Source of the DNA: an uncultured bacterium
GTDB lineage: Bacteria; Actinomycetota; Geothermincolia; Geothermincolales; Geothermincolaceae
Assembly: GCA_963814495.1 (NCBI GenBank)
Contig: CAWFDJ010000032.1
Location: forward strand, 1,259-65,258
Length of the DNA stretch: 64,000 nt
Reading direction: 5' to 3'
How positions within the stretch are numbered: position 1 is the stretch's first letter; each line of letters starts with the position of its first letter. Positions 1-64,000 of this stretch are shown in pieces. The notes under the pieces are model-generated. The model did not search any database. It was not told the DNA's origin and saw only the letters and a program-made list of their open reading frames with translations. The position numbers were made by a program, and so were the translations under genes.

Positions 1-26
1 GCCCTTAAGTCGATAATGCCGGTCAT
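1..26 (-). CDS. 5' end of a CDS running off the window edge (MTGIIDLR...)
   Basis: ATG at 26 preceded by a strong SD (AAGGAGGT); only 8 codons visible, so no product can be assigned. Confidence 0.5.
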
Positions 27-74
27 GCCTACCTCCTTGCGACGCCGTATATTTCCCCTTAGTTTAGCAGAATT

Positions 75-161
75 AGTAAATTTGGGGTCAGACCCCGAAT
101 TTACTTATCTCGCCGGCGCGATTATCCGGTTTTGTAAATTTGGGGTCTGACCCAAATTTAC
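75..161. repeat. Inverted pair of REP-like palindromes (GTAAATTTGGGGTCWGACCC...AATTTAC)
   Basis: 75-105 agtaaatttggggtcagaccccgaatttact and 134-161 gtaaatttggggtctgacccaaatttac; each self-complementary, with loops in opposite orientation (tcaga/tctga). Confidence 0.75.
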
Positions 162-2360
162 TGGCCGGTGTAGCCCTCGGCGAAGTGACCAGGTGGTGGA
201 GGGGGCGGGCACGCCGAAGGAGTTCGAGCGCGCCGTCACGGGAGTGATAGCTGAAGTACATGGCGCGCTCGGCCGTGATGGGCTGGTCCGACTCCACCAG
301 GGTGGAGAAGTCCGCCGTGCCCATGCCGTTGACGTCGTTCACCTTGACGGTGCCGCGGCTGTGCGGGCCCACGGTGATGTCCTGGCTGAGGGTGGAGCCG
401 TCGCCCAGCATGAAGGTCAGCCTGGCGTTGGCGGCCTCCTCGCCCGGGTTGTTCAGCAGCACCCAGGTGTCGAAGCTGCCGTTGGTGCACCCCTCCGCGA
501 AGTACCACTTGTCCGAGAGCGCGGTGACGCCGGGGGAATCGTGGCCGCCGCGCCAGCCGTAGTAGTCGAAGTACATGGCGCGCTCCGACGCCACCGGGAT
601 GTCCGAGTCGATGCGGGTGGAGACGTCGCTGTTGTCCAGCCCGGGCATCGCGTCGACGTGGATGATCGAGCGCGACTTGGGCGGCGCCTGCAGCTTGTAC
701 TCCCTGATGGCCCCGCCGGGCTGCATGAAGGTGGCTGTGACCTGCGCTGTACGCGCCTCGTCCGGGTTCATCACCAGCACCCAGGTGTCGGAGTACCCCC
801 CGGTGTAGCCTTCCGCGAAATACCACTGCTGGTTGAGGGCCTCGATGGGCGGCGCGCAGCTGCCGCCTGCCCGGCCGTCGGAGTCGAAATACATGGCGCG
901 CTCGGCCACGATGGGCTGGTCGCTGGTTATGTCTGCCGAGAATTCCGCCATCTCCAGGGCCGGGATGGAGTCGACGTTGATGGTGACGCGGGAGCCCGCG
1001 CCCACCGCGTAGTCCTGTTCCTCGATGACCCCCTGCCCGCCGAAGTACTGGACGTGCACGTTGGCGTGACCGTGTTGGGGTTCTGCAGCAGGATCCATGA
1101 GTTGAAACCGCCCCCGCAGTACCCCTCCGCCAGGTACCACTGGGTACGCTTGGCGGTGGCGCCGGTGGAGGTGTGGCCCCCCTTCATGCCGCTGCCCATG
1201 AAGTCGAAGTACATGGCGCGTTCGGCCACGATGGGGAGGTCCGAGACGACCTCGGCCGACACCTCGGCGTTCTGCAGGATGCCGTTGACGTAGACGGTGC
1301 AGCGGGAATACGGCCCCACCGCGTAGTACTCCTTCCACTGGTCCCCCCGGGCATCATGTAGGTGACGTTGACGTTGGCAGTCTCGGAATTGGGGTTCTGC
1401 ATCAGCAGGAACTCGTCGAAGTTCTGCTCCGATAGTGAGAAGAAGTTGGTGGGCAGGTTCATGGCGGCGGCGAAGGTGTACCGGGCCACTTCCTTGGCGC
1501 CGGCGCTGCCCTCCAGGCGCACCCGGGTCACCCGCCCGCTGGGCCCGTAGGAGACGATCATGAAGCCGTACAGCTCGCCCACGGCCATGTCGTCGCGGGA
1601 GTTGACGATGGCCTCGAAATCGGGCCAGCTTCATGGAGACCTCCCGGTCGTGGCTGGAGGATTCTGCGCAGGCGTCGTCGTAGACAGCCTGCCAGTAGGG
1701 GTAGCGTGCCGCCCCACACCTCTTTGGCGGTGGCGGTGAAGCCGCCGCAGCAGGAGCTGTAGGCGGCCACGATGGGCGTGCCGTCGTAGGTGATGACCTG
1801 GCCGGCGGTCTGGTTGACGGCGGCCACCACGTTGGGGACGTTAGCCGGGTGATGGCCTCGTTCATGGCCTGGCAGCAGGAGCCGCTGGAGCAGATGTCGT
1901 AGCCGTCGGCCGCGTGCTTGCCCCGCATCTTGGTGGCGTAGGCGTAGGTGCGGAAGGCGGTGATGGTCATCTTCATCCCCTCGATGGGCCAGGAGTTGGG
2001 CTCCTCCTGCTGGTGCCAGCAGTAGTCGGCCATGGTGTAGTAGCGCACCACCCCGTCCCGGCACTTGACGCTGATGACCATGTTGTCGTCGATGGTGGAG
2101 AAGTCCACGCCGGAGTAGTATGTCTGGATGATGTCCCTGTAGCCCTCGCCGCGCAGGGCCCGGTAGTAGACGCCGGACATGCACATGCCCACGCCGTGCC
2201 CCTTGCCGTGCCCGTGGAAGGTGATGGTGCCCCCGCTGGCCACGGCCTGCCGCGGGGCCAGGCCCACCGGCAATGCCATCAGCGCCAGGCAGGCCGCTAT
2301 CAGCAGGGCTGCCGCCGGCTTCGCCGCGCGTTTCCATCTCGCCGTTCCGTCCATGCTCAC
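158..2360 (-). CDS. Secreted SpoIID/LytB-domain protein (putative peptidoglycan lytic transglycosylase) with four C-terminal WYxAEG (DUF5719-like) repeats; several frameshifts
   Basis: Signal peptide, GHGKGHGVGMC...YYSG, YDICSSGSCCQA, YSSCCGG, SGRV motifs of the SpoIID family spread over ORFs 927-2360, 1558-2337, 1184-1588, 88-1338; stop TAA at 158-160 after WYFAEGYTGQ. Confidence 0.8.
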
Positions 2361-2439
2361 GCCCTTCTTCTCCTCTTTATCAACACTTATTAACTCTAAT
2401 ATAACAATACATCAATAGTAACATTAGCATACTCTGGAA

Positions 2440-3162
2440 TCAAATCCAACCGAGTTTGACAACCGCCAGGATGGCGCCGGCCCGGTCCTCCACCCCCAGT
2501 TTGCGGTAGATGTTGGAGACGTGGGTCTTCACGGTGGTCAGGGAGATGAACAGCTCCTCGCCGATGTCGCGGTACTTGTAGCCCTGCACCACCAGGCGGA
2601 GCACCTCGCGCTCCCGCGGGGTGAGGATGTCGTCCCCCGGCTCGCCGATGAGCTCGCTCTTCTCCCGGGTCTTGACGTAGGATGCCAGCCGCTCCAACCC
2701 GTCGGCCTTCAGGACCTCCAGGGCTTTGCGGGATATCTCGGGGTCGAGGTGGATCTCGCCCCGGCTGGCCTTGCGCACCGCTTCCAGCAGCTCGTCCTTG
2801 CTGCAGTCCTTGAGGACGTAGCCGATGGCGCCGGCCCGCATGGACTCGATGGCCACGTCCATGTCGTCGTAGACGGTGAGCATCAGGCAGGCGATGCCCT
2901 CGCCCGACTCGTCGCCCTTGATGCGGCGCACCACCTCGATGCCGCTCATGTCGCCCAGCTTGATGTCGACCAGCAGGACGTCGGGGCGCAGTTCCAGCGA
3001 CCTCTCGAGCACCTCCCGGCCGTTCTCCGCCTCGCCCACCAGCACGATGTCCTCCTGCCCGCTGATTAGCTCGCGCAGTCCGGCTCGCACCAGGTCGTGG
3101 TCGTCCACGATCATCAGCTCGATGGCCTTGACGGCGACCTCCTCTTTACTCACTTCGTTCAT
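2440..3162 (-). CDS. NarL/LuxR-family DNA-binding response regulator
   Basis: REC domain (IVDDH, VLLVD, GYVLK) plus LuxR HTH (LTPREREVL...TVKTHVSNIYRKL). Confidence 0.95.
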   Translation of the reverse strand: MNEVSKEEVAVKAIELMIVDDHDLVRAGLRELISGQEDIVLVGEAENGREVLERSLELRPDVLLVDIKLGDMSGIEVVRRIKGDESGEGIACLMLTVYDDMDVAIESMRAGAIGYVLKDCSKDELLEAVRKASRGEIHLDPEISRKALEVLKADGLERLASYVKTREKSELIGEPGDDILTPREREVLRLVVQGYKYRDIGEELFISLTTVKTHVSNIYRKLGVEDRAGAILAVVKLGWI

Positions 3163-3256
3163 ATCAATAGTTTCGTCATCCGGGGACCTTTGCCTTTACC
3201 CGGCGGTTGATTGTATGACGTTCCGAGGAGCTGTTTTGTGCCTTTGCGGCCGCCTT

Positions 3257-4126
3257 TCAGTCCTGCTTGCCGAACTGCCAGATGGCCAGGGCCAGCAGGA
3301 CCACGGTGAAGCCCAGGATGACCAGCAGGTCCAACCAGAGTGGGTAGCGGGGCACCTGGAGCATCTCGGCCAGGGGCGTCCCCTTCAGGCAGATGCCGCG
3401 CAGGGCGTCGACGCCGTAGGTCAGGGGGTTGAGCTTGGTGAGGATGTCCATCCACCTGGGCAGGTCCTGCAGGGGGAACATGGCCCCGGAGAGGAAGAAC
3501 AGGGGCATCAGGATGAAGTTCATGATGATGGGGAAGCCCTCGAAGGAGCGCATGCGCGCGGCCACCACCACTCCCAGGGAGGTCATGGCGACGGCCAGCA
3601 GGCTGATGATGGGGATGAGCGTCAGCACCTTCCACAGGGTGTCCAGGGAAAACCCCAGGAACATGGGGAGAAATGCCAGGGCCATCAGGACCATCGCCTG
3701 CAGCAGGGCGGTGGTGGCGCCGCCGGCCACCTTGCCCACCGCCACGCTGGAGCGGGGTATGGGGGAGACCAGGACCTCTTTCAAGAACCCGAACTCCCGG
3801 TCCCAGACGATGGAGATGGCCGAGAAGACCGCGGTGAACAGGACGGTCATGCCCAGGATGCCCGGGAACATGAACAGCACGTACTTGACGTCTCCCCCGC
3901 CGAAGGCCTTGAAGGCGCTCTGCAGGCCGGTGCCCAGCAGGAAGAGGTAGAGGATGGGCTGGAAGAAGGCGCCGATGCGCCGGGGGGTGTCGCGCCAGAA
4001 GCGCTTGACGTCGCGCAGCCAGATGACGTAGACGCCTATCCAGGCGCTGCGCAAGTTCCTGCGGGCCTCGTCGCCCCAGGAGATCCTCGGCTTTGCATTT
4101 CCGGGTAGCGGTCGTACCGGCCATGG

Positions 4127-4130
<4 letters not shown>
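3257..4130 (-). CDS. ABC-2 type exporter permease (DrrB-like); frameshift near 5' end
   Basis: Hydrophobic 265-aa ORF with WDREFGFLKEVLVSP, FLSGAMFP, NPLTYGVDALR; probable start at 4130 overlapping the ATPase stop. Confidence 0.9.
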
Positions 4131-5135
<1,005 letters not shown>

Positions 5136-5181
5136 CTTCTTCCTTTCCCGCTTTTTAATTAGCGTTGCTAACTAAAGAAGA

Positions 5182-5211
5182 ATGATATTTTATCCTCCCC
5201 GGTAGTGTCAA
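5182..5211 (-). promoter_or_regulatory. Putative sigma70 promoter for the ABC exporter/regulator genes
   Basis: TTGACA (5211-5206) N18 TATCAT (5187-5182) on the minus strand in an AT-rich intergenic gap. Confidence 0.55.
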
Positions 5212-5259
5212 TAATGCTGCCGCCGTCGACGGTGCCTGGCGCCGGTCGGCAGGCGCCGG

Positions 5260-6520
5260 TCAGTAGCCGATGACGTCGGAGCCGCCGGTCCAGGCGCCGC
5301 GGTAGTTGAAGTAGATGGGGCGCTCGGCCACGATGGGGGCGGTGGAGGCCACCCGGGCGAGACGTTGCGGCCCGCCCCGGCCTCGGCGTTGACGTAGAGG
5401 GTGCGGCGGGACCCGGCGGGCAGGGTGAAGGGTTCCTTGGTGAGCGGGGCGGCGTCCTCGTAGTAGTAGGTGACGGTGACCGTGGCGTCGGTGGCCCAGA
5501 AGTTGGCCAGGCACAGCCACTCCTCGAAGCCGTCGCCCGTGTAGCCCTCGGCGAAACAGGCGTCGGTCGAGCCCTCACGGGCGCCGATGACGTCGGAGCC
5601 GCCGGTCCAGGCGCCGCGGTAGTTGAAGTAGATGGGGCGCTCGGCCACGATGGGGGCGGTGGAAGCCACCCGGGCGCTGACGTTGCGGCCCGCCCCGGCC
5701 TCGGCGTTGACGTAGAGGGTGCGGCGGGTCCCGGCGGGCAGGATGAAGGGTTCCTTGGTGAGCGGGGCGGCGTCCTCGTAGTAGTAGGTGACGGTGACCG
5801 TGGCGTCGGTGGCCGAGAAGTTGGCCAGGCACAGCCACTCCTCGAAGCCTTCGCCCGTGTAGCCCTCGGCGAAACAGGCGTCGGTCGAGCCCTCACGGGC
5901 GCCGATGACGTCGGAGCCGCCGGTCCAGGCGCCGCGGTAGTTGAAGTAGATGGGGCGCTCGGCCACGATGGGGGCGGTGGAAGCCACCCGGGCGCTGACG
6001 TTGCGGCCCGCCCCGGCCTCGGCGTTGACGTAGAGGGTGCGGCGGGTCCCGGCGGGCAGGGTGAAGGGTTCCTTGGTGAGCGGGGCGGCGTCCTCGTAGT
6101 AGTAGGTGACGGTGACCGTGGCGTCGGTGTCCGAGAAGTTGGCCAGGCACAGCCACTCCTCGAAGCCTTCGCCCGTGTAGCCCTCGGCGAAACAGGCGTC
6201 GGTCGAGCCCTCACGGGCGCCGATGACGTCGGAGCCGCCGGTCCAGGCGCCGCGGTAGTTGAAGTAGATGGGGCGCTCGGCCACGATGGGGGCGGTGGAA
6301 GCCACCCGGGCGCTGACGTTGCGGCCCGCCCCGGCCTCGGCGTTGACGTAGAGGGTGCGGCGGGTCCCGGCGGGCAGAATGAAGGGTTCCTTGGTGAGCG
6401 GGGCGGCGTCCTCGTAGTAGTAGGTGACGGTGACCGTGGCGTCGGTGGCCGAGAAGTTGGCCAGGCACAGCCACTCCTCGAAGCCGTCGCCCGTGTAGCC
6501 CTCGGCGAAGTACCACTCCT
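5260..6520 (-). repeat. Intragenic tandem repeat, 4 x 318 bp (106 aa), near-identical copies
   Basis: Shadow ORF ends at 5575, 5893, 6211 are spaced by exactly 318 nt; unit FAEGYTGxGFEEWLCLANF...GGSDVIG. Confidence 0.95.
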
Positions 6521-9500
6521 CCACCGGGGGCTCGGGCTCCCCCCGCACGTCGAAGTAGCCGCTCGCCCCGCCGGCGCCGAGGTGGTCCGCCTCGATGCGG
6601 TCGCCGTCCCACGGGTCCTCCACGCTCACCTGGCCGGACCAGGCGCCGGCCTGGAAGGCCGTGGTCGAGGTGGGGCTCAGGCTGCCCGAGAGGTCGGACA
6701 GGGCCACCGTGCCGGTGAAGCCCTCCACCAGGTTGTCGTAGGCGTCCCGCGCGCTCAGGGTGACGCTGAAGGCCACGCCGGCCTGCTGGCCGGAGATGGC
6801 CGCGAAGGTGAAGTGGTCGAGGGGCCCGGGGTCCACGGCGAAGTCGGCGGAGGTGCCGCTCTCCCCCGCTCCGGCGGCGGTGAGGTGGACGGCCGGGTCC
6901 GCCTGGTAAAGGGTGAGGTCCCCGGTCCAGGTGCCCGCGGTGAAGGAGCCGCTGGCAGCCGGGCTCACGTCGCCCACGCTCGCCGAGAGGGCCACCGTGC
7001 CGGTGAAGCCCTCCACCAGGTTGTCGTAGGCGTCCCGCGCGCTCAGGGTGACGCTGAAGGCCACGCCGGCCTGCTGGCCGGAGATGGGCTCAAAGGTGAA
7101 GTGGTCCAGGGGGCCGGGGTCCACGGCGAAGTCGGCGGAGGTGCCGCTCTTCCCCGCTCCGGCGGCGGTGAGGTGGACGGCCGGGTCCGCCTGGTAAAGG
7201 GTGAGGTCCCCGGTCCAGGTGCCCGCGGTGAAGGAGCCGCTGGCAGCCGGGCTCACGTCGCCCACGCTCGCCGACAGGGCCACCGTGCCGGTGAAGCCCT
7301 CCACCAGGTTGTCGTAGGCGTCCCGCGCGCTCAGGGTGACGCTGAAGGCCACGCCGGCCTGCTGGCCGCCGATGGCCGCGAAGGTGAAGTGGTCGAGGGG
7401 CCCGGGGCCGACGGCGAAGTCGGCGGAGGTGCCGCTCTTCCCCGCTCCGGCGGCGGTGAGGTGGACGGCCGGGTCCGCCTGGTAAAGGGTGAGGTCCCCG
7501 GTCCAGGTGCCCGCGGTGAAGGAGCCGCTGGCAGCCGGGCTCACGTCGCCCACGCTCGCCGAGAGGGCCACCGTGCCGGTGAAGCCCTCCACCAGGTTGT
7601 CGTAGGCGTCCCGCGCGCTCAGGGTGACGCTGAAGGCCACGCCGGCCTGCTGGCCGGCGATGGCCGCGAAGGTGAAGTGGTCGAGGGGCCCGGGGATGAT
7701 GGTGAAGGGCTCGCCGGCCGAGGTGCCGCACATGGTGGTCACCGTCACCGGCCCGTCACCGCACCAGGGCGGCACCCTCACCACGATGACGCCGTCGCTC
7801 CAGCTGACGTACTCCAGGGCCGCGTGCCCGTTGAAGTCCACGTGGCTGCTCCCCTTCTCCGCCCCGAAGCCGGAGCCGTTGACGGTCACCTCCATGCCGT
7901 ACCAGCCCTCGGAATCGCTCAAGGACGTGGTGGCCGGAGCGTCGCCCCCCGGCGTCCAGGTCAGGCCCCAGTCGGTCAGTTCCGGCGTCACCAGGGCGTC
8001 CGTGGTCGAGAGGCCGGCCCGCAGGCGCAAGGCCGGGAAGGACGCGGGGTCGATGCCGGAGATGTCCGCCCCGGACGCCACTCCCGTCCGCACCGTGCCC
8101 GAGACGGCGTCCAGCAGGTCCACAGAAAGCGTAGTGGAGGCGGGGGTCGTCGCGCCGTACTCCACCGCGTCCCAGTCGAAGAAGTATCCCGGCTCGTATT
8201 CCAGCAGGTAACCGAAGAGGCTGGTGCCCGCGTAGATGCGCCCGTTCTCCCCCAGGGCCAGGGCGGAGACCTTCCTCTCCCAGCCCCCGACGCAGGGAAG
8301 CCGGCGGTAGCTCCCGTCCTCGTAGCGCACCAGCAGCTCGTGGTCCAGGGAGTAATCGTTCTGGCTGGTGGTGCCCAGGTAGACCTTGCCGTCGCTGCCC
8401 GGGCAGGCGGTATGGATACCCTTGCCCGTCCCGGGGTCCTCCTGCCCCAGGCTGCCGCTTGACGGGTCGTAGACGAAGACGTACCCGCCCGGCGACGTCC
8501 CCGCGTAGACCCTGCCGTCCGCCCCGCAGGCCAGGCCGGCCGCGAAGCTCTCGCTGCCCAGGGCGGCCAGCTCGCGGGGGTTGTCCTGAGGCCCCGTGCC
8601 GGGGCTCCAGGCCCTGCCGGGGTCGTACGCGAAGAGCGCCGCCCCCACCCCGGCCGTGCCGTAGACCAGCCCGTCCCGCCCCAGGGTCAGCGCGGTCACC
8701 TCGCTGCGCGCGGACACCGGCATGCCCAGGGCCACCGTCTCCCCGCTGTCCAGGTCGTAGTAGAAGAGACGGCCGCCGGGATAGGTGCCCCCGTAGATGC
8801 GCCGTCCCCGGCTGACCAGCGAGGTGATGGTCTGCTCCCCCGCCCGGGGCTGCCCCAGGTCCTCGTATGTTCCCGTAGAGGGCCTGTAACGCACCAGGTG
8901 GGCCGAGGGGTGGGTTCCTATATAGATGGCGCCGTCCGCCCCCTCCGCCAGGCTGGTGAGCCCGTATTCGCCCGGAAGCGGCTGGCCGAGGTCCGTCAGG
9001 TCACCCAGCCCCAGGACCCCGGGCCGGTAGCGGAAGAGGTGGCCGCCTGTCACCGTCGAGATCTCCGGCTCGTTGGGCCAGTCCACGTAGGTCCCCGCGT
9101 AGACGTCTCCCCCCGCGGCCGCCGCGATGGCCGAGACCCGCTGGCTGGCGTTGCCGGTGTTGGGCGGGATGGTCAGCTGGCCCAGCACGGGCGCCTGCGG
9201 GTAGACGGCGTCGGACTTGAGCGAGGCCGTGTCGTCGTAGCGGGCAGCACTCGAGAAGCGGAAGAAGACGTTGTTGAGCCCGGCGCCGTAGACCACGGTA
9301 TCCGACCCCTGCGTAAAGGCGCAGAGGCGGTTGACCCAGAGGTAGTCCTCCTCCGGAGGGCCCAGGTTCTCCAGGGTGTCCGTGGCCGGGTCGTAGGCCA
9401 GGAGGGAGCCGTCGAACCAGTCTCCCCGGCTGTGCCCGTAGGTGCCCAGGTAGACCAGCCCGTCCGGTCCGGCAACCAGGGCGGAGAGTTCCCGCTGGTT

Positions 9501-10580
9501 CTCGAGGACGGGGCCCTTGTCCACTATCCCCGTCTCGGGGTGGGAAGGATCGTAGACAGCCAGTCGGCAGGTGGGATAGGAGCCGAGGTAGATACGCCCG
9601 TCCGGGCCGATGACCAGGTCGCTGAAACTCACCTCCGAGCCCAGGCGACCCAGGTCGGTGAAGGACGCCCCGCCCACGTCATATGAAAAGAGGCGGGCCT
9701 CGTTGCCGGTGCACATGTAGATGACGTCCTGAACGGCATCCGGATGGGCCACCACCCCCCAGGCCTCGTCGATGTCCGGGTCGGCCTTACCCAGGTCCTG
9801 CACGACGGGCGTGGTATCCCATACCGTCGCGGGGTCCAGGCGGAAGAGCCTCCCCCCGCTCTCCGGCGGGGCGGGGGCGGCCGCGGGGGAGTCCGCGTAG
9901 GTCCCGCCGTAGACCCAGCCGTCGTTGCCCATGCACAGGGAGTTGACGGCGTTCTCCCCCGCGATGGCCTGTCCCAGGTCGCGGGGGTTGCCGGAGGTGC
10001 CGGTGCCGGGGTTCCAGGGGAGCGTGGGGTCGTAGACGAAGACCCGTCCCCCTTTCTGCCGGCACTCCTCGGCGTAGGCGGTCTCCCAGTAGTAGATGCA
10101 CCCGTAGATCATGCCGTCCGGGCCTTCCAGCAGGTCGCGCAGGTTCATCTCGGTGCCCGGCCGCCAGTCGTCGATGACCGGGATACCCAGGACCCGGGGG
10201 TTGCAGCCGGCTTCCGTCCCCGGGTTCCACGCGGGGCCGGCGGGGTCGTAGGTGTAGAGGTTCCCGGGCATGGCGGTCCCGCCGTAGATGATGCCGTCGG
10301 AGGCATGGATGAGCGCGCTGGTGTACAGGGTCGTGGTGCTGACCCTGCCCAGGTTGGAGAGCTCGCCCCTGAGCCGCATGCCGTTTCCCGATAAGACGGC
10401 CCGGTCGCTCGAAGTGATCAGGTGGTTATCCTCGAAGGTATCCGTCCACCTGCCCGTGGTGTATTCCGGCCGGGCCTGGGGCGCGCTGGCCAGCAGCAGG
10501 AGGCCGCATGCCAGGAATAGCATGAGCACGCGCACGCAGCTTCCTTGCCGGGAAATCTTACCGGAATTCCTCCCGTCCAC
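5260..10580 (-). CDS. Large secreted surface protein (~1770 aa): signal peptide, beta-propeller repeats, IPT/TIG domain, four Ig-like repeats, four WYxAEG (DUF5719-like) repeats
   Basis: 1790-aa ORF; repeated GxDGxIYxGT blades; VTVNGSGFG...VSWSDGVIVVRVP IPT motif; true C-terminus (GGSDVIGY*) in the 5260-5520 frame after a frameshift at ~5360. Confidence 0.85.
6700..7695 (-). repeat. Intragenic tandem repeat, ~3.5 x 288 bp (96 aa Ig-like unit), near-identical
   Basis: aagtggtc motif at 6811, 7099, 7387, 7675 (period 288); unit GPLDHFTF...SGTSADFAV. Confidence 0.95.
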
Positions 10581-10596
10581 CGCCCATCAACTCGGT

Positions 10597-13500
10597 CTAC
10601 GGGAACGGGGGCTGGGCCGGTGGGATGTACACCGCCGCCTGCTCGATCTTGATGGTCAGGCCGGCGGGCAGGCCGAGGGAGGTCTTGTAGGCGTAAGCCC
10701 TCGTCCACAGGTCGCCGGTGAATCCGCTCTGGGTGGCGTTGACGATGTTGGCCACCGTGTAGGGGTTGAGGTAGGCGATGAGGTTGGCCAGGTTCTGCCG
10801 GCCCGCCGCGCTCAAGGCGTTGAGGGCCTGGGCCACGTAGGTCCCGTCCAGCGAGTTGAGCAGCTCCAAAAGGAAGTTGTAGCCGTAGTTGGAAAGGGTG
10901 TCGGCCAGGGTCGCGCCGTTCATCTGGGGCAGCAGGCGCTCGATGAAGGAAGAACCCGGGTGCATGGCGTACTCCTGGTTCACCGCGTTGGCGATGACCG
11001 AGCCGCTCAGGTTGGAGATGAGGCCCGAAAGGAAAGGCGGCGTTGTCGTTGATGGCCGAGGCCAGCATGCCCACGTCCAGGTTCTTGATCAAGGTATCGG
11101 TCATGCCGGGGTTGTTGTTCATGGCCTGGGCCATGACCGCGGCGGTGTTCGCGTTCAATTGGGCCACCGCCGTCTGCAGCATCTGCTGCGAGGCGGTGTT
11201 GGCGTTGAGGCCGGCCGCCAGCACGATGGCGGTGGAGGGGCTCAAGCCGTTGATGACGTTGGAGATCAGCGCGGTGTTGTTGTTGATGCCCGCGGCCGAG
11301 GCGTAGGCGACGCTGGTGGACAGGTTGGCCAGCAGCTTCTGGAGGAACCCCTTGCCGGCGGCGCAGTTGGCGTTGACGGCCTGGGCCAGGGTGACCGCCG
11401 TGTCGGAGGTGATGTTCTCGATGAGCACCCGGACGAAGTCGGGGTTGGCGTTGACGCCCACCGCCATGCGCGCCCCGGCGTTGGCGCCCATGTTCACTAA
11501 AAGCCCGATGAGCAGGTTGTTGTCGGGCATGGCCGCCACGTTGGCGTTGATGCCGGCGGCCAGCGCCTGGACGGTGGGGACGCTCAAGTTGGCCACCACC
11601 ACCGACAGCAGGTCCTGCCCCGGCGGGCTGGGTGTCCACGTTCAGATTGATGCCGTCCGCCAGGGCCGCGGCCGTGGCCGAGGAGGCGTTCTCGAGCATC
11701 CCGGTTAAGAAGGGGCCGTTGGCGTTGATGGCCCCGGCCAGCACCCCCGCGTCCAGGCGGGCGACGAGGTTGGAGATGAACTCGCGGCCGCTGGTGTAGT
11801 TGTCGGTCAGGCCTTCCGCGGCCGCCTGGCCGATGGCGCCGTCCAGGTTGGCCACCAGGTCACGCACGAAGGCGGGGTCGGAGTTGACGGCCTGGGCCAC
11901 CACCGAGCCCGAGAGGTTGTTGAGCATACCCAAAAGGAAGTCCGAGGTCGCCCCGGCGCCCATCGCGGTGCCGATGTCGGCGGGCAGCTGGGAAAGGAGC
12001 GACTGGATCCAGGCGGCGTTGGCGTTCAAGGCTCCCGCCACCACCGCCGGGTCGAGGCCTTCCATCAGGGCCACGGTGAAGTCGGGCCGGGTGTTCATGG
12101 CGCCGACAGCCGCGCTCACCACCGGCGCTCCGATGTTCAAGACCAGGTTGTAGAGGAAGGTGCCGTTGGCGTTTACGGCTCCCGCCACCACCGAGGGGTC
12201 GAGGCTTGAGATCAGGGCGTCCAGGAAGGCGGGGTTCTGGTTGGTGCCGGCCGCCATGGCCGCAGCCACGTCGCGGCTCAAGCCCGCGGCCAGGTCGGTC
12301 ACCAGGCCCAGGTTGCCCCGGAGCGAGTTGACCACGATGCCCGCGTTCAGGTTGGTGAGCATGGCCGCAAGGAACGCCCCGTTCAGGTTGATGCCTGAGG
12401 CGATGGCCTGGCCCGCCCCGGGCGAGAGGTTGCGGGAGAGGACGCCCGCCATGGCCGGGTTGGCGTTGATGGCGTCGGTCAGGACAGCCGGGTCGAGGTG
12501 GTTGAGCATGGCCACCACCAGGTCGGGGTTGTTGCCCACCCCGGCGGCGATGCCCGCGCCCGCGTCCGGGCTCAGCTGCAGCATCATCTCGTGGGCCAGG
12601 GTCATGGCTTCTGAGGAGTTGACGATCAGGGCCAGGGTGGCCACGTCGGCGTCGTTGTCCAGCGCGCCCAAGATGCGCGAGAGCATGGCCTGGTTGCTGA
12701 TGAGGTCGGCGGTGAAGCGCGGGTCGAGCCGCGCGGCCACGTCGGCCGCCATGTCGATGGAGGAATTGATGACATCCGAGATCATGTCCGGGTCGAGTTG
12801 GGCGATGAGCGAGTTGACGAAGACGGTGGAGGTGGCGAGGGCGGCGGCCACCGGCGCCGGGTTCATGTAGTCCATGGTGGCCCCGATGAGGGTGGAGCCG
12901 TTGACGATGTCCGCCACGAAGCCGGGTTCGATGATGGAGGCGACCATGGCCGCGGTGTCCGCGTTGGCGTTGAGCGCGCCCGCCAGCACCGCCGGGTCCA
13001 GGGAGCCCATCAGCCGGGCCAGGAAGGGCCCGTTGGCGTTGACGGCTGAAGCGATGACCGCCGGGTCGATGTAGCTCATCGAGGCGGAGAGGAAGGCCCC
13101 GTTGGCGTTGATCACGCCCGCCAGCACCCCGGGGTCGAGGTAACTGACCAGCGAGGTCAAAAAGGCCCCGTTGGCGTTGACGGCCGCGGCTGTCGCGGCG
13201 GGGTCGAGCTTGCCCATGATATCGGAAAGGAAGGGCCCGTTGGCGTTGACCACGGAGGCGATGACCGCCGGGTCCAGCCAGGAGATGAGACCTGAAAGGA
13301 AGGCCGAGTTGGCGTTGATGCCGGAGGCCAGGGCCTGTGCGTCCAGGTAGCCGATGAGCTGGGAGATGAACTTGCCGTTGCGGTTGACGATGCCGGCGAC
13401 CAACTCCGGCTTGAGCGCGCGGATCAGATCGATGGCGAAGTCGGCCGAGTTGTTGACCACCTCGGCGACGGCCTTGGGATCGAGGTAGCCGGTCATCTCG

Positions 13501-13805
13501 ATCAGGAACTCGGGGTTGTCGTTGACCACCTGGGCGATGACCTTGACCGTGCCCTCCTCCACCATGGCCGCGATCACGTCGCCTAAGAACTCGGGGTTGT
13601 CGTTGAGCGCGTCCGCCACCGCTTGCGGGCTGGTGTTGGAAAGGATGGCCCCTAAGAGTTCGGGGTCGGAGGCGACCTTGCCCAGGATGGTCCCCAGGGC
13701 GCCCTGCGCCGGCACCAGGACCAAAAGGCCCATGGCCATGGCGACAAAGACCAGCCCCACCACTATGATGTTCACCGTCATCTGGAAATTCTTATTGAGC
13801 AACAT
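10597..13805 (-). CDS. Membrane-anchored helical-repeat protein, paralogue C (~1070 aa; frameshifts at ~11610 and ~11030)
   Basis: N-terminal TM (MLLNKNFQMTVNIIVVGLVFVAMAMGLLVLVP) followed by LDPxVIAxxVNANxxFLxxL repeats continuing through ORFs 11007-13805, 10418-11602, 10597-10983. Confidence 0.8.
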
Positions 13806-13819
13806 ATGTCATCACCTCA

Positions 13820-16800
13820 TCAGGGCAGGGCGCCCGATCCCATCTCTGAAATGTACCCTTCACCCTGCAGGACTATCTGGAAAATAAAGCGTCGCTTTCA
13901 AGTAGATGCCGATACCGAAGTGGTGGAACAGCCCGTTGGGGTAGTTGGCGATGGCCGTGTTCACGGCGGTCGCGAACTGGGCGGCGCTCAGGTTGTTCAG
14001 CAGTTCGACGGTCATGGCGTATCCGTTGGCGTTGACCGACTGGGCTATGGCCTTGCCGTCGAGCCCGTTGACCAGCGTGGGCAGCAGGCCGATGAGCCCC
14101 GCGCCGGAGTTGTAGTTCAAGGCCTGTCCCACCAGGGTCCCGCTCAAGCGGGTGGGGCCGCCGATGAGCTGGTTGATGAGGTTCTGGCCGGCGGCGCTGT
14201 TCATGATGCGCCCCATCATGGCCGCGTCCAGGCTGGCCAGGTTGTTGCGGAGCATGTTCATGGGCGCCCCGTCGATGCCCGCGTTGACGGCCGCTCCCAG
14301 GGCGGCCGCGTCCAGGGAGCCGATGAGCGTGCTCAGGATGTTGTTGGGGTTGTCGTTCAAGGCGTCGGCTATGGCCACCGCCGTGTGCGACTGGATGCCG
14401 GTCATGGTGATGTACAAAGGCGAGGGCGAGCCCACGGCCATGCCGTTGATGCCTCTGCCCAGGGCGCGTCCGGTGTCCGAGTTCAAGTTGCCGAGCAGGT
14501 TGGTCAGGAACCCGGGGTTCTGGGCCGCGTTCTGGTTGAGGCCGGTGGCCAGCGCGGCCGCGGTGGCGGGCGAGAGGTTCTCGATGAGCAGGCGCATGAA
14601 ATCGGGGTTGGTGGTGGCCGCCTGGTTGGCCGCCTGGGCCATGGAGATGCCCGCGTTGCCGTCCAGGTTGGTGATGACGTTGGTGAGCAGGTTGGGATTG
14701 ACATCCAGCGCCCCGGCTATCACCTGGGCCAGGGCCGGGTCGAGGTTGGAGATGAGCGCCGGCATCAGGTCGTTGTTCAGGTTCATGCCCTGGGCCATGG
14801 CCGCGCCGGTCACGTCGGAAAGCTGGGAGATGAGGGCCTGGATGAAGCCGGGGTTGGCGTTCAAGGCCTGCGCCACCGCCTGGGCTACGCCGGCGTCGAG
14901 GTTGGCCACCAGGTCGCGGGCGAGGGTCGGGTTGACGTCCAGGGCGCCGGCGATGACCGCCGGGTCGAGGTTGGCGATCAGGGTGGTCAGGAACCCCTGA
15001 GAGTTGTTGACGCCAGCCGCGATGGAGTCGGCCAGGGCCTGGTCCGCCGGGTTGGTGGTGCCCAGCAGGGCGGTTAAGTTGCGGGCCATGGTGGGGTGGT
15101 TATTGACGGCCTGAGCCAGCACCACCGGGTCCAGCCCGCCGATGACCGCGTTGAGCAGGGCCCCGTTGGCGTTGAGGCCCAGGGCCATCTGGCCGGCCGA
15201 TGCCCCGTTGACGCCCGCGATGAGCGGCTGGATCTTGGAAAACGCGAAGGGCTGGATGCCCACGGCGAGGATGTGCGTGTTCAGCGCGCCGATGAGGTTG
15301 GTAAGGAACTGCTGGTTGGAGTTGAGGCCTTCAGCCGCGGCGGTCGCCAGGCTGGTATCCAGGTAGGGCATGAGGTCCGCGGCCAGCTCGGGATGGGCGT
15401 TGATCACGCCCACCAGCATGGTCGGGCTCAAGTCATGGATCATCTGGGAAAGGAAGGCCCCGTTGGCGTTCAAGCCGGCCGCCGCCGCCGCGGCGGTGCC
15501 CGGCGTGAGGTTGGCGGTGAGCCCGGTGACGAAGGCCGCGGTCTGGTTCATGATGCTCAAGATCACCGACGAGTCCAGGCCGGCCACCATGGCGTCCAGG
15601 AACGGGGCGTTGGCATTGATGCCGGCCGCCGCAGCCGCCGCGGTCTCAGGGTGCAGCGCGGCCAGGATGCCGGTCAGGAAGGTGGTGGACTGGTTTAAGG
15701 CCCCTGCCAGCACCACCGGGTCGGAGGCCGCCACCATGGTGTTGATGAAGGCCGCGTTGTTGTTGAGGCCCTCCGCCGCCGCGGCGCCCACGTTGGCCGG
15801 TATCTGGCTGACCAGCGAGGTCAGGAAGGCCGCGTTGGCGTTGGTGGCCCCGGCGATGACCGAGGGGTCGAGCAGGCCCATCACGTCGGTCATGAAGCCC
15901 ACGTTGAGCAGGATATGCTTGATGTAGTCGATGTTCAAGTACTCGACGATGCGGGACACCGACTCGCCGTTGCCGTTCATGATGTCGGCCACCGACTGCG
16001 GGTCCATGTTGTTGACCAGGGTCAGGATGAAGGCCTCGTTGGCATTCAGGGCCGCGGCCAGCGGGGCCGGTTCCATCAGGCCCAGCATGCGGGTCAAGAT
16101 GGCCTCGTCGCTGGCGATGGCCGCGACGGACCGGGGGTCGAGGTTGTTGGCCACCGCGGTGACGAACCCCAGGTTGGCGTTTAAGGTGTCCACGATGATC
16201 TGGGGGTTGACCGCCCCCATCATGCCGGCCAGGAAGGCGCCGTTGGCGTTGATGGCCTGAGGCCAGTACTCCGGCGTCCAGCGAGCCGATGAGGCCGGAG
16301 AGGAACCGCGGGTTGGCGTTGATGATCTGGGCCGAGGACGCGGGGTCCAAGAGTCCCAGCAGGCTGGTCAAGAAGGGGCCGTTGGCGTTGACGGCCTGAG
16401 CCAGCACCGCCGGGTCGAGCGAGCCGATGAGCAGCGAGGTGAACTCGGGGTTGGCGTTCATGGCCCCCGCCAGCACGTCGGGGTTGAGGTTTGCGAGCAG
16501 GCCGGAAAGGAAGGCGCCGTTGGCGTTGACGATGCCCGCCACCACCTGGGGGTTCAAGTAGCCCATGAGGTCCGAGGTGAACTTGGGGGTGGCGTTGAGG
16601 ATGGCCGCGACCTGCTTGGCGTCGAGCGAGCTCGAGCAGGCTGTCGACGAAGGGGATGTTGGCTTCCAGGGCCAGGGCGATCACCTGGGGATTCAAGTTG
16701 TTGACCACCTCGATCACGAAGGTGGGCTTGGTGTTGACCACCAGCACCAGGTTCTGCATGCTCTCCTCGCTCGAGCCCATCTCCTTGATGAGGGCATCGA

Positions 16801-17020
16801 GGAATTCGGGGTTTTCGTTGACGGCCTGGGCCAGGGCCACCGGGTCGAGGCCGCTGATGATGCCCGAGAGCAGCTGGTTGCGGCTGGCCATCTTGCCCAG
16901 CAGGGCCCCGACGCCGGTCTTGGCGGGCGTGAGCATGACCAGGCCCATGAACATGAAGACCAGCACCAGCCCCAATACTATCAAGTTCACTACGAGCTGA
17001 ACCGGTTTTCTCAATAGCAT
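13820..17020 (-). CDS. Membrane-anchored helical-repeat protein, paralogue B (~1065 aa; frameshifted)
   Basis: N-terminus MLLRKPVQLVVNLIVLGLVLVFMFMGLVMLTP; repeats across ORFs 16220-17020, 15646-16566, 13860-16223; removing one T at ~13885 extends it to ...IFQIVLQGEGYISEMGSGALP* ending at 13820, directly before the next SD. Confidence 0.8.
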
Positions 17021-17078
17021 CTCAGCTCAACCATCCTGTCTGAACCGGTTTCCAATAGCATCTCGGCTCAACCATCCT
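16998..17078 (-). repeat. Tandem duplication (40 bp + 38 bp) of the SD/start-codon region of paralogue B
   Basis: 16998-17037 tgaaccggttttctcaatagcatctcagctcaaccatcct vs 17041-17078 tgaaccggtttccaatagcatctcggctcaaccatcct. Confidence 0.9.
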
Positions 17079-17082
17079 CTTC

Positions 17083-20000
17083 CTACCAACTCGTGTACTC
17101 TGCCGGCGGGAAGTTGGCATCCTCGCCGGAACGCATGACCCTGCACCAGACGTCCAGCCACAGAAGCCCGTAGCCGGCCACGAAGACGTGCGACGCGGCG
17201 AAGAACCACACGCACTCCAGCATGTTGTAATTGGGGACCGGGGTGTCGGGCTGATGTACCGCCATGGCCCGGTTGATAACGTCCACGATGACGTTGGCGT
17301 CCAGGTTGCCCAGGAGCGTGGTTACCATGTTGCCCGAGGAGTTGTTGACCGCTTGAGCCACCACCTGCCCGAGGTGGTTGGTGCCCGCCCTGGCCAGCAG
17401 GGCGTTCATCAGCGCCGGGTTGGCGTTCATGGCATTGGCGATGATGGTGCCGTTCAAGGTGGCGAGCAGGCTGGAGACGAAGGCCTTGCCCCCGTTGGTG
17501 GCCAGCGCGTTGTTGAGGGCGGTGGCCAGAGACGCCGGGCTGAGCTGGGCGACGAGGCTCTGCATGAAGGGCTCGTTGTTGTTCAGGGTGTTGGCCAGCA
17601 CCGTGCCGTCCAGGTTGCGCAGCAGGTTCTCCACCAGGGTGGGAGCCCCGTTGACGGCCTGGGCGATGGCGGTGGCCGCGCTTGAGTTCAGGTTGACCAG
17701 CAGCTGGTACATGAAGCCGTCGAAGTTGTAGGGCGGGGTGTTGATGGCCGCGACGATGGCGGTGGACACGTCCGTGTTCATCGCCTTGAGCATGACCTCG
17801 AGGAAGTATTCCCCTCCCCACATGGTCTGGGAGTTCTCGTTGAGTCCGGCCGCCACCGCCGTCCCGGTGGCCCCGTTGAGCTCGGGCAGAAGCGAGGTGA
17901 TCAGCGCGGTGTTGGCGTTCAAGCCAGCGGCGATGGCCGTGGCCACCCCGCCGTTGAGCCCGCTCATCAGCGAGCCCATGAAGGCCGGCGGGGCCTGGTT
18001 GAGCCCCTTGGCGATGGCCGTGCCCACCGCGGGCGACAGTCCCGCCAGCAGCGGCTCGATGATGTCGGGACGGTTGTTCAAGGCCGTGGCGATGGCCGCG
18101 CCCACGTCGCCGTCGAGCCTGGCCGCCACCTCCGTCGCCGTGGCGGGGTTGGCGTTCATGCCGGCCGCGATGGCCGCCGCGGCGGTGGGGTCGAGGTTCT
18201 CGAGCAGCCCGCCCACGAAGGCGGGGTTGTTGTTGATGGCCGAGGCGATGACCGCCGGGTTGGAGTAGAGCAGGGTGGACTTTAAGAAGGAGTCGGCCGT
18301 GACCGGCTTGGCCGCGTCGATGTTGAGGCCCTGGGCCGCCGCCGGCAGCCGTCGCGCTTGAGAGCAACGGCAGAAGCGTGCTGACCAGGTTGCCGTTACA
18401 GTTGTTGAGCGCGGCCGCCAGCACCGCGGGGTCTGAGGCCGCGAGCACCGCGTCGAGCAGGGCGGGGTTGGCGTTGATGCCGGCGGCGGCCGCGGAGCCC
18501 ACGCCGGCGCTCAAGTTCTGGATGAGCTGGCGGGTGACCGCCGCGGTGTCGTTCAAGACCCCCGCCATCACCACCGGGTCCAGGGCGGCCAGGGCGGCCA
18601 CCAGGATGCTGTGGTCGGTGTAGGTGACGGCGTTCATGTTGATGGCGTTGGCGAGCACGGTCCCCAGGGCGGGATCCAGGGCGCCCAGCAGGCCGGTGAC
18701 GAAGGCGCCGTTCTGGTTGAGCACCCCGGCCAGCACCTCCGGGTCGACGTCGGAGATCAGCTCGTCTAAGAAGGCCGCGTTGGTGTTGAGCCCGGCCGCG
18801 GCGGCGGTGGCGATGTCCGGGGTCAGCGCCGCGATGAGGGCGGTCATGAAGCTTGACGCCGGCGTCCAGGGCCGCGGCCAGGGCCGCGGGGTCCAGCGTG
18901 TTGACTAGCGCCACCAGGAAATCGGGGTTGTCGTTCATGCCCGCGGCCGCCTGCGTGGCGACGGCTGGTGAGAGGCCGGCCACCAGGTCGGTGACGAAGC
19001 CGGAGGCCTGGCTGAGCGCGTCGGCCAGCCCCACGGCGGGCAGGTTGTTGAGCAGGCCGACTAAGAAGCCGGGGTTGTTGTTGAGCGCGTCGGCGGCGCC
19101 GGCCGCGATGGTCGGGCGAAAGCAGCGGCAGCAGGCGGGAGATGAGGGTGGGGTGCTCGCCTAAGGCCCCGGCGATGGCGGCCGCGTCGATGTAGCGCAT
19201 CACGTCGGTCATCATCTGCTGGTTGTTGGCGATGGTGGCTAACAGTTGGGGGCTGAGCTGATCTTCCACCTGGTAGATGAGGGAGGGGTTGTCGTTGGCG
19301 ATGCCCGCCGCCCAGGCCGGGTCGATGGCGCCCACCAGCCCGTTGGTGAACGAGGTGTGGGCGTTCATGGTGGCGGCCAGCCAGATGGGGTCGAGCGCGC
19401 CCACCAGGGCGGTGATCCAGGCGGTGTCGTTGGCCGTCTCGGCCAGCACCCCGATCAGGAGCTCGTCCGAGAGGTTGTTGATGAGGCCCACGGCCATCTG
19501 CGAGTTGGCGTTGACGGCTCCCGCGATCACCCCGGGGTCGAGGTAGCCCAGGAGGCGGGAGAGGAAGGTGGGGTTGGCGTTGACGCCGGCTGCCAGGACG
19601 GCAGGGTCGAGCACGCTGATGAGCGAGGTGAGGAAGGGGCCGTTGGCGTTGATGACGCCGGCCACCACCGCCGTGTCCAGGAAGCCGATGAGGGCCGAGG
19701 CCATCTGCGGGTTGGCGTTGATGGCCGCTGCCAGCACCGCCGGGTCGAGCAGGCCGATAAGCGAGGCCGAGGAAGGGGCCGTTGGCGTTGATGGCGAAGG
19801 CCAGCACCGCCGGGTCCATGGCGCCCATGGAAGCGGTGAGGAAGGCCTGGTTGGAGTTGATGGCTCCCGCGATGACCTCGGGCTTGAGGTAACCGAGCAG
19901 CGCGGTGAACCAGGGCCCGTTCTCGTTGACCACCCCGGCCAGCACCTTGGGGTCTAAGTACTTCATCAGGTCGATGGCGAACGTCGTCGAGCCGGCGACC

Positions 20001-20344
20001 ACCGAGGCGATGACCTGCGGGTTGAGGTTGGCGATGAGCTGGATGAGGAACTGCGGGTTTGAGTTGACGGCCTCGGCGATCATCTTCGCGCCCTCCGGCC
20101 CGAGCTCGTCGACGATCTCCACCATCATCTCCGGGCTCTCGTTGAGCGCGGCGGCCAGGTCGGCGGGGTCGAGGTTGTCCAGCAGGGCGGAGAGGTTTCC
20201 GTTGGAGCTGATGATCTTGCCCAGCAGCGGCCCCATGGGGCTCTTGGCCGGCACCAGCATTATCCCTCCCAGCACCATGGCGGCTATCACCAGGGTGATG
20301 ACGATGATGTTGATCACCGTCTGGAAGGGTGCTCTCAAAAGCAT
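17083..20344 (-). CDS. Membrane-anchored helical-repeat protein, paralogue A (~1085 aa; frameshifted)
   Basis: N-terminus MLLRAPFQTVINIIVITLVIAAMVLGGIMLVP; repeats across ORFs 19061-20344, 18844-19737, 18396-19034, 17027-18847, 17083-18216. Confidence 0.8.
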
Positions 20345-20441
20345 CTTCTTCGCCTTCCCTTTCTCGTCTCCAATGGCTACGAGAGACCGGGTGGTGTTGC
20401 GTCTGTTGAGTAAGTAATCGTCTGTTTAGAAAGTAAACTTG

Positions 20442-20470
20442 ATTATACTATTTTCAACCATCGTCCGCAA
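20442..20470 (-). promoter_or_regulatory. Putative sigma70 promoter of the repeat-protein operon
   Basis: TTGCGG (20470-20465) N17 TATAAT (20447-20442) on the minus strand, ~100 nt upstream of the 20344 start, in an AT-rich gap. Confidence 0.65.
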
Positions 20471-20667
20471 CCGTTCTTACGCTTTTTATTCTACCCCAGC
20501 CGGCGACAGTATGGGTCATAGGACAATCGCTCCCGGCCATTTGTCACATAATATTTACACGACGGTAACATCCCCGTTACATATATCCGGGTGAACGGGC
20601 CCCGGCGGGGGTTGAGCGGTGGAATCCGGCCGTTGACTGAAGCCGTCGGACGGCTCCGACGCCGGGT

Positions 20668-23477
20668 TCAGGGCTCCAGGACGCCGATGGAGCAGGTCCC
20701 CCCGGTCCGGCCGTTCCAGTACATGGCCCGCTCGGCCACCACCGGGTATCCGAGGCTCGAGATCATCACCGACACGTCGGAGGAGTCGATGATGCTGTTG
20801 ACGTCCACCGAGACCCGGCTGAACGGAGGCAGGTAGCAGTATTCCTCGGCGGTCCCCCCGCCCGGCAGCATGAAGGTCAGGGTGGCCTGCACCTCCGTGT
20901 CGGTGGGGTTGGAGACGAGCACCCACTCCTCGAAACCCCAGGCGGTGGTGCCCTCGGCCAGGTACCACACCGTCGCGGGGGTCAGGCTGCCGGTGCTGGC
21001 GTGCCCCTCCACGCGGCCGTTCCAGTACATGGCGCGCTCGGCGATGACCGGGTCCGCGGCGTAGATGGAGGTGGAGACGTCCTCCGCCCCCACCACGTCA
21101 GCCACGTTCAGGGTGTAGCGGGTGTTGCCGGGCAGGGGCACCTCGAAGTCGGTGCCCTGTCCCTGCCCGTCCAGGAAGGAGAAGGTGACGGTGGTGGGCG
21201 TGGCGGACGGGTTCTGCACCAGCACGAACTCCTCGTAGCCCCAGGCGGTGGTGCCCTCGGCCAGGTACCAGGTGCGGGAGGGGGTGGTGGCCCCGATGGA
21301 GTCGTGCCCGCCGGAGCGGTCGTTCCAGTACATGGCGCGCTCGGTGATGACCGGCAGGTCGCTGGAGACGCGGACGGAGACATCGGTTGAGGGGACCACC
21401 TGGTTCAGGGGGACGGTGCGGCGGGTGGCGGGGCCACCTCCATCACGTAGGGGGTGACCGCCGAGCCGTCCGGCCGCATGAAGTCGAAGGTGACGTGGGC
21501 GGTCTGGCCCGCCCCGGGGTTGGGGTTCTGCACCAGCAGGTATTCCTCGAAGCCCCAGGCGGTGGTGCCCTCGGCCAGGTACCAGGTGGTGGAGGGCGCG
21601 TTCACCCCGATGGAATCGTGTCCGGCCTGCCTGTCGTTCCAGTACATGGACCTCTCCACGATGACCTCGCCGCCCGTCGACTCTACGTAGGTGGAGACGT
21701 CGCTCGGCGAGACCTCGGCGTTGAGGTGGATGGTGGTGCGGGAATCGCCCGGCAGGTCCAGGGGCGCCCGCACCTGGGGGCCGGTCGGCTTCATGTAAGT
21801 GATGTTCACGGTGACGGGGGCCGGGTTGGGGTTCTGGATCAGCACCCAGGTATCGAAGCCCCAGGCGGTGGTGCCCTCGGCCAGGTACCAGGTGGTCGGA
21901 GGGGCGCGGCTGGGAATCGTTGTAATAATAATAGGCTGATGCCGGAACCGCTGATACCGTCGGTATCCCAGGCCCTGACCTCCACCCGGTGCCCCCTCGC
22001 CGCTCAAGCGAGGAAGGTCGTAAGCCGGTGAAGGTGCGGGTGACGGGGCGTGTAGGGGACCGGTACGTCGTAGAAGTCCTTGAGGGCGCCGTCGACGTAG
22101 AGTTCCAGGCGCTGGATGTCGGTGGAGCGCAGGCTCTCGCGCGTAGGCGGTGACGTACCCCGTGGGCTCGAAGGTGTAGGGGGTGGGGCTCTGGATGGTC
22201 ACCTCGACGCGGGCCAGGGCCTCCATGACGTCCAGGCGGCCGAAGCCGTAGTACTCGTCCCAGCCCCCGTCGCCGAGGTCCTGGGCGTTGTCCCGCAGCG
22301 CCTCCCAGACCTGCTGGGTGGTGAGGGCGGGGTCGTCGGCCCAGACCAGCAGGGCCGCCCCGGCCACGTGGGGAGTGGCGATGGAGGTGCCCGTGGAGTA
22401 GCCGAACTCGTCGCCCGGCAGGACCACGGGGATGCCGGCGGTGCCGCCCCGGAATTCGCCCGGCGCCACCAGGTCCACGCTGGAGTTGTGGTTGGAGAAG
22501 CCGGAGTGCAGGTCGTCGACGTCCACCGAGCCCACCCCGATGACGTCCGGGTAGGCCGCCGGGTAATCGAGCTGGGTGCTCCCCTCGTTGCCCACCGCCG
22601 CCACCATCAGGCAGCCGGAGCTGACGGCGAAGCTGACGGCTGAGCGCACGTCGGGGTCGTCCTCGCTCGAAGGTGAAGCTCATGTTGACGATCGTCGGCC
22701 CCGTGACCGGCCGCGTAATAGACGGACTGGCTCACCGAGTCGGTGGTGCCCTCGCCGTGGGAGTTGAGCGCCTTCAGGGGCATGATCTTGCCGAACCAGG
22801 CCATCCCGGCCACCAGCGCGGCGTTGTCGGTGGCCGCGGCGGCCACGCTGGCCACCCCCGTCCCGTGGCCGTCGTCGTCTAAGGGGTCCGGGTCGTTGTT
22901 GTAGAAATCGTAGCCGGCGACGCAGCGGGAAGCGAACTCCACGCCGTCGTAGTCCAGGCCGGTGTCGATGACCGCCACGGTGAAGGCGTCGGAGCCGCGC
23001 TCCGAGTCCCAGGCCTCGTTGGCCCGCACCCGGCGCAGGTTCCACTGCTGCCCGTAGCGGGGGTCGTCGGGCGTGGTGTCCTGCGCGCGGTAGACCAGGT
23101 TGGGCTGCGCGGACCTCCACCATGGGCAGCCGGGACAGCAGCGAGCAGGCCTCCTCCACGTCCAGGCCCTCCCTCAGGGTCAGCTTGACCTGGGAAGGCA
23201 GGGGGAGCTCCTCCTGCAGGCGCTCAAGGCCCGCCGGGTCCAGGTCGGAAAGGAGGCCGGCGGCCGCATCCAGCAGCCACTCCAGGGAACCCCGCCATTC
23301 CCCGGAGAGCCTCACCACTATCTCGCCCGGCACGAAATCCCCGGCCTCCACGGAGGCGGCTCCCGCGGGTGCGGATGCCGCGGCGCGCGTCGCCGGCCCC
23401 GCCAGGCCCGCGGAGGCGAGCAGCACCATGGCTGTCACCGCCATTGTCGTGACCAGGTAGATGCTCCTGTTCTTCAA
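20668..23477 (-). CDS. Secreted S8 (subtilisin-family) serine peptidase with four C-terminal WYLAEG (DUF5719-like) repeats; frameshifted
   Basis: Catalytic triad motifs VAVIDTG, DDDGHGTGVAS, GTSIATPHVAG; signal peptide and propeptide (FVPGEIVV); ORFs 22607-23029, 21405-22649, 20668-22683; probable TTG start 23477. Confidence 0.88.
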
Positions 23478-23524
23478 CTCCGTCTCCCGTCCTTCCTGCG
23501 AGGCCGCCAAGAAGAGGCCTGACC

Positions 23525-24785
23525 CTAACTCGCGCCCTCCCTGGTGATATCGGCACCCAGGGCGGAAAGCTTCGTCTCCAGCCCCTCGTAGCCCCGGTCG
23601 ACGTGGTGGATGTCCCCCACCACCGTCTCCCCTTCGGCGGCCAGGCCCGCCAGCACCAGCGCGGCGCCGGCCCTCAGGTCGGAGGCGTAGACCTCCGCCC
23701 CGGTCAGCCTGCCCCCGCCGCGGATGATGGCGTGGTGCCCTTCGATGTTGATGTTGCAGCCCATGCGGTTGAGCTCGTCGACGAAGATGAAACGGCTCTC
23801 GAAGACGTTCTCGGTGAGCACGCTGGTGCCGCCGGCCAGGCTCAGGAGCACCATCATGGGGGGCTGCAGGTCGGTGGGGAACCCCGGGTAGGGCAGGGTG
23901 GCGATGTCGGCGGGGCGCAGGCCCGGGGCGGAACGCACCACGAAGGAGCTCTCGCCTTCCTCCACCTCCACCCCGATCTCCCGCAGCTTGTTCAGGAACA
24001 CCTGGAGGAAGAGGGGGTCGATGCCCGCCACCTCCACCTCGCCCCCGGCCATGGCCCCGGCCACCGCCATGGTGCCCGCCTCGATCCTGTCGCCCACCAC
24101 GCCGTACTCGGTGCCCCCGAGGGGATGCCCCCCCTCTATCTCCAGGGTGGGGGTGCCCGCTCCCTCGATGCAGGCTCCCATGCTGGCGAGGAAGGCCGCC
24201 AGGTCCTGTATCTCCGGCTCCCGCGCCGCGTTGTCGATGCGGGTGGACCCCTCGGCCGCCACCGCCGCCATCATCAGGTTCTCGGTGGCGCCGACGCTGG
24301 GGAAGCTCAGGGTGATGCCGGGTGCCCCGCAGGCGCGGGGCCCGGGCTTCGATGTAGCCGTGGGACAGTTCGATCTCCACCCCCATCTCGATCAGGCCCT
24401 TGAGGTGCAGGTCGATCTTGCGCGAGCCGATGTTGCAACCACCCGGCAGCGCCACCTCGGCCCGGCCGTGGCGGGCCAGCAGGGGGCCCAGGACGATGAT
24501 GGAGGCCCGCATCCTGCGCACCAGGGAATAGGGGGCCTGGTGGGTGGCCAGGTCGCTCGAGTCCAGGTCCAGGACGCCGCCGGAGAACTCCGCCCGCGCG
24601 CCGAGGTGGCGCAGCACGTCCATCATGATGCGGACGTCGCCGATGTCCGGCACGTTGGACACCCGGCAGGGCTGGTCGGTGAGGAGGCTGGCGGCCATCA
24701 GCTTCAAGGCCGAGTTCTTGGCCCCGCTGACCTTCACCGTCCCGCTCAGGGGGTTACCGCCCCGGATGACGAACCTGTCGCTCAT
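23525..24785 (-). CDS. murA: UDP-N-acetylglucosamine 1-carboxyvinyltransferase (frameshift at ~24320)
   Basis: SGAKNSAL, MRASI, LPGGCNIGSR, PGFPTDLQ, DLRAGAAL, RGYE motifs. Confidence 0.96.
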
Positions 24786-24896
24786 ATATATCTCCGTTTA
24801 TCTGCTGTAACGTCATGAATATTTTACACGTTAGACGGTGGTAACGGGGATGTGCAGGTGCCGGGGGTCAGGCCCGGATTCAGGCCGGGGCGGGGG

Positions 24897-25556
24897 TCAG
24901 CCGGTGAGCTTCTTCATACGCTCGGCTTCCTTGCGCTCCAGGGCCTTCTTGACCTTCTTGAGGCGGAAGATGTCCTCGCGGGCGCGCTCCTCCAGGCTCA
25001 TGTTGATGAACTTGATCTGCTCGTTATATTCGGGGATGACGATGTTCTCCAGGGCGTTGACCCGGCGGTTGGTCTTGCGCAGCTCCTCGCCCAGCCGCTT
25101 CAGGCGGGTCTCGATGTCCGCGCTCTCGATGATGACGTCGATGATCTCCTCGAACTTGTCGGCCACCCCGTCCACCCGGCTGGTCACCCCGGTGATGGCG
25201 TACCCGCGCTTGGTCAGGGAGCGCATGGAACTGGACCCCTTCCTGATCACCGGGATGGGCACGCCCATGACGTGGGTACCGGTGATGTCCACCAGGGCCT
25301 CGCCCGAGGAGGCGTAGGAAGCGGAACGGATGACCGGCCCCCCCTCCTTGGCCTTGGCCATGGACAACTCGAACTGCGCCTCCATGGTCACCCGCTCCAG
25401 GCGGAGGGAGAGGCGCATGGTCTCGTCGATGATGGGCATGAACTCCCGCAGCAGGGCGTCGCGCTTGCGCTTGAGCAGGTTCATGCCCTGGTCGGCCAGG
25501 AGCCGGCTGTCCTTGCGCTTGAGCAGCTCGCTGCGGGTGGGGTGGACCTGTTCCAT
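24897..25556 (-). CDS. ntpD: V/A-type ATP synthase subunit D
   Basis: PTRSEL, LLKRKRDAL, TNRRVNALE, EERAREDIFRLK. Confidence 0.95.
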   Translation of the reverse strand: MEQVHPTRSELLKRKDSRLLADQGMNLLKRKRDALLREFMPIIDETMRLSLRLERVTMEAQFELSMAKAKEGGPVIRSASYASSGEALVDITGTHVMGVPIPVIRKGSSSMRSLTKRGYAITGVTSRVDGVADKFEEIIDVIIESADIETRLKRLGEELRKTNRRVNALENIVIPEYNEQIKFINMSLEERAREDIFRLKKVKKALERKEAERMKKLTG

Positions 25557-25562
25557 GTTATG

Positions 25563-26972
25563 TTACGTCCTTACAGCGCCTTTGTCCGGGTTGTAGTACT
25601 TGTCGACGTATTCCGACTTGATGCGCTTGACCGTCTCCTTGGGCATCATGCTGATGAGGTCCCAGCCGATGGAGAGGGTCTGCTCCAGGTCGCGGTTCTC
25701 CTCCTTCTGGTCCAGGTAGTTCTGCTCGAAGGCGTCGGCGAACTTGAGCGCCATCCTGTCGACGTCGGTCAGGGCCTCCTCGCCCACGATGGCCACCAGC
25801 CGGCGCAGGTCCATGCCCTCGGCGAAGTAGGCGTAGAGCTGGTCGGCCACGCCGCGGTGGTCCGCCCGGGTCCGGCCTTCCCCGATGCCCAGGTTCATCA
25901 GGCGGGAGAGGCAGGGCAGCACGTCGATGCAGGGGAAGATGCCCTTGCGGTGCAGCTGGCGGGAGAGGACGATCTGCCCCTCGGTGATGTACCCGGTGAG
26001 GTCGGGGATGGGGTGGGTGATGTCGTCGTCGGGCATGGAGAGGATGGGCAGCTGGGTGACGGAGCCCTTCTTCCCCTTGATCCTGCCGGCCCGCTCGTAG
26101 ATGCTGGCGAGGTCGGTGTACATGTACCCGGGGTAGCCGCGCCGCCCCGGCACTTCCTCGCGCGCGGTGGAGATCTCGCGCAGGGCCTCGCAGTAGTTGG
26201 TCATGTCGGTGAGGATCACCAGCACCTGCATGTCCTGCTCGAAGGCCAGGTACTCGGCCACGGTCAGGGCGCAGCGCGGGGTCTGCAGGCGCTCGACGGT
26301 GGGGTCGTCGGCCAGGTTCATGAAGAAGACCACCCGCTCCAGGGCGCCCGACTTGGCGAAGCTGTCCTGGAAGAAGGAGGCCTCGCGGCGGGTGATGCCC
26401 ATGGCCGCGAAGACGATGGCGAACTCCTCGCCCCCGATGATCTTGGCGTTCTTGACGATGAGGGCGGCCAGCTCGTTGCCGGGCAGGCCGGAGCCGGAGA
26501 AGATGGGGAGCTTCTGCCCGCGCACCAGGGTGTTGAGGCCGTCGATGGCGCAGATGCCGGTCTGGATGAAGTCGCGGGGTTCGTCCCGGCTCCAGGGGTT
26601 GATGGGGGCACCGATGATCTCCCGCTCCTCCTCGGCGAAGATCTCCGGGCCGCCGTCCCGCGGCTGGCCCAGGCCGTTGAGCACGCGGCCCAGCAGGTTG
26701 ATGCTGCAGGGCATCTTGGCCACCTCGCCGGTGAAGCGCACGCTGGTCTGCTTGGTGTCCAGCCCCGCCGTGGGGCCGAAGACCTGGACCACCGCCATCT
26801 CTCCCGCGATCTCGATGACCTTACCGTACTTGGTGCTCCCGTCCACGGAATGGATCTCCACCATCTCGTCGTAGGAGGCCCCCTTCACCTTGCTGACGAA
26901 GAGCAGGGGTCCGGCCACCTCCCCGATGGTCTGGTAGTCCGTAGTCGCCAGGGTCACGGATTCTTGCGCCAT
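25563..26972 (-). CDS. ntpB: V/A-type ATP synthase subunit B
   Basis: [46 protein letters not shown]. Confidence 0.97.
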
Positions 26973-26994
26973 AATAATCTCTCCCGTTATCTCT

Positions 26995-28743
26995 CTACCA
27001 CTCGCTCAGGGAGCGCAGTTCCGTCTGGACGCGCTCGATGAGGTCGGTCAGCTTCTCCTCCGCCTGCTCCGAGGGGATCTCCTTCATGCGGGCGATCTCG
27101 TTCTTGATGGGATGCTCGGTGACCTGGCGCAGGGAGACCCCGTGCACCAGCGCTTCCTCCAGCCCGCCGTAATAAGTGAGGATGACCTTGAGCATCAGGT
27201 ACTGCTTGCGCAGGGAACAGAAGGCGTCGGTATCCGAGAAGGCGAACTGCTGGAGGAAGTCCTCGCGCAGCAGCCGCGTGGTCTCCAGGACCGCCTTGGC
27301 GAAGTCGGGCAGGGCGTCCGGCCCGACCAGCTGCACGATCTCCTGCAGTTCCACTTCCTTCTGGAGCAGGCTCATGGCCTGGTCCCGCAGTTCCTTCCAG
27401 TCCTCGGCCACGTTCTTGGCGTACCAGTCCTTGATCTGCTCCATGTACAGGGTATAGCTCTTCAGCCAGCTGATGGCCGGGAAGTGGCGGCGGTGGGCCA
27501 GGGAGGTGTCCAGGGCCCAGAAGGCGCCGGTGATGCGCAGCGAGTTCTGGGTCATGGGCTCGGAGAAGTCGCCGCCGGGCGGGGAGACCGCGCCGATGGC
27601 GGTGATGGAGCCGACCCGGTCGTCCTCGCCCAGGCAGACCGCGCGGCCGCAGCGCTCGTAGAAGTCGGCCAGGCGGGTGGCCAGGTAGGCGGGGTAGCCC
27701 TCCTCGCCGGGCATCTCCTCCAGGCGGCCGGAGACCTCGCGCAGGGCCTCGCCCCAGCGGGAGGTGGAGTCGGCCATCATGGCCACGTTGTATCCCATGT
27801 CCCGGTAGTACTCGGCCAGGGTGATGCCGGTGTAGATGGAGGCCTCGCGGGCCGCCACCGGCATGTTGGAGGTGTTGGCCACCAGGATGGTGCGCTGCAT
27901 CAGGGGGACGCCGGTCTTGGGGTCGATGAGGCTGGGGAACTCCGCCAGCACCTCGGTCATCTCGTTGCCGCGCTCCCCGCAGCCCACGTAGATGACGATG
28001 TCCGCGTCCGCCCACTTGGCCAGGGTCTGCTCGGTGACGGTCTTGCCGGTGCCGAAGCCGCCCGGGATGATGCTGTATCCGCCCTGGGCGATGGGGAAGA
28101 AGGTGTCCAGGATGCGGGTGCCGGTGATGAAGGGGAGGTTGGGGTTCTCCTTCTTCTGCACCGGGCGGGGCACCCGGGCGGGCCAGGTCTGCATCAGCCC
28201 GATCTCGGAGCCGTTCTCCAGCCTGCATACCTTCTCTACTACGGTGAACTCCCCCTCCTTGATCTCGGCCACCTTGCCCGAGACGCCGGGCGGGACCATG
28301 ATCTTGTGGGAGATGTGCTGGGTCTCGGCCACCTCTCCGACGACGTCGCCCTCCCGCACCTCGTCCCCCACCTCGACGGTCGGGGTGAACTCCCACTTAC
28401 GCTCGCGGGGCAGGGCCACGGTGGTGACGCCGCGCAGGATGAAGTCCCCGTGGTCCTCCGAGATGTCCACCAGGCGCCGCTGGACGCCGTCGTAGATGGA
28501 GGAGAGCAGCCCGGGGCCCAGCTCGATGAGGAGGGGCTCCTCCATGCACACGGCGCTCTCGCCCACCTTCAGCCCGGAGGTGTCCTCGTACACCTGGACG
28601 ATGGCCACGTCGCCGTCCAGGCGGACGATCTCGCCGATGAGGCCGAGGTCGCCGACCTTGGTGATGTCGTACATCTTGCCGCCGGACATGCCGTCCACGT
28701 TGACCACCGGTCCGGACACTTTAACGATGGTTCCCTCGATCAT
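26995..28743 (-). CDS. ntpA: V/A-type ATP synthase subunit A
   Basis: P-loop [30 protein letters not shown]. Confidence 0.97.
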
Positions 28744-28744
28744 C

Positions 28745-29086
28745 TTATTCTCCTTGACTTCCCTTCAGCGTTATATCGAATCCCACGGCGCGGTGGATGA
28801 GGCGGGCCAGGTAGGCCCGGCGCTCGCCGGCCATCTCGATGCTCTCCTTCACCGGCAGCGGGATCACTATGGGCCGGTAGATGCTGTCTATCTTCTCCAC
28901 CGTCTTCTCGTCCAGCTCGTAGTAGTAACTCTCGTTGATCGCCAGGATGCCCGCGTCGGGGCTGTCCAGCAGGTGCCTCACCTGCTCGCGCGCCGACTCC
29001 GGGGAGTCCACGCTGATAACGTTGACCCCCGCGAAGCGGAACCCGTCCGCCGTCTCCGGATCCGTTATCACGATCACCTTGTACAT
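28745..29086 (-). CDS. ntpF: V/A-type ATP synthase subunit F
   Basis: [17 protein letters not shown]-terminal RAVGFDI; position in operon. Confidence 0.92.
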
Positions 29087-29122
29087 CTCTTAAACGTTCT
29101 CCTCGGTCCCGGTTGCCTGGGA

Positions 29123-30220
29123 TCAACCCGACTTGGCCGCGGGCTCCCTTTCCAGGTCGATCAGCTCCTTGCGGATCTGCGACTCGATCATGCCGATGCT
29201 CTTGCCTCGCATGATCACGCGCAGGTTGGCCACCTCCATGTACTTGCGCCACATGTACTTGATGATCACCCCGATATCCAGGGGGTTGTCGTCCAGCCGG
29301 ATGGCCGTGCGGATCATCAGCTTGTCCAGCTCGTCCTGGAAGATGCCGTAGCCCTTCTCGTCCAGGTCGCCCATGGCCGCGGCCAGCACTTCCCGGAAGG
29401 GCCCGGTCGACAACTCACTGACCACCGCTTCCTCGTCCTTGGCCCCGGCGATGCGCGTGAACACCCCGAACTGCATGTCTCCCCCGGGCAGGTAATACTC
29501 CTTCAGCTGCTCCCGGTCGTAACTCTGCCCGCTCAGGCGCAGCAGGGTGACGTGGTTGATGCCGTCGATGTCCAGCTTGATCATCCTGGAGACCTTCTGG
29601 CTGGAGGAATCCTTGCCTTCCGCTTCCTCCGACACCTCCGCGTAATGCATCCGGTCCATGGCCAGCTCCAGGATGGCCAGGTCGTGCTCGTGGAAGTAGT
29701 CGTGCAGCTTGCTGTTGACGGCCGTGCCGTACCTGATGCGCCAGCCGCGCCCGAACATGACCATGGCGTCCACGCTGGCGCGGAAATCGGGCTGGTTGAC
29801 GATCTCCTCCAGCGTCACCTCGTCCAGGTCTCCCATGGGCACCAGGGCGCGGATGATCTCGCTGTTGGGGATGAGCGCCTGCTTGCCGCGGAGGATGGTC
29901 TTCAGGTTGTAAAGGTCCCACCTCGCCAGCAGGGTGCGCACCAGGTCGTGGGGACGGCCCTCGAAGAAGTTCCTGATGCTGGTGAACTCCTTGACCATGT
30001 TGCGGTTGAAGGCGCGGTCCACCACGGTAGGGTGCAGCCCCTCGATGACGGCTTCCTCGATGTAGGGGCCGTACTGGGTATCGTCGAGCTCGCTTAGGAA
30101 ATGGTTCAGGTCCTTCGCGGCGAGCAGGGCGTCGAACTTGATGGCGTCGAGCAGCCGCCCGCTCATCGCCTTCACCCTGGCATTGCCGTACGCGTAGTCT
30201 TTAAGTGGAACTTGACCCAT
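29123..30220 (-). CDS. ntpC: V/A-type ATP synthase subunit C (d/AC39)
   Basis: YAYGNARVKAM, DLYNLKTILRGK, EVANLRVIMRGK. Confidence 0.93.
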   Translation of the reverse strand: MGQVPLKDYAYGNARVKAMSGRLLDAIKFDALLAAKDLNHFLSELDDTQYGPYIEEAVIEGLHPTVVDRAFNRNMVKEFTSIRNFFEGRPHDLVRTLLARWDLYNLKTILRGKQALIPNSEIIRALVPMGDLDEVTLEEIVNQPDFRASVDAMVMFGRGWRIRYGTAVNSKLHDYFHEHDLAILELAMDRMHYAEVSEEAEGKDSSSQKVSRMIKLDIDGINHVTLLRLSGQSYDREQLKEYYLPGGDMQFGVFTRIAGAKDEEAVVSELSTGPFREVLAAAMGDLDEKGYGIFQDELDKLMIRTAIRLDDNPLDIGVIIKYMWRKYMEVANLRVIMRGKSIGMIESQIRKELIDLEREPAAKSG

Positions 30221-30266
30221 TATCGCGGCCGCTCTCTCCTCTTCTCAACTATGTTTCGTATTATGT

Positions 30267-30878
30267 TCAGGTCTGGACGGATGTCAGGCCCCGCTCCATA
30301 TCCCCGAAGAGGATATCGGCTATCTCCAGCTTCATGCGCTCCAGGGCCCGCTTCAGCCGCTCGTCGAAGGTGTTGACGATGTGGACGCGGTCTTCCCGGT
30401 CCGAGACCATCACCCCGCCCGAGCACTGGAGATCGGCGATGACCGGCAACTCCAGCCCTTTCTGGCTGAGCACCCGCCGGGCCAGTTCCTCGTCCCGCGG
30501 GTCCACGTGGACCACCCCTTCTCCCCCGATACGGGAGAGCGCCTCGTCGATCAGGCCCCCGAGGACTTCGGGGTAATCCGCTTTGTCGCGCAGTCCGGCG
30601 GTGCTTTCCTGGGCCAGCCGGAACGCCTCTTCCAGCACCGATTCCTTGGCCTTGATGACCAGGTTCTTGGCCTTCAGCCGCGCGGAGTAGAACATGCCCG
30701 CCTTCTCGTTGGCCGCCTCCATCTGGATCTTCTCCAGCTTGGCGTCGCGGATACCCTCGACCTCCACCTTGACCTTGGCCAGGATGTCGTCTACTTCCGT
30801 CTGGGCTTCTCCGAAGATGGACTGGCACTCCTCGCGACACTGTTCGTCCAGGGCCTGCAAGATGTCCTCTATTGACAT
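30267..30878 (-). CDS. ntpE: V/A-type ATP synthase subunit E
   Basis: N-terminal coiled coil, GGVMV...VNTFDERL; position in operon. Confidence 0.9.
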   Translation of the reverse strand: MSIEDILQALDEQCREECQSIFGEAQTEVDDILAKVKVEVEGIRDAKLEKIQMEAANEKAGMFYSARLKAKNLVIKAKESVLEEAFRLAQESTAGLRDKADYPEVLGGLIDEALSRIGGEGVVHVDPRDEELARRVLSQKGLELPVIADLQCSGGVMVSDREDRVHIVNTFDERLKRALERMKLEIADILFGDMERGLTSVQT

Positions 30879-30955
30879 AGGTTCACTTCCTAGGCGTTTT
30901 CGTTACGAGCACGGCGGTTCCTTGCGGCAACGCCGTCCCCGCGTATTCCTCCGTC

Positions 30956-31186
30956 TTATTCAGGCTTTAGTCCGATGACCAGGAAGGCGATAACGAATCC
31001 CAGTACCACCATTGTTTCGGGGATGGCGATGAGGATGATGGCGGTACCTGTCAGTTCGGGTTTCTCCGCCAGGGTCCCCGCCATGGCCGCACCGATCTTC
31101 GACTGAGAAATTCCGGTCGCCAGCGCTGGGAGCCCGATCGCCAAGGCTGCGCCTATTGCGATGAGTCCTACTTCCAAGCTATTCAC
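30956..31186 (-). CDS. ntpK: V/A-type ATP synthase subunit K (c-ring proteolipid, single hairpin); true start may be TTG at 31177
   Basis: Two TM helices, GAAMAGTLAEKPE loop, IAIPETMVVLG with the ion-carrying Glu. Confidence 0.93.
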   Translation of the reverse strand: MNSLEVGLIAIGAALAIGLPALATGISQSKIGAAMAGTLAEKPELTGTAIILIAIPETMVVLGFVIAFLVIGLKPE

Positions 31187-33200
31187 CTCCTGTTTTTTTG
31201 AACGGATCGTATTCTTCCTCAGATTCCTGATAGAACTTGTTGAACGTCTCGACCAGGTTGAGACGCAAGGACTGGATGGACGGGCTGAGCACGCCCAATG
31301 CCAGGTTCAGCGTATGCAGCAGCGGCGGCCACGAGGATGCCGACGGGTATCAGCCACCCGCCGAACTCCGCCGCCAGCTCGTTGGCCACGTCGGCCATGA
31401 TCACCGAGGCCAGGGCGATGCCGTAGAGTCGGGCGTAGCTCAGGATGTTGCCGAAGATGAGCACCGCCTCGATACCGCCGCCGAAACCACCCCCGTAAGC
31501 CCCCAATCCGACTCCGATGATGGCGATGAACACCCCGACCAGGGCGCCGGCCTGGACCTTGTACGCCCAGACGAAGAAGAGGGCCACGGCTATGCCCAGG
31601 ATGACCATGAGCCAGCCTATCTTCTCGATGGCATGCTTCCGTTCACCTTCGCGCAACCTGTCGATGATGCCGATGATCAGGCCCAGGCTCATCTGGACGG
31701 CGCCGATGACCATCACCACGATGAGCAGCAGCTTGAACATGTCCTTGTTGACTCTGGGCGGCCCGCTCGATGGGCCATCCCCAGTCCTTGCCGTTGGCGG
31801 TGTCCCCAACTACTATGACCGGGTTGAAGTACTCTACGCCTGCCGCGTCGTGCCCTAGATGTTGAATGCCTTGAGCAGGAGGTTGCCGAAGAACTCCAGG
31901 TAGAGAAGCCGAAGAAGAAGGCACTTATCGATGATATCAGCAGGACGTTGGCGAAGAGGGACATGATGCACTTCTCCTTGCCGTTCTTCTTGATCCAGCG
32001 TTTCATGAAGTAGACGCCGGCCATGAGCACCAGGGCGTAGCCCATGTCGCCGAGCATGAAGCCGAAGAGCAGGGGGAAGAAGATGGCGACGATGAAGGTG
32101 GGGTCGATGGCGCCGTACTTGGGCCGGCGCACCAGGATGTAGATGAACTCGAAGGGCTTGATGACGGGGTTGTTGCGCAGCTCCACCGGGGCCGACTCCA
32201 TCTCCTCGTGGCTGACGGCCTCCTCGGTCAGCTCCACCTTCCCCTGGAATTTCTGCTCCAGGGTGCGGCGGGTCTCGTTGACCTTGTCGGACGGCATCCA
32301 GCCGGTGATGACGAAGACGTGGCCGCTCTGGCCGAACTTGGGGATGGCGTCGATGGAGGTTATCCTGTCGGCCAGGTACTCCTTGAGGGCCAGCAGCTGC
32401 ACGTACCACTTGTCGGAGATCTCGTCGATCTCCTTCTGCACCTTGGCCAGCTGGGGCGGCAGCTCCTTGAACCTGGCCTCGATCTCCTGCAGGGCCTCGT
32501 CGTAGGGCTTGTCGGCCAGTTCCGAGGGGAGGCGCACCTGGTTGACGTTCTCGGCCGCCAGGAAGTTGTGCACCTGCTCGGAGTAGAGCTTGTTGAAGAT
32601 GACGATGGCCGCGTAGGTCTCTTCGTCCACGCGGGCGGTGTGGATCTCGCACTGCTTGTTGGTGATCTTGTCCAGTTCGTCCTTGATGTAGTCGAGTACC
32701 GCCGCGTATTTCTTCTCTACCAGCAGGGCGATGGAGGTGTAGTGCTCGGAGGTGGTGACCTGGCTGGCCAGGGGGTAGACCTTCTTGATGATGGGCTCGT
32801 ACTTGGAGAGGCGGGACATCTCCACTTCCAGCTCCTGCTTCTGGCTGATGAGGCCCTTGAGGGAGGCTTCCTCCTCCTCGACCAGGCCGGAGATCTCCTC
32901 GAGCTTCCTGCCGCTGTAGTTGTTGTACTGCTCCTTGACGGCGCTCTGCCTGACCCGCTCGGCCGGCGGAGTAAGCTCGCCCAGGATGGCGTTGTTGCGC
33001 ATGGCCAGGTTCTGCAGGCGGCCCTTTTCCTCCTCCATGGCCGGGTCCATCTCCATGGGTATCAGGGTGGCGTAGCGGGGCCCCTGTTTCTTGGAGATGT
33101 CCTCCAGGTGCAGGATCCCCATGTCCTGCAGCGTCTCGAGGACGTCGAAGAAGAGATCCTTGATCCCCACGATCTCGACTTTTGCCATTTTTACAAGCAT
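31179..33200 (-). CDS. ntpI: V/A-type ATP synthase subunit I (a); frameshifted
   Basis: MLVKMAKVEIVG start, PKYGAIDPT, FGFMLGDMGY, NILSYARLYG, SLRLNLVETFNKFY...YDPFKKTGGE* ending at 31179. Confidence 0.93.
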
Positions 33201-33294
33201 ATGTTATCCCCTTCTCGATCCAGAACCCTTCGGCAGATGCTCAGTAATGACTTATGGCTTGATCTTTCAGGAATGTCATTTTCGGTAACGCGGC

Positions 33295-33705
33295 TCAGTC
33301 TCCCGTCGTGGTGGTGATCGAGCCGACGATGAACGCGAGGGCCTTGTCCAGGTTCTTCATCCCTTCCTCCCTGACCCTCTCCGACTCCTGCTCGGAGGCC
33401 AGCTTGATCTCCTCGATCTCCTTGCGGGCCCGCTCGATCTCCTGCTGGTACTCTTCCCTGCCGACCTCCTCCATCAGCGCTTCCCGCTTGATGGTGGCCG
33501 CTTTGCCCTTGGCGTCCTCGATCATCCTCTCGGACTTGCGTTTCTCCTCGCCGGTCTTGGAACGGATCTCCGTCTCCTTGGCCACGATGCGGGTGAAAGC
33601 CTCGCTGCGGGAACCTACCCACTTGTCCTCCAGCTGCTTGGACAGCTGGGGATTCTTCTTCTCCTGCTTCTTATCTTTCCTGGTCTTCTCCTCAGCGTTT
33701 TCCAT
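33295..33705 (-). CDS. V/A-type ATP synthase peripheral stalk subunit H/G
   Basis: Charged coiled-coil 136-aa protein, first gene of the operon, ending NLDKALAFIV. Confidence 0.75.
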   Translation of the reverse strand: MENAEEKTRKDKKQEKKNPQLSKQLEDKWVGSRSEAFTRIVAKETEIRSKTGEEKRKSERMIEDAKGKAATIKREALMEEVGREEYQQEIERARKEIEEIKLASEQESERVREEGMKNLDKALAFIVGSITTTTGD

Positions 33706-33756
33706 GTCTCTTTCCTTCGATATTGTGGAACGTCGACTACTGGAATGTCCTGTAAC

Positions 33757-33785
33757 ATAATAGCCATGCGGTCTATTTATGTCAA
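33757..33785 (-). promoter_or_regulatory. Putative sigma70 promoter of the ATPase operon
   Basis: TTGACA (33785-33780) N17 TATTAT (33762-33757) on the minus strand. Confidence 0.75.
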
Positions 33786-33910
33786 TAAAATTACCTCTCG
33801 GGAAGTAGGGCCTCGAGGGCGCTTTCTACCTGCAATTCCCGTGTTTTGCGGGGCATGGCCGGGCCGGGCTTACTATACCGGAAGGTAACCGAAAGTGGGT
33901 GGCGGGGGGC

Positions 33911-34675
33911 TCAGGTGTTGGAGCGGTAGAGGAGCCAGAGCCCGTGCAGGGTGAGCAGGGGGTCATGGGTCTGGATGGTGCGGCATTCGTCCACTACCAC
34001 CTCGGCCAGCCCGCCGGTGGCGATGACCTTGCAGCCGGGGCCCAGTTCCTCGAGCATCAGTTCCACCAGGCGGTCCACCTGGCCGGCGAAGCCGAAGACG
34101 ATGCCGGACTGCATGCTGGCTATGGAATTATGGCCGATGGGGCCCTCCGGCCTGGTCAGCTCCACCCGGGGCAGGCGGGCCGCCATGTTGAAGAGGGCCA
34201 GGGAGGATATCTCGATGCCCGGGGCGATGGCGCCGCCCAGGTATTCACCGTTGGCCGAGATGGCATCCAGGGTGGTGGCGGTGCCGAAATCCACCACGAT
34301 GGACGGGGCCCCGTAGCGGTCGAGGGCGGCCACCGCGTTGACGATGCGGTCGGCTCCCAGCTCGTCGGGGTTGTCGATGAGCACCGGCATGTCCACCTTG
34401 ACGTTGTGGCCGACGATGAGCGGCTCGAAGTTCCAGATGTCCCGCGTCATGTGCTGCATGGCCATGGAGGCGGTGGGGACCACCGAGCTGACGATGATGC
34501 CGTCGAAATCCTTGAAGGTCAGCCCCTTGAGCAGCAGGAAGCCCTGGTAGTAGAGGGCCAGTTCGTCCCCGGTTATCTTGTTGTTGGTGGAGGTGCGCCA
34601 GTGGTGGACGAGTTCACTGCCTTTGTAAGCTCCGATCACCGTCTGGGTGTTGCCGATATCTATGGCTAGTAACAT
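33911..34675 (-). CDS. coaX: Type III pantothenate kinase
   Basis: AIDIGNT, SSVVP, LGADR, VDFGTATT, VIATGG. Confidence 0.96.
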   Translation of the reverse strand: MLLAIDIGNTQTVIGAYKGSELVHHWRTSTNNKITGDELALYYQGFLLLKGLTFKDFDGIIVSSVVPTASMAMQHMTRDIWNFEPLIVGHNVKVDMPVLIDNPDELGADRIVNAVAALDRYGAPSIVVDFGTATTLDAISANGEYLGGAIAPGIEISSLALFNMAARLPRVELTRPEGPIGHNSIASMQSGIVFGFAGQVDRLVELMLEELGPGCKVIATGGLAEVVVDECRTIQTHDPLLTLHGLWLLYRSNT

Positions 34676-34684
34676 ACGGTTATC

Positions 34685-35515
34685 TTAGATGAAGTCCAGC
34701 GCAATATCCAGTGCGGGGCAGCTGTGGGTCAGGGCCCCCACCGAGATGAAGTCGACGCCGGTGGCGGCCAGTTCCTCCACCCGCTCCAGGGTGACCCCGC
34801 CGGACACCTCCAGCTTGACCCGCCCGCCCGCCAGGCGCACCGCTTCCCTGACCTGTTCCGTCTCCATGTTGTCCAGCATGACCACCTGGGCGCCGCCGGC
34901 GATGGCCTCCTCCAGCCCCGCCAGGTCGCTCACCTCTATCTCCACCGGCAAGGAGTCGCCGTACTCGTTCCGCACCAGGCGCAGGGCCATCTCTATCCCG
35001 CCGATGCCCCGGATATGGTTGTCCTTGATGAGGACGGCGTCGTAGAGCCCCATGCGGTGGTTGGCTCCCCCGCCTACCCGCACGGCGTATTTCTCCAGGT
35101 ACCTCAGGCCGGGGGTGGTCTTGCGGGTGTCCTTGATGGCGACGCCGTAGGGGGCGGCCCGGCGCGCGTAGGCGGACGTGAGGGTGGCTATGCCGGAGAG
35201 CCGCTGGAGGAAATTGAGCGCTGTGCGCTCGCCTTCCAGGATGGAAAGGATGGAGCCTTCCACCCGGGCCAGGCGGGTACCGGCCTCCAGGTCGTCCCCC
35301 TCGGTAACCAGGGCCTGGAAGGCCACCTCCCGGTTGAGCAGGTGGAAGACGGCCGCGGCCACCGGCAGGCCGGCCACCCGGCCGTCCTGCTTGAGCAGGA
35401 AGAAGCCTTCCCCCCGGTCCTCGCTGGTGAACATGGCGCGGGAGGTGATGTCTCCCTCGCTGCGCAGGTCCTCGTCCAGGGCCAGCCGGACCGTATCCAG
35501 GTACTCCCGCTTCAC
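34685..35515 (-). CDS. nadC: Nicotinate-nucleotide pyrophosphorylase (quinolinate PRTase)
   Basis: ERTALNFLQ, DTRKTTPG, HRMGLYD, IKDNH, MLDNM, ISVGALTHS. Confidence 0.96.
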   Translation of the reverse strand: MKREYLDTVRLALDEDLRSEGDITSRAMFTSEDRGEGFFLLKQDGRVAGLPVAAAVFHLLNREVAFQALVTEGDDLEAGTRLARVEGSILSILEGERTALNFLQRLSGIATLTSAYARRAAPYGVAIKDTRKTTPGLRYLEKYAVRVGGGANHRMGLYDAVLIKDNHIRGIGGIEMALRLVRNEYGDSLPVEIEVSDLAGLEEAIAGGAQVVMLDNMETEQVREAVRLAGGRVKLEVSGGVTLERVEELAATGVDFISVGALTHSCPALDIALDFI

Positions 35516-35518
35516 GGG

Positions 35519-37180
35519 TCAACCCTCACGATCGTAACCCGGAACGCTCTGCAGCGACCCTACCGCCCGCGTGTAGGCGGAGAGGCCGGACGCGTCACGC
35601 CTGTAGACGATGTGCTTTCTCCATTCCTCCCGCGGCTCGGGGAAGTCGATGCGGAAATGGCAGCCGCGGCTCTCTTCCCGCATCAGGGCCGCCTGCACCA
35701 TCAGGTTGGCCAGGGTGAGCATGTTCTGCACCTCGAAACCCTGGATGGTGTGGTATTCCGCCTGCAGCACGTCCGTGTTCCCCTGCAGGAACAGGGCCGC
35801 CTCTTCCAGGCCTTCCCGGGAGCGCCGGAAGCCCATGTCGTCCTGCATCATCTGCTGGATAAGGCCGCGCAGCAGGCGGGCGGTGATGCGGGAGCGCCTG
35901 CGCTCGAACACGTATTCCTGCCCGGCTGCCGGCGGTTCGCTGCCGCATTCCTCCATGCGGCGGTAGATCGCCTCACCGATGCGGCGCGAGAACACCAGCC
36001 CCTCCAGCAGGCTGTTGGAGGCGAGGCGGTTGGCCCCGTGCACGCCGGTGCAGGCCACTTCCCCGCAGCCGTAGAGGCCGGGGACGACCGACTGCCCCCA
36101 GGAGTCGGTGACCATGCCGCCGCTCATGTGGTGGGCGGCCGGCGACACCGGGATGGGCGTCCTGGTGATGTCGATGCCGGCCTCCAGGCAGTGCCGGTAG
36201 ATGGTGGGGAAGCGCTGTTTCAGGCGGTCCGTCCCTATTACGGTGGCGTCCAGCAGGAGGTGGTCCACCTCCTGGTCCTTCATCACCTTGACCATCTCGT
36301 TGACCACGATGTCACGGGGCGCCAGCTCCGCCAGGGGGTGCAGCCCCACCATGAAACGGCGGCCGGACTGGTCCACCAGGTGGGCCCCCTCCCCGCGCAC
36401 CGCCTCGCTGATGAGCCAGCGCGGGATCTCCGGCAGGTGCAGGGAGGTCGGGTGGAACTGCATGAACTCGATGTCGGCCACCTCCGCCCCGGCCCGCAGC
36501 GCCATGGCCACCCCGTCCCCGGTGCAGATGGAGGGGTTGGTGGTGACGGCGTAGAGCTGGCCCATGCCTCCCGCGGCCAGGACCACGGCGGGAGAGCGGA
36601 AGAAACGGATCTCTCCCTTCTCGTTGTCCATGGCCAACAGGCCGCAGCACCCCTCCGGCCCGGTCACGATGTCGATGGCGAAGTGGTTCTCGAATATCTC
36701 CACGTGCTCCTCGTTGCGGAGGAAGCGTACCAGGCTCGCCTCCACCTCGGAACCGGTGGCGTCCCCCCTCGCGTAGACCACGCGGGCCCGGGAGTGGCCG
36801 CCTTCCGTGGTCAGGGCCAGCTTGCCGTCCACCCGTTCGAAATCGGCCCCGATGTCGTCTATGAGCTCCCGCACCCGGTGGGGACCCTCGCGTACCAGGA
36901 TCTCCACCATCTTCTCCTCGCACAGGCCCTTGCCCGATACCAGGGTGTCCTGCTTGTGCAGCTCGGGAGTGTCGCCCGGCCCCAGGGCGGAGGCGATGCC
37001 TCCCTGGGCGCGGCTGGTGGCCGTCTGGTCCAGGGCGGTCTTGGTGAGCAGGGCCACCCGGTAGTCACGGGCCATGGCCAGGGCGGCGGAGAGCCCCGCC
37101 ACGCCGCTTCCCATCACCACCACCGGGTAGTTCTCGGTGGGCAGCTGCTTGAGCGAGTAGTTGATGAGGTATCTGGGCAT
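35519..37180 (-). CDS. nadB: L-aspartate oxidase
   Basis: GSGVAGL, AQGGIA, EGGHS, QFHPT, ELAPRD, HGANRLASNSLLE. Confidence 0.96.
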   Translation of the reverse strand: MPRYLINYSLKQLPTENYPVVVMGSGVAGLSAALAMARDYRVALLTKTALDQTATSRAQGGIASALGPGDTPELHKQDTLVSGKGLCEEKMVEILVREGPHRVRELIDDIGADFERVDGKLALTTEGGHSRARVVYARGDATGSEVEASLVRFLRNEEHVEIFENHFAIDIVTGPEGCCGLLAMDNEKGEIRFFRSPAVVLAAGGMGQLYAVTTNPSICTGDGVAMALRAGAEVADIEFMQFHPTSLHLPEIPRWLISEAVRGEGAHLVDQSGRRFMVGLHPLAELAPRDIVVNEMVKVMKDQEVDHLLLDATVIGTDRLKQRFPTIYRHCLEAGIDITRTPIPVSPAAHHMSGGMVTDSWGQSVVPGLYGCGEVACTGVHGANRLASNSLLEGLVFSRRIGEAIYRRMEECGSEPPAAGQEYVFERRRSRITARLLRGLIQQMMQDDMGFRRSREGLEEAALFLQGNTDVLQAEYHTIQGFEVQNMLTLANLMVQAALMREESRGCHFRIDFPEPREEWRKHIVYRRDASGLSAYTRAVGSLQSVPGYDREG

Positions 37181-37184
37181 GGGG

Positions 37185-38102
37185 TTACCCTATGGAGACC
37201 ATGCGCTCCACCGCCAGCAGGGCGCGGGACCGGATGTCTTCCGGCACCACCACCCGGGGCTCCAGGGCGCGCAGGGACTGGGCTACTTTAGACAGGGTGA
37301 TCAGCTTCATGTCGGGGCAGAGGGCGTCGTCGGAGGGGAAGAAGAAGGCCTTGCCGGGGTTCTCCTTCTCCAGCCTGTAGAGCATGCCCACCTCCGAGCC
37401 CACGATGACCTCGCGGGCGGGAGAGCGCCGGGCGAAATCGTAGATGCCCTGGGTGGAGGCGACCTCGTCGGCCAGGTCCAGCACCTCCTCCCGGCATTCG
37501 GGGTGGGCCACGAAGGGGGCGCCGGGGTGCGTCTCCTTCAGGGAGAGGATCTGCTCCCGGGTGATGCGGTCGTGGATGGGGCAGCAGCCGTCCCAGATGA
37601 TCAGCTCGCGGCCGGTCACCCTCTGGACGTAACGGCCGAGGTTGCGGTCGGGGGCGAAGATGATCTCCCCCTCCCCGACGGCCTGCACCACCTGCACGGC
37701 GTTGCCGGAGGTGCAGCAGTAGTCGCTCTCCGCCTTGACCTCGGCCGAGGAGTTGACGTAGGTGACCACCGTCGCGCCGGGATGCTCTTCCCGCAGGCGC
37801 CGGACGTCCGCGGCGGTGATGGTGTCGGCCAGGGGGCAGCCCGCCTCGGGTTCGGGCAGCAGGGTGACCTTGCCGGGGGAGAGGATGTTGGCGGTCTCCG
37901 CCATGAAATGGACGCCGCAGAAGACGATCACCTCGGCTGAGGAGGCCGCCGCCTGCCGCGCCAGCCCCAGGGAGTCCCCCAGGTAGTCGGCGATGGCCTG
38001 CACTTCCCTCCGCTGGTAGTTATGGACCAGGATGACCGCCCGGCGCTCACGCCTCAACTCCTCGATTTCCGCGAGTATGGCGTCATCTCCGGTCGGTTCC
38101 AT
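37185..38102 (-). CDS. nadA: Quinolinate synthase
   Basis: HNYQ, GDSLGL, FCGVHFMAET, GCPLAD, YVNSSA, AHPEC, CPDMK. Confidence 0.96.
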   Translation of the reverse strand: MEPTGDDAILAEIEELRRERRAVILVHNYQRREVQAIADYLGDSLGLARQAAASSAEVIVFCGVHFMAETANILSPGKVTLLPEPEAGCPLADTITAADVRRLREEHPGATVVTYVNSSAEVKAESDYCCTSGNAVQVVQAVGEGEIIFAPDRNLGRYVQRVTGRELIIWDGCCPIHDRITREQILSLKETHPGAPFVAHPECREEVLDLADEVASTQGIYDFARRSPAREVIVGSEVGMLYRLEKENPGKAFFFPSDDALCPDMKLITLSKVAQSLRALEPRVVVPEDIRSRALLAVERMVSIG

Positions 38103-38145
38103 GGTTCCTCCAGGTAAGGGTGGTAAGACTTCGGGGAAGCCCTGT

Positions 38146-38528
38146 TCAGCAGATGTCGTCCGGGTCCACGTGGTCCTCGATGTGCACCATCCGGTTGTTC
38201 TCGTCCACGTAGACCACCCTGGGCTTGAGCGTGGCCGCTTCCGCGTCCTCCATGATCACGTAGGAGAAGATGATGATGCGGTCGCCGCGGTGGATGAGGC
38301 GGGCCGCGGCGCCGTTGATGCAGATGGTGCCGCTGCCGGCCGGGGCGGCGATGACGTAGGTCTCCAGGCGGCTGCCGTTCTCGATGTCCACCACCTGTAC
38401 CCTCTCGTAGGGGAGATATCCGCCAGGCTCATCAGGTCGGAGTCGATGGTTATGCTTCCGACGTAATGCAGGTCGGCCTCGGTGACCGTAGCCCGGTGGA
38501 TCTTGCTCTTGAGCATGAACCTCTGCAT
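38146..38528 (-). CDS. panD: Aspartate 1-decarboxylase (frameshift at ~38410)
   Basis: [33 protein letters not shown]. Confidence 0.95.
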
Positions 38529-38562
38529 GGAACCTCCGTTAAGGACCTTCTTCTTACCTGAT

Positions 38563-39414
38563 TCAATCGTCCAATATGACCAGCATATTGTCAATGAGAC
38601 GCGCCTTCCCGACGCGCGCCGCCAGGGCGAGCAGGATCTCTCCTTCCAGGCGCCCCACCGGCTCAAGGGTTATATTATCATAGACTCCCACATACTCAAG
38701 CTCTATCGAGGGCTCTTTCTCCAGGACCCCGCGCATGCTCCCTTCCACCGCCGTGGCCGAGCGCTCGCCGGCCCGGGCGGCGGCAGCCCCGGCCTCGAGT
38801 GCCTGGTAGAGCAGGGCTGCCCGGGCTCGCTGGTCCGGTTCGAGGTAGGTGTTGCGGGAGCTCATGGCCAGCCCGTCCGGCTCGCGCACGGTGGGGCAGA
38901 CCCGTATCTCCACGTCGAAGTCGAGGTCCTCCGCCATCTTGCGGATGACCCGCACCTGCTGGGCGTCCTTCTGCCCGAAGTAGGCGCGCTGGGCGGGGAC
39001 CAGGTGAAAGAGCTTGGCCACCACCGTGGCCACCCCCTCGAAATGCCCGGGGCGGGAGGCCCCGCACAGGCCTTCGGTGACACCCCGTACCGCGACGCTG
39101 GTCAGGAACGGCCGGGGATACATGTCCTCCACGGCGGGGTGGAAGACGTAGTCCACCCCCGCCTCCCGCGCGTCGCGGCAGTCGCGCTCGAAGTCGCTGG
39201 GGTAGGCGGCCAGGTCCTCCCGCGGCCCGAACTGCAGGGGGTTGACGAAGATGCTCACCACCACCACGTCGTTCTCCTCGCGGGCCGCGCGCATCAGGGC
39301 CAGGTGCCCCTGGTGGAAGTAGCCCATGGTGGGGACGAAGCCTACGCTCCTCCCCTCGCCCTTGAGGCGGTCGACGGTGGAGCGCATCTCGCGCGGGTCG
39401 GTGATTATGTCCAT
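38563..39414 (-). CDS. panC: Pantoate--beta-alanine ligase
   Basis: [50 protein letters not shown]. Confidence 0.96.
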
Positions 39415-39437
39415 TTCTTCCGATGCCTCGTATGACG

Positions 39438-40323
39438 TCAAAGGTGTTTTCGGAGCAGTTCCTCGATCTCGTCGGCCCGGGCCATGCTCAGGCCGGAGCG
39501 GGCCAGGTCCAGGGCGAAGAGGGAGAGGGAGGCGTAGGCCTTGAGCATGGCCTCGTTCTCCTCGGCCTCCAGCGTCTCCAGGTGGCGGCGGATGACGCCG
39601 ACGTCCCCGCGGGCCACCGGGCCGGTCAGGGCCTTCTCCGTGCCGAGGTGCCTCAGGTTGTCCACCGTGCCGGCGATCAGCGGGGTCAGGGCCTTGAGGG
39701 CCCGTTCCCCCTCCATGCCGATCTCCTGGTAGATCAGTTCGGCCATGTGCTCCAGCGAGACCAGGAGGTTGCTGGCCATCACCGCGCCCAGGTGGTAGAG
39801 GCGCTTGTCCTCCTCGGCCAGGATCACCGGGTCGCCTTCCAGCCTGGTCACCAGCCTCTCGGCCCACGACCTGTTCCCCGGCGTCCCGGGCGGTTATGGC
39901 GAATACCGTGCCGGGTATCTTCTTGATGGCCCCCCGCACGTCGGCGAAGGTCTGCAGGGGGTGGATGGAGAGCACGGCGGCCCCCTGTTCCTCCGCCGCC
40001 GCCAGGACGTCCAGCCCCAGCATCCCGCTCATGTGCACCACCTTCCTGCCCGGGCCCAGGGCGCCGGAGGAGGCCAGGTCGAGGCAGGCGTCGGCGATGA
40101 GGTCGTCCGGGGTGGTCAGCAGGAAGACGTCTCCCTGCCCCGCGGCCTCCAGCAGGTCGGTGGTGAGGAGCACTCCTTCCAGGTAGCGGGAAGCCCGCTT
40201 GAGCGAGGCCTCGCTGCGGGAGACCACCGCCACCACCTTTTCCTTCTTATCCTGCAGGAGATGGGCCATGGCCGTCCCCACCCGCCCCGCTCCTACGATG
40301 ACGAAACGGTCCTTGCCTTTCAT
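39438..40323 (-). CDS. Rossmann-like/DUF2520 oxidoreductase (PanG-type ketopantoate reductase candidate); frameshifted
   Basis: GAGRVG, HMSG, HPLQTF, YHLGAVMASN, ALTGPVARGD; directly upstream of panC. Confidence 0.88.
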
Positions 40324-40849
40324 GCCCGTTCCTTTCCGTCCGTGTCCTCCCACTTTACCACGCCGGCCCGGTCTTCTTCGCTCAGGGCCTCGAGGGCGTC
40401 GGCGACGCGGCGGCCGTCCGGCATGGCGGATGTCCGGCTCCAGCTCCAGCAGAGGGCACCAGCACGAAGGCGCGCTTGAGCATCTCGGGATGGGGCAGGA
40501 CCAGCTCCTCGAGTCGACGACCTCGTCCCCGTAGAGGAGGACGTCCACGTCGATGAGGCGCGGGCCCCAGCGCTCCTCGCGCACCCGGCCCATCTCGTCC
40601 TCCACCGCCAGGCACCGCTGGAGCAGGGCGTGGGGGTCCAGGGATGGTCCTGACCTCGGCCACCAGGTTGAGGAATTCGGGCTGGTCGGTGTAGCCCACC
40701 GGCGCGGTACGGTAGAGGGAGGAGACCCTGAGGACCTCGACGTCCCCGGAGGAAGCGAGCTCTTCCAGCGCCTGCCGCAGGTTGCGCTCCCGCTCCCCCA
40801 GGTTGGAGCCGAGGCTGAGCCAGGCTCGTCTGCCGCGCGCTTCCTCCAT
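40320..40849 (-). CDS. folK: 2-amino-4-hydroxy-6-hydroxymethyldihydropteridine diphosphokinase; frameshifted
   Basis: LSLGSNLGER, SSLYRTAPVG, QPEFLN, RWGPRLIDVDVL, LPHP..LKRAFVLVP across three frames. Confidence 0.93.
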
Positions 40850-40855
40850 CGCCGC

Positions 40856-41215
40856 TCAGCCCTCGAACTCCGCTTCCACGCCCACCCATTCCACCGGGTG
40901 GATGAGGGGGGCCTGGGGTTTGCGGACCCGCACCCGCGCCCGCTCCACTCCCGGCTTGTCGGCGAGGAGGCGGCCCACCCTGGCCACCAGGGCCTCCAGG
41001 AGGTCGTAGCGCTCGGTGGACACCAGGGCGTGCACCTCCCGGGTGAGGGCGTCGTAGTCGAGGGCCAGGGGCAGGGCGTCCGCCTCCGCCGCCGGGCCCA
41101 TGTCGTAGTCGAGCTCCAGGTCCAGGTAGAAGTCCTGGCCCTTCTCCTGCTCCTCCGGCAGGCAGCCGTGGAAGGCGAAGACCTTCAGGCCCCGGATGAT
41201 GACGGTGCCGCGCAT
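40856..41215 (-). CDS. folB: Dihydroneopterin aldolase
   Basis: AFHGCLPEE..GQ.F..D, LDY, LLE, VRKP.AP. Confidence 0.93.
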   Translation of the reverse strand: MRGTVIIRGLKVFAFHGCLPEEQEKGQDFYLDLELDYDMGPAAEADALPLALDYDALTREVHALVSTERYDLLEALVARVGRLLADKPGVERARVRVRKPQAPLIHPVEWVGVEAEFEG

Positions 41216-42369
41216 CTAGTCCTTCCTGACCTCGCGGATGTAGATGGTCTTGATGGCGTCTCCCGTCTGGAGGGAGTCCACCACCGGCATGCCCTCGATG
41301 ACCTCGCCGAAGACGGTGAAGGACGTCCCCACCTGCTCCGAGTAGTCCTGTTTCATGATCAGGAACTCGGTGGGGTTCTCCGGCATCATGCCCGCCGTCT
41401 CCTCCGTGGTCTGGGCCATCCAGTAGAGGACCACCGCCCCGCGCACCGCGGGGAGCTTGCCCTCGGAAGGAACGGTGAACGGCCTCTTCCAGCGTCGCAT
41501 CATCGGGTCCACGGCTTGGTGGAGGCGGTGGCCTCGAGTGAGCGGGCGTGGCTGCCGGTCTGGACCACCCAGTCCTCCACCCGGTACCAGTTCATGCCGG
41601 TGTAGAAGCCGGAGTTGATGAGGTCGGTGAAATGCTGGACGGTCTGGGGGGTGTCCTCCGGCTTGAGCTCGATGACGATATTGCCGGTGCTCTGCTCGAT
41701 GGTCATGTACCTGCCGCTCTCGTCCAGGGTGATGGAGTCTATGACCTGGTTCAGCCCCAGGCCGTCGACTACGTCCATGCCCTCGGTGACCATGCCGAAG
41801 ACGGTGAAGTCCGGGTCGAGCCAGGAGGCGTCCGACTTGAGGATGTAAAACTCGTTGGTGGCGCTGTCCGGAAGGGGCTGCTGGGTGGAGGGGTCGCTGG
41901 GCTTGGCCAGGGCCACCGCGCCCCGCACGTTGGGCAGCTTGACCTCGTCCACCACCGTGCCCACGCTCTCATCCTGCTCCGTGGCGGCCTGCAGGGTCCC
42001 CGCGTCGACGTTGGCCGCGGCGTCCCGGCCCTCGATGCCGGTCATGGCCGCTATCTCGTCCACCTGGTAGAACTTGGCGCCCTTGTACGACCCCTGTTCC
42101 ACCAGCTTCTCCATGTGCGCGCTGGTCTCCGGGGCGTCGGCGTCCTTCATCTCCACCACGATGTTGCCCCGCTCGGTCTCGATGACCATCTGCTTGACGT
42201 AGGTCGGCAGCCTGACCAGCACGACCACCAGCACCAGGGCGATGACGCAGGCGGCCAGGGTCAGCCCCATGGACCACAGCAGGGTCCTCTTCCGCTTGGC
42301 ATATTTTTCCAGCTGCTTGAGCCTCTCCTCTTCACGCCGCTGCTGCTTCAGTTTCTGCGCCCGTCCCAT
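41216..42369 (-). CDS. Membrane-anchored protein with two cyclophilin-type PPIase domains (frameshift at ~41510)
   Basis: Basic N-terminus + TM helix; IETERGNIVVE..APET, RGAVALA, FTVFGMVTEGMDVVD; second copy GNIVIEL..TPQT..F, YRVEDWVVQTG, FTVFGEVIEGMPVVD. Confidence 0.85.
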
Positions 42370-43588
42370 CTATGATTCTCCATTCTTTCCGGCGATGGCG
42401 TCGGCCACCTTCACCACTCTTACCATCTCTTTGACGTCGTGGACCCTGATTATGTCCGCGCCGTTGGCTATGCCCACGGCCACCGCGGCGGCGGTGCCCT
42501 CCAGCCGCTCCTCCACCGGCAGGTCCAGGACCCGGCCGATGAAGGCCTTGCGGGAGGGGCCCAGCAGGATGGGGTACCCCAGCGCTTCCAGCTCGTCCAG
42601 GCGCCGGATGATCTCCAGGTTGTGGCCCAGGGTCTTGCCGAAGCCGATGCCCGGGTCCAGCATGATCTTGTCCGCGGGGATGCCGGCCGCTTCCGCCTCC
42701 TCCGCGCGCGTCCTCAGGAAGGACGCGACCTCCCCCATGAGGTCGTCGTAGGAGGGGTCGTCCTGCATGTCCTTGGGCATGCCCTGCATGTGCATGAGGC
42801 AGACGGGAACCCCCGCCCCGGCCACCAGGGCGGGCATGCCCGGGTCGAGCCGCATGGCGCTGATGTCGTTGACCATGGACGCCCCGGCCTCCAGGGCCTT
42901 GAGCGCCACTTCCGCCTTGGTGGTGTCCACGCTGACCGGCACGCCGGCGTTGGAGGCCACCTCCCGGATGACCGGGATGACCCTCTTCAGCTCCTCTTCC
43001 AGCGTTATGAACTCCGAACCCGGGCGGGTGGACTCCCCCCCGATGTCCAGGATGTCCGCCCCCGCCTCCGCCTGGGCCATGGCTTCCTCTACCGCGCTGG
43101 GGTGCGCGAAGAAGCGGCCCCCGTCGGAGAAGGAGTCCGGGGTCACGTTGACGATGCCCATGACCAGCGTGCGCCGGTCCAGGTCGTAGGTCCGCCCCCC
43201 CATCTCCAGCCGGCGGTTGCGGCGCCCCTCCAGGTTGGCCAGGGCCTCGCTCATCTCCTCGTTCAACTTGCGCAGCCCGAAGGGCTGGTTGGTCAGCTTA
43301 CCGTGGAGCAGGCGGAAATGGCGGGAGGTGCCGGAGACGATGCAGGAGGTGGTCTGGCCTTCGAACTGGAAGACGTCCCGGGGCAGCGAGACTTCCCCAC
43401 CGATGGAGAGCATGTTCTGCTTGAGGATGTTGGCGGCGCGGGTGTCCAGCCCGTCCACCTTCAGCAGGTAGTGCACGAGCTTGGGGTACATGATGTCGTA
43501 GCCCTCGTCGCTGGGAGCCAGGTCGCGCAGGTGCGCCTCGGCGTCCTTCAGGGACCCGACCTTCAAGAACGCGGACGTTGAACCTCAA
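42370..43588 (-). CDS. folP: Dihydropteroate synthase with N-terminal extension
   Basis: MGIVNVTPDSFSDGG, DIGGESTRPG, DPGIGFGK, SRK, RVHDV; TTG start 43588 with an early frameshift. Confidence 0.95.
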
Positions 43589-43622
43589 GTGCTTACCTCT
43601 CTCGTGAACGACGGCCGGGCTG

Positions 43623-44189
43623 TCAGCCCCTGGCGCGGATGAGCGACATGGCCTCGGCCCGGGAAGCGGCGTTGGTGTGGAAGGTGCCCCGCACCGCCGA
43701 GGTGATGGTGACCGAACCGGGCTTCTTCACCCCCCGCATGGACATGCACAGGTGCTCGGCCTCCACGATGACCAGCACGCCCCGCGGGTTCAGCGCCTTG
43801 ACCAGGGTGTCGGCCACGTCGGTGGTCAGGCGCTCCTGCACCTGCAGGCGCTTGGCCAGCACGTCCACCACCCGGGCCAGCTTGCTGATGCCGGTGATCT
43901 GCCCGCGCTCTCCCGGGATGTAGGCCACGTGGGCCTTGCCCAGGAAGGGCATGAGGTGATGCTCGCAGACCGAGTAGAGGGGGATGTCCTTGACGATGAT
44001 CATCTCGTCGTGCTCCTCCGCGAACATGGTGGTCACCACGGACTGGGGTTCGGTCTCCATGCCGGAGAAGATCTCCTCGTACATCTTGGCCACCCGGTCG
44101 GGGGTGGTCAGCAGGCCCTCGCGGTCCAGGTCCTCCCCGATGCCTTCCAGCATCAGCCTCACGCCTTGCTTGATCTTTTCCTTGTCCAA
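43623..44189 (-). CDS. folE: GTP cyclohydrolase I
   Basis: [36 protein letters not shown]. Confidence 0.97.
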
Positions 44190-44244
44190 AGCATCCTCCT
44201 CTGAATACGGGATAAAGATAGTTAGATATTATATCAACAACCTT

Positions 44245-44292
44245 CCCGGGGTTTACACCCCGGGCTACTCCATGTCAGCCCCTGCGGGGCTG
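44245..44292. repeat. Double-hairpin REP-like element between ftsH and folE
   Basis: cccggggt-ttac-accccggg (44245-44264) followed by cagcccc-tgc-ggggctg (44276-44292). Confidence 0.55.
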
Positions 44293-44303
44293 TGATGCGG
44301 GGG

Positions 44304-46271
44304 TTATTCGGGTTGGATGGCGGGCTTGCCCTTGACCGGGGAGGGCTTCCGGCGCTTGCCGGGCTCGGGCTCCGGAGCCGGGGGCACTTCCTGCCTGACC
44401 TTGACGGCCTCCAGCTCGCGCCCCTCCATGATGGCCAGGAGCTCTTCCTTCTCGATGGTCTCGCGCTCCATCAGGGTGGAGGCGATCTTCTTGAGCAGGT
44501 CCAGCTGCTCGGTGAGGATGCGCCGGGCCTCGTTGTAGGCGTCGTCCACCAGCCGCCTGATCTCCTGGTCGATCTCGTAGGCGATCTGGTCCGAGTAGTC
44601 CGGCTGGGAGGCGAAGTCCCGGCCGAGGAAGACCTCCCCCGGCTTCTGCCCGAGGGTGAGGGGGCCGAGCCGGTCGCTCATGCCGTACTCGCAGACCATC
44701 TGGCGGGCGACCTTGGTGGCCCGTTCGATGTCGTTCTGGTCGCCGGTGGTGATGTCGCCGAAGATCATCTCCTCGGCCACCCGGCCGCCCAGGAGCATGG
44801 CCAGCTCGTCGATGAGCTCGGAGCGGGTCACCAGGTACTTGTCCTCCATGGGGAGGGTGAGGGTGTATCCCAGCGAGCGGCCGCGCGGGATGATGGAGAT
44901 CTTGTGCACCGGGTCGGCGTTGGGCAGGGTGTGCGCGACCAGGGCGTGTCCGGCCTCGTGGAAGGCGATGATCTCCTTCTCCTTGTCGCTGATGAGCCTG
45001 GTCTTCTTCTCCGGCCCGGCGATGACCCTGTCGATGGACTCCTCCAGCTCATCCATGTCGATCTCCTTCTTGCTGTGGCGGGCGGCCAGCAGGGCCGCCT
45101 CGTTCACCAGGTTGGCCAGGTCGGCCCCGGTGAAGCCGGGAGTACGCCGCGCCAGGACCTCCAGGTCGACCTCGCGGGCCATCGGCTTCCCCTTGGCGTG
45201 AACGTCGAGGATGCCTATCCTGCCCTTGAGGTCCGGGCGCTCCACCACGATCTGGCGGTCGAAGCGGCCCGGCCTGAGCAGGGCCGGGTCGAGGATGTCC
45301 GGGCGGTTGGTGGCGGCGATGAGGATGACCCCGGACTTGGTGTCGAAGCCGTCCATCTCCACCAGCAGCTGGTTGAGGGTCTGCTCGCGCTCGTCGTGTC
45401 CTCCCCCCAGCCCGGCGCCGCGGTGCCGTCCCACCGCGTCGATCTCGTCCATGAAGATGATGGCCGGGGCGCTCCCCTTGGCCTGCTCGAAGAGGTCGCG
45501 CACGCGGGACGCGCCCACGCCCACGAACATCTCCACGAAATCGGAGCCCGAGATGGAGAAGTACGGCACTCCCGCCTCCCCCGCCACCGCCTTGGCCAGC
45601 AGGGTCTTGCCGGTGCCGGGGGGGCCGAACAGCAATACCCCCTTGGGTATCTTGGCCCCCAGGGCCTGGAACTTGCCGGGGTTCTCGAGGAACTCCTTGA
45701 TCTCCTCCAGCTCCTCCACCGCCTCGTCCAGGCCGGCCACGTCCTTGAAGGTGATCTTGGGGTGGTCCCGGTTGGCCACCTTGGCCCGGCTCTTGCCGAA
45801 GGCCATGATCTTGTTGCCGCCCCCCTGCATCCTCTCCAGGAAGAAGAAGAAGATGACGAAGATGAGCACGAAGGGCAGCAGGCTGATGACCACCCCCATC
45901 AGGTCGATACCGCCCTGCGGGTCGGTCTTGACCTCCAGGCCGGCGTAGCCCCGGTAGCGCTCGGCCACCTCCGGGTTGCTGCTCTGCGACCTGGACCGGT
46001 AGTCGTCGATCTGCCCCACCAGCTCGTCCGTGTAGTCCGCCGGGAAGGCCACCTCGTACTGCTCGCCGCTGATGACCTCCCCGGCGACCTTGTGGTCCTT
46101 GTCCAGGATGGTCACCGTCTTGATCTGGCCGGCTTCCAGCTCGTCGCTGAACCAGCTCAGGTCGTGGGCCTTCTTGTCGTCGGTAGGCCACTTGTACCAC
46201 GCGATGAGCAGGATGAGCACGATGACCAGGTAGAACATGAAGGTCCGCGCGCGTTTTCCTCCCAGGTTCAC
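44304..46271 (-). CDS. ftsH: ATP-dependent zinc metalloprotease FtsH
   Basis: Two TMs, [27 protein letters not shown]. Confidence 0.98.
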
Positions 46272-46375
46272 GCTTTTCTCATCTCCGTTTCCATCTCCAT
46301 ATACTCCTCAAAGTCTTAGTCGACCGTGTTATCCCCGATATTAACGGCCCCGCCCGCTGACGTCAGTGACGCCGG

Positions 46376-46918
46376 TCATGCCGGCCGGCCCGCGGCCCCT
46401 TCCTCCATCACTCCCACGTACGGCAGGCCCCGGAACCTCTCCGCGCAGTCCAGGCCGTAGCCCACCACGAAGTGGTCGGGCACCTCAAAGCCGCAGTACC
46501 GCACGGGGATGTCCACCTTCCGCGCCTCCGGCTTGGAGAGCAGGGCGCAGATCTCCACCGAGGCCGGCTCTCGCGTCTTGAGCGAGCGCACCAGGTAATC
46601 CAGGGTCAGGCCGGAGTCGACGATGTCCTCCACGATGAGGACGTCCTGTCCCGCGATGTCCAGGTCCAGGTCCTTGATGATGCTCACCACCCCCGACGAC
46701 TTGGTGTCCATGCCGTAACTGGATACCGCCATGAAGTCGATGCGCACCGGCAGGTCGATGTGGCGCGCCAGGTCGGCCAGGACCACGAACGCCCCCTTGA
46801 GCACCCCCACCAGGATCAGGCTCCCGGAGGCGTAGTCGCGGGTTATCTCCTCGCCCATCTCCCGGATGCGCGCGTCCAGCCGCTCTTTCTCTATCAATAC
46901 CGCCGGCCTGCCTGGCAT
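46376..46918 (-). CDS. hpt: Hypoxanthine phosphoribosyltransferase
   Basis: VLKGA, VSSYG, VLIVEDIVDSGLTL, FVVGYGLD. Confidence 0.95.
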   Translation of the reverse strand: MPGRPAVLIEKERLDARIREMGEEITRDYASGSLILVGVLKGAFVVLADLARHIDLPVRIDFMAVSSYGMDTKSSGVVSIIKDLDLDIAGQDVLIVEDIVDSGLTLDYLVRSLKTREPASVEICALLSKPEARKVDIPVRYCGFEVPDHFVVGYGLDCAERFRGLPYVGVMEEGAAGRPA

Positions 46919-46946
46919 GTCCGTTCCTTTCCTTCCGGGGCCTACC

Positions 46947-48389
46947 TTACCCATTATACCCGTTGTCGGGGGGCTCCGCCCCGGCGCGGAGGCGGGCGAC
47001 GCGGCGGGTGCTCGCGGTCACCTTGAAGCGGTCGTCGATCCGCTGGCCCACCAGCCAGGCGATGCGCCCGTCCGAGAGCACCGCCAGGGTGCGCGAGCGG
47101 AGGCGCCGGGGTACCTTGGCGTCGGTGAGGAAGTCCTGCACCTTGCGGCTGCCCGGCGCGCCCAGGGGGAAGAAGCGGTCGCCGGGCCGGATCAACCGGG
47201 CCTGCAGGGGGAATTCCAGCCGGTCCAGGTCGAGGAACGCCTCCCAGGGCCCCTGGCCGGTGATCTCGTCCATGCCGGGTACGTCCTCGAGGAACTCCAC
47301 CTCGAGGGATATGCCGGCCGCGGCGAAGAGGTGGTCCCCCTCGCCTTCTATCAGCGTCTCCCGGGATTCCGGGCCCCCCGGGGGAGGTTCGGCTTCCCCG
47401 CTCTTGAACACCACCACCCTGTCGTACTCGCGCACGGCCTCCCACCCGGAGGGCAGGGCCATGCGGCTGCCGCTGCGGCCGCCGCAGATGTTCACGCGCA
47501 GGTCCTCCACCAGCTGGAAGGTGGGCCGGATGCCCATGGCCAGGAGCTTCCGCCAGAGCAGCAGGCGCCGGCCGGCCAGCGGCAGCTCGTCGAAGGCGTT
47601 CAGCTCGATGGCGGCGGCGGCGGAGACCGGGATGTCCTGCCAGCCTTCCGGCACCGCCTCGGCCCTCTCCTCCGCCAGCAGCTCGAGGACGCGGGCCAGG
47701 CTCGCCTTGACAGCGGGGTTGAACTCGCTCTCCAGGTAGGGCAGGAGCCCATGCCGCACCCGGTTGCGGGGGACGGCGGGGTCCAGGTTGGTGGGGTCGC
47801 TCAGCGGGGGCAGGGGCAGGCATCCCAGATAATCCCCCAGCTCGCTCTCCCACACCTCGATGAGGGGGCGGATGTAGGGGCCGCGCACCGGCGGGATGGA
47901 GGCGAGGGCTCGCGGGCCCGCCCCGGTCACCAGCCGCAGCAGAAAGGTCTCCACCCGGTCATCCGCCTGGTGCCCCAGGGCCGCCCGGTCGAACCCGCCG
48001 CCCGCGAGCCGCCGCTCCAGCGCGGCGTAGCGCGCTTCGCGGGCCGCTTCCTCCGGGCTCATGCGTCCCCGGGCGCCCCGCCGCTCGACCTCCACCCGCT
48101 CCGAGGCGAAGGGAAGCCCGTAAGCAGCGGCCACCCGGCCCACGTATTCGGCATCGTCGGCGGAGGCGGGCCTCAGGCCGTGATCGACGTGGAAGACCTC
48201 CAGGCGCAACGCCATGGGGTCGCTGAGCCGCCACAGGACGTCCAGGAGCACCAGTGAGTCGGGGCCGCCGGAGACGGCCACCAGTACCTTCTCTCCTCCC
48301 TGGAGCATGCCGTACCTGTCGATGGAGCGCCTGGCCTTCTCCAGGACCCTGTAAGCCTTACGCGGCAGCTTGTGCACGACGGCAGCCAC
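46947..48389 (-). CDS. tilS: tRNA(Ile)-lysidine synthetase
   Basis: AVSGGPDS, HVDHGLR, EEAAREARY, HQADDRVET, RNRVR. Confidence 0.95.
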   Translation of the reverse strand: MAAVVHKLPRKAYRVLEKARRSIDRYGMLQGGEKVLVAVSGGPDSLVLLDVLWRLSDPMALRLEVFHVDHGLRPASADDAEYVGRVAAAYGLPFASERVEVERRGARGRMSPEEAAREARYAALERRLAGGGFDRAALGHQADDRVETFLLRLVTGAGPRALASIPPVRGPYIRPLIEVWESELGDYLGCLPLPPLSDPTNLDPAVPRNRVRHGLLPYLESEFNPAVKASLARVLELLAEERAEAVPEGWQDIPVSAAAAIELNAFDELPLAGRRLLLWRKLLAMGIRPTFQLVEDLRVNICGGRSGSRMALPSGWEAVREYDRVVVFKSGEAEPPPGGPESRETLIEGEGDHLFAAAGISLEVEFLEDVPGMDEITGQGPWEAFLDLDRLEFPLQARLIRPGDRFFPLGAPGSRKVQDFLTDAKVPRRLRSRTLAVLSDGRIAWLVGQRIDDRFKVTASTRRVARLRAGAEPPDNGYNG

Positions 48390-48396
48390 CCTCCCG

Positions 48397-49318
48397 CTAC
48401 CATATGCCGGAGGGGCTGTTCACGCGGGTCACCATCCACAGGCCTTCCACGTAGTCCAGTTCCACCGTGAACTCCTCCGGGGCGGACTCGCCGTAGTCCA
48501 CGGCGACCTGGATGACGGCCCAGTCCATGCCCTCTTCCTGCGCGGTCTCCACGCCCAGCATCTCGCACCCGGCCTCGATGCCGGAGGCGCGCGCCTCCCC
48601 CACCCGGGCGGAGAGGTCCTCCGCGCCGTACTCCTCCAGGATGGGGGAGTAGGGGGAAAGGAGGTAGTACATGGCTTCCCCGTCGCCCCGGCTGAACGAC
48701 TCGTACCAGAGGGCCAGGACGTCTTCCGGCCCCTGGCACCGGGGGCGGCTCGAGGTCCCCCGGCGGCGGGGTCGGGCTGGGTTGCTGCAGGGCCGCCGCC
48801 TGCAGGGCCTTGGCCAGGCCCCAGACGTCTTCCTCGACCTTGGCCCCGTTGTACTCCTGGGCGTCCTGGTAGTCCCCCAGGGACTGCCGGGCCCGGGCGG
48901 CCAGGCTCTCCAGGTCCGGGACCTCCCCCTCCGCGCCCAGCATGGCCACGTCCAGGTAGTCCTGCAGGCCTCCCAGGTAGGATCCGTAGTCGGAGAGGAA
49001 GGCCTCCAGCAGGCCGTTGAACTTCTCCTGGTAATCGGGGACCAGGATGCGGCGGTCGAGGTCCTGCCGGAAGGAGTCGGTGGCCTGGCGGGCCTCCCCG
49101 GCCAGCAGCCGGAGGCGCTCCGCCCCGCCCTCCTCCGCCAGGCCTTCCAGGCCCTGCACCAGCCATTCGGTCCGCGCTTCGATGGCCGGCCACCTCGAGA
49201 GGACCTTCTCCACGTAACGGTCGACGGGGTTGCCGCAGCCGTAGACCTGCACCAGCAGGATGCCGGCGAAGGCTATCACTATGGCTATGGCGTGCAGTCT
49301 CCCGTTTGCGCGCATCAT
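48397..49318 (-). CDS. Hypothetical lipoprotein (helical N-domain, Pro linker, small C-terminal domain); frameshifted
   Basis: MMRANGRLHAIAIVIAFAGILLVQVYG-C lipobox-like signal; TGATG coupling to upstream stop; C-terminal part in ORF 48397-48672. Confidence 0.65.
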
Positions 49319-49761
49319 CAGTCCCGGTGCCAGTAGACCCTGGCGAAGGTCGATTTCTCCTGCCACTGGATGTCCAGCTGGCCGTGGTAGGCCTTTTCGA
49401 ATTCCTTACCGAGCCGTTCCGCCAGGGCCTGGTCGGTGGTCTCGATGATTATCTCCTTCTCCTTCTCCTCGATGTGGGCGATGCGGGCCGCGATGTTCTT
49501 CTTCAGCTTCTTCTCGGCCACGCTGTGGATGAGGTTCTTCGCTTCCTCCCGGTGCCCGAGGAGAAAGTCGCCGGACAGGTGGACCACCCCGTCCACCCGG
49601 CCCCGGGCCACCCTGTCACATCCCGGGCAGAGGCTGCGCTCCCAGTCGTGCCCGCGCATCCCCTTCTCCCTCAAGCCCTCGTCAAAAACCCATTTCTCCT
49701 CGACACAGACCGCGTAGCATGAAGGACAGATCTTCATACGTTCCTCCTTCGTAGCGAACAT
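49318..49761 (-). CDS. BCAM0308-family (NMD3-like zinc-ribbon) protein
   Basis: CPSC...W...CPGC, GVVHLSG, ETTDQALAERLGK..AYHG..W...RVYW.R pattern. Confidence 0.75.
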   Translation of the reverse strand: MFATKEERMKICPSCYAVCVEEKWVFDEGLREKGMRGHDWERSLCPGCDRVARGRVDGVVHLSGDFLLGHREEAKNLIHSVAEKKLKKNIAARIAHIEEKEKEIIIETTDQALAERLGKEFEKAYHGQLDIQWQEKSTFARVYWHRD

Positions 49762-49826
49762 GGCCTCTCCATTCCTATATACCCCGGGGGGACGCCTTCA
49801 TGCGCCCCACGGGAACACGCTTTCCG

Positions 49827-50939
49827 TCAGTCATAGGCACGGGGTACCCGCTTTCCCAGGCCGCATACGATCTCGTAGTTAATGGTATCGGCAAGCGCGG
49901 CCATCTCCTCCACGCTGATGTGGTCGGCTCCCGAGGCCCCGATGAGCACGACCTCCTCCCCGGGCTCGCGGGCGTCGTCCCCCAGGTCCAGCATGCAGTA
50001 GTCCATGCAGATGGTGCCGGCCTGGCGATAGCGCCTGCCGCCGATGAGGGCGGACATGCGGTTGGAGAGGCGCCGGTTCAGGCCGTCGCCGTAGCCCATG
50101 GGGACCACCCCGATCCAGGCGTCCCGCTCCAGCCGGCAGGTGAGCCCGTAGCTGACGCCCTCACCCGCGCGGGCCCGGAAGACGTGGGCCAGGGAGGTGG
50201 TCAGCCGCAGCGCGGGCTGGAGCTCGATGGTGCCCTCGAAGGCCGGGCCGGGGTAGAGCCCGTACATGGCTATCCCGATGCGCACCATGTCCAGTTCCGC
50301 CTCGGGCAGGCAGAGGGCGGCCCCGCTAGCCGACGCGTGCTTGCAGGCGAAGGAGTGCCCGGCCTTCTCCAGCCTCTCGACCGCGTCGAGGAACAGCTCC
50401 AGCTGGGACCGGGCGAAGGGCGAGCCCGGCTCCGAGGCCGTGGCGAAGTGGGTGTAGACGCCCTCGATCTCCAGCGACCCGAGCCCGCCGACGAAGGCGG
50501 CCTCGTCCACGCAGGCCGCCGGGTCCATGCCCACGCGGTGCATCCCCGTGTCCAGCTTGAGATGGACGGGGACGCGCCTGCCCGCCCGCGCGGCGGCGCT
50601 GTCGAGCGCTTCCGCGTAGGCGCGCGTGTAGACGGCGGAGACCAGCTCCAGCTCCACCACCCGCGCGGCGGCGGAGGGAGGGGGCTCGAACAGCAGTTGG
50701 GTGGGGGCCGATATCCCCGCCTCCCGCAAGCGTTCCCCCTCCTCGACCAGGGCCACGCCGAGGCGGGACGCCCCCGCGTCCAGGGCGGCGCGCGAGACCT
50801 CCAGGTCCCCGTGGCCGTAGGCGTCGGACTTCACCACCGCCATGATGGCGGTGGTGGGCCGGAGGCGCGAGCGGAAGAGCTCGAGGTTGGCGGCGACGGC
50901 TTGCGTGGAGATACGGGCCAGGGTGGGGCGCCAGATCAA
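49827..50939 (-). CDS. alr: Alanine racemase
   Basis: AVVKSDAYGHG, KLDTGMHRVG, VRIGIAMYG, VSYG, GYGDG, ICMD, TINYE. Confidence 0.96.
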   Translation of the reverse strand: MIWRPTLARISTQAVAANLELFRSRLRPTTAIMAVVKSDAYGHGDLEVSRAALDAGASRLGVALVEEGERLREAGISAPTQLLFEPPPSAAARVVELELVSAVYTRAYAEALDSAAARAGRRVPVHLKLDTGMHRVGMDPAACVDEAAFVGGLGSLEIEGVYTHFATASEPGSPFARSQLELFLDAVERLEKAGHSFACKHASASGAALCLPEAELDMVRIGIAMYGLYPGPAFEGTIELQPALRLTTSLAHVFRARAGEGVSYGLTCRLERDAWIGVVPMGYGDGLNRRLSNRMSALIGGRRYRQAGTICMDYCMLDLGDDAREPGEEVVLIGASGADHISVEEMAALADTINYEIVCGLGKRVPRAYD

Positions 50940-51409
50940 CCGGAAGCCCCCTCCCGGGCCAGGGCCCTGACGATATCGGCCCGGGTGATCAACCCGACCA
51001 GCGAGCCCTCGTCCACCACCAGGATGTACTCGTAGTCCTTGTCCACCAGGATCGAGGCGATCTCGGTGATGTCCGAGTCGAGCCCGGTGGTGGGAAAGGT
51101 CGTGTCCATGACCTCCCCGGCCGTCGCGCCCACCGCCTTCTTCAGCTCGCTCTCGAACTTCTTCGTGGAGCCGGGCAGCATGATGTAGCCCTCGAGGAAA
51201 TGGAAGAAGGTGGGGTAATGGACCCGGGCGTCCTGGTGGACCAGGTCCTCCTCGGAGACCACTCCCACCAGCTGGTCCTGCTCGTCGAAGATGGGGACGA
51301 CGCGCAGGCGGTTGTCGGCCATGAGGCCGGCGATCTCGCTCACCGGCGTGTCCGTCCGGGCGCTGATGATGTCTGAGGTCATGATGTTCCTGGCGGTAAC
51401 GCTTGGCAT
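50936..51409 (-). CDS. CBS-domain (pair) protein
   Basis: ARNIMT, VPI, LVGVVSEEDL, LVGLITRADIV. Confidence 0.9.
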   Translation of the reverse strand: MPSVTARNIMTSDIISARTDTPVSEIAGLMADNRLRVVPIFDEQDQLVGVVSEEDLVHQDARVHYPTFFHFLEGYIMLPGSTKKFESELKKAVGATAGEVMDTTFPTTGLDSDITEIASILVDKDYEYILVVDEGSLVGLITRADIVRALAREGASG

Positions 51410-51439
51410 CTTCTCTCTCCTTTGGTCCTGTAAGGCTCG

Positions 51440-52969
51440 TCAACTCCTGGCCCTGGCCAGGGGCAGGTGGGAGAGGATGTCCCCCGCCACCATGCCCACC
51501 TCGCCCGTGAGGTGGGCGGCCAGTTCTCCCGCCTTGCCGTGCAGGTAGACCCCACAGCAGGCGGCGGTGAAGGCTTCGACCCCCTGCGCCAGGAAAGTGG
51601 CGACGCAGCCGGTGAGCACGTCCCCGCTGCCCGCGGTGGCCATCCCCGGGTGGCCGGAGGTGTTGATGCCGATCCTCCCGCCGGCGTCGGCCACCACCGT
51701 GTGCGCCCCTTTGAGGGCGACCACGCAGCCGTATTCCGCGGCCGCCCGGGCAGCCGCGCCGATGCGGTCCTCCTGGATCTCGCGGGTGGAGAGGCCTGTC
51801 AGCCGGCTCAACTCGCCCGGGTGGGGGGTGATGACCAGGGGAGCCTTGCGGCCGGCCAGCCGGTCTCCCTGTCCCTCCAGGCAGTTGATCCCGTCCGCGT
51901 CCAGCACCACCGGCACCTCCGCCCGGGCCAGCAGCCCCTCCACCAGCCGGGCGGTGCCCGCCTCCCGCGCCAGGCCGGGCCCCACCGCCAGCGCGTCGAA
52001 CCCCTCGAGGGCCTCGAGGACGGGGCCCAGGGCCTCCTCGCTCACGTGGCCCGGCGGGCCTTCCGGCAGGGGGATGGTCATGACCTCGGTCAGCTTGATC
52101 TCCATGATCAGGTTGAGGCCGGCCGCCACCCCCAGGGTGACCACGCCCGCTCCGCTCCTCAGGGCCGAGCGCGCCGCGAGCGCGGCCGCGCCGGTGAGGC
52201 CGGGAGAGCCGGCCACGACGAGCACCCTGCCGCACTGCCCCTTGTGGGCGTCGGGCGGGCGCGCCGGGTATTCCTTTTCGATGGCGTAATCGATGGCCTC
52301 CATGCGGCTGTCCGCCGCCTCGTCCAGCAACCCGGGCCGTATGCCGATGTCCCGGACCACCAGGTCCCCCACCAGCTCCGCGCCGGGATAAAGGTACAGG
52401 CCGGTCTTGGGGTAGGCGAAGGTCACCGTGCGGCCGGCCCTGACGGCCGGGCCTTCCACCCGGCCCGTGCGGCCGTCCACCCCGGAGGGGACGTCCACCG
52501 CCAGCACCGGCCGGCCGGCCCGGTTGACGGCCTCGATGCACTCGCCGTAAACGCCCCCGGCGGTCCCCTTGAAACCGATGCCGAAGATGGCGTCGATGAC
52601 CAGGTCCGCGGGGTCCATCGCCGCGGCCAGGGCTTCCCGGTCGTATCCGTGCCAGGCCAGGCCGGCGGCCTCCATCCTCTCCAGGTTGCTCTTGGCGTCG
52701 GGGTGGAGGTCGGCGGGCCCGTCCAGCAGGAAGACCTCCACGTATGCGCCCCACTCCGCCAGGTAGCGGGCGGCCACCAGCCCGTCCCCGCCGTTCTTCC
52801 CCTTGGCTGAGACGATCACCACGCGCTTGTCCATGCAGCTGTTGAGCATGTCCCGGGCCTGCTCCGCCGTGGTCCGGCCGGCCCGCTCCATCAGCTGGAG
52901 GGGGTCGGCCCCGCGCTCGACGGCCAGCGCGTCGAGGGCCTGCATCTCGTCGGGCCAGATGACTCTCAT
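51440..52969 (-). CDS. nnr: Bifunctional NAD(P)H-hydrate epimerase/dehydratase
   Basis: LMERAG, GKNGGDG, DAIFGIG, DVPSG, HKG..G, VGPGL, LDADG, TPHPGE, MATAGSGDVL. Confidence 0.95.
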   Translation of the reverse strand: MRVIWPDEMQALDALAVERGADPLQLMERAGRTTAEQARDMLNSCMDKRVVIVSAKGKNGGDGLVAARYLAEWGAYVEVFLLDGPADLHPDAKSNLERMEAAGLAWHGYDREALAAAMDPADLVIDAIFGIGFKGTAGGVYGECIEAVNRAGRPVLAVDVPSGVDGRTGRVEGPAVRAGRTVTFAYPKTGLYLYPGAELVGDLVVRDIGIRPGLLDEAADSRMEAIDYAIEKEYPARPPDAHKGQCGRVLVVAGSPGLTGAAALAARSALRSGAGVVTLGVAAGLNLIMEIKLTEVMTIPLPEGPPGHVSEEALGPVLEALEGFDALAVGPGLAREAGTARLVEGLLARAEVPVVLDADGINCLEGQGDRLAGRKAPLVITPHPGELSRLTGLSTREIQEDRIGAAARAAAEYGCVVALKGAHTVVADAGGRIGINTSGHPGMATAGSGDVLTGCVATFLAQGVEAFTAACCGVYLHGKAGELAAHLTGEVGMVAGDILSHLPLARARS

Positions 52970-53355
52970 GCCTCACCACCCTCGCGGGACACCAGCACCG
53001 TGGCCACCGCGCATTCCTTCTCGTGCGCCAGGCTCAGGGAGATCTCTCCCGGCTTGAGGCCGCGCAGTTCCTCCCGCGTACCGCCGGAGATGCTCAGGCA
53101 GGGACGGCCGTCCTCCATGCTCACCTCGTAATCGAGGAACCGCAAGGCCTTCAGCCCTCCGCCGAGCGCCTTGAAGGCGGCCTCCTTGGCCGCGAAGCGG
53201 GCCGCGTAATGGCGGGCCGGGTCGGAGAAGCGCTCGCAGTAGTCCCTCTCCCCGGGGGTGAAGACGCGCTGCGCGAACTCGGGATGCCTCCGCATGATCC
53301 CGCGGATGCGCTCCACCTCCACGATGTCGACCCCGATGCGGTGTGAGTGTCTCAT
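52966..53355 (-). CDS. acpS: Holo-[acyl-carrier-protein] synthase
   Basis: IGVDIVEVERI, AARFAAKEA..KA, SLAHE. Confidence 0.94.
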   Translation of the reverse strand: MRHSHRIGVDIVEVERIRGIMRRHPEFAQRVFTPGERDYCERFSDPARHYAARFAAKEAAFKALGGGLKALRFLDYEVSMEDGRPCLSISGGTREELRGLKPGEISLSLAHEKECAVATVLVSREGGEA

Positions 53356-53404
53356 GCCACCACCGTCTCCCTTTCAGCGATGCCCTTCGCCCACGGGCCG
53401 CGGC

Positions 53405-55237
53405 CTATTCCACGGTGACCGTCTTGGCCAGGTTGCGCGGCTGGTCAACGTTGCACCCGCGCTTCCTGGCGATGTGGTAGGCCAGCATCTGCAGCACCGG
53501 GGTGATGAGGATGGGGTTGAGGATGGGGTCCACCTCCGGCACGTAGATGACCTGGTCGCAGTGGGCCGCGATGTCCGGGTCACCCTCGGTGGCCACGGCC
53601 AGGACGGGCGCGCGGCGCGCCCTGATCTCCTCCAGGTTGCTGACCATCTTCTCGTATACGGCGTCCCGGGGGGCCAGCGCCACCACCGGGAAGCCGGGGT
53701 GGAGCAGGGCGATGGGCCCGTGCTTCATCTCCCCGGCGGGATAACCTTCCGCGTGGATGTAGGATATCTCCTTGAGCTTCAAGGCCCCCTCCATGGCCAC
53801 CGGGTAGTTGATGTTGCGGCCCAGGAAGAGAAAATCTTCACTCTGATAATATTTATCGGCGTACTCCTCCACCCTGGCGTCGGCCTCCAGCACCTTCTCC
53901 AGGTAGGCGGGGATGGACTCCAGTTCCCTCATCATCCTCTGGATATAGGACCTCTCCAGGGAGCGCATGCGCCCGGCCAGGTACAGCCCCAGCAGGTACA
54001 CCGCCGCGATCTGGACGATGAAGGTCTTGGTGGCGGCCACGCCGATCTCCGGTCCCGCGTGGGTGTAGATGGCCGCGTCGGCGTCGGCGGTCATCTGGCT
54101 GCCCACCGTGTTGACGATGCACACGGTGCGCGACTTCCGCTCCAGGGCGCCCCGCAGGGCGGCCATGGTGTCGGCCGTCTCCCCCGACTGGCTGATGGCC
54201 ACCACCAGGGTCCGCGGGTCCAGCTTGGGCTCCCGGTAACGGAACTCGGAGGCGATGTCCACCTCCACCGGGATGTCCATCCAGCGCTCGAAGACGTACC
54301 GGGCCAGCAGCGCGGCGTGGTAGGAGGTGCCGCAGGCTATGAAGATGACGCGCGCCAGGCCGCGCGGGTCGATGAGGTCGGGTGGGAGGAGGTCGGGTTT
54401 GAACCCCTTGAGGGGGTCGAAGGGGTTGCCCCGCAGGGTGTCCGCCCAGGCCGTGGGCTGCTCGTGGATCTCCTTGAGCATGAAGTCCTCGTAGCCGCCC
54501 TTCTCCGCGGCGTCCACGTCGTAGGTGGCCTCGAAGACCTCCCGCTCCTGCGGCGTCCCCGCCAGGTCGGTGATCTCCAGGCGGCCGTCTCCCACCAGCG
54601 CGACGTCCCCGCTTGAGAGGAGCACCGCCCGGCGCGTGTACCGCAGGAAGGCGGGTATGGCGGAGGCCAGGAACATCTCACCGTCGCCCACGCCCACCAG
54701 CAGGGGGCTGTCCTTGCGCGCCCCCACCATCACGCCCGGGGCGTCCAGGGAGAAGCAGGCGATGGCGTAGGAGCCCCTGACCTGCCTCAAGGCCAGGCGT
54801 ACCGCCCCGGCCAGGTCGGAGCCGTCGAAGTTCTCCTCGATCAGGTGGACCAGGACCTCCGAGTCGGTCTCCGAGGCGAAGTGGTGGCCCCGTTCCTGCA
54901 GGCCCCGCTTGAGCTCGTGGAAATTCTCGAGAATGCCGTTGTGCACCAGGGTGATGCGGCCTTTACAGTCCAGGTGGGGGTGGGCGTTGACCTCGGAGGG
55001 CTGCCCGTGGGTGGCCCAGCGGGTGTGCCCGATGCCCATCTGCCCGTCCACCTTGCGGCCGCCCAGGGCGGCCTCCAGGCGGTCCAGGTTGCCCTCACTC
55101 TTGATGGTGAGGATGCGGGAGTCCTCCCGGACCGAGACCCCGGCCGAGTCGTAGCCGCGGTATTCCAGGCTGCGCAGCCCCTCCAGCAGGAGCGTCCCCT
55201 TGTCCCGGGGGCCGATGTATCCGACAATCCCGCACAT
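53405..55237 (-). CDS. glmS: Glutamine--fructose-6-phosphate transaminase
   Basis: MCGIVGY start at 55237, LEYRGYDSAG, GHTRWATHG, SQSGETADT, PRNLAKTVTVE. Confidence 0.98.
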   Translation of the reverse strand: MCGIVGYIGPRDKGTLLLEGLRSLEYRGYDSAGVSVREDSRILTIKSEGNLDRLEAALGGRKVDGQMGIGHTRWATHGQPSEVNAHPHLDCKGRITLVHNGILENFHELKRGLQERGHHFASETDSEVLVHLIEENFDGSDLAGAVRLALRQVRGSYAIACFSLDAPGVMVGARKDSPLLVGVGDGEMFLASAIPAFLRYTRRAVLLSSGDVALVGDGRLEITDLAGTPQEREVFEATYDVDAAEKGGYEDFMLKEIHEQPTAWADTLRGNPFDPLKGFKPDLLPPDLIDPRGLARVIFIACGTSYHAALLARYVFERWMDIPVEVDIASEFRYREPKLDPRTLVVAISQSGETADTMAALRGALERKSRTVCIVNTVGSQMTADADAAIYTHAGPEIGVAATKTFIVQIAAVYLLGLYLAGRMRSLERSYIQRMMRELESIPAYLEKVLEADARVEEYADKYYQSEDFLFLGRNINYPVAMEGALKLKEISYIHAEGYPAGEMKHGPIALLHPGFPVVALAPRDAVYEKMVSNLEEIRARRAPVLAVATEGDPDIAAHCDQVIYVPEVDPILNPILITPVLQMLAYHIARKRGCNVDQPRNLAKTVTVE

Positions 55238-55298
55238 GCCGTCAGGCCGCCTTTCTCTCAACTGCCTGGTGTCCCAGCGCCTTGACCGTACTCGCACC

Positions 55299-56651
55299 TC
55301 AGCCCATCTCCTTCTCTATGACGGATGCCAGTTCCTGCGCGATGCCCTCCGCCTCTTCCAGCGTGGGGGCCTCCACCATCACCCTCACCAGCGGTTCGGT
55401 GCCGGAAGGGCGGATGAGCACGCGGCCGTTGTCCCCCAGCCTCCGCTCGGCCTCGCCCACCCGCTCCCTGACCAGGTCGCTCCGTTCCAGGCGGTCGCGA
55501 TCGGGCACGGGCACGTTGACCAGCACCTGGGGGAACCGCCGGATGGAGCCGGTGATCTCGGAGACCGGGCCTCCCCGGTCCTGCCAGGCGGAGCAGAAGC
55601 GCAAGCCTGTCAGGAGGCCGTCCCCGGTGGTGGACTGGTCCAGGAAGATGATGTGGCCGGACTGCTCGCCGCCCAGGTTGAGGCCGCGGCCCAGCATCTC
55701 CTCCAGCACGTAACGGTCTCCCACGGCGGAGAGGTGCACGGTGATGCCCCGCTCGCGCATGGCCAGATGGAACCCCTTGTTGGACATGACCGTGGCCACC
55801 AGCGAGTCCTGGTTGAGCTCCCCCCGGCCCGCCATGTGGCCGGCGCAGAGGGCCATGATCACGTCCCCGTTGAGCAGTTCGCCCCGCTCGTCCGCGACGA
55901 TGAGCCTGTCGGCGTCGCCGTCGAAGGCCAGCCCCAGGTCGGCCCCTTCGCTCACCACCAGCCCGGCCAGGCGCTCCGGGTTGGTCGATCCGCACCCGGC
56001 GTTGATGTTGCAGCCGTCCGGCTGGTCGAAGAATGCCCGCACCTCGGCACCGCACCCCGCGAAGATGCGGGGGGCGGCCTCGAAGGCCGCTCCGTTGGCA
56101 CAGTCCAGCACCAGGAGCCGCCCCGCGAGGTCCACGCCCCCGATGTCCAGCAGGTGCCGGACATACCAGTCCAGCGCCTCGGGATGCCGGGTGACCCGGC
56201 CCACCGCCTCGCCCTCCGGGCGCCCCTCCGACAGGGCCTGGTGGTCCTGGATGGCCCCTTCTATCTCCTCCTCCACCGCGTCGGGCAGCTTGAAGCCGCT
56301 GGAGTGGAAGATCTTGATCCCGTTGTCCTCCATGGGGTTATGGCTGGCGGAGAGGACCACGCCGGCGTCGGCGCCCCAGTCCCTGGTCAGCACGGCTATG
56401 GCGGCGGTGGGAAGGATTCCCAGGAGCGAAGCGTCACCCCCGGCGGCGGCTACGCCGGCGCTCAGGGCGGCCTCCAGCATCTCGCCGGAGCAGCGGGTGT
56501 CGCGGCCGACGAGTATCCTGGGGCGGGACGTGTCGCGGGCCAGCACTCCCACCACGTGGAAGCCCACCTGGAAGGCCAGCTCGGGGGTGAGGTCCCGGTT
56601 GGCCCTTCCCCTGATGCCGTCCGTGCCGAACAATCTCCGCTTTTCGCTCAT
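55299..56651 (-). CDS. glmM: Phosphoglucosamine mutase
   Basis: LFGTDGIRG, SASHNP, FDGDADR, GGEQSGH, RPSGTEP.VRVM. Confidence 0.96.
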   Translation of the reverse strand: MSEKRRLFGTDGIRGRANRDLTPELAFQVGFHVVGVLARDTSRPRILVGRDTRCSGEMLEAALSAGVAAAGGDASLLGILPTAAIAVLTRDWGADAGVVLSASHNPMEDNGIKIFHSSGFKLPDAVEEEIEGAIQDHQALSEGRPEGEAVGRVTRHPEALDWYVRHLLDIGGVDLAGRLLVLDCANGAAFEAAPRIFAGCGAEVRAFFDQPDGCNINAGCGSTNPERLAGLVVSEGADLGLAFDGDADRLIVADERGELLNGDVIMALCAGHMAGRGELNQDSLVATVMSNKGFHLAMRERGITVHLSAVGDRYVLEEMLGRGLNLGGEQSGHIIFLDQSTTGDGLLTGLRFCSAWQDRGGPVSEITGSIRRFPQVLVNVPVPDRDRLERSDLVRERVGEAERRLGDNGRVLIRPSGTEPLVRVMVEAPTLEEAEGIAQELASVIEKEMG

Positions 56652-56714
56652 CTCCTTACATCCCTTGTCGGCCTGAAAACATAAAGAGAATATAGCACCC
56701 GGACGCCCCGCCTT

Positions 56715-57757
56715 TCAAACTGCGCCCGTATCGCGATAATCCCTGTTCACACAGGGTCCGGCCATGGCCCCCAGCACACCCTGGTAGTCCAGGGAGAAGG
56801 CCAGCGTGTCCCCCCTGCCGGGGCCCGAGGTACCGCCCTCCCCGGCCAGCAGGGTCAGGTCCCCGAAATACTCCAGGACCCGCAATCCGGGCTCGCGGGG
56901 GACGAGGGATCCCGCCCCCAGGTCGGAGCGGCCGGCCGCCACCAGCAGCCGGGTCTCCATGCGCCCTCCGCCGCCCCGGGCCTCCTTCGATTCCACCACC
57001 TCGGCCAGCAGGGTGAAGGCGTCGTCCCGCAAGTCCGGGAGCTTCTCCCCCCGGGTGGTCTCGCGGCCCAGCAGCAGGGCTTCCCCGACGCGCAGCTCCA
57101 CCCCGGCGGGCAGTTTCCCGCCCAGGGCTTCCAGCAGCATGGCGGAGTTGCCGGCCGAGATGAGCGGCTCTTCCACCGGGAAGAGCTCCCTGTGCTTCTC
57201 CGCCAGTTCCTTGAGGAGCTCGGCCGGCGCGGGAGACGGCGGCTCTCCCCGGCAGGCCGTATGGGTGCCCAGGCCCACCAGTTCGATGGAGCCGCGCCGC
57301 GCCGGCGCGGCGCATGGCTGCCGGGGCCAGGGGGAGGGGGATACCCTCCCGCTCCCCTCCCGTCTCCACCATCAGGACCACCCGCGGGGCGCTCCCGGAG
57401 GCTTCGCCCAGGGCGGCCAGGTCCTCGAGCATGGATTCGCTGCTCGCCAGGAAGAGGTCGGCCCACCGGCAGGCCTCGGCCAGCTCGCGGCCTGCCGCGG
57501 GCAGCAGCATGGCCAGCTCGGTGGAGGGCAGGGCCTCGCGCAGCCGGCCCAGGTTACGGGCGCGGGAGTCGGCCAGGCCGAGCGGCTCCCCCCTCCAGCA
57601 TGGCCGAGGCGACGCGTACGTCGCCGTGACAGGCCTTGGTGACCCCCCTCATCCCGATGCCCCTCTCGGCCAGGGCACGCGTCAGCGCACCGGCGTTGCC
57701 GCGCAACAGGTCAAGCCGGATGACCAGCTCCGGATGGGAGCCCGAGGGGGAACGCAT
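56715..57757 (-). CDS. Fold-III PLP enzyme of the ornithine racemase/YhfX-like family; frameshifted
   Basis: L.IRLD.L..N, GVTKAC.G (PLP Lys), LADSR..NL, VLMVE.G..REG, GLGTHTAC, ISAGNS, LRVGEALLLG, FTL.AEVVE. Confidence 0.75.
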
Positions 57758-57759
57758 GT

Positions 57760-58152
57760 CTAGCGCTTGGAGAACTGCGGGCGTTTGCGGGCTTTCTTGA
57801 GCCCGTATTTCTTGCGTTCCACCATGCGCGGGTCGCGCCGGAGGAACCCGGCTTTCTTGAGATCGCCACGCAGGGTATCGTCGCAGTCGAGCAGGGCCCG
57901 GGCTATGCCGTGGCGCAGGGCTCCGCCCTGGCCGGAGTTGCCCCCTCCCTGGATGCTGGCCACGATGCGATAACGGCCGGCGGTACCGGTGACCTCGAGC
58001 GGCCTGAGGATATCCACGCGCACGGTGGCGCGGGGGAAATACTCTTCCAATTGTTTGCCGTTGACCACGATCTCCCCATCGCCGGGGTATAGCCTGACCT
58101 TGGCTACGGCCTTCTTCCTTCTACCCGTCCCATATCCCAGGGTCTCTGGCAA
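57760..58152 (-). CDS. rpsI: 30S ribosomal protein S9
   Basis: [44 protein letters not shown]; TTG start 58152. Confidence 0.97.
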
Positions 58153-58169
58153 TGCTCCACCTAGCCTTT

Positions 58170-58615
58170 CTAACGCTTGACTCCCGCCAGTTCCAACGGT
58201 TCCGGCTGCTGTGCCTGGTGGGGATGGCGGGGCCCCTTGTAGACGTGCAGCTTCTTGAGCATCTGGCGGCCGAGGCGGTTGTGGGGGAGCATGCCCCGCA
58301 CCGCCTTGGTGACCACGAAGTCGGACTTGTTCTTCATCAACTCGGAGTAGGGGATCTCCCTCAGGCCTCCGGGATAACCGGAATGGCGGTAGTAGATCTT
58401 CTTGTCCAGCTTGGCCGCCGGTCAGTTTGACCTTGTCCGCGTTGATGATGATGACGTTGTCGCCCACGTCCATGTGGGTGGAGTAGGTGGGGTTTCTCTT
58501 GCCCTTGAGGATCTGGGCCACTTCGCTGGCCAGCCTGCCCAGCACCAGGTCCTCGCGCGTCTATGAGGTACCATTTCCTCTCGATATCACCGGCCTTGAC
58601 CGTGTATGTCTTCAT
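58170..58615 (-). CDS. rplM: 50S ribosomal protein L13; two frameshifts
   Basis: [30 protein letters not shown], and C-terminal HPHQAQQP in successive frames. Confidence 0.95.
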
Positions 58616-58674
58616 CTGCCTCACCGTCTGGATTCTCCGTTTCGGCCCTCAGGCCTCGAACACGACAAACATAA

Positions 58675-58703
58675 ATGATAGATGAAAGGGGTTTGCTAGT
58701 CAA
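58675..58703 (-). promoter_or_regulatory. Putative sigma70 promoter of rplM-rpsI
   Basis: TTGACT (58703-58698) N17 TATCAT (58680-58675) on the minus strand. Confidence 0.7.
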
Positions 58704-58815
58704 GAAAATCCATATGGGCCGGAAGATATGCAGAATCGGGCCGCACGCGCGTATGATGTCATATATAAGGAGCCAGGGAAAGCCGGGCACGACAGCCGGA
58801 ACGGAGGCAACGAGC

Positions 58816-59145
58816 ATGAACGGAGCGGGAAGGGACGATGCCGGGTTCTCGCTGATCGAGTTGATGGTGGTCATCCTGATCATCGGGATACTGGTGGCCA
58901 TTGCGGTGCCGGTGTTCTTCGGCGCGAGGAGCCAGAGCGAGGAGGCTGCCTGCCAGGACAACCTGAGGACCATCGACGGGGTCGTCTCGGAGTACGACAT
59001 CGCCCACGGCGCGTGGCCGGACGACATATCCCAGCTGGCGCCCGAGTTCCTGCGCGAGGTGCCCGTGTGCCCGGCCGGCGGCACGTATTCACTCAGCGCC
59101 GACGTCCCTCCCCGGACCATCTGCTCGGCCGGCCACACCTATTGA
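58816..59145 (+). CDS. Type IV pilin / ComGC-like prepilin
   Basis: Class III signal G|FSLIELMVVILIIGILVAIAVP with Glu5; 99-aa mature protein. Confidence 0.92.
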   Translation: MNGAGRDDAGFSLIELMVVILIIGILVAIAVPVFFGARSQSEEAACQDNLRTIDGVVSEYDIAHGAWPDDISQLAPEFLREVPVCPAGGTYSLSADVPPRTICSAGHTY

Positions 59146-59257
59146 CGCCCGCGCCGGGACCTGCCGGGGCACCCTCGGGTTCCATCCCTTAAACCTTCTC
59201 GTAACGCCGTCCTTTTGTGTTCCGGCGAGCTTTTCGTTAAGATGGACTAAAACCGGG

Positions 59258-60380
59258 ATGGGAGAGGAGGCATCAGCGTTGGAAAGCCATTTCGATCTGG
59301 ATGATGTGGGAGTATACGGTCAGCTCGACCCCTCCGGCATGACCGCGGCGATCGAGAGTTTCCCCGAGCAATGCCGCAAGGCCGAGAAGATAGCCAGGGA
59401 CCTGAGGGACCAGTACCCGGCGGACGACATCCGGGAGGTCGTGGTGCTGGGCATGGGCGGCTCGGCCATCGGCGGGGACGTCGTCAAGGCCCTGCTGGAG
59501 AACGCCCTGAGCATGCCGGTGACCGTGCACCGCGGTTACTGCCCCTGCAAGTATTACTCCCCCCATACCCTCCTGTTCGCCGTGAGCTACTCCGGAAACA
59601 CCGAGGAGACCCTGGCCAGCCTGGACGACGCCGTCTACCAGAACTGCAAGGTCGTCGCCATCACTTCCGGGGGCACGCTGCTCCAGAAGGCCCAGGGTTA
59701 CCGCTGGCCCACCCTGCAGGTGCCGGAAGGGCTGCAGCCCCGGGCCGCCCTGCCCTACCTGACCCTGCCCATGGCCATCATGCTGGAGAAGATGGGGATG
59801 GTCAGGGACTTCTCCCGGGTACTGGGCTGGACGGTGACCTCGCTCGGACAGCCGGGCCAGGCAGTGGGGCCGCCTGCAACCGGCCCGCGGCAACTTCGCC
59901 AAGCAACTGGCGCAACGGCTGTATGGCAAGGTGCCGGTCATCTACGGTATGGAAGGGCCGCTGTCGGTGGCCGCCTACCGCTGGAAATGCCAGATCAACG
60001 AGAACTCCAAGGTGCCCGCCTTCCATAACGTCATCCCGGAGATGAACCACAACGAGATCGTGGGCTGGGATGAACTGGACGATTTCTCCAGGCTGGTCGA
60101 GGTGGTCTTCCTGGTGGACGAGGAGGACAACCCCCGGCTGGTGCACCGGGCCAGGATCACCTCCGAGCTGATCAAGGACAAGGTCGGCGGGGTCAGCGTG
60201 GTCCACGTGAGCGGCGCCTCCCGCACCGAGAAGCTGCTCTCCACCATCCTGCTGGGAGACTTCGTCAGCGTGTACCTGGCCCTGCTCAACGGCAGGGACC
60301 CCACCCCGGTGGAGCGCATCAGCCAGCTCAAGGCGCGCATGGCCGAGGTCAAGGACGAGCCCGCCTGCTTCGGGGAATGA
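59258..60380 (+). CDS. Bifunctional phosphoglucose/phosphomannose isomerase; frameshift at ~59850
   Basis: GMGGSAIGGD, SYSGNTEET, QPRAAL, RWKCQINENSK, PEMNHNEI. Confidence 0.93.
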
Positions 60381-60402
60381 GGCCCGGGCGGGGATAAGGC
60401 CG

Positions 60403-61271
60403 ATGGCTTCCACCGCAACAGCCTGGCAGGACAGGGCCCTCGAGGCGGCCGGCCTGCTGCGCGGGCGGCTGCGGGTGGAGGGGTTGCGCCGAACCGCGCT
60501 GGGCGGTGGTGCTCGGCAGCGGCATGCAGAGCCCCCCTTACCTGGACCCCGGGTCCCCCTTCCTGCAGTGGCGAGTTCGAGGAGATACCCCACCTCCCGG
60601 CGTCGTCGGTCCCCGGGCACGCGGGAAGCCTGCAACTGGGCCTGATCGAGGGCCAGCCGGCCCTGGTGCAGCGGGGCCGCATCCATTACTACGAGTGCCT
60701 CGACTTCAACGCCGTCACCTTCAGCTTGAGGATCATGCGCGAACTGGGGGTCGGGCACGTCATCCTCACCAACGCGGCGGGCGCCCTCAATCCCGTCTAC
60801 GAAGTGGGCGACCTGATGCTGGTGCGGGACCACGTCAACCTGATGGGGGGAAACCCCCTCCTCTCCCTCGAGCCCGGCGAGGGGGAGCGTTTCCTGGACC
60901 TCTCCGACGCGTACGACGATGCCGCGGGCGACCTGGCCATGTCCATCGCCAGGGCCCAGGGCGCCAGGATGGAGGGGGGAGTACTGGTGGCGGTGACCGG
61001 CCCGTGCTACGAGACCGGCGCCGAGCTGCGGTTCCTGCGCCTGCTCGGCGGCGACGCGGTGAGCATGAGCACGGTGCCCGAGGTCATCTTCGCGCGCTGG
61101 CTGGGGCTGCGGGTGACCGCCATCAGCTGCATCACCAACGTCTGGGACATGTTCAGGCCGCATGCCCTCGGCCATGCCGACGTCCTGGAGGCCGCGGAAG
61201 AAGCGGCACCGGCGCTGGAGCGGCTCATCCGCGGCCTCATCCGCGAAACGGCCGCGGCCGGGCCCGGGTGA
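60403..61271 (+). CDS. punA: Purine nucleoside phosphorylase (trimeric PunA/XapA type); frameshifted
   Basis: VLGSG, PGHAGSL, GRIHYYE, TNAAGALN, DHVNL, GPCYET.AE, MSTVPE, SCITN. Confidence 0.88.
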
Positions 61272-61905
61272 GCCTCAGGCAGGCGGCGCCTGCCCGCGCC
61301 GCTTCGCGGCCCGACCGGCCACCGTGCTCAACCTGTATAGCCACCGCCGCGGCCGCCAGGGACGCGTAGGACAACGCCACCACCTGCGTGAAGGTCTTGC
61401 CGGCGCCGTACTTCAAGTCGAAGCCGAGCTTGAAGGCATGCGCCAGCGCCACCACGAACAGCAGGTAGTTGAGCCGGTGCAACCAGCGCCAGACGCGCTT
61501 GAGGCGCTTGCGGGCCAGGGCAGCGGAGACGGTCACCGCGAGCAGGACCAGGGCGACCGGCCCCAGGGCCACGTAGATCACCCTTGTACCCGGTCAAGCC
61601 CGTAGATGATCACCAGCACGCCGTGCCCCAGGGCCAGCAGGAAGGCGGCCAGGCCGGTGAAGTTGTGCGACGACGTAGACCTTGCGCGGCGGGAAGACCG
61701 CGTTGAAGAGGGGCCGGGCCGCGCCGGTCACCACGTTGAAGAAGAGCAGGGTCAGGGCGTAGAGGGCCAGCAGGCGCAGGGCGGTCCACTGGCCGGAGAT
61801 GGAGGCCGTATCCGAAGCGGCCAGGACCAGCGGCGGCACGGCCAGCGCGGCCAGGGCGGCCACCAGCGTGGCGGCCTGGCAAGCGCGCCTGGCGAAACCC
61901 TTCAT
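61237..61905 (-). CDS. Ferric reductase-like (MsrQ-like) diheme-b membrane protein; frameshifted, 3' end uncertain
   Basis: Multiple TMs; His pairs in (A)HNFTG...LGHG and WRWLHRLNYLLFVVALAH. Confidence 0.75.
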
Positions 61906-61926
61906 CCCGCCCTCCCCGCGGCCGGC

Positions 61927-62299
61927 CTACTGGCAGGGTGCCCACGACGGGGAACCTCCGGAGGTTGGCGCGCATCCTCTCCGGCGCCGTCTTCATCACC
62001 TCGGAAAGGTCCCTTCCGGCCACGGAGCCCGGGCAGGAGGAGTGCGAGCCCTGCGGCCACATCGAACTGCCGGTGACGTCGTAGACGACCCCGTCCACCG
62101 CCACGTAGGCGGGACGGCCGTCCTTCCCGTCGAACTGCGACAGCTCCTGCGCCGTAAAGACCTTGCCCGGAGTCTCTACCTGCCCGCTCTGCCCGTTCGC
62201 CCGCAGGCGTCGCCTCCTGCGAGCCGTCGCCACCGCAACCCGCCGCCAGCGCCACGGCCACCACTGCCGCAACGGCCGTAGGACAATCAGTTTCCTCAT
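61927..62299 (-). CDS. Cytochrome b5-like heme/steroid-binding domain lipoprotein; frameshifted
   Basis: Lipobox LAAG-C; FTAQELSQFDGKDGRPAYVAVDGVVYDVT..W..G.H...AGRDLS...VVGTL. Confidence 0.85.
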
Positions 62300-62318
62300 G
62301 ACATCCCCTCCAGGTAGT

Positions 62319-62339
62319 AGAATCGGCTAAACCGATTCT
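62319..62339. promoter_or_regulatory. Perfect 8-bp inverted repeat just upstream of the cytochrome b5 SD (operator or hairpin)
   Basis: agaatcgg-ctaaa-ccgattct. Confidence 0.35.
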
Positions 62340-62577
62340 CCCCCAGGCACTCCCGAAACATCAACCGGACCTCAAAGCGTTGGCCCAGGCCTCGCCCTCC
62401 CCGCTCCCGCTAGTAACGTCCGAGCTCCCCTGGCGAAGCCGGGCCCTCCGGACGGACCCTCGAGCCAGCCCGGAATGACAGGAGATGCATCTCCCGGGCA
62501 GACCAGCCGGAAGCCCGTAATCTGGGCTCGCCAGGTCCGGAAGGAGGTTCGGCTGGATAAGGAGTTGGAGTTCGAGG

Positions 62578-63915
62578 TCAGGAGCGGATGAGGGCGAGGA
62601 CCTCGTCCCGCTTCTCCTCCATCAGCTCCCGCGAGACGGCCTCGAGGTTGAGCCGCAGCAGGGGCTCGGTGTTGGAGGGGCGCACGTTGAACCACCAGTC
62701 GGAGTACTCCACGCTCAGGCCGTCCTTGCGGTCGATGGCCGCGTCGGAATAGGCCTGGACGATCTGCTCGAGCTTGGCGGGGATGTCCTCCACCCGGCTG
62801 TTGATCTCGCCCGAGTCGAAGTACTTCTTGAACGGCTCGACCACCTCGGAGAGGGGCTGGTCCTGCAGGGAGATGATCTCCAGCACGATCATGGCGGCGA
62901 TGAGGCCGGAGTCGGCCCGGTAGTTGTCCCGGAAGTAGTAGTGCCCGGAGTGCTCGCCGGCGAAGATGGCGCCCGTCTCCGCCATGGTCTGCTTGATGAA
63001 GGAGTGCCCCACGCGTTCGCGCACGGGGGTGCCGCCGAATTCCCGGATGGTCTCGGGCACGATCCAGGAGTTGACGCAGTTGTAGATGACCGTCTCCCCG
63101 GGGTGGGTCTCGAGGATGCGCCGGGCCACCATGGCGGTGGTGATGGAGGCGCTGACCGGCTCGCCCCGGTCGTCGACCAGGAAGACCCGGTCGGCGTCGC
63201 CGTCGAAGGCCATGCCCAGGTCGGCCCGGTTCTCCAGCACCCAGTCCTGCAGCAGCTTGATGTTCTGGGGCTCGATGGGGCTGGGCTGGTGGTGGGGGAA
63301 GCTGCCGTCCAGCTCGAAGCAGTAGGGCACCAGTTCCACCGGCAGCCTGTCGAAGACGGCCGGGATGAGCATGCCCGCCATGCCGTTGCCCGCGTCCACC
63401 ACTATCTTCATGGGCTTGATGCTGCTCACGTCGATGAAGCTCAAGACGTGCCGCACGTATTCCGGGAGCATGTCGCGCTCTTCCAGGGAGCCCGTCCGCG
63501 CCGCCGCCGGAAACTCCCCCCCGACGGTCAGGTCCCGGATCTCCGCGATCCCGGTGTCCTCGCTGATGGGCGCGGCCCGGCGCCGGCATAGTTTGAGCCC
63601 GTTGTACTCCTTGGGGTTGTGGGACGCGGTGAACATGGCCCCCGGCACGTCCAGCACGCCGGAGGCGAAGTAGATGGTGTCGGTGGAGCAGAGGCCGATG
63701 TCCACCACGTCGGCCCCCTGCGCCCGGGCACCCTCGATGAAGGCCCGGCTGAGGGAGGGGGAGGACAGCCGCATGTCCCTGCCCACCACGATGCGCTCCT
63801 CGCCCAGGAAGGTCACGAAGGCGCGTCCGATGCGCCCGGCCACTTCCTCGTCGATCTGCCCGGGGTAGATGCCCCGGATGTCGTATGCCTTGAAGATGCT
63901 CGCGTCGATTTCCAT
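62578..63915 (-). CDS. manB: Phosphomannomutase/phosphoglucomutase
   Basis: IFKAYDIRG, TASHNP, FDGDADR, GEHSGHYYF, RPSNTEPLLRLN. Confidence 0.93.
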   Translation of the reverse strand: MEIDASIFKAYDIRGIYPGQIDEEVAGRIGRAFVTFLGEERIVVGRDMRLSSPSLSRAFIEGARAQGADVVDIGLCSTDTIYFASGVLDVPGAMFTASHNPKEYNGLKLCRRRAAPISEDTGIAEIRDLTVGGEFPAAARTGSLEERDMLPEYVRHVLSFIDVSSIKPMKIVVDAGNGMAGMLIPAVFDRLPVELVPYCFELDGSFPHHQPSPIEPQNIKLLQDWVLENRADLGMAFDGDADRVFLVDDRGEPVSASITTAMVARRILETHPGETVIYNCVNSWIVPETIREFGGTPVRERVGHSFIKQTMAETGAIFAGEHSGHYYFRDNYRADSGLIAAMIVLEIISLQDQPLSEVVEPFKKYFDSGEINSRVEDIPAKLEQIVQAYSDAAIDRKDGLSVEYSDWWFNVRPSNTEPLLRLNLEAVSRELMEEKRDEVLALIRS

Positions 63916-64000
63916 GCGACATATGATAACACAAAGCGGCGGGGCCGGATGACGGGAGCCGGGTGGTATACTAACCTTATCTCGAGAGCCGGGGGCTTAA

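What the first reader, a model, noticed from the sequence alone, without database searches (positions are those of the whole stretch)
5260..20470. Candidate undescribed cell-envelope apparatus: three tandem membrane-anchored ~1,070-aa helical-repeat paralogues plus a giant secreted propeller/Ig protein in one operon
Seen: one promoter-like element (TTGCGG-N17-TATAAT) precedes four co-oriented genes with short gaps (about 60, 15 and 16 nt). The first three share a distinctive N-terminus (MLL+x(P/N)xQxxxNxIVxxLV...MxxGxxxLxPA...GxxLGK), then dozens of LDPxVxAxxxNxNxxFLxxL repeats, then a non-repeat tail. None has a catalytic motif or a family I recognise. The fourth is a secreted beta-propeller/IPT/Ig protein carrying the local surface-attachment module. 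Inference: the three form a hetero-oligomeric rod or conduit that is tethered in the cytoplasmic membrane and crosses the wall, with the propeller protein as tip, adhesin or cargo. The logic (co-encoded paralogous TM-anchored helical subunits) recalls the actinobacterial MceA-F needles, but no MCE domain or YrbE permease is visible.
Basis: partly seen in the sequence, partly recalled or inferred. Interest (0 to 1): 0.88.

Follow-up and report, generated by a model that had tools for sequence, protein, structure and literature searches.

The report
Conserved trio of helical-repeat envelope proteins
Three neighbouring genes encode very long proteins of an undescribed family, found in every sampled member of one uncultured class of Actinomycetota; each has a hydrophobic N-terminal helix, and they have gained or lost length together, so they probably build one cell-envelope structure of fixed length.

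Summary
On the minus strand lie four co-oriented genes: A (20344-17083), B (17020-13820), C (13805-10597) and D (10580-5260). About ten single-base indels break them, but such indels also break neighbouring genes, and a same-genus genome has intact ORFs of 1085, 1065 and 1068 aa.

A, B and C are collinear paralogues (33-37% identity). Each has one N-terminal hydrophobic helix, 33-34 repeats of about 23 aa, and a paralogue-specific C-terminal beta-hairpin. AlphaFold2 models B as an alpha-solenoid. No Pfam, NCBIfam or PDB family matches above a curated cut-off.

The family was found only in the class Geothermincolia: 18 of 18 sampled genomes against 0 of 232 elsewhere in the phylum. Three tandem genes occur in 27 of 30 relatives.

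The strongest new result is that lineage-specific length changes are matched in size and position in all three paralogues (about 195 aa and about 95 aa) without gene conversion. A complex prediction gave only weak support (0.53; best control 0.00).

The best reading is an in-register A-B-C envelope rod or ruler. D is a tandem-propeller/TIG/Ig/DUF5719 exoprotein that follows C in only 7 of 28 loci, so it is accessory. An Mce-like conduit is not supported. Function remains inferred.

The parts
20442..20470 (-). Promoter-like element TTGCGG-N17-TATAAT upstream of gene A
   Evidence: Read directly. The -10 hexamer is perfect; the -35 hexamer matches at only 3 of 6, so the scan did not list it. TATAAT is kept in 3 of 4 aligned genomes.
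20542..20581 (-). Two conserved operator-like inverted repeats (TGTAAC...GTTAC and TGTAA...TGACA) about 95-135 nt upstream of the -10
   Evidence: Blocks of invariant columns across 4 genomes in alignment A5. The binding factor is unknown.
17083..20344 (-). Gene A: paralogue 1, about 1085 aa, with 4 frame changes in this assembly (near 19772, 19119, 18880 and 18345)
   Evidence: tblastn of the intact G001 orthologue P0001 gives 75-84% identity in 5 collinear pieces. GC3 frame path.
16997..17078 (-). 41-nt tandem duplication (2.0 copies, 92% matches) covering B's ribosome-binding site and start codon
   Evidence: The A-B gap is 62 nt here and 23 nt in G001.
13820..17020 (-). Gene B: paralogue 2, about 1065 aa, with 3 frame changes (near 16628, 16260 and 13892). 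The apparent stop at 13860 is an artefact.
   Evidence: Contigs from other runs lack one base at 16634, 16258 and 13892.
10597..13805 (-). Gene C: paralogue 3, about 1068 aa, with 2 frame changes (near 11627 and 11030)
   Evidence: A contig from another run lacks one base at 11040.
5260..10580 (-). Gene D: secreted protein of about 1773 aa. Order of parts: signal peptide, tandem beta-propeller (Reg_prop), TIG, 4 Ig-like repeats (288-nt units), 4 ASRT/DUF5719 repeats (318-nt units). One frame change near 5358.
   Evidence: Pfam. Tandem repeats at 97-98% matches. AF2 pLDDT 83. Best Foldseek matches are the BT4673/BT4663 sensor propellers, E about 1e-21. True C-terminus read.
20671..23348 (-). 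Context gene: subtilisin-like S8 protease with C-terminal DUF5719 repeats (3 frame changes here)
   Evidence: It lies directly upstream of A in 18 of 21 order-level genomes; the other 3 are cut by contig ends.
23537..24797 (-). Context gene: murA (1 frame change here)
   Evidence: 84-89% identity to the G001 orthologue in two frames. Found upstream of the S8 gene in 16 loci. The name MurA is recalled from the sequence, not taken from a family scan.
4127..5059 (-). Context gene: DrrA-like ABC ATPase, with its own promoter-like site at 5211-5182
   Evidence: Pfam ABC_tran 2.8e-34. Promoter-like site with 11 of 12 matches.

Best explanation
A, B and C are three ancient paralogues of a protein family specific to the class Geothermincolia.

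Suggested by the sequence and the model of B: each has a short N-terminus, one hydrophobic helix with invariant polar residues (Q8, N12) ending at an invariant proline (P32), about 950 residues of roughly 23-aa two-helix repeats predicted to fold as an alpha-solenoid, and a paralogue-specific C-terminal beta-hairpin.

Inferred: the solenoid lies outside the cytoplasmic membrane. The three proteins assemble side by side and in register, most likely 1:1:1, into one long rod or fibre. The hydrophobic helices hold it at the membrane and the three beta-hairpins join it at the far end.

Inferred: the rod is a structural element of the cell envelope whose length is under selection. It could be a spacer or ruler, or a stalk for an outer layer. 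It is expressed next to wall-associated exoenzymes that carry DUF5719 repeats.

D is a glycan-binding-type tandem-propeller exoprotein that some lineages inserted after C. It is an accessory, not a core part.
For: (1) Fold. AF2 of the G001 B orthologue (84% identical to the window's B over the intact 794-aa piece) used 83 aligned homologues. It gave mean pLDDT 72, with 85-92 over residues 70-290 and 690-860. It shows a helix at 6-29, about 88 short helices, and a beta-hairpin at 1036-1059. Foldseek finds only generic HEAT/ARM solenoids.

(2) Conservation.
- The family matched in 40 of 41 relatives; the one miss is a 62%-complete genome.
- In a phylum sample, 18 of 18 genomes of the class matched and 0 of 232 other genomes did.
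- Three tandem genes lie on one contig in 27 of 30 genomes.
- Within the window's order, A, B and C are each one clade with support 100.

(3) Matched indels.
- Relative to G001, G004 lacks A 408-601 (194 aa), B 411-607 (197 aa), and C 403-575 plus 9 plus 14 (196 aa).
- G007 lacks A 544-633 plus 12 (102 aa), B 517-611 (95 aa), and C 525-573 plus 597-643 (96 aa).
- Lengths from Q8 to the C-terminus are 1078/1058/1061 in G001, 901/878/895 in G004, and 809-854 for the three-gene sets of families f4-f6, excluding G031's lone gene at 923.
- r(B,C) is 0.96 over 18 genomes and 0.89 within the 16 f3 genomes.
- The segments concerned are only 32-39% identical between paralogues. This excludes recent gene conversion and implies parallel changes.

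(4) Distinct, conserved beta tails for each paralogue class.

(5) Complex prediction of the last 300 aa of A, B and C.
- Verdict: weak support. Score 0.53; best of 3 controls 0.00.
- Calibration: the mark was reached by 58 of 80 solved complexes and 2 of 110 mismatched pairs. At 0.60 or under it was reached by only 7 of those 80 solved complexes and by both mismatches that passed.
- The runs agree in at least 89% of contacts. Partner pLDDT is at least 59.

(6) Outside location.
- Composition is K 0.7-0.8%, E about 2%, R 2-3%, C 0-0.3%.
- In f4-f6 the first paralogue carries a charged extension of about 110 aa before the hydrophobic helix (K+R 15-19 and D+E 11-18 in the first 105 aa). That extension must stay in the cytoplasm.
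- The neighbouring genes encode exoproteins.
Against: - No experiment and no expression data exist.
- The complex score falls in the weak band. The tool states that close cousins of a true partner also pass (10 of 12 colicin pairs), so it cannot separate a hetero-oligomer from a homo-oligomer.
- Matched lengths could reflect a shared constraint, such as envelope thickness, on three independent proteins. The shared indel position may simply be the most tolerant region, because it coincides with the low-pLDDT stretch at about 500-625.
- A's length does not correlate with B or C within f3 (r = -0.19 and -0.17).
- The hydrophobic segment plus V/I-P-A/S could be a long cleavable signal peptide of the Gram-positive type, in which case the proteins are not membrane-anchored.
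- HEAT-like solenoids are usually intracellular. The only weak sequence resemblance, MgtE_N, is to a cytoplasmic domain.
- pTM is 0.41, so the overall shape and length of the rod are not predicted.
- G031 shows only one paralogue at its locus.
Confidence: 0.45

Rival explanations
1. A, B and C are three independent surface proteins. Each would be a monomer or homo-oligomer forming a coat, fibrils or adhesins. The paralogues are kept for functional diversity and do not co-assemble.
For: - The surface-type composition.
- The family is expanded elsewhere in the genomes: 13-36 matches per genome and a second cluster on contig C8.
- A's length is uncorrelated with B or C within f3.
- The complex score is only weak and cannot separate paralogues.
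Against: - Fixed gene order and number in 27 of 30 genomes.
- Indels of equal size at equivalent positions in all three paralogues, seen in two separate lineage comparisons, without gene conversion.
- Three different conserved C-terminal beta-hairpins, which stand unpaired in the monomer model.
- Invariant polar residues in the hydrophobic helix.
Confidence: 0.2
2. The proteins are secreted and cleaved after the conserved N-terminal segment, which would be a specialised signal peptide comparable to YSIRK-type motifs. They then form a lattice or sheath of the S-layer kind that is not tethered to the membrane.
For: - The n, h and c regions total about 33 aa, with small residues before the invariant P32 region (VPA, TPA, IPS).
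- The composition is acidic, Cys-free and hydrophobic, which is typical of S-layer proteins (the typical S-layer composition is recalled knowledge).
- An S8 protease gene is always adjacent.
Against: - The f4-f6 first paralogue has about 110 charged residues before the hydrophobic helix, which does not fit a classical signal peptide.
- Q8, N12, V15, G26 and P32 are conserved across all paralogues over class-level divergence.
- Some orthologues have LPV-K, a poor signal-peptidase site.
- No SLH or other wall-binding domain was found.
Confidence: 0.15
3. The solenoids face the cytoplasm (N-out, C-in) and form a membrane-tethered scaffold, for example one that organises wall synthesis.
For: - HEAT/ARM-type solenoids are mostly intracellular.
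- There are weak MgtE_N-like matches: 9 of 20 C orthologues, best E 2.5e-7. In the proteins whose scores were shown, the matches lie below the curated cut-off (13.4-18 bits against 25.9).
- murA is a conserved neighbour.
- The charges flanking the helix are ambiguous.
Against: - K+R+E is only about 5%, which is unlike cytoplasmic proteins.
- A charged 110-aa N-terminal extension in f4-f6 would have to cross the membrane without a signal.
- The flanking genes encode secreted proteins.
Confidence: 0.1
4. This is a trans-envelope transport conduit in the manner of Mce/Let/Pqi, possibly working with the ABC transporter encoded downstream.
For: - Co-encoded paralogues, each with an N-terminal hydrophobic helix and a long helical part.
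- A DrrA-like ABC ATPase and a permease follow C or D in the window and in many f3 genomes.
Against: - No MCE domain was found in A, B or C, nor in 20 C orthologues.
- The fold is a two-helix-repeat solenoid, not a coiled-coil needle or a beta-barrel ring.
- The ABC genes have their own promoter-like site.
- The ABC genes are not directly next to C in 4 f3 loci (L018, L024, L033, L038). In f4-f6 a zinc-ribbon gene or a D-like gene follows instead. The four zinc-ribbon loci (L020, L042, L043, L045) carry an unrelated ABC set further on or, in L045, none.
Confidence: 0.06

Closest known systems
Envelope spacer or stalk proteins: E. coli Lpp, Thermotoga Omp-alpha, Sulfolobus SlaB (recalled from the literature; no call retrieved them)
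   Same: Long helical rods fixed at one end in or at a membrane, whose length sets a distance in the envelope. The matched length changes in A, B and C are what one would expect of a ruler.
   Different: Those proteins are homo-oligomeric coiled coils of about 60 to 400 residues. Here there are three different chains of about 1000 aa, each an alpha-solenoid built from 23-aa two-helix repeats. There is no sequence relation.
Mce / LetB / PqiB trans-envelope assemblies
   Same: Several co-encoded paralogues, each with an N-terminal membrane helix and a long helical extension, thought to cross the envelope together.
   Different: No MCE domain and no YrbE-type permease were found. There are three paralogues rather than six, a solenoid fold, and no evidence of a channel.
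HEAT/ARM alpha-solenoids (karyopherins, CAND1), and the short-repeat MgtE_N and LRV types
   Same: The same fold class of stacked two-helix repeats. Foldseek probability is 1.0, with E 1e-6 to 2e-5 over the 50 rows shown. There are weak MgtE_N matches.
   Different: - TM-scores are only 0.10-0.24 and identity is 10-13%.
- Of the Pfam helical-repeat models (HEAT, ARM, MgtE_N and the like), the only one that appears is Importin_rep_5, in 2 of 20 C orthologues at best E 0.037. In the proteins whose scores were shown, no family reaches its curated cut-off.
- The repeat is unusually short (23 aa) and poor in charged residues.
- The likely location is extracytoplasmic.
- LRV is recalled and was not tested.
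Periplasmic sensor domains of Bacteroides hybrid two-component systems BT4673 and BT4663 (applies to gene D only)
   Same: D's first 940 aa model as a Reg_prop-type tandem beta-propeller followed by Ig-like domains. The best Foldseek E-values are 1e-21 to 1e-19. Reg_prop scores 35.1 bits against a cut-off of 20.4.
   Different: D has no kinase or receiver domains. It continues into TIG, four Ig-like repeats and four ASRT/DUF5719 repeats, so it is a surface exoprotein and not a sensor kinase.

Membership tests
Mce/MlaD superfamily (MCE domain proteins) | An MCE domain following the N-terminal transmembrane helix | tested here: not met
   Pfam scans of window fragments of A, B and C and of 20 C orthologues at E<=0.1 list no MCE family.
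Mce/MlaD superfamily (MCE domain proteins) | A linked YrbE/MlaE-type permease | tested here: inconclusive
   The downstream ATPase is DrrA-like. The adjacent 323-aa ORF matched no Pfam family at E<=1e-4. No search for MlaE was made in the whole genome.
HEAT/ARM repeat families (Pfam) | A sequence match to a HEAT, ARM or related repeat model above its cut-off | tested here: not met
   Searches give only sub-threshold hits: XPC-binding in 13 of 20, MgtE_N in 9 of 20, Importin_rep_5 in 2 of 20.
HEAT/ARM repeat families (fold class) | Stacked antiparallel two-helix repeats forming a solenoid | tested here: met
   The AF2 secondary structure shows about 44 helix pairs. All 50 listed Foldseek matches are alpha-solenoids, though with TM-scores of only 0.10-0.24.
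MgtE_N (PF03448) | A score above the gathering cut-off of 25.9 bits | tested here: not met
   Scores are 13.4, 15 and 18 bits in the proteins whose scores were shown. The best E among 20 orthologues is 2.5e-7, but its bit score was not shown.
S-layer proteins with SLH or other known wall anchors | An SLH or another known wall-binding domain | tested here: not met
   None is listed for A, B or C.
ASRT / DUF5719 repeat proteins (gene D and the S8 protease) | A match above the curated cut-off | tested here: met
   D scores 73.6 bits on ASRT (cut-off 25) in 4 stretches. The G001 S8 protease scores 39.8 bits on DUF5719 (cut-off 26.2).
Hybrid two-component system sensors (gene D) | Reg_prop propellers joined to histidine-kinase and receiver domains | tested here: not met
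   The propellers are present, but no HisKA, HATPase or Response_reg match was found in D.
Peptidase S8 (upstream neighbour) | A Peptidase_S8 domain above the cut-off | tested here: met
   170.9 bits against a cut-off of 21.8 in the G001 orthologue. The mycosin equivalog TIGR03921 scores 188 bits, below its cut-off of 278.75, so the protein is not a mycosin.

The most novel reading that the evidence does not exclude
Geothermincolia build a cell-envelope element of a kind not yet described: a heterotrimeric alpha-solenoid rod, tens of nanometres long, fixed at the membrane. Its three chains must keep the same length and register, so it acts as a molecular ruler or stalk that sets the spacing of an outer layer or a wall zone. 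The trio would then be a class-defining envelope signature. The 810, 900, 1000 and 1080-aa length classes would predict measurable differences in envelope dimensions between lineages.
Probability: 0.25. Interest if true: 0.85.

Novelty: categorically new. Interest (0 to 1): 0.68.

Why it matters
Geothermincolia are an uncultured, deep-branching class of Actinomycetota, and my literature searches found nothing on their envelope. A universally conserved set of three roughly 1000-aa proteins with no known family may therefore point to an unknown envelope structure.

The co-ordinated indels give a concrete, testable prediction: envelope spacing should scale with protein length. They are also an unusual example of three paralogues changing length in parallel. 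Extracytoplasmic alpha-solenoids built from 23-aa repeats poor in charged residues would in addition be a new structural material.

The caveat is that the function is inferred only from sequence, models and comparative genomics.

Tried and rejected
**Searches that found no family or structure**
- Pfam and NCBIfam gave nothing above a curated cut-off for A, B or C.
- The PDB sequence search gave 0 hits at E<=10.
- The ESM Atlas returned only a 'hypothetical protein' cluster at 0.86, which is below the 0.9 lead level.
- The word-index homology search found 6 proteins, and the only name given was 'hypothetical protein'.
- The exhaustive search found 104 clusters at E<=1e-3 among 1.84 billion representatives. 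It carries no names.

**Literature**
- 'Geothermincolia' returned 4 papers.
- 'DUF5719' returned 0 papers.
- The genus names of related candidate taxa returned 34 papers, of which 15 were listed.
- 'alpha-solenoid / cell wall / membrane-anchored / Actinobacteria' listed 10 of 155 papers.
- I saw only the listings, plus two passages of PMC12917137. Those passages give the GTDB lineage of Solincola and say nothing about these genes.
- No supplementary files were opened; they might hold annotation tables.

**Expression**
- No RNA holder was listed.
- The DNA holders had small shares (0.20 or less) and I do not use them for habitat.

**Age of the triplication**
- FastTree (83 rows) and IQ-TREE (24 rows) group the window's-order A+B+C apart from the f4-f6 paralogues.
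- AU tests did not reject any of the 7 finished pairings out of 9, with p 0.27-0.46. Two tests did not finish.
- Odd amino-acid composition was flagged for f4-f6 rows.
- It therefore remains open whether the triplication is older than the class.

**Readings rejected**
- Pseudogenes: neighbouring genes are broken in the same way, and other assemblies lack the extra bases.
- Recent gene conversion as the cause of the matched indels.
- D as a core component.

**Not done**
- Interaction of the N-terminal helices was not tested, because only one complex job is allowed.

Full report
**1. What is in the window**

The finding lies on the minus strand. A GC3 frame path and tblastn with intact orthologues define four genes:
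- A: 20344 to 17083.
- B: 17020 to about 13820.
- C: 13805 to 10597.
- D: 10580 to 5260.

The intergenic gaps are 62, 14 and 16 nt.

The promoter-like TTGCGG-N17-TATAAT sits at 20470-20442. Its -35 hexamer matches the consensus at only 3 of 6 positions, so the scan did not list it. The TATAAT is kept in 3 of 4 aligned genomes. Two palindrome-like blocks further upstream are invariant in all 4.

**2. The frame changes are assembly indels**

The genes are interrupted by about ten frame changes: A 4, B 3, C 2, D 1. Three observations indicate that these are indel errors spread across the assembly and not decay of this operon:
- murA and the S8 protease gene upstream carry 1 and 3 such breaks.
- Contigs from other public runs lack one base at 11040, 13892, 16258 and 16634 (25 more indel rows were not shown).
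- The same-genus genome G001 has uninterrupted ORFs of 1085, 1065 and 1068 aa.

I therefore used the G001 orthologues P0001-P0003 for folding and comparison. They are 65-88% identical to the window pieces.

**3. The three paralogues**

A, B and C are collinear over their full length at 33-37% identity.
- Composition is extreme: Ala 18-19%, Leu 12-15%, Asn 9-10%, Gly 8-9%, but Lys 0.7-0.8%, Glu about 2%, Arg 2-3% and Cys 0-0.3%.
- An iterated repeat profile finds 33-34 repeats per protein between residues about 50 and 1015, with a modal spacing of 23 aa.
- AF2 of B used 83 aligned homologues. It gave pLDDT 72 and pTM 0.41. It shows a helix at 6-29, about 88 helices of roughly 10 residues, a poorly predicted centre (582-625), and a terminal beta-hairpin at 1036-1059.
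- Foldseek returns only generic HEAT/ARM solenoids, at TM 0.10-0.24.
- In 83 aligned homologues, Q8, N12 and P32 are invariant. These are two polar residues on one face of the hydrophobic helix, plus the proline that ends it.
- Each paralogue class has its own conserved C-terminal beta tail.
- No Pfam, NCBIfam or PDB sequence family is matched.

**4. Distribution**

Record titles place the relatives in Candidatus Geothermincola, Solincola and Anoxymicrobiaceae. A passage of PMC12917137 gives c_Geothermincolia for Solincola.
- The family matched in 40 of 41 relatives; the miss is a 62%-complete genome.
- In a phylum-wide sample it matched in 18 of 18 genomes of the class and 0 of 232 others.
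- Only 104 clusters at E<=1e-3 exist among 1.84 billion representatives.
- Of 30 relatives whose locus I fetched, 27 show three tandem genes on one contig. G003 has them across two contig ends, G030 is cut by a contig end, and G031 shows one gene only.
- In the window's order the gene order is always A-B-C, and each forms a clade with support 100.
- Families f4-f6 also have three orthologous groups. How these relate to A, B and C is unresolved: no pairing was rejected in the 7 of 9 AU tests that finished.

**5. Neighbourhood**

The S8 protease carrying DUF5719 repeats lies directly upstream of A in 18 of 21 order-level genomes; the other 3 are cut by contig ends. murA lies before it in 16 loci.

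What follows C varies:
- A D-like gene follows C in 7 of 28 loci.
- In most of f3 a DrrA-like ABC pair, a 7TM histidine kinase, a LuxR-type regulator and a SpoIID-DUF5719 protein lie downstream instead.
- In 4 f4-f6 loci a zinc-ribbon protein follows.

In the window the ABC ATPase comes after D and has its own promoter-like site. The conserved unit is therefore the trio, and D is an insertion in some lineages.

D itself is well supported as a secreted tandem Reg_prop propeller. AF2 gives pLDDT 83, and the best Foldseek matches are the glycan-sensing domains of BT4673 and BT4663 at E about 1e-21. These are followed by TIG, four near-identical Ig-like units, and four ASRT/DUF5719 units.

**6. 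Do the three act together?**

The new evidence is evolutionary. Lengths from Q8 to the C-terminus fall into lineage classes that all three share:
- G001: 1078 / 1058 / 1061.
- G004: 901 / 878 / 895.
- G007: 968 / 960 / 972.
- Three-gene sets of f4-f6: 809-854 (G031's lone gene is 923).

Pairwise alignments place the differences at the same position and give them the same size in each paralogue:
- G004 lacks 194, 197 and 196 aa starting at about residue 405.
- G007 lacks about 102, 95 and 96 aa around residues 517-655.

The segments concerned are no more alike between paralogues (32-39%) than the rest of the proteins. The changes were therefore made three times in parallel and not copied by gene conversion.

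This fits chains that must stay in register. It would also fit a common length constraint acting on independent proteins, and within f3 only B and C co-vary (r = 0.89; A r = -0.19 and -0.17).

A complex prediction of the last 300 residues of A, B and C gave weak support:
- Score 0.53; best of 3 controls 0.00.
- The mark was reached by 58 of 80 solved complexes and 2 of 110 mismatched pairs. At 0.60 or under it was reached by only 7 of those 80 solved complexes and by both mismatches that passed.
- The runs agree in at least 89% of contacts, and partner pLDDT is at least 59.
- The tool warns that close cousins of a true partner also pass, so this cannot tell a hetero-oligomer from a homo-oligomer.

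**7. Topology**

The charges flanking the helix are ambiguous. Three things argue for an outside location:
- The near-absence of Lys, Arg and Glu.
- The secreted neighbours.
- The roughly 110-aa charged extension that precedes the helix in the first f4-f6 paralogue.

Whether the segment is later cleaved in the window's order cannot be decided here.

**8. Verdict**

The roles proposed for D and the Mce analogy are not supported.

No described family or system matches. I rate it categorically new at the level of family and architecture, while the fold class is ordinary. Function remains inferred.

Noticed in passing
window 16997-17078: A 41-nt tandem duplication (2.0 copies, 92% matches) repeats gene B's ribosome-binding site and start codon. 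It creates a second, out-of-register ATG upstream. The same gap is 23 nt in G001. Whether it is a real variant or an assembly artefact is not known.
   Followed up: partly
window 20542-20581: Two operator-like inverted repeats (TGTAAC..GTTAC and TGTAA..TGACA) lie upstream of the A promoter. They fall in blocks of invariant columns across 4 genomes. They are candidate sites for an unknown regulator; a LuxR-type response regulator is encoded downstream at 2443-3162.
   Followed up: partly
G000 contig C8, about 38285-53710 (locus L021): The window's own genome has a second large cluster of related repeat proteins of a different subtype, including an open frame of about 2000 aa. It runs divergently from what look like CpaF- and CpaE-like pilus-assembly genes; those names are recalled from the N-terminal sequences and were not scanned.
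   Followed up: partly
window 20671-24797 and throughout: Single-base indels break conserved genes at roughly one per 1-1.5 kb in the stretch examined. murA has 1, the S8 protease gene has 3, and the four operon genes have about 10. The V-ATPase B subunit gene (25581-26972) is intact. Any ORF-based annotation of this assembly will be fragmented.
   Followed up: yes
window 5266-6509 and 6700-7695: Gene D holds two arrays of nearly identical long repeats: 318 nt x 3.9 at 98% matches (ASRT/DUF5719 units) and 288 nt x 3.5 at 97% matches (Ig-like units). These are either recent expansions or collapsed or expanded assembly, so the copy number is uncertain.
   Followed up: partly
window 91-1338; loci L018, L025, L033, L038: The DUF5719/ASRT repeat module is appended to several different exoproteins: the S8 protease, a SpoIID-like protein (Pfam-scanned only in L018), the tandem-propeller protein D, and giants of 1900-2800 aa in f4-f6. 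It behaves as a lineage-wide surface-attachment module whose ligand is unknown.
   Followed up: partly
loci L020, L039-L046 (families f4-f6): The first of the three paralogues carries a conserved, charged N-terminal extension of about 110 aa (it begins MV(R/S)LNEDSGNLFDK...). In 4 loci a zinc-ribbon-like protein (CxxC...CxxC at its start) follows the trio. Neither was analysed further.
   Followed up: no
locus L040 (G031): Only one paralogue is present at this locus, and its C-terminal tail differs from all others. This is a possible exception to the three-gene rule, or a misassembly.
   Followed up: partly
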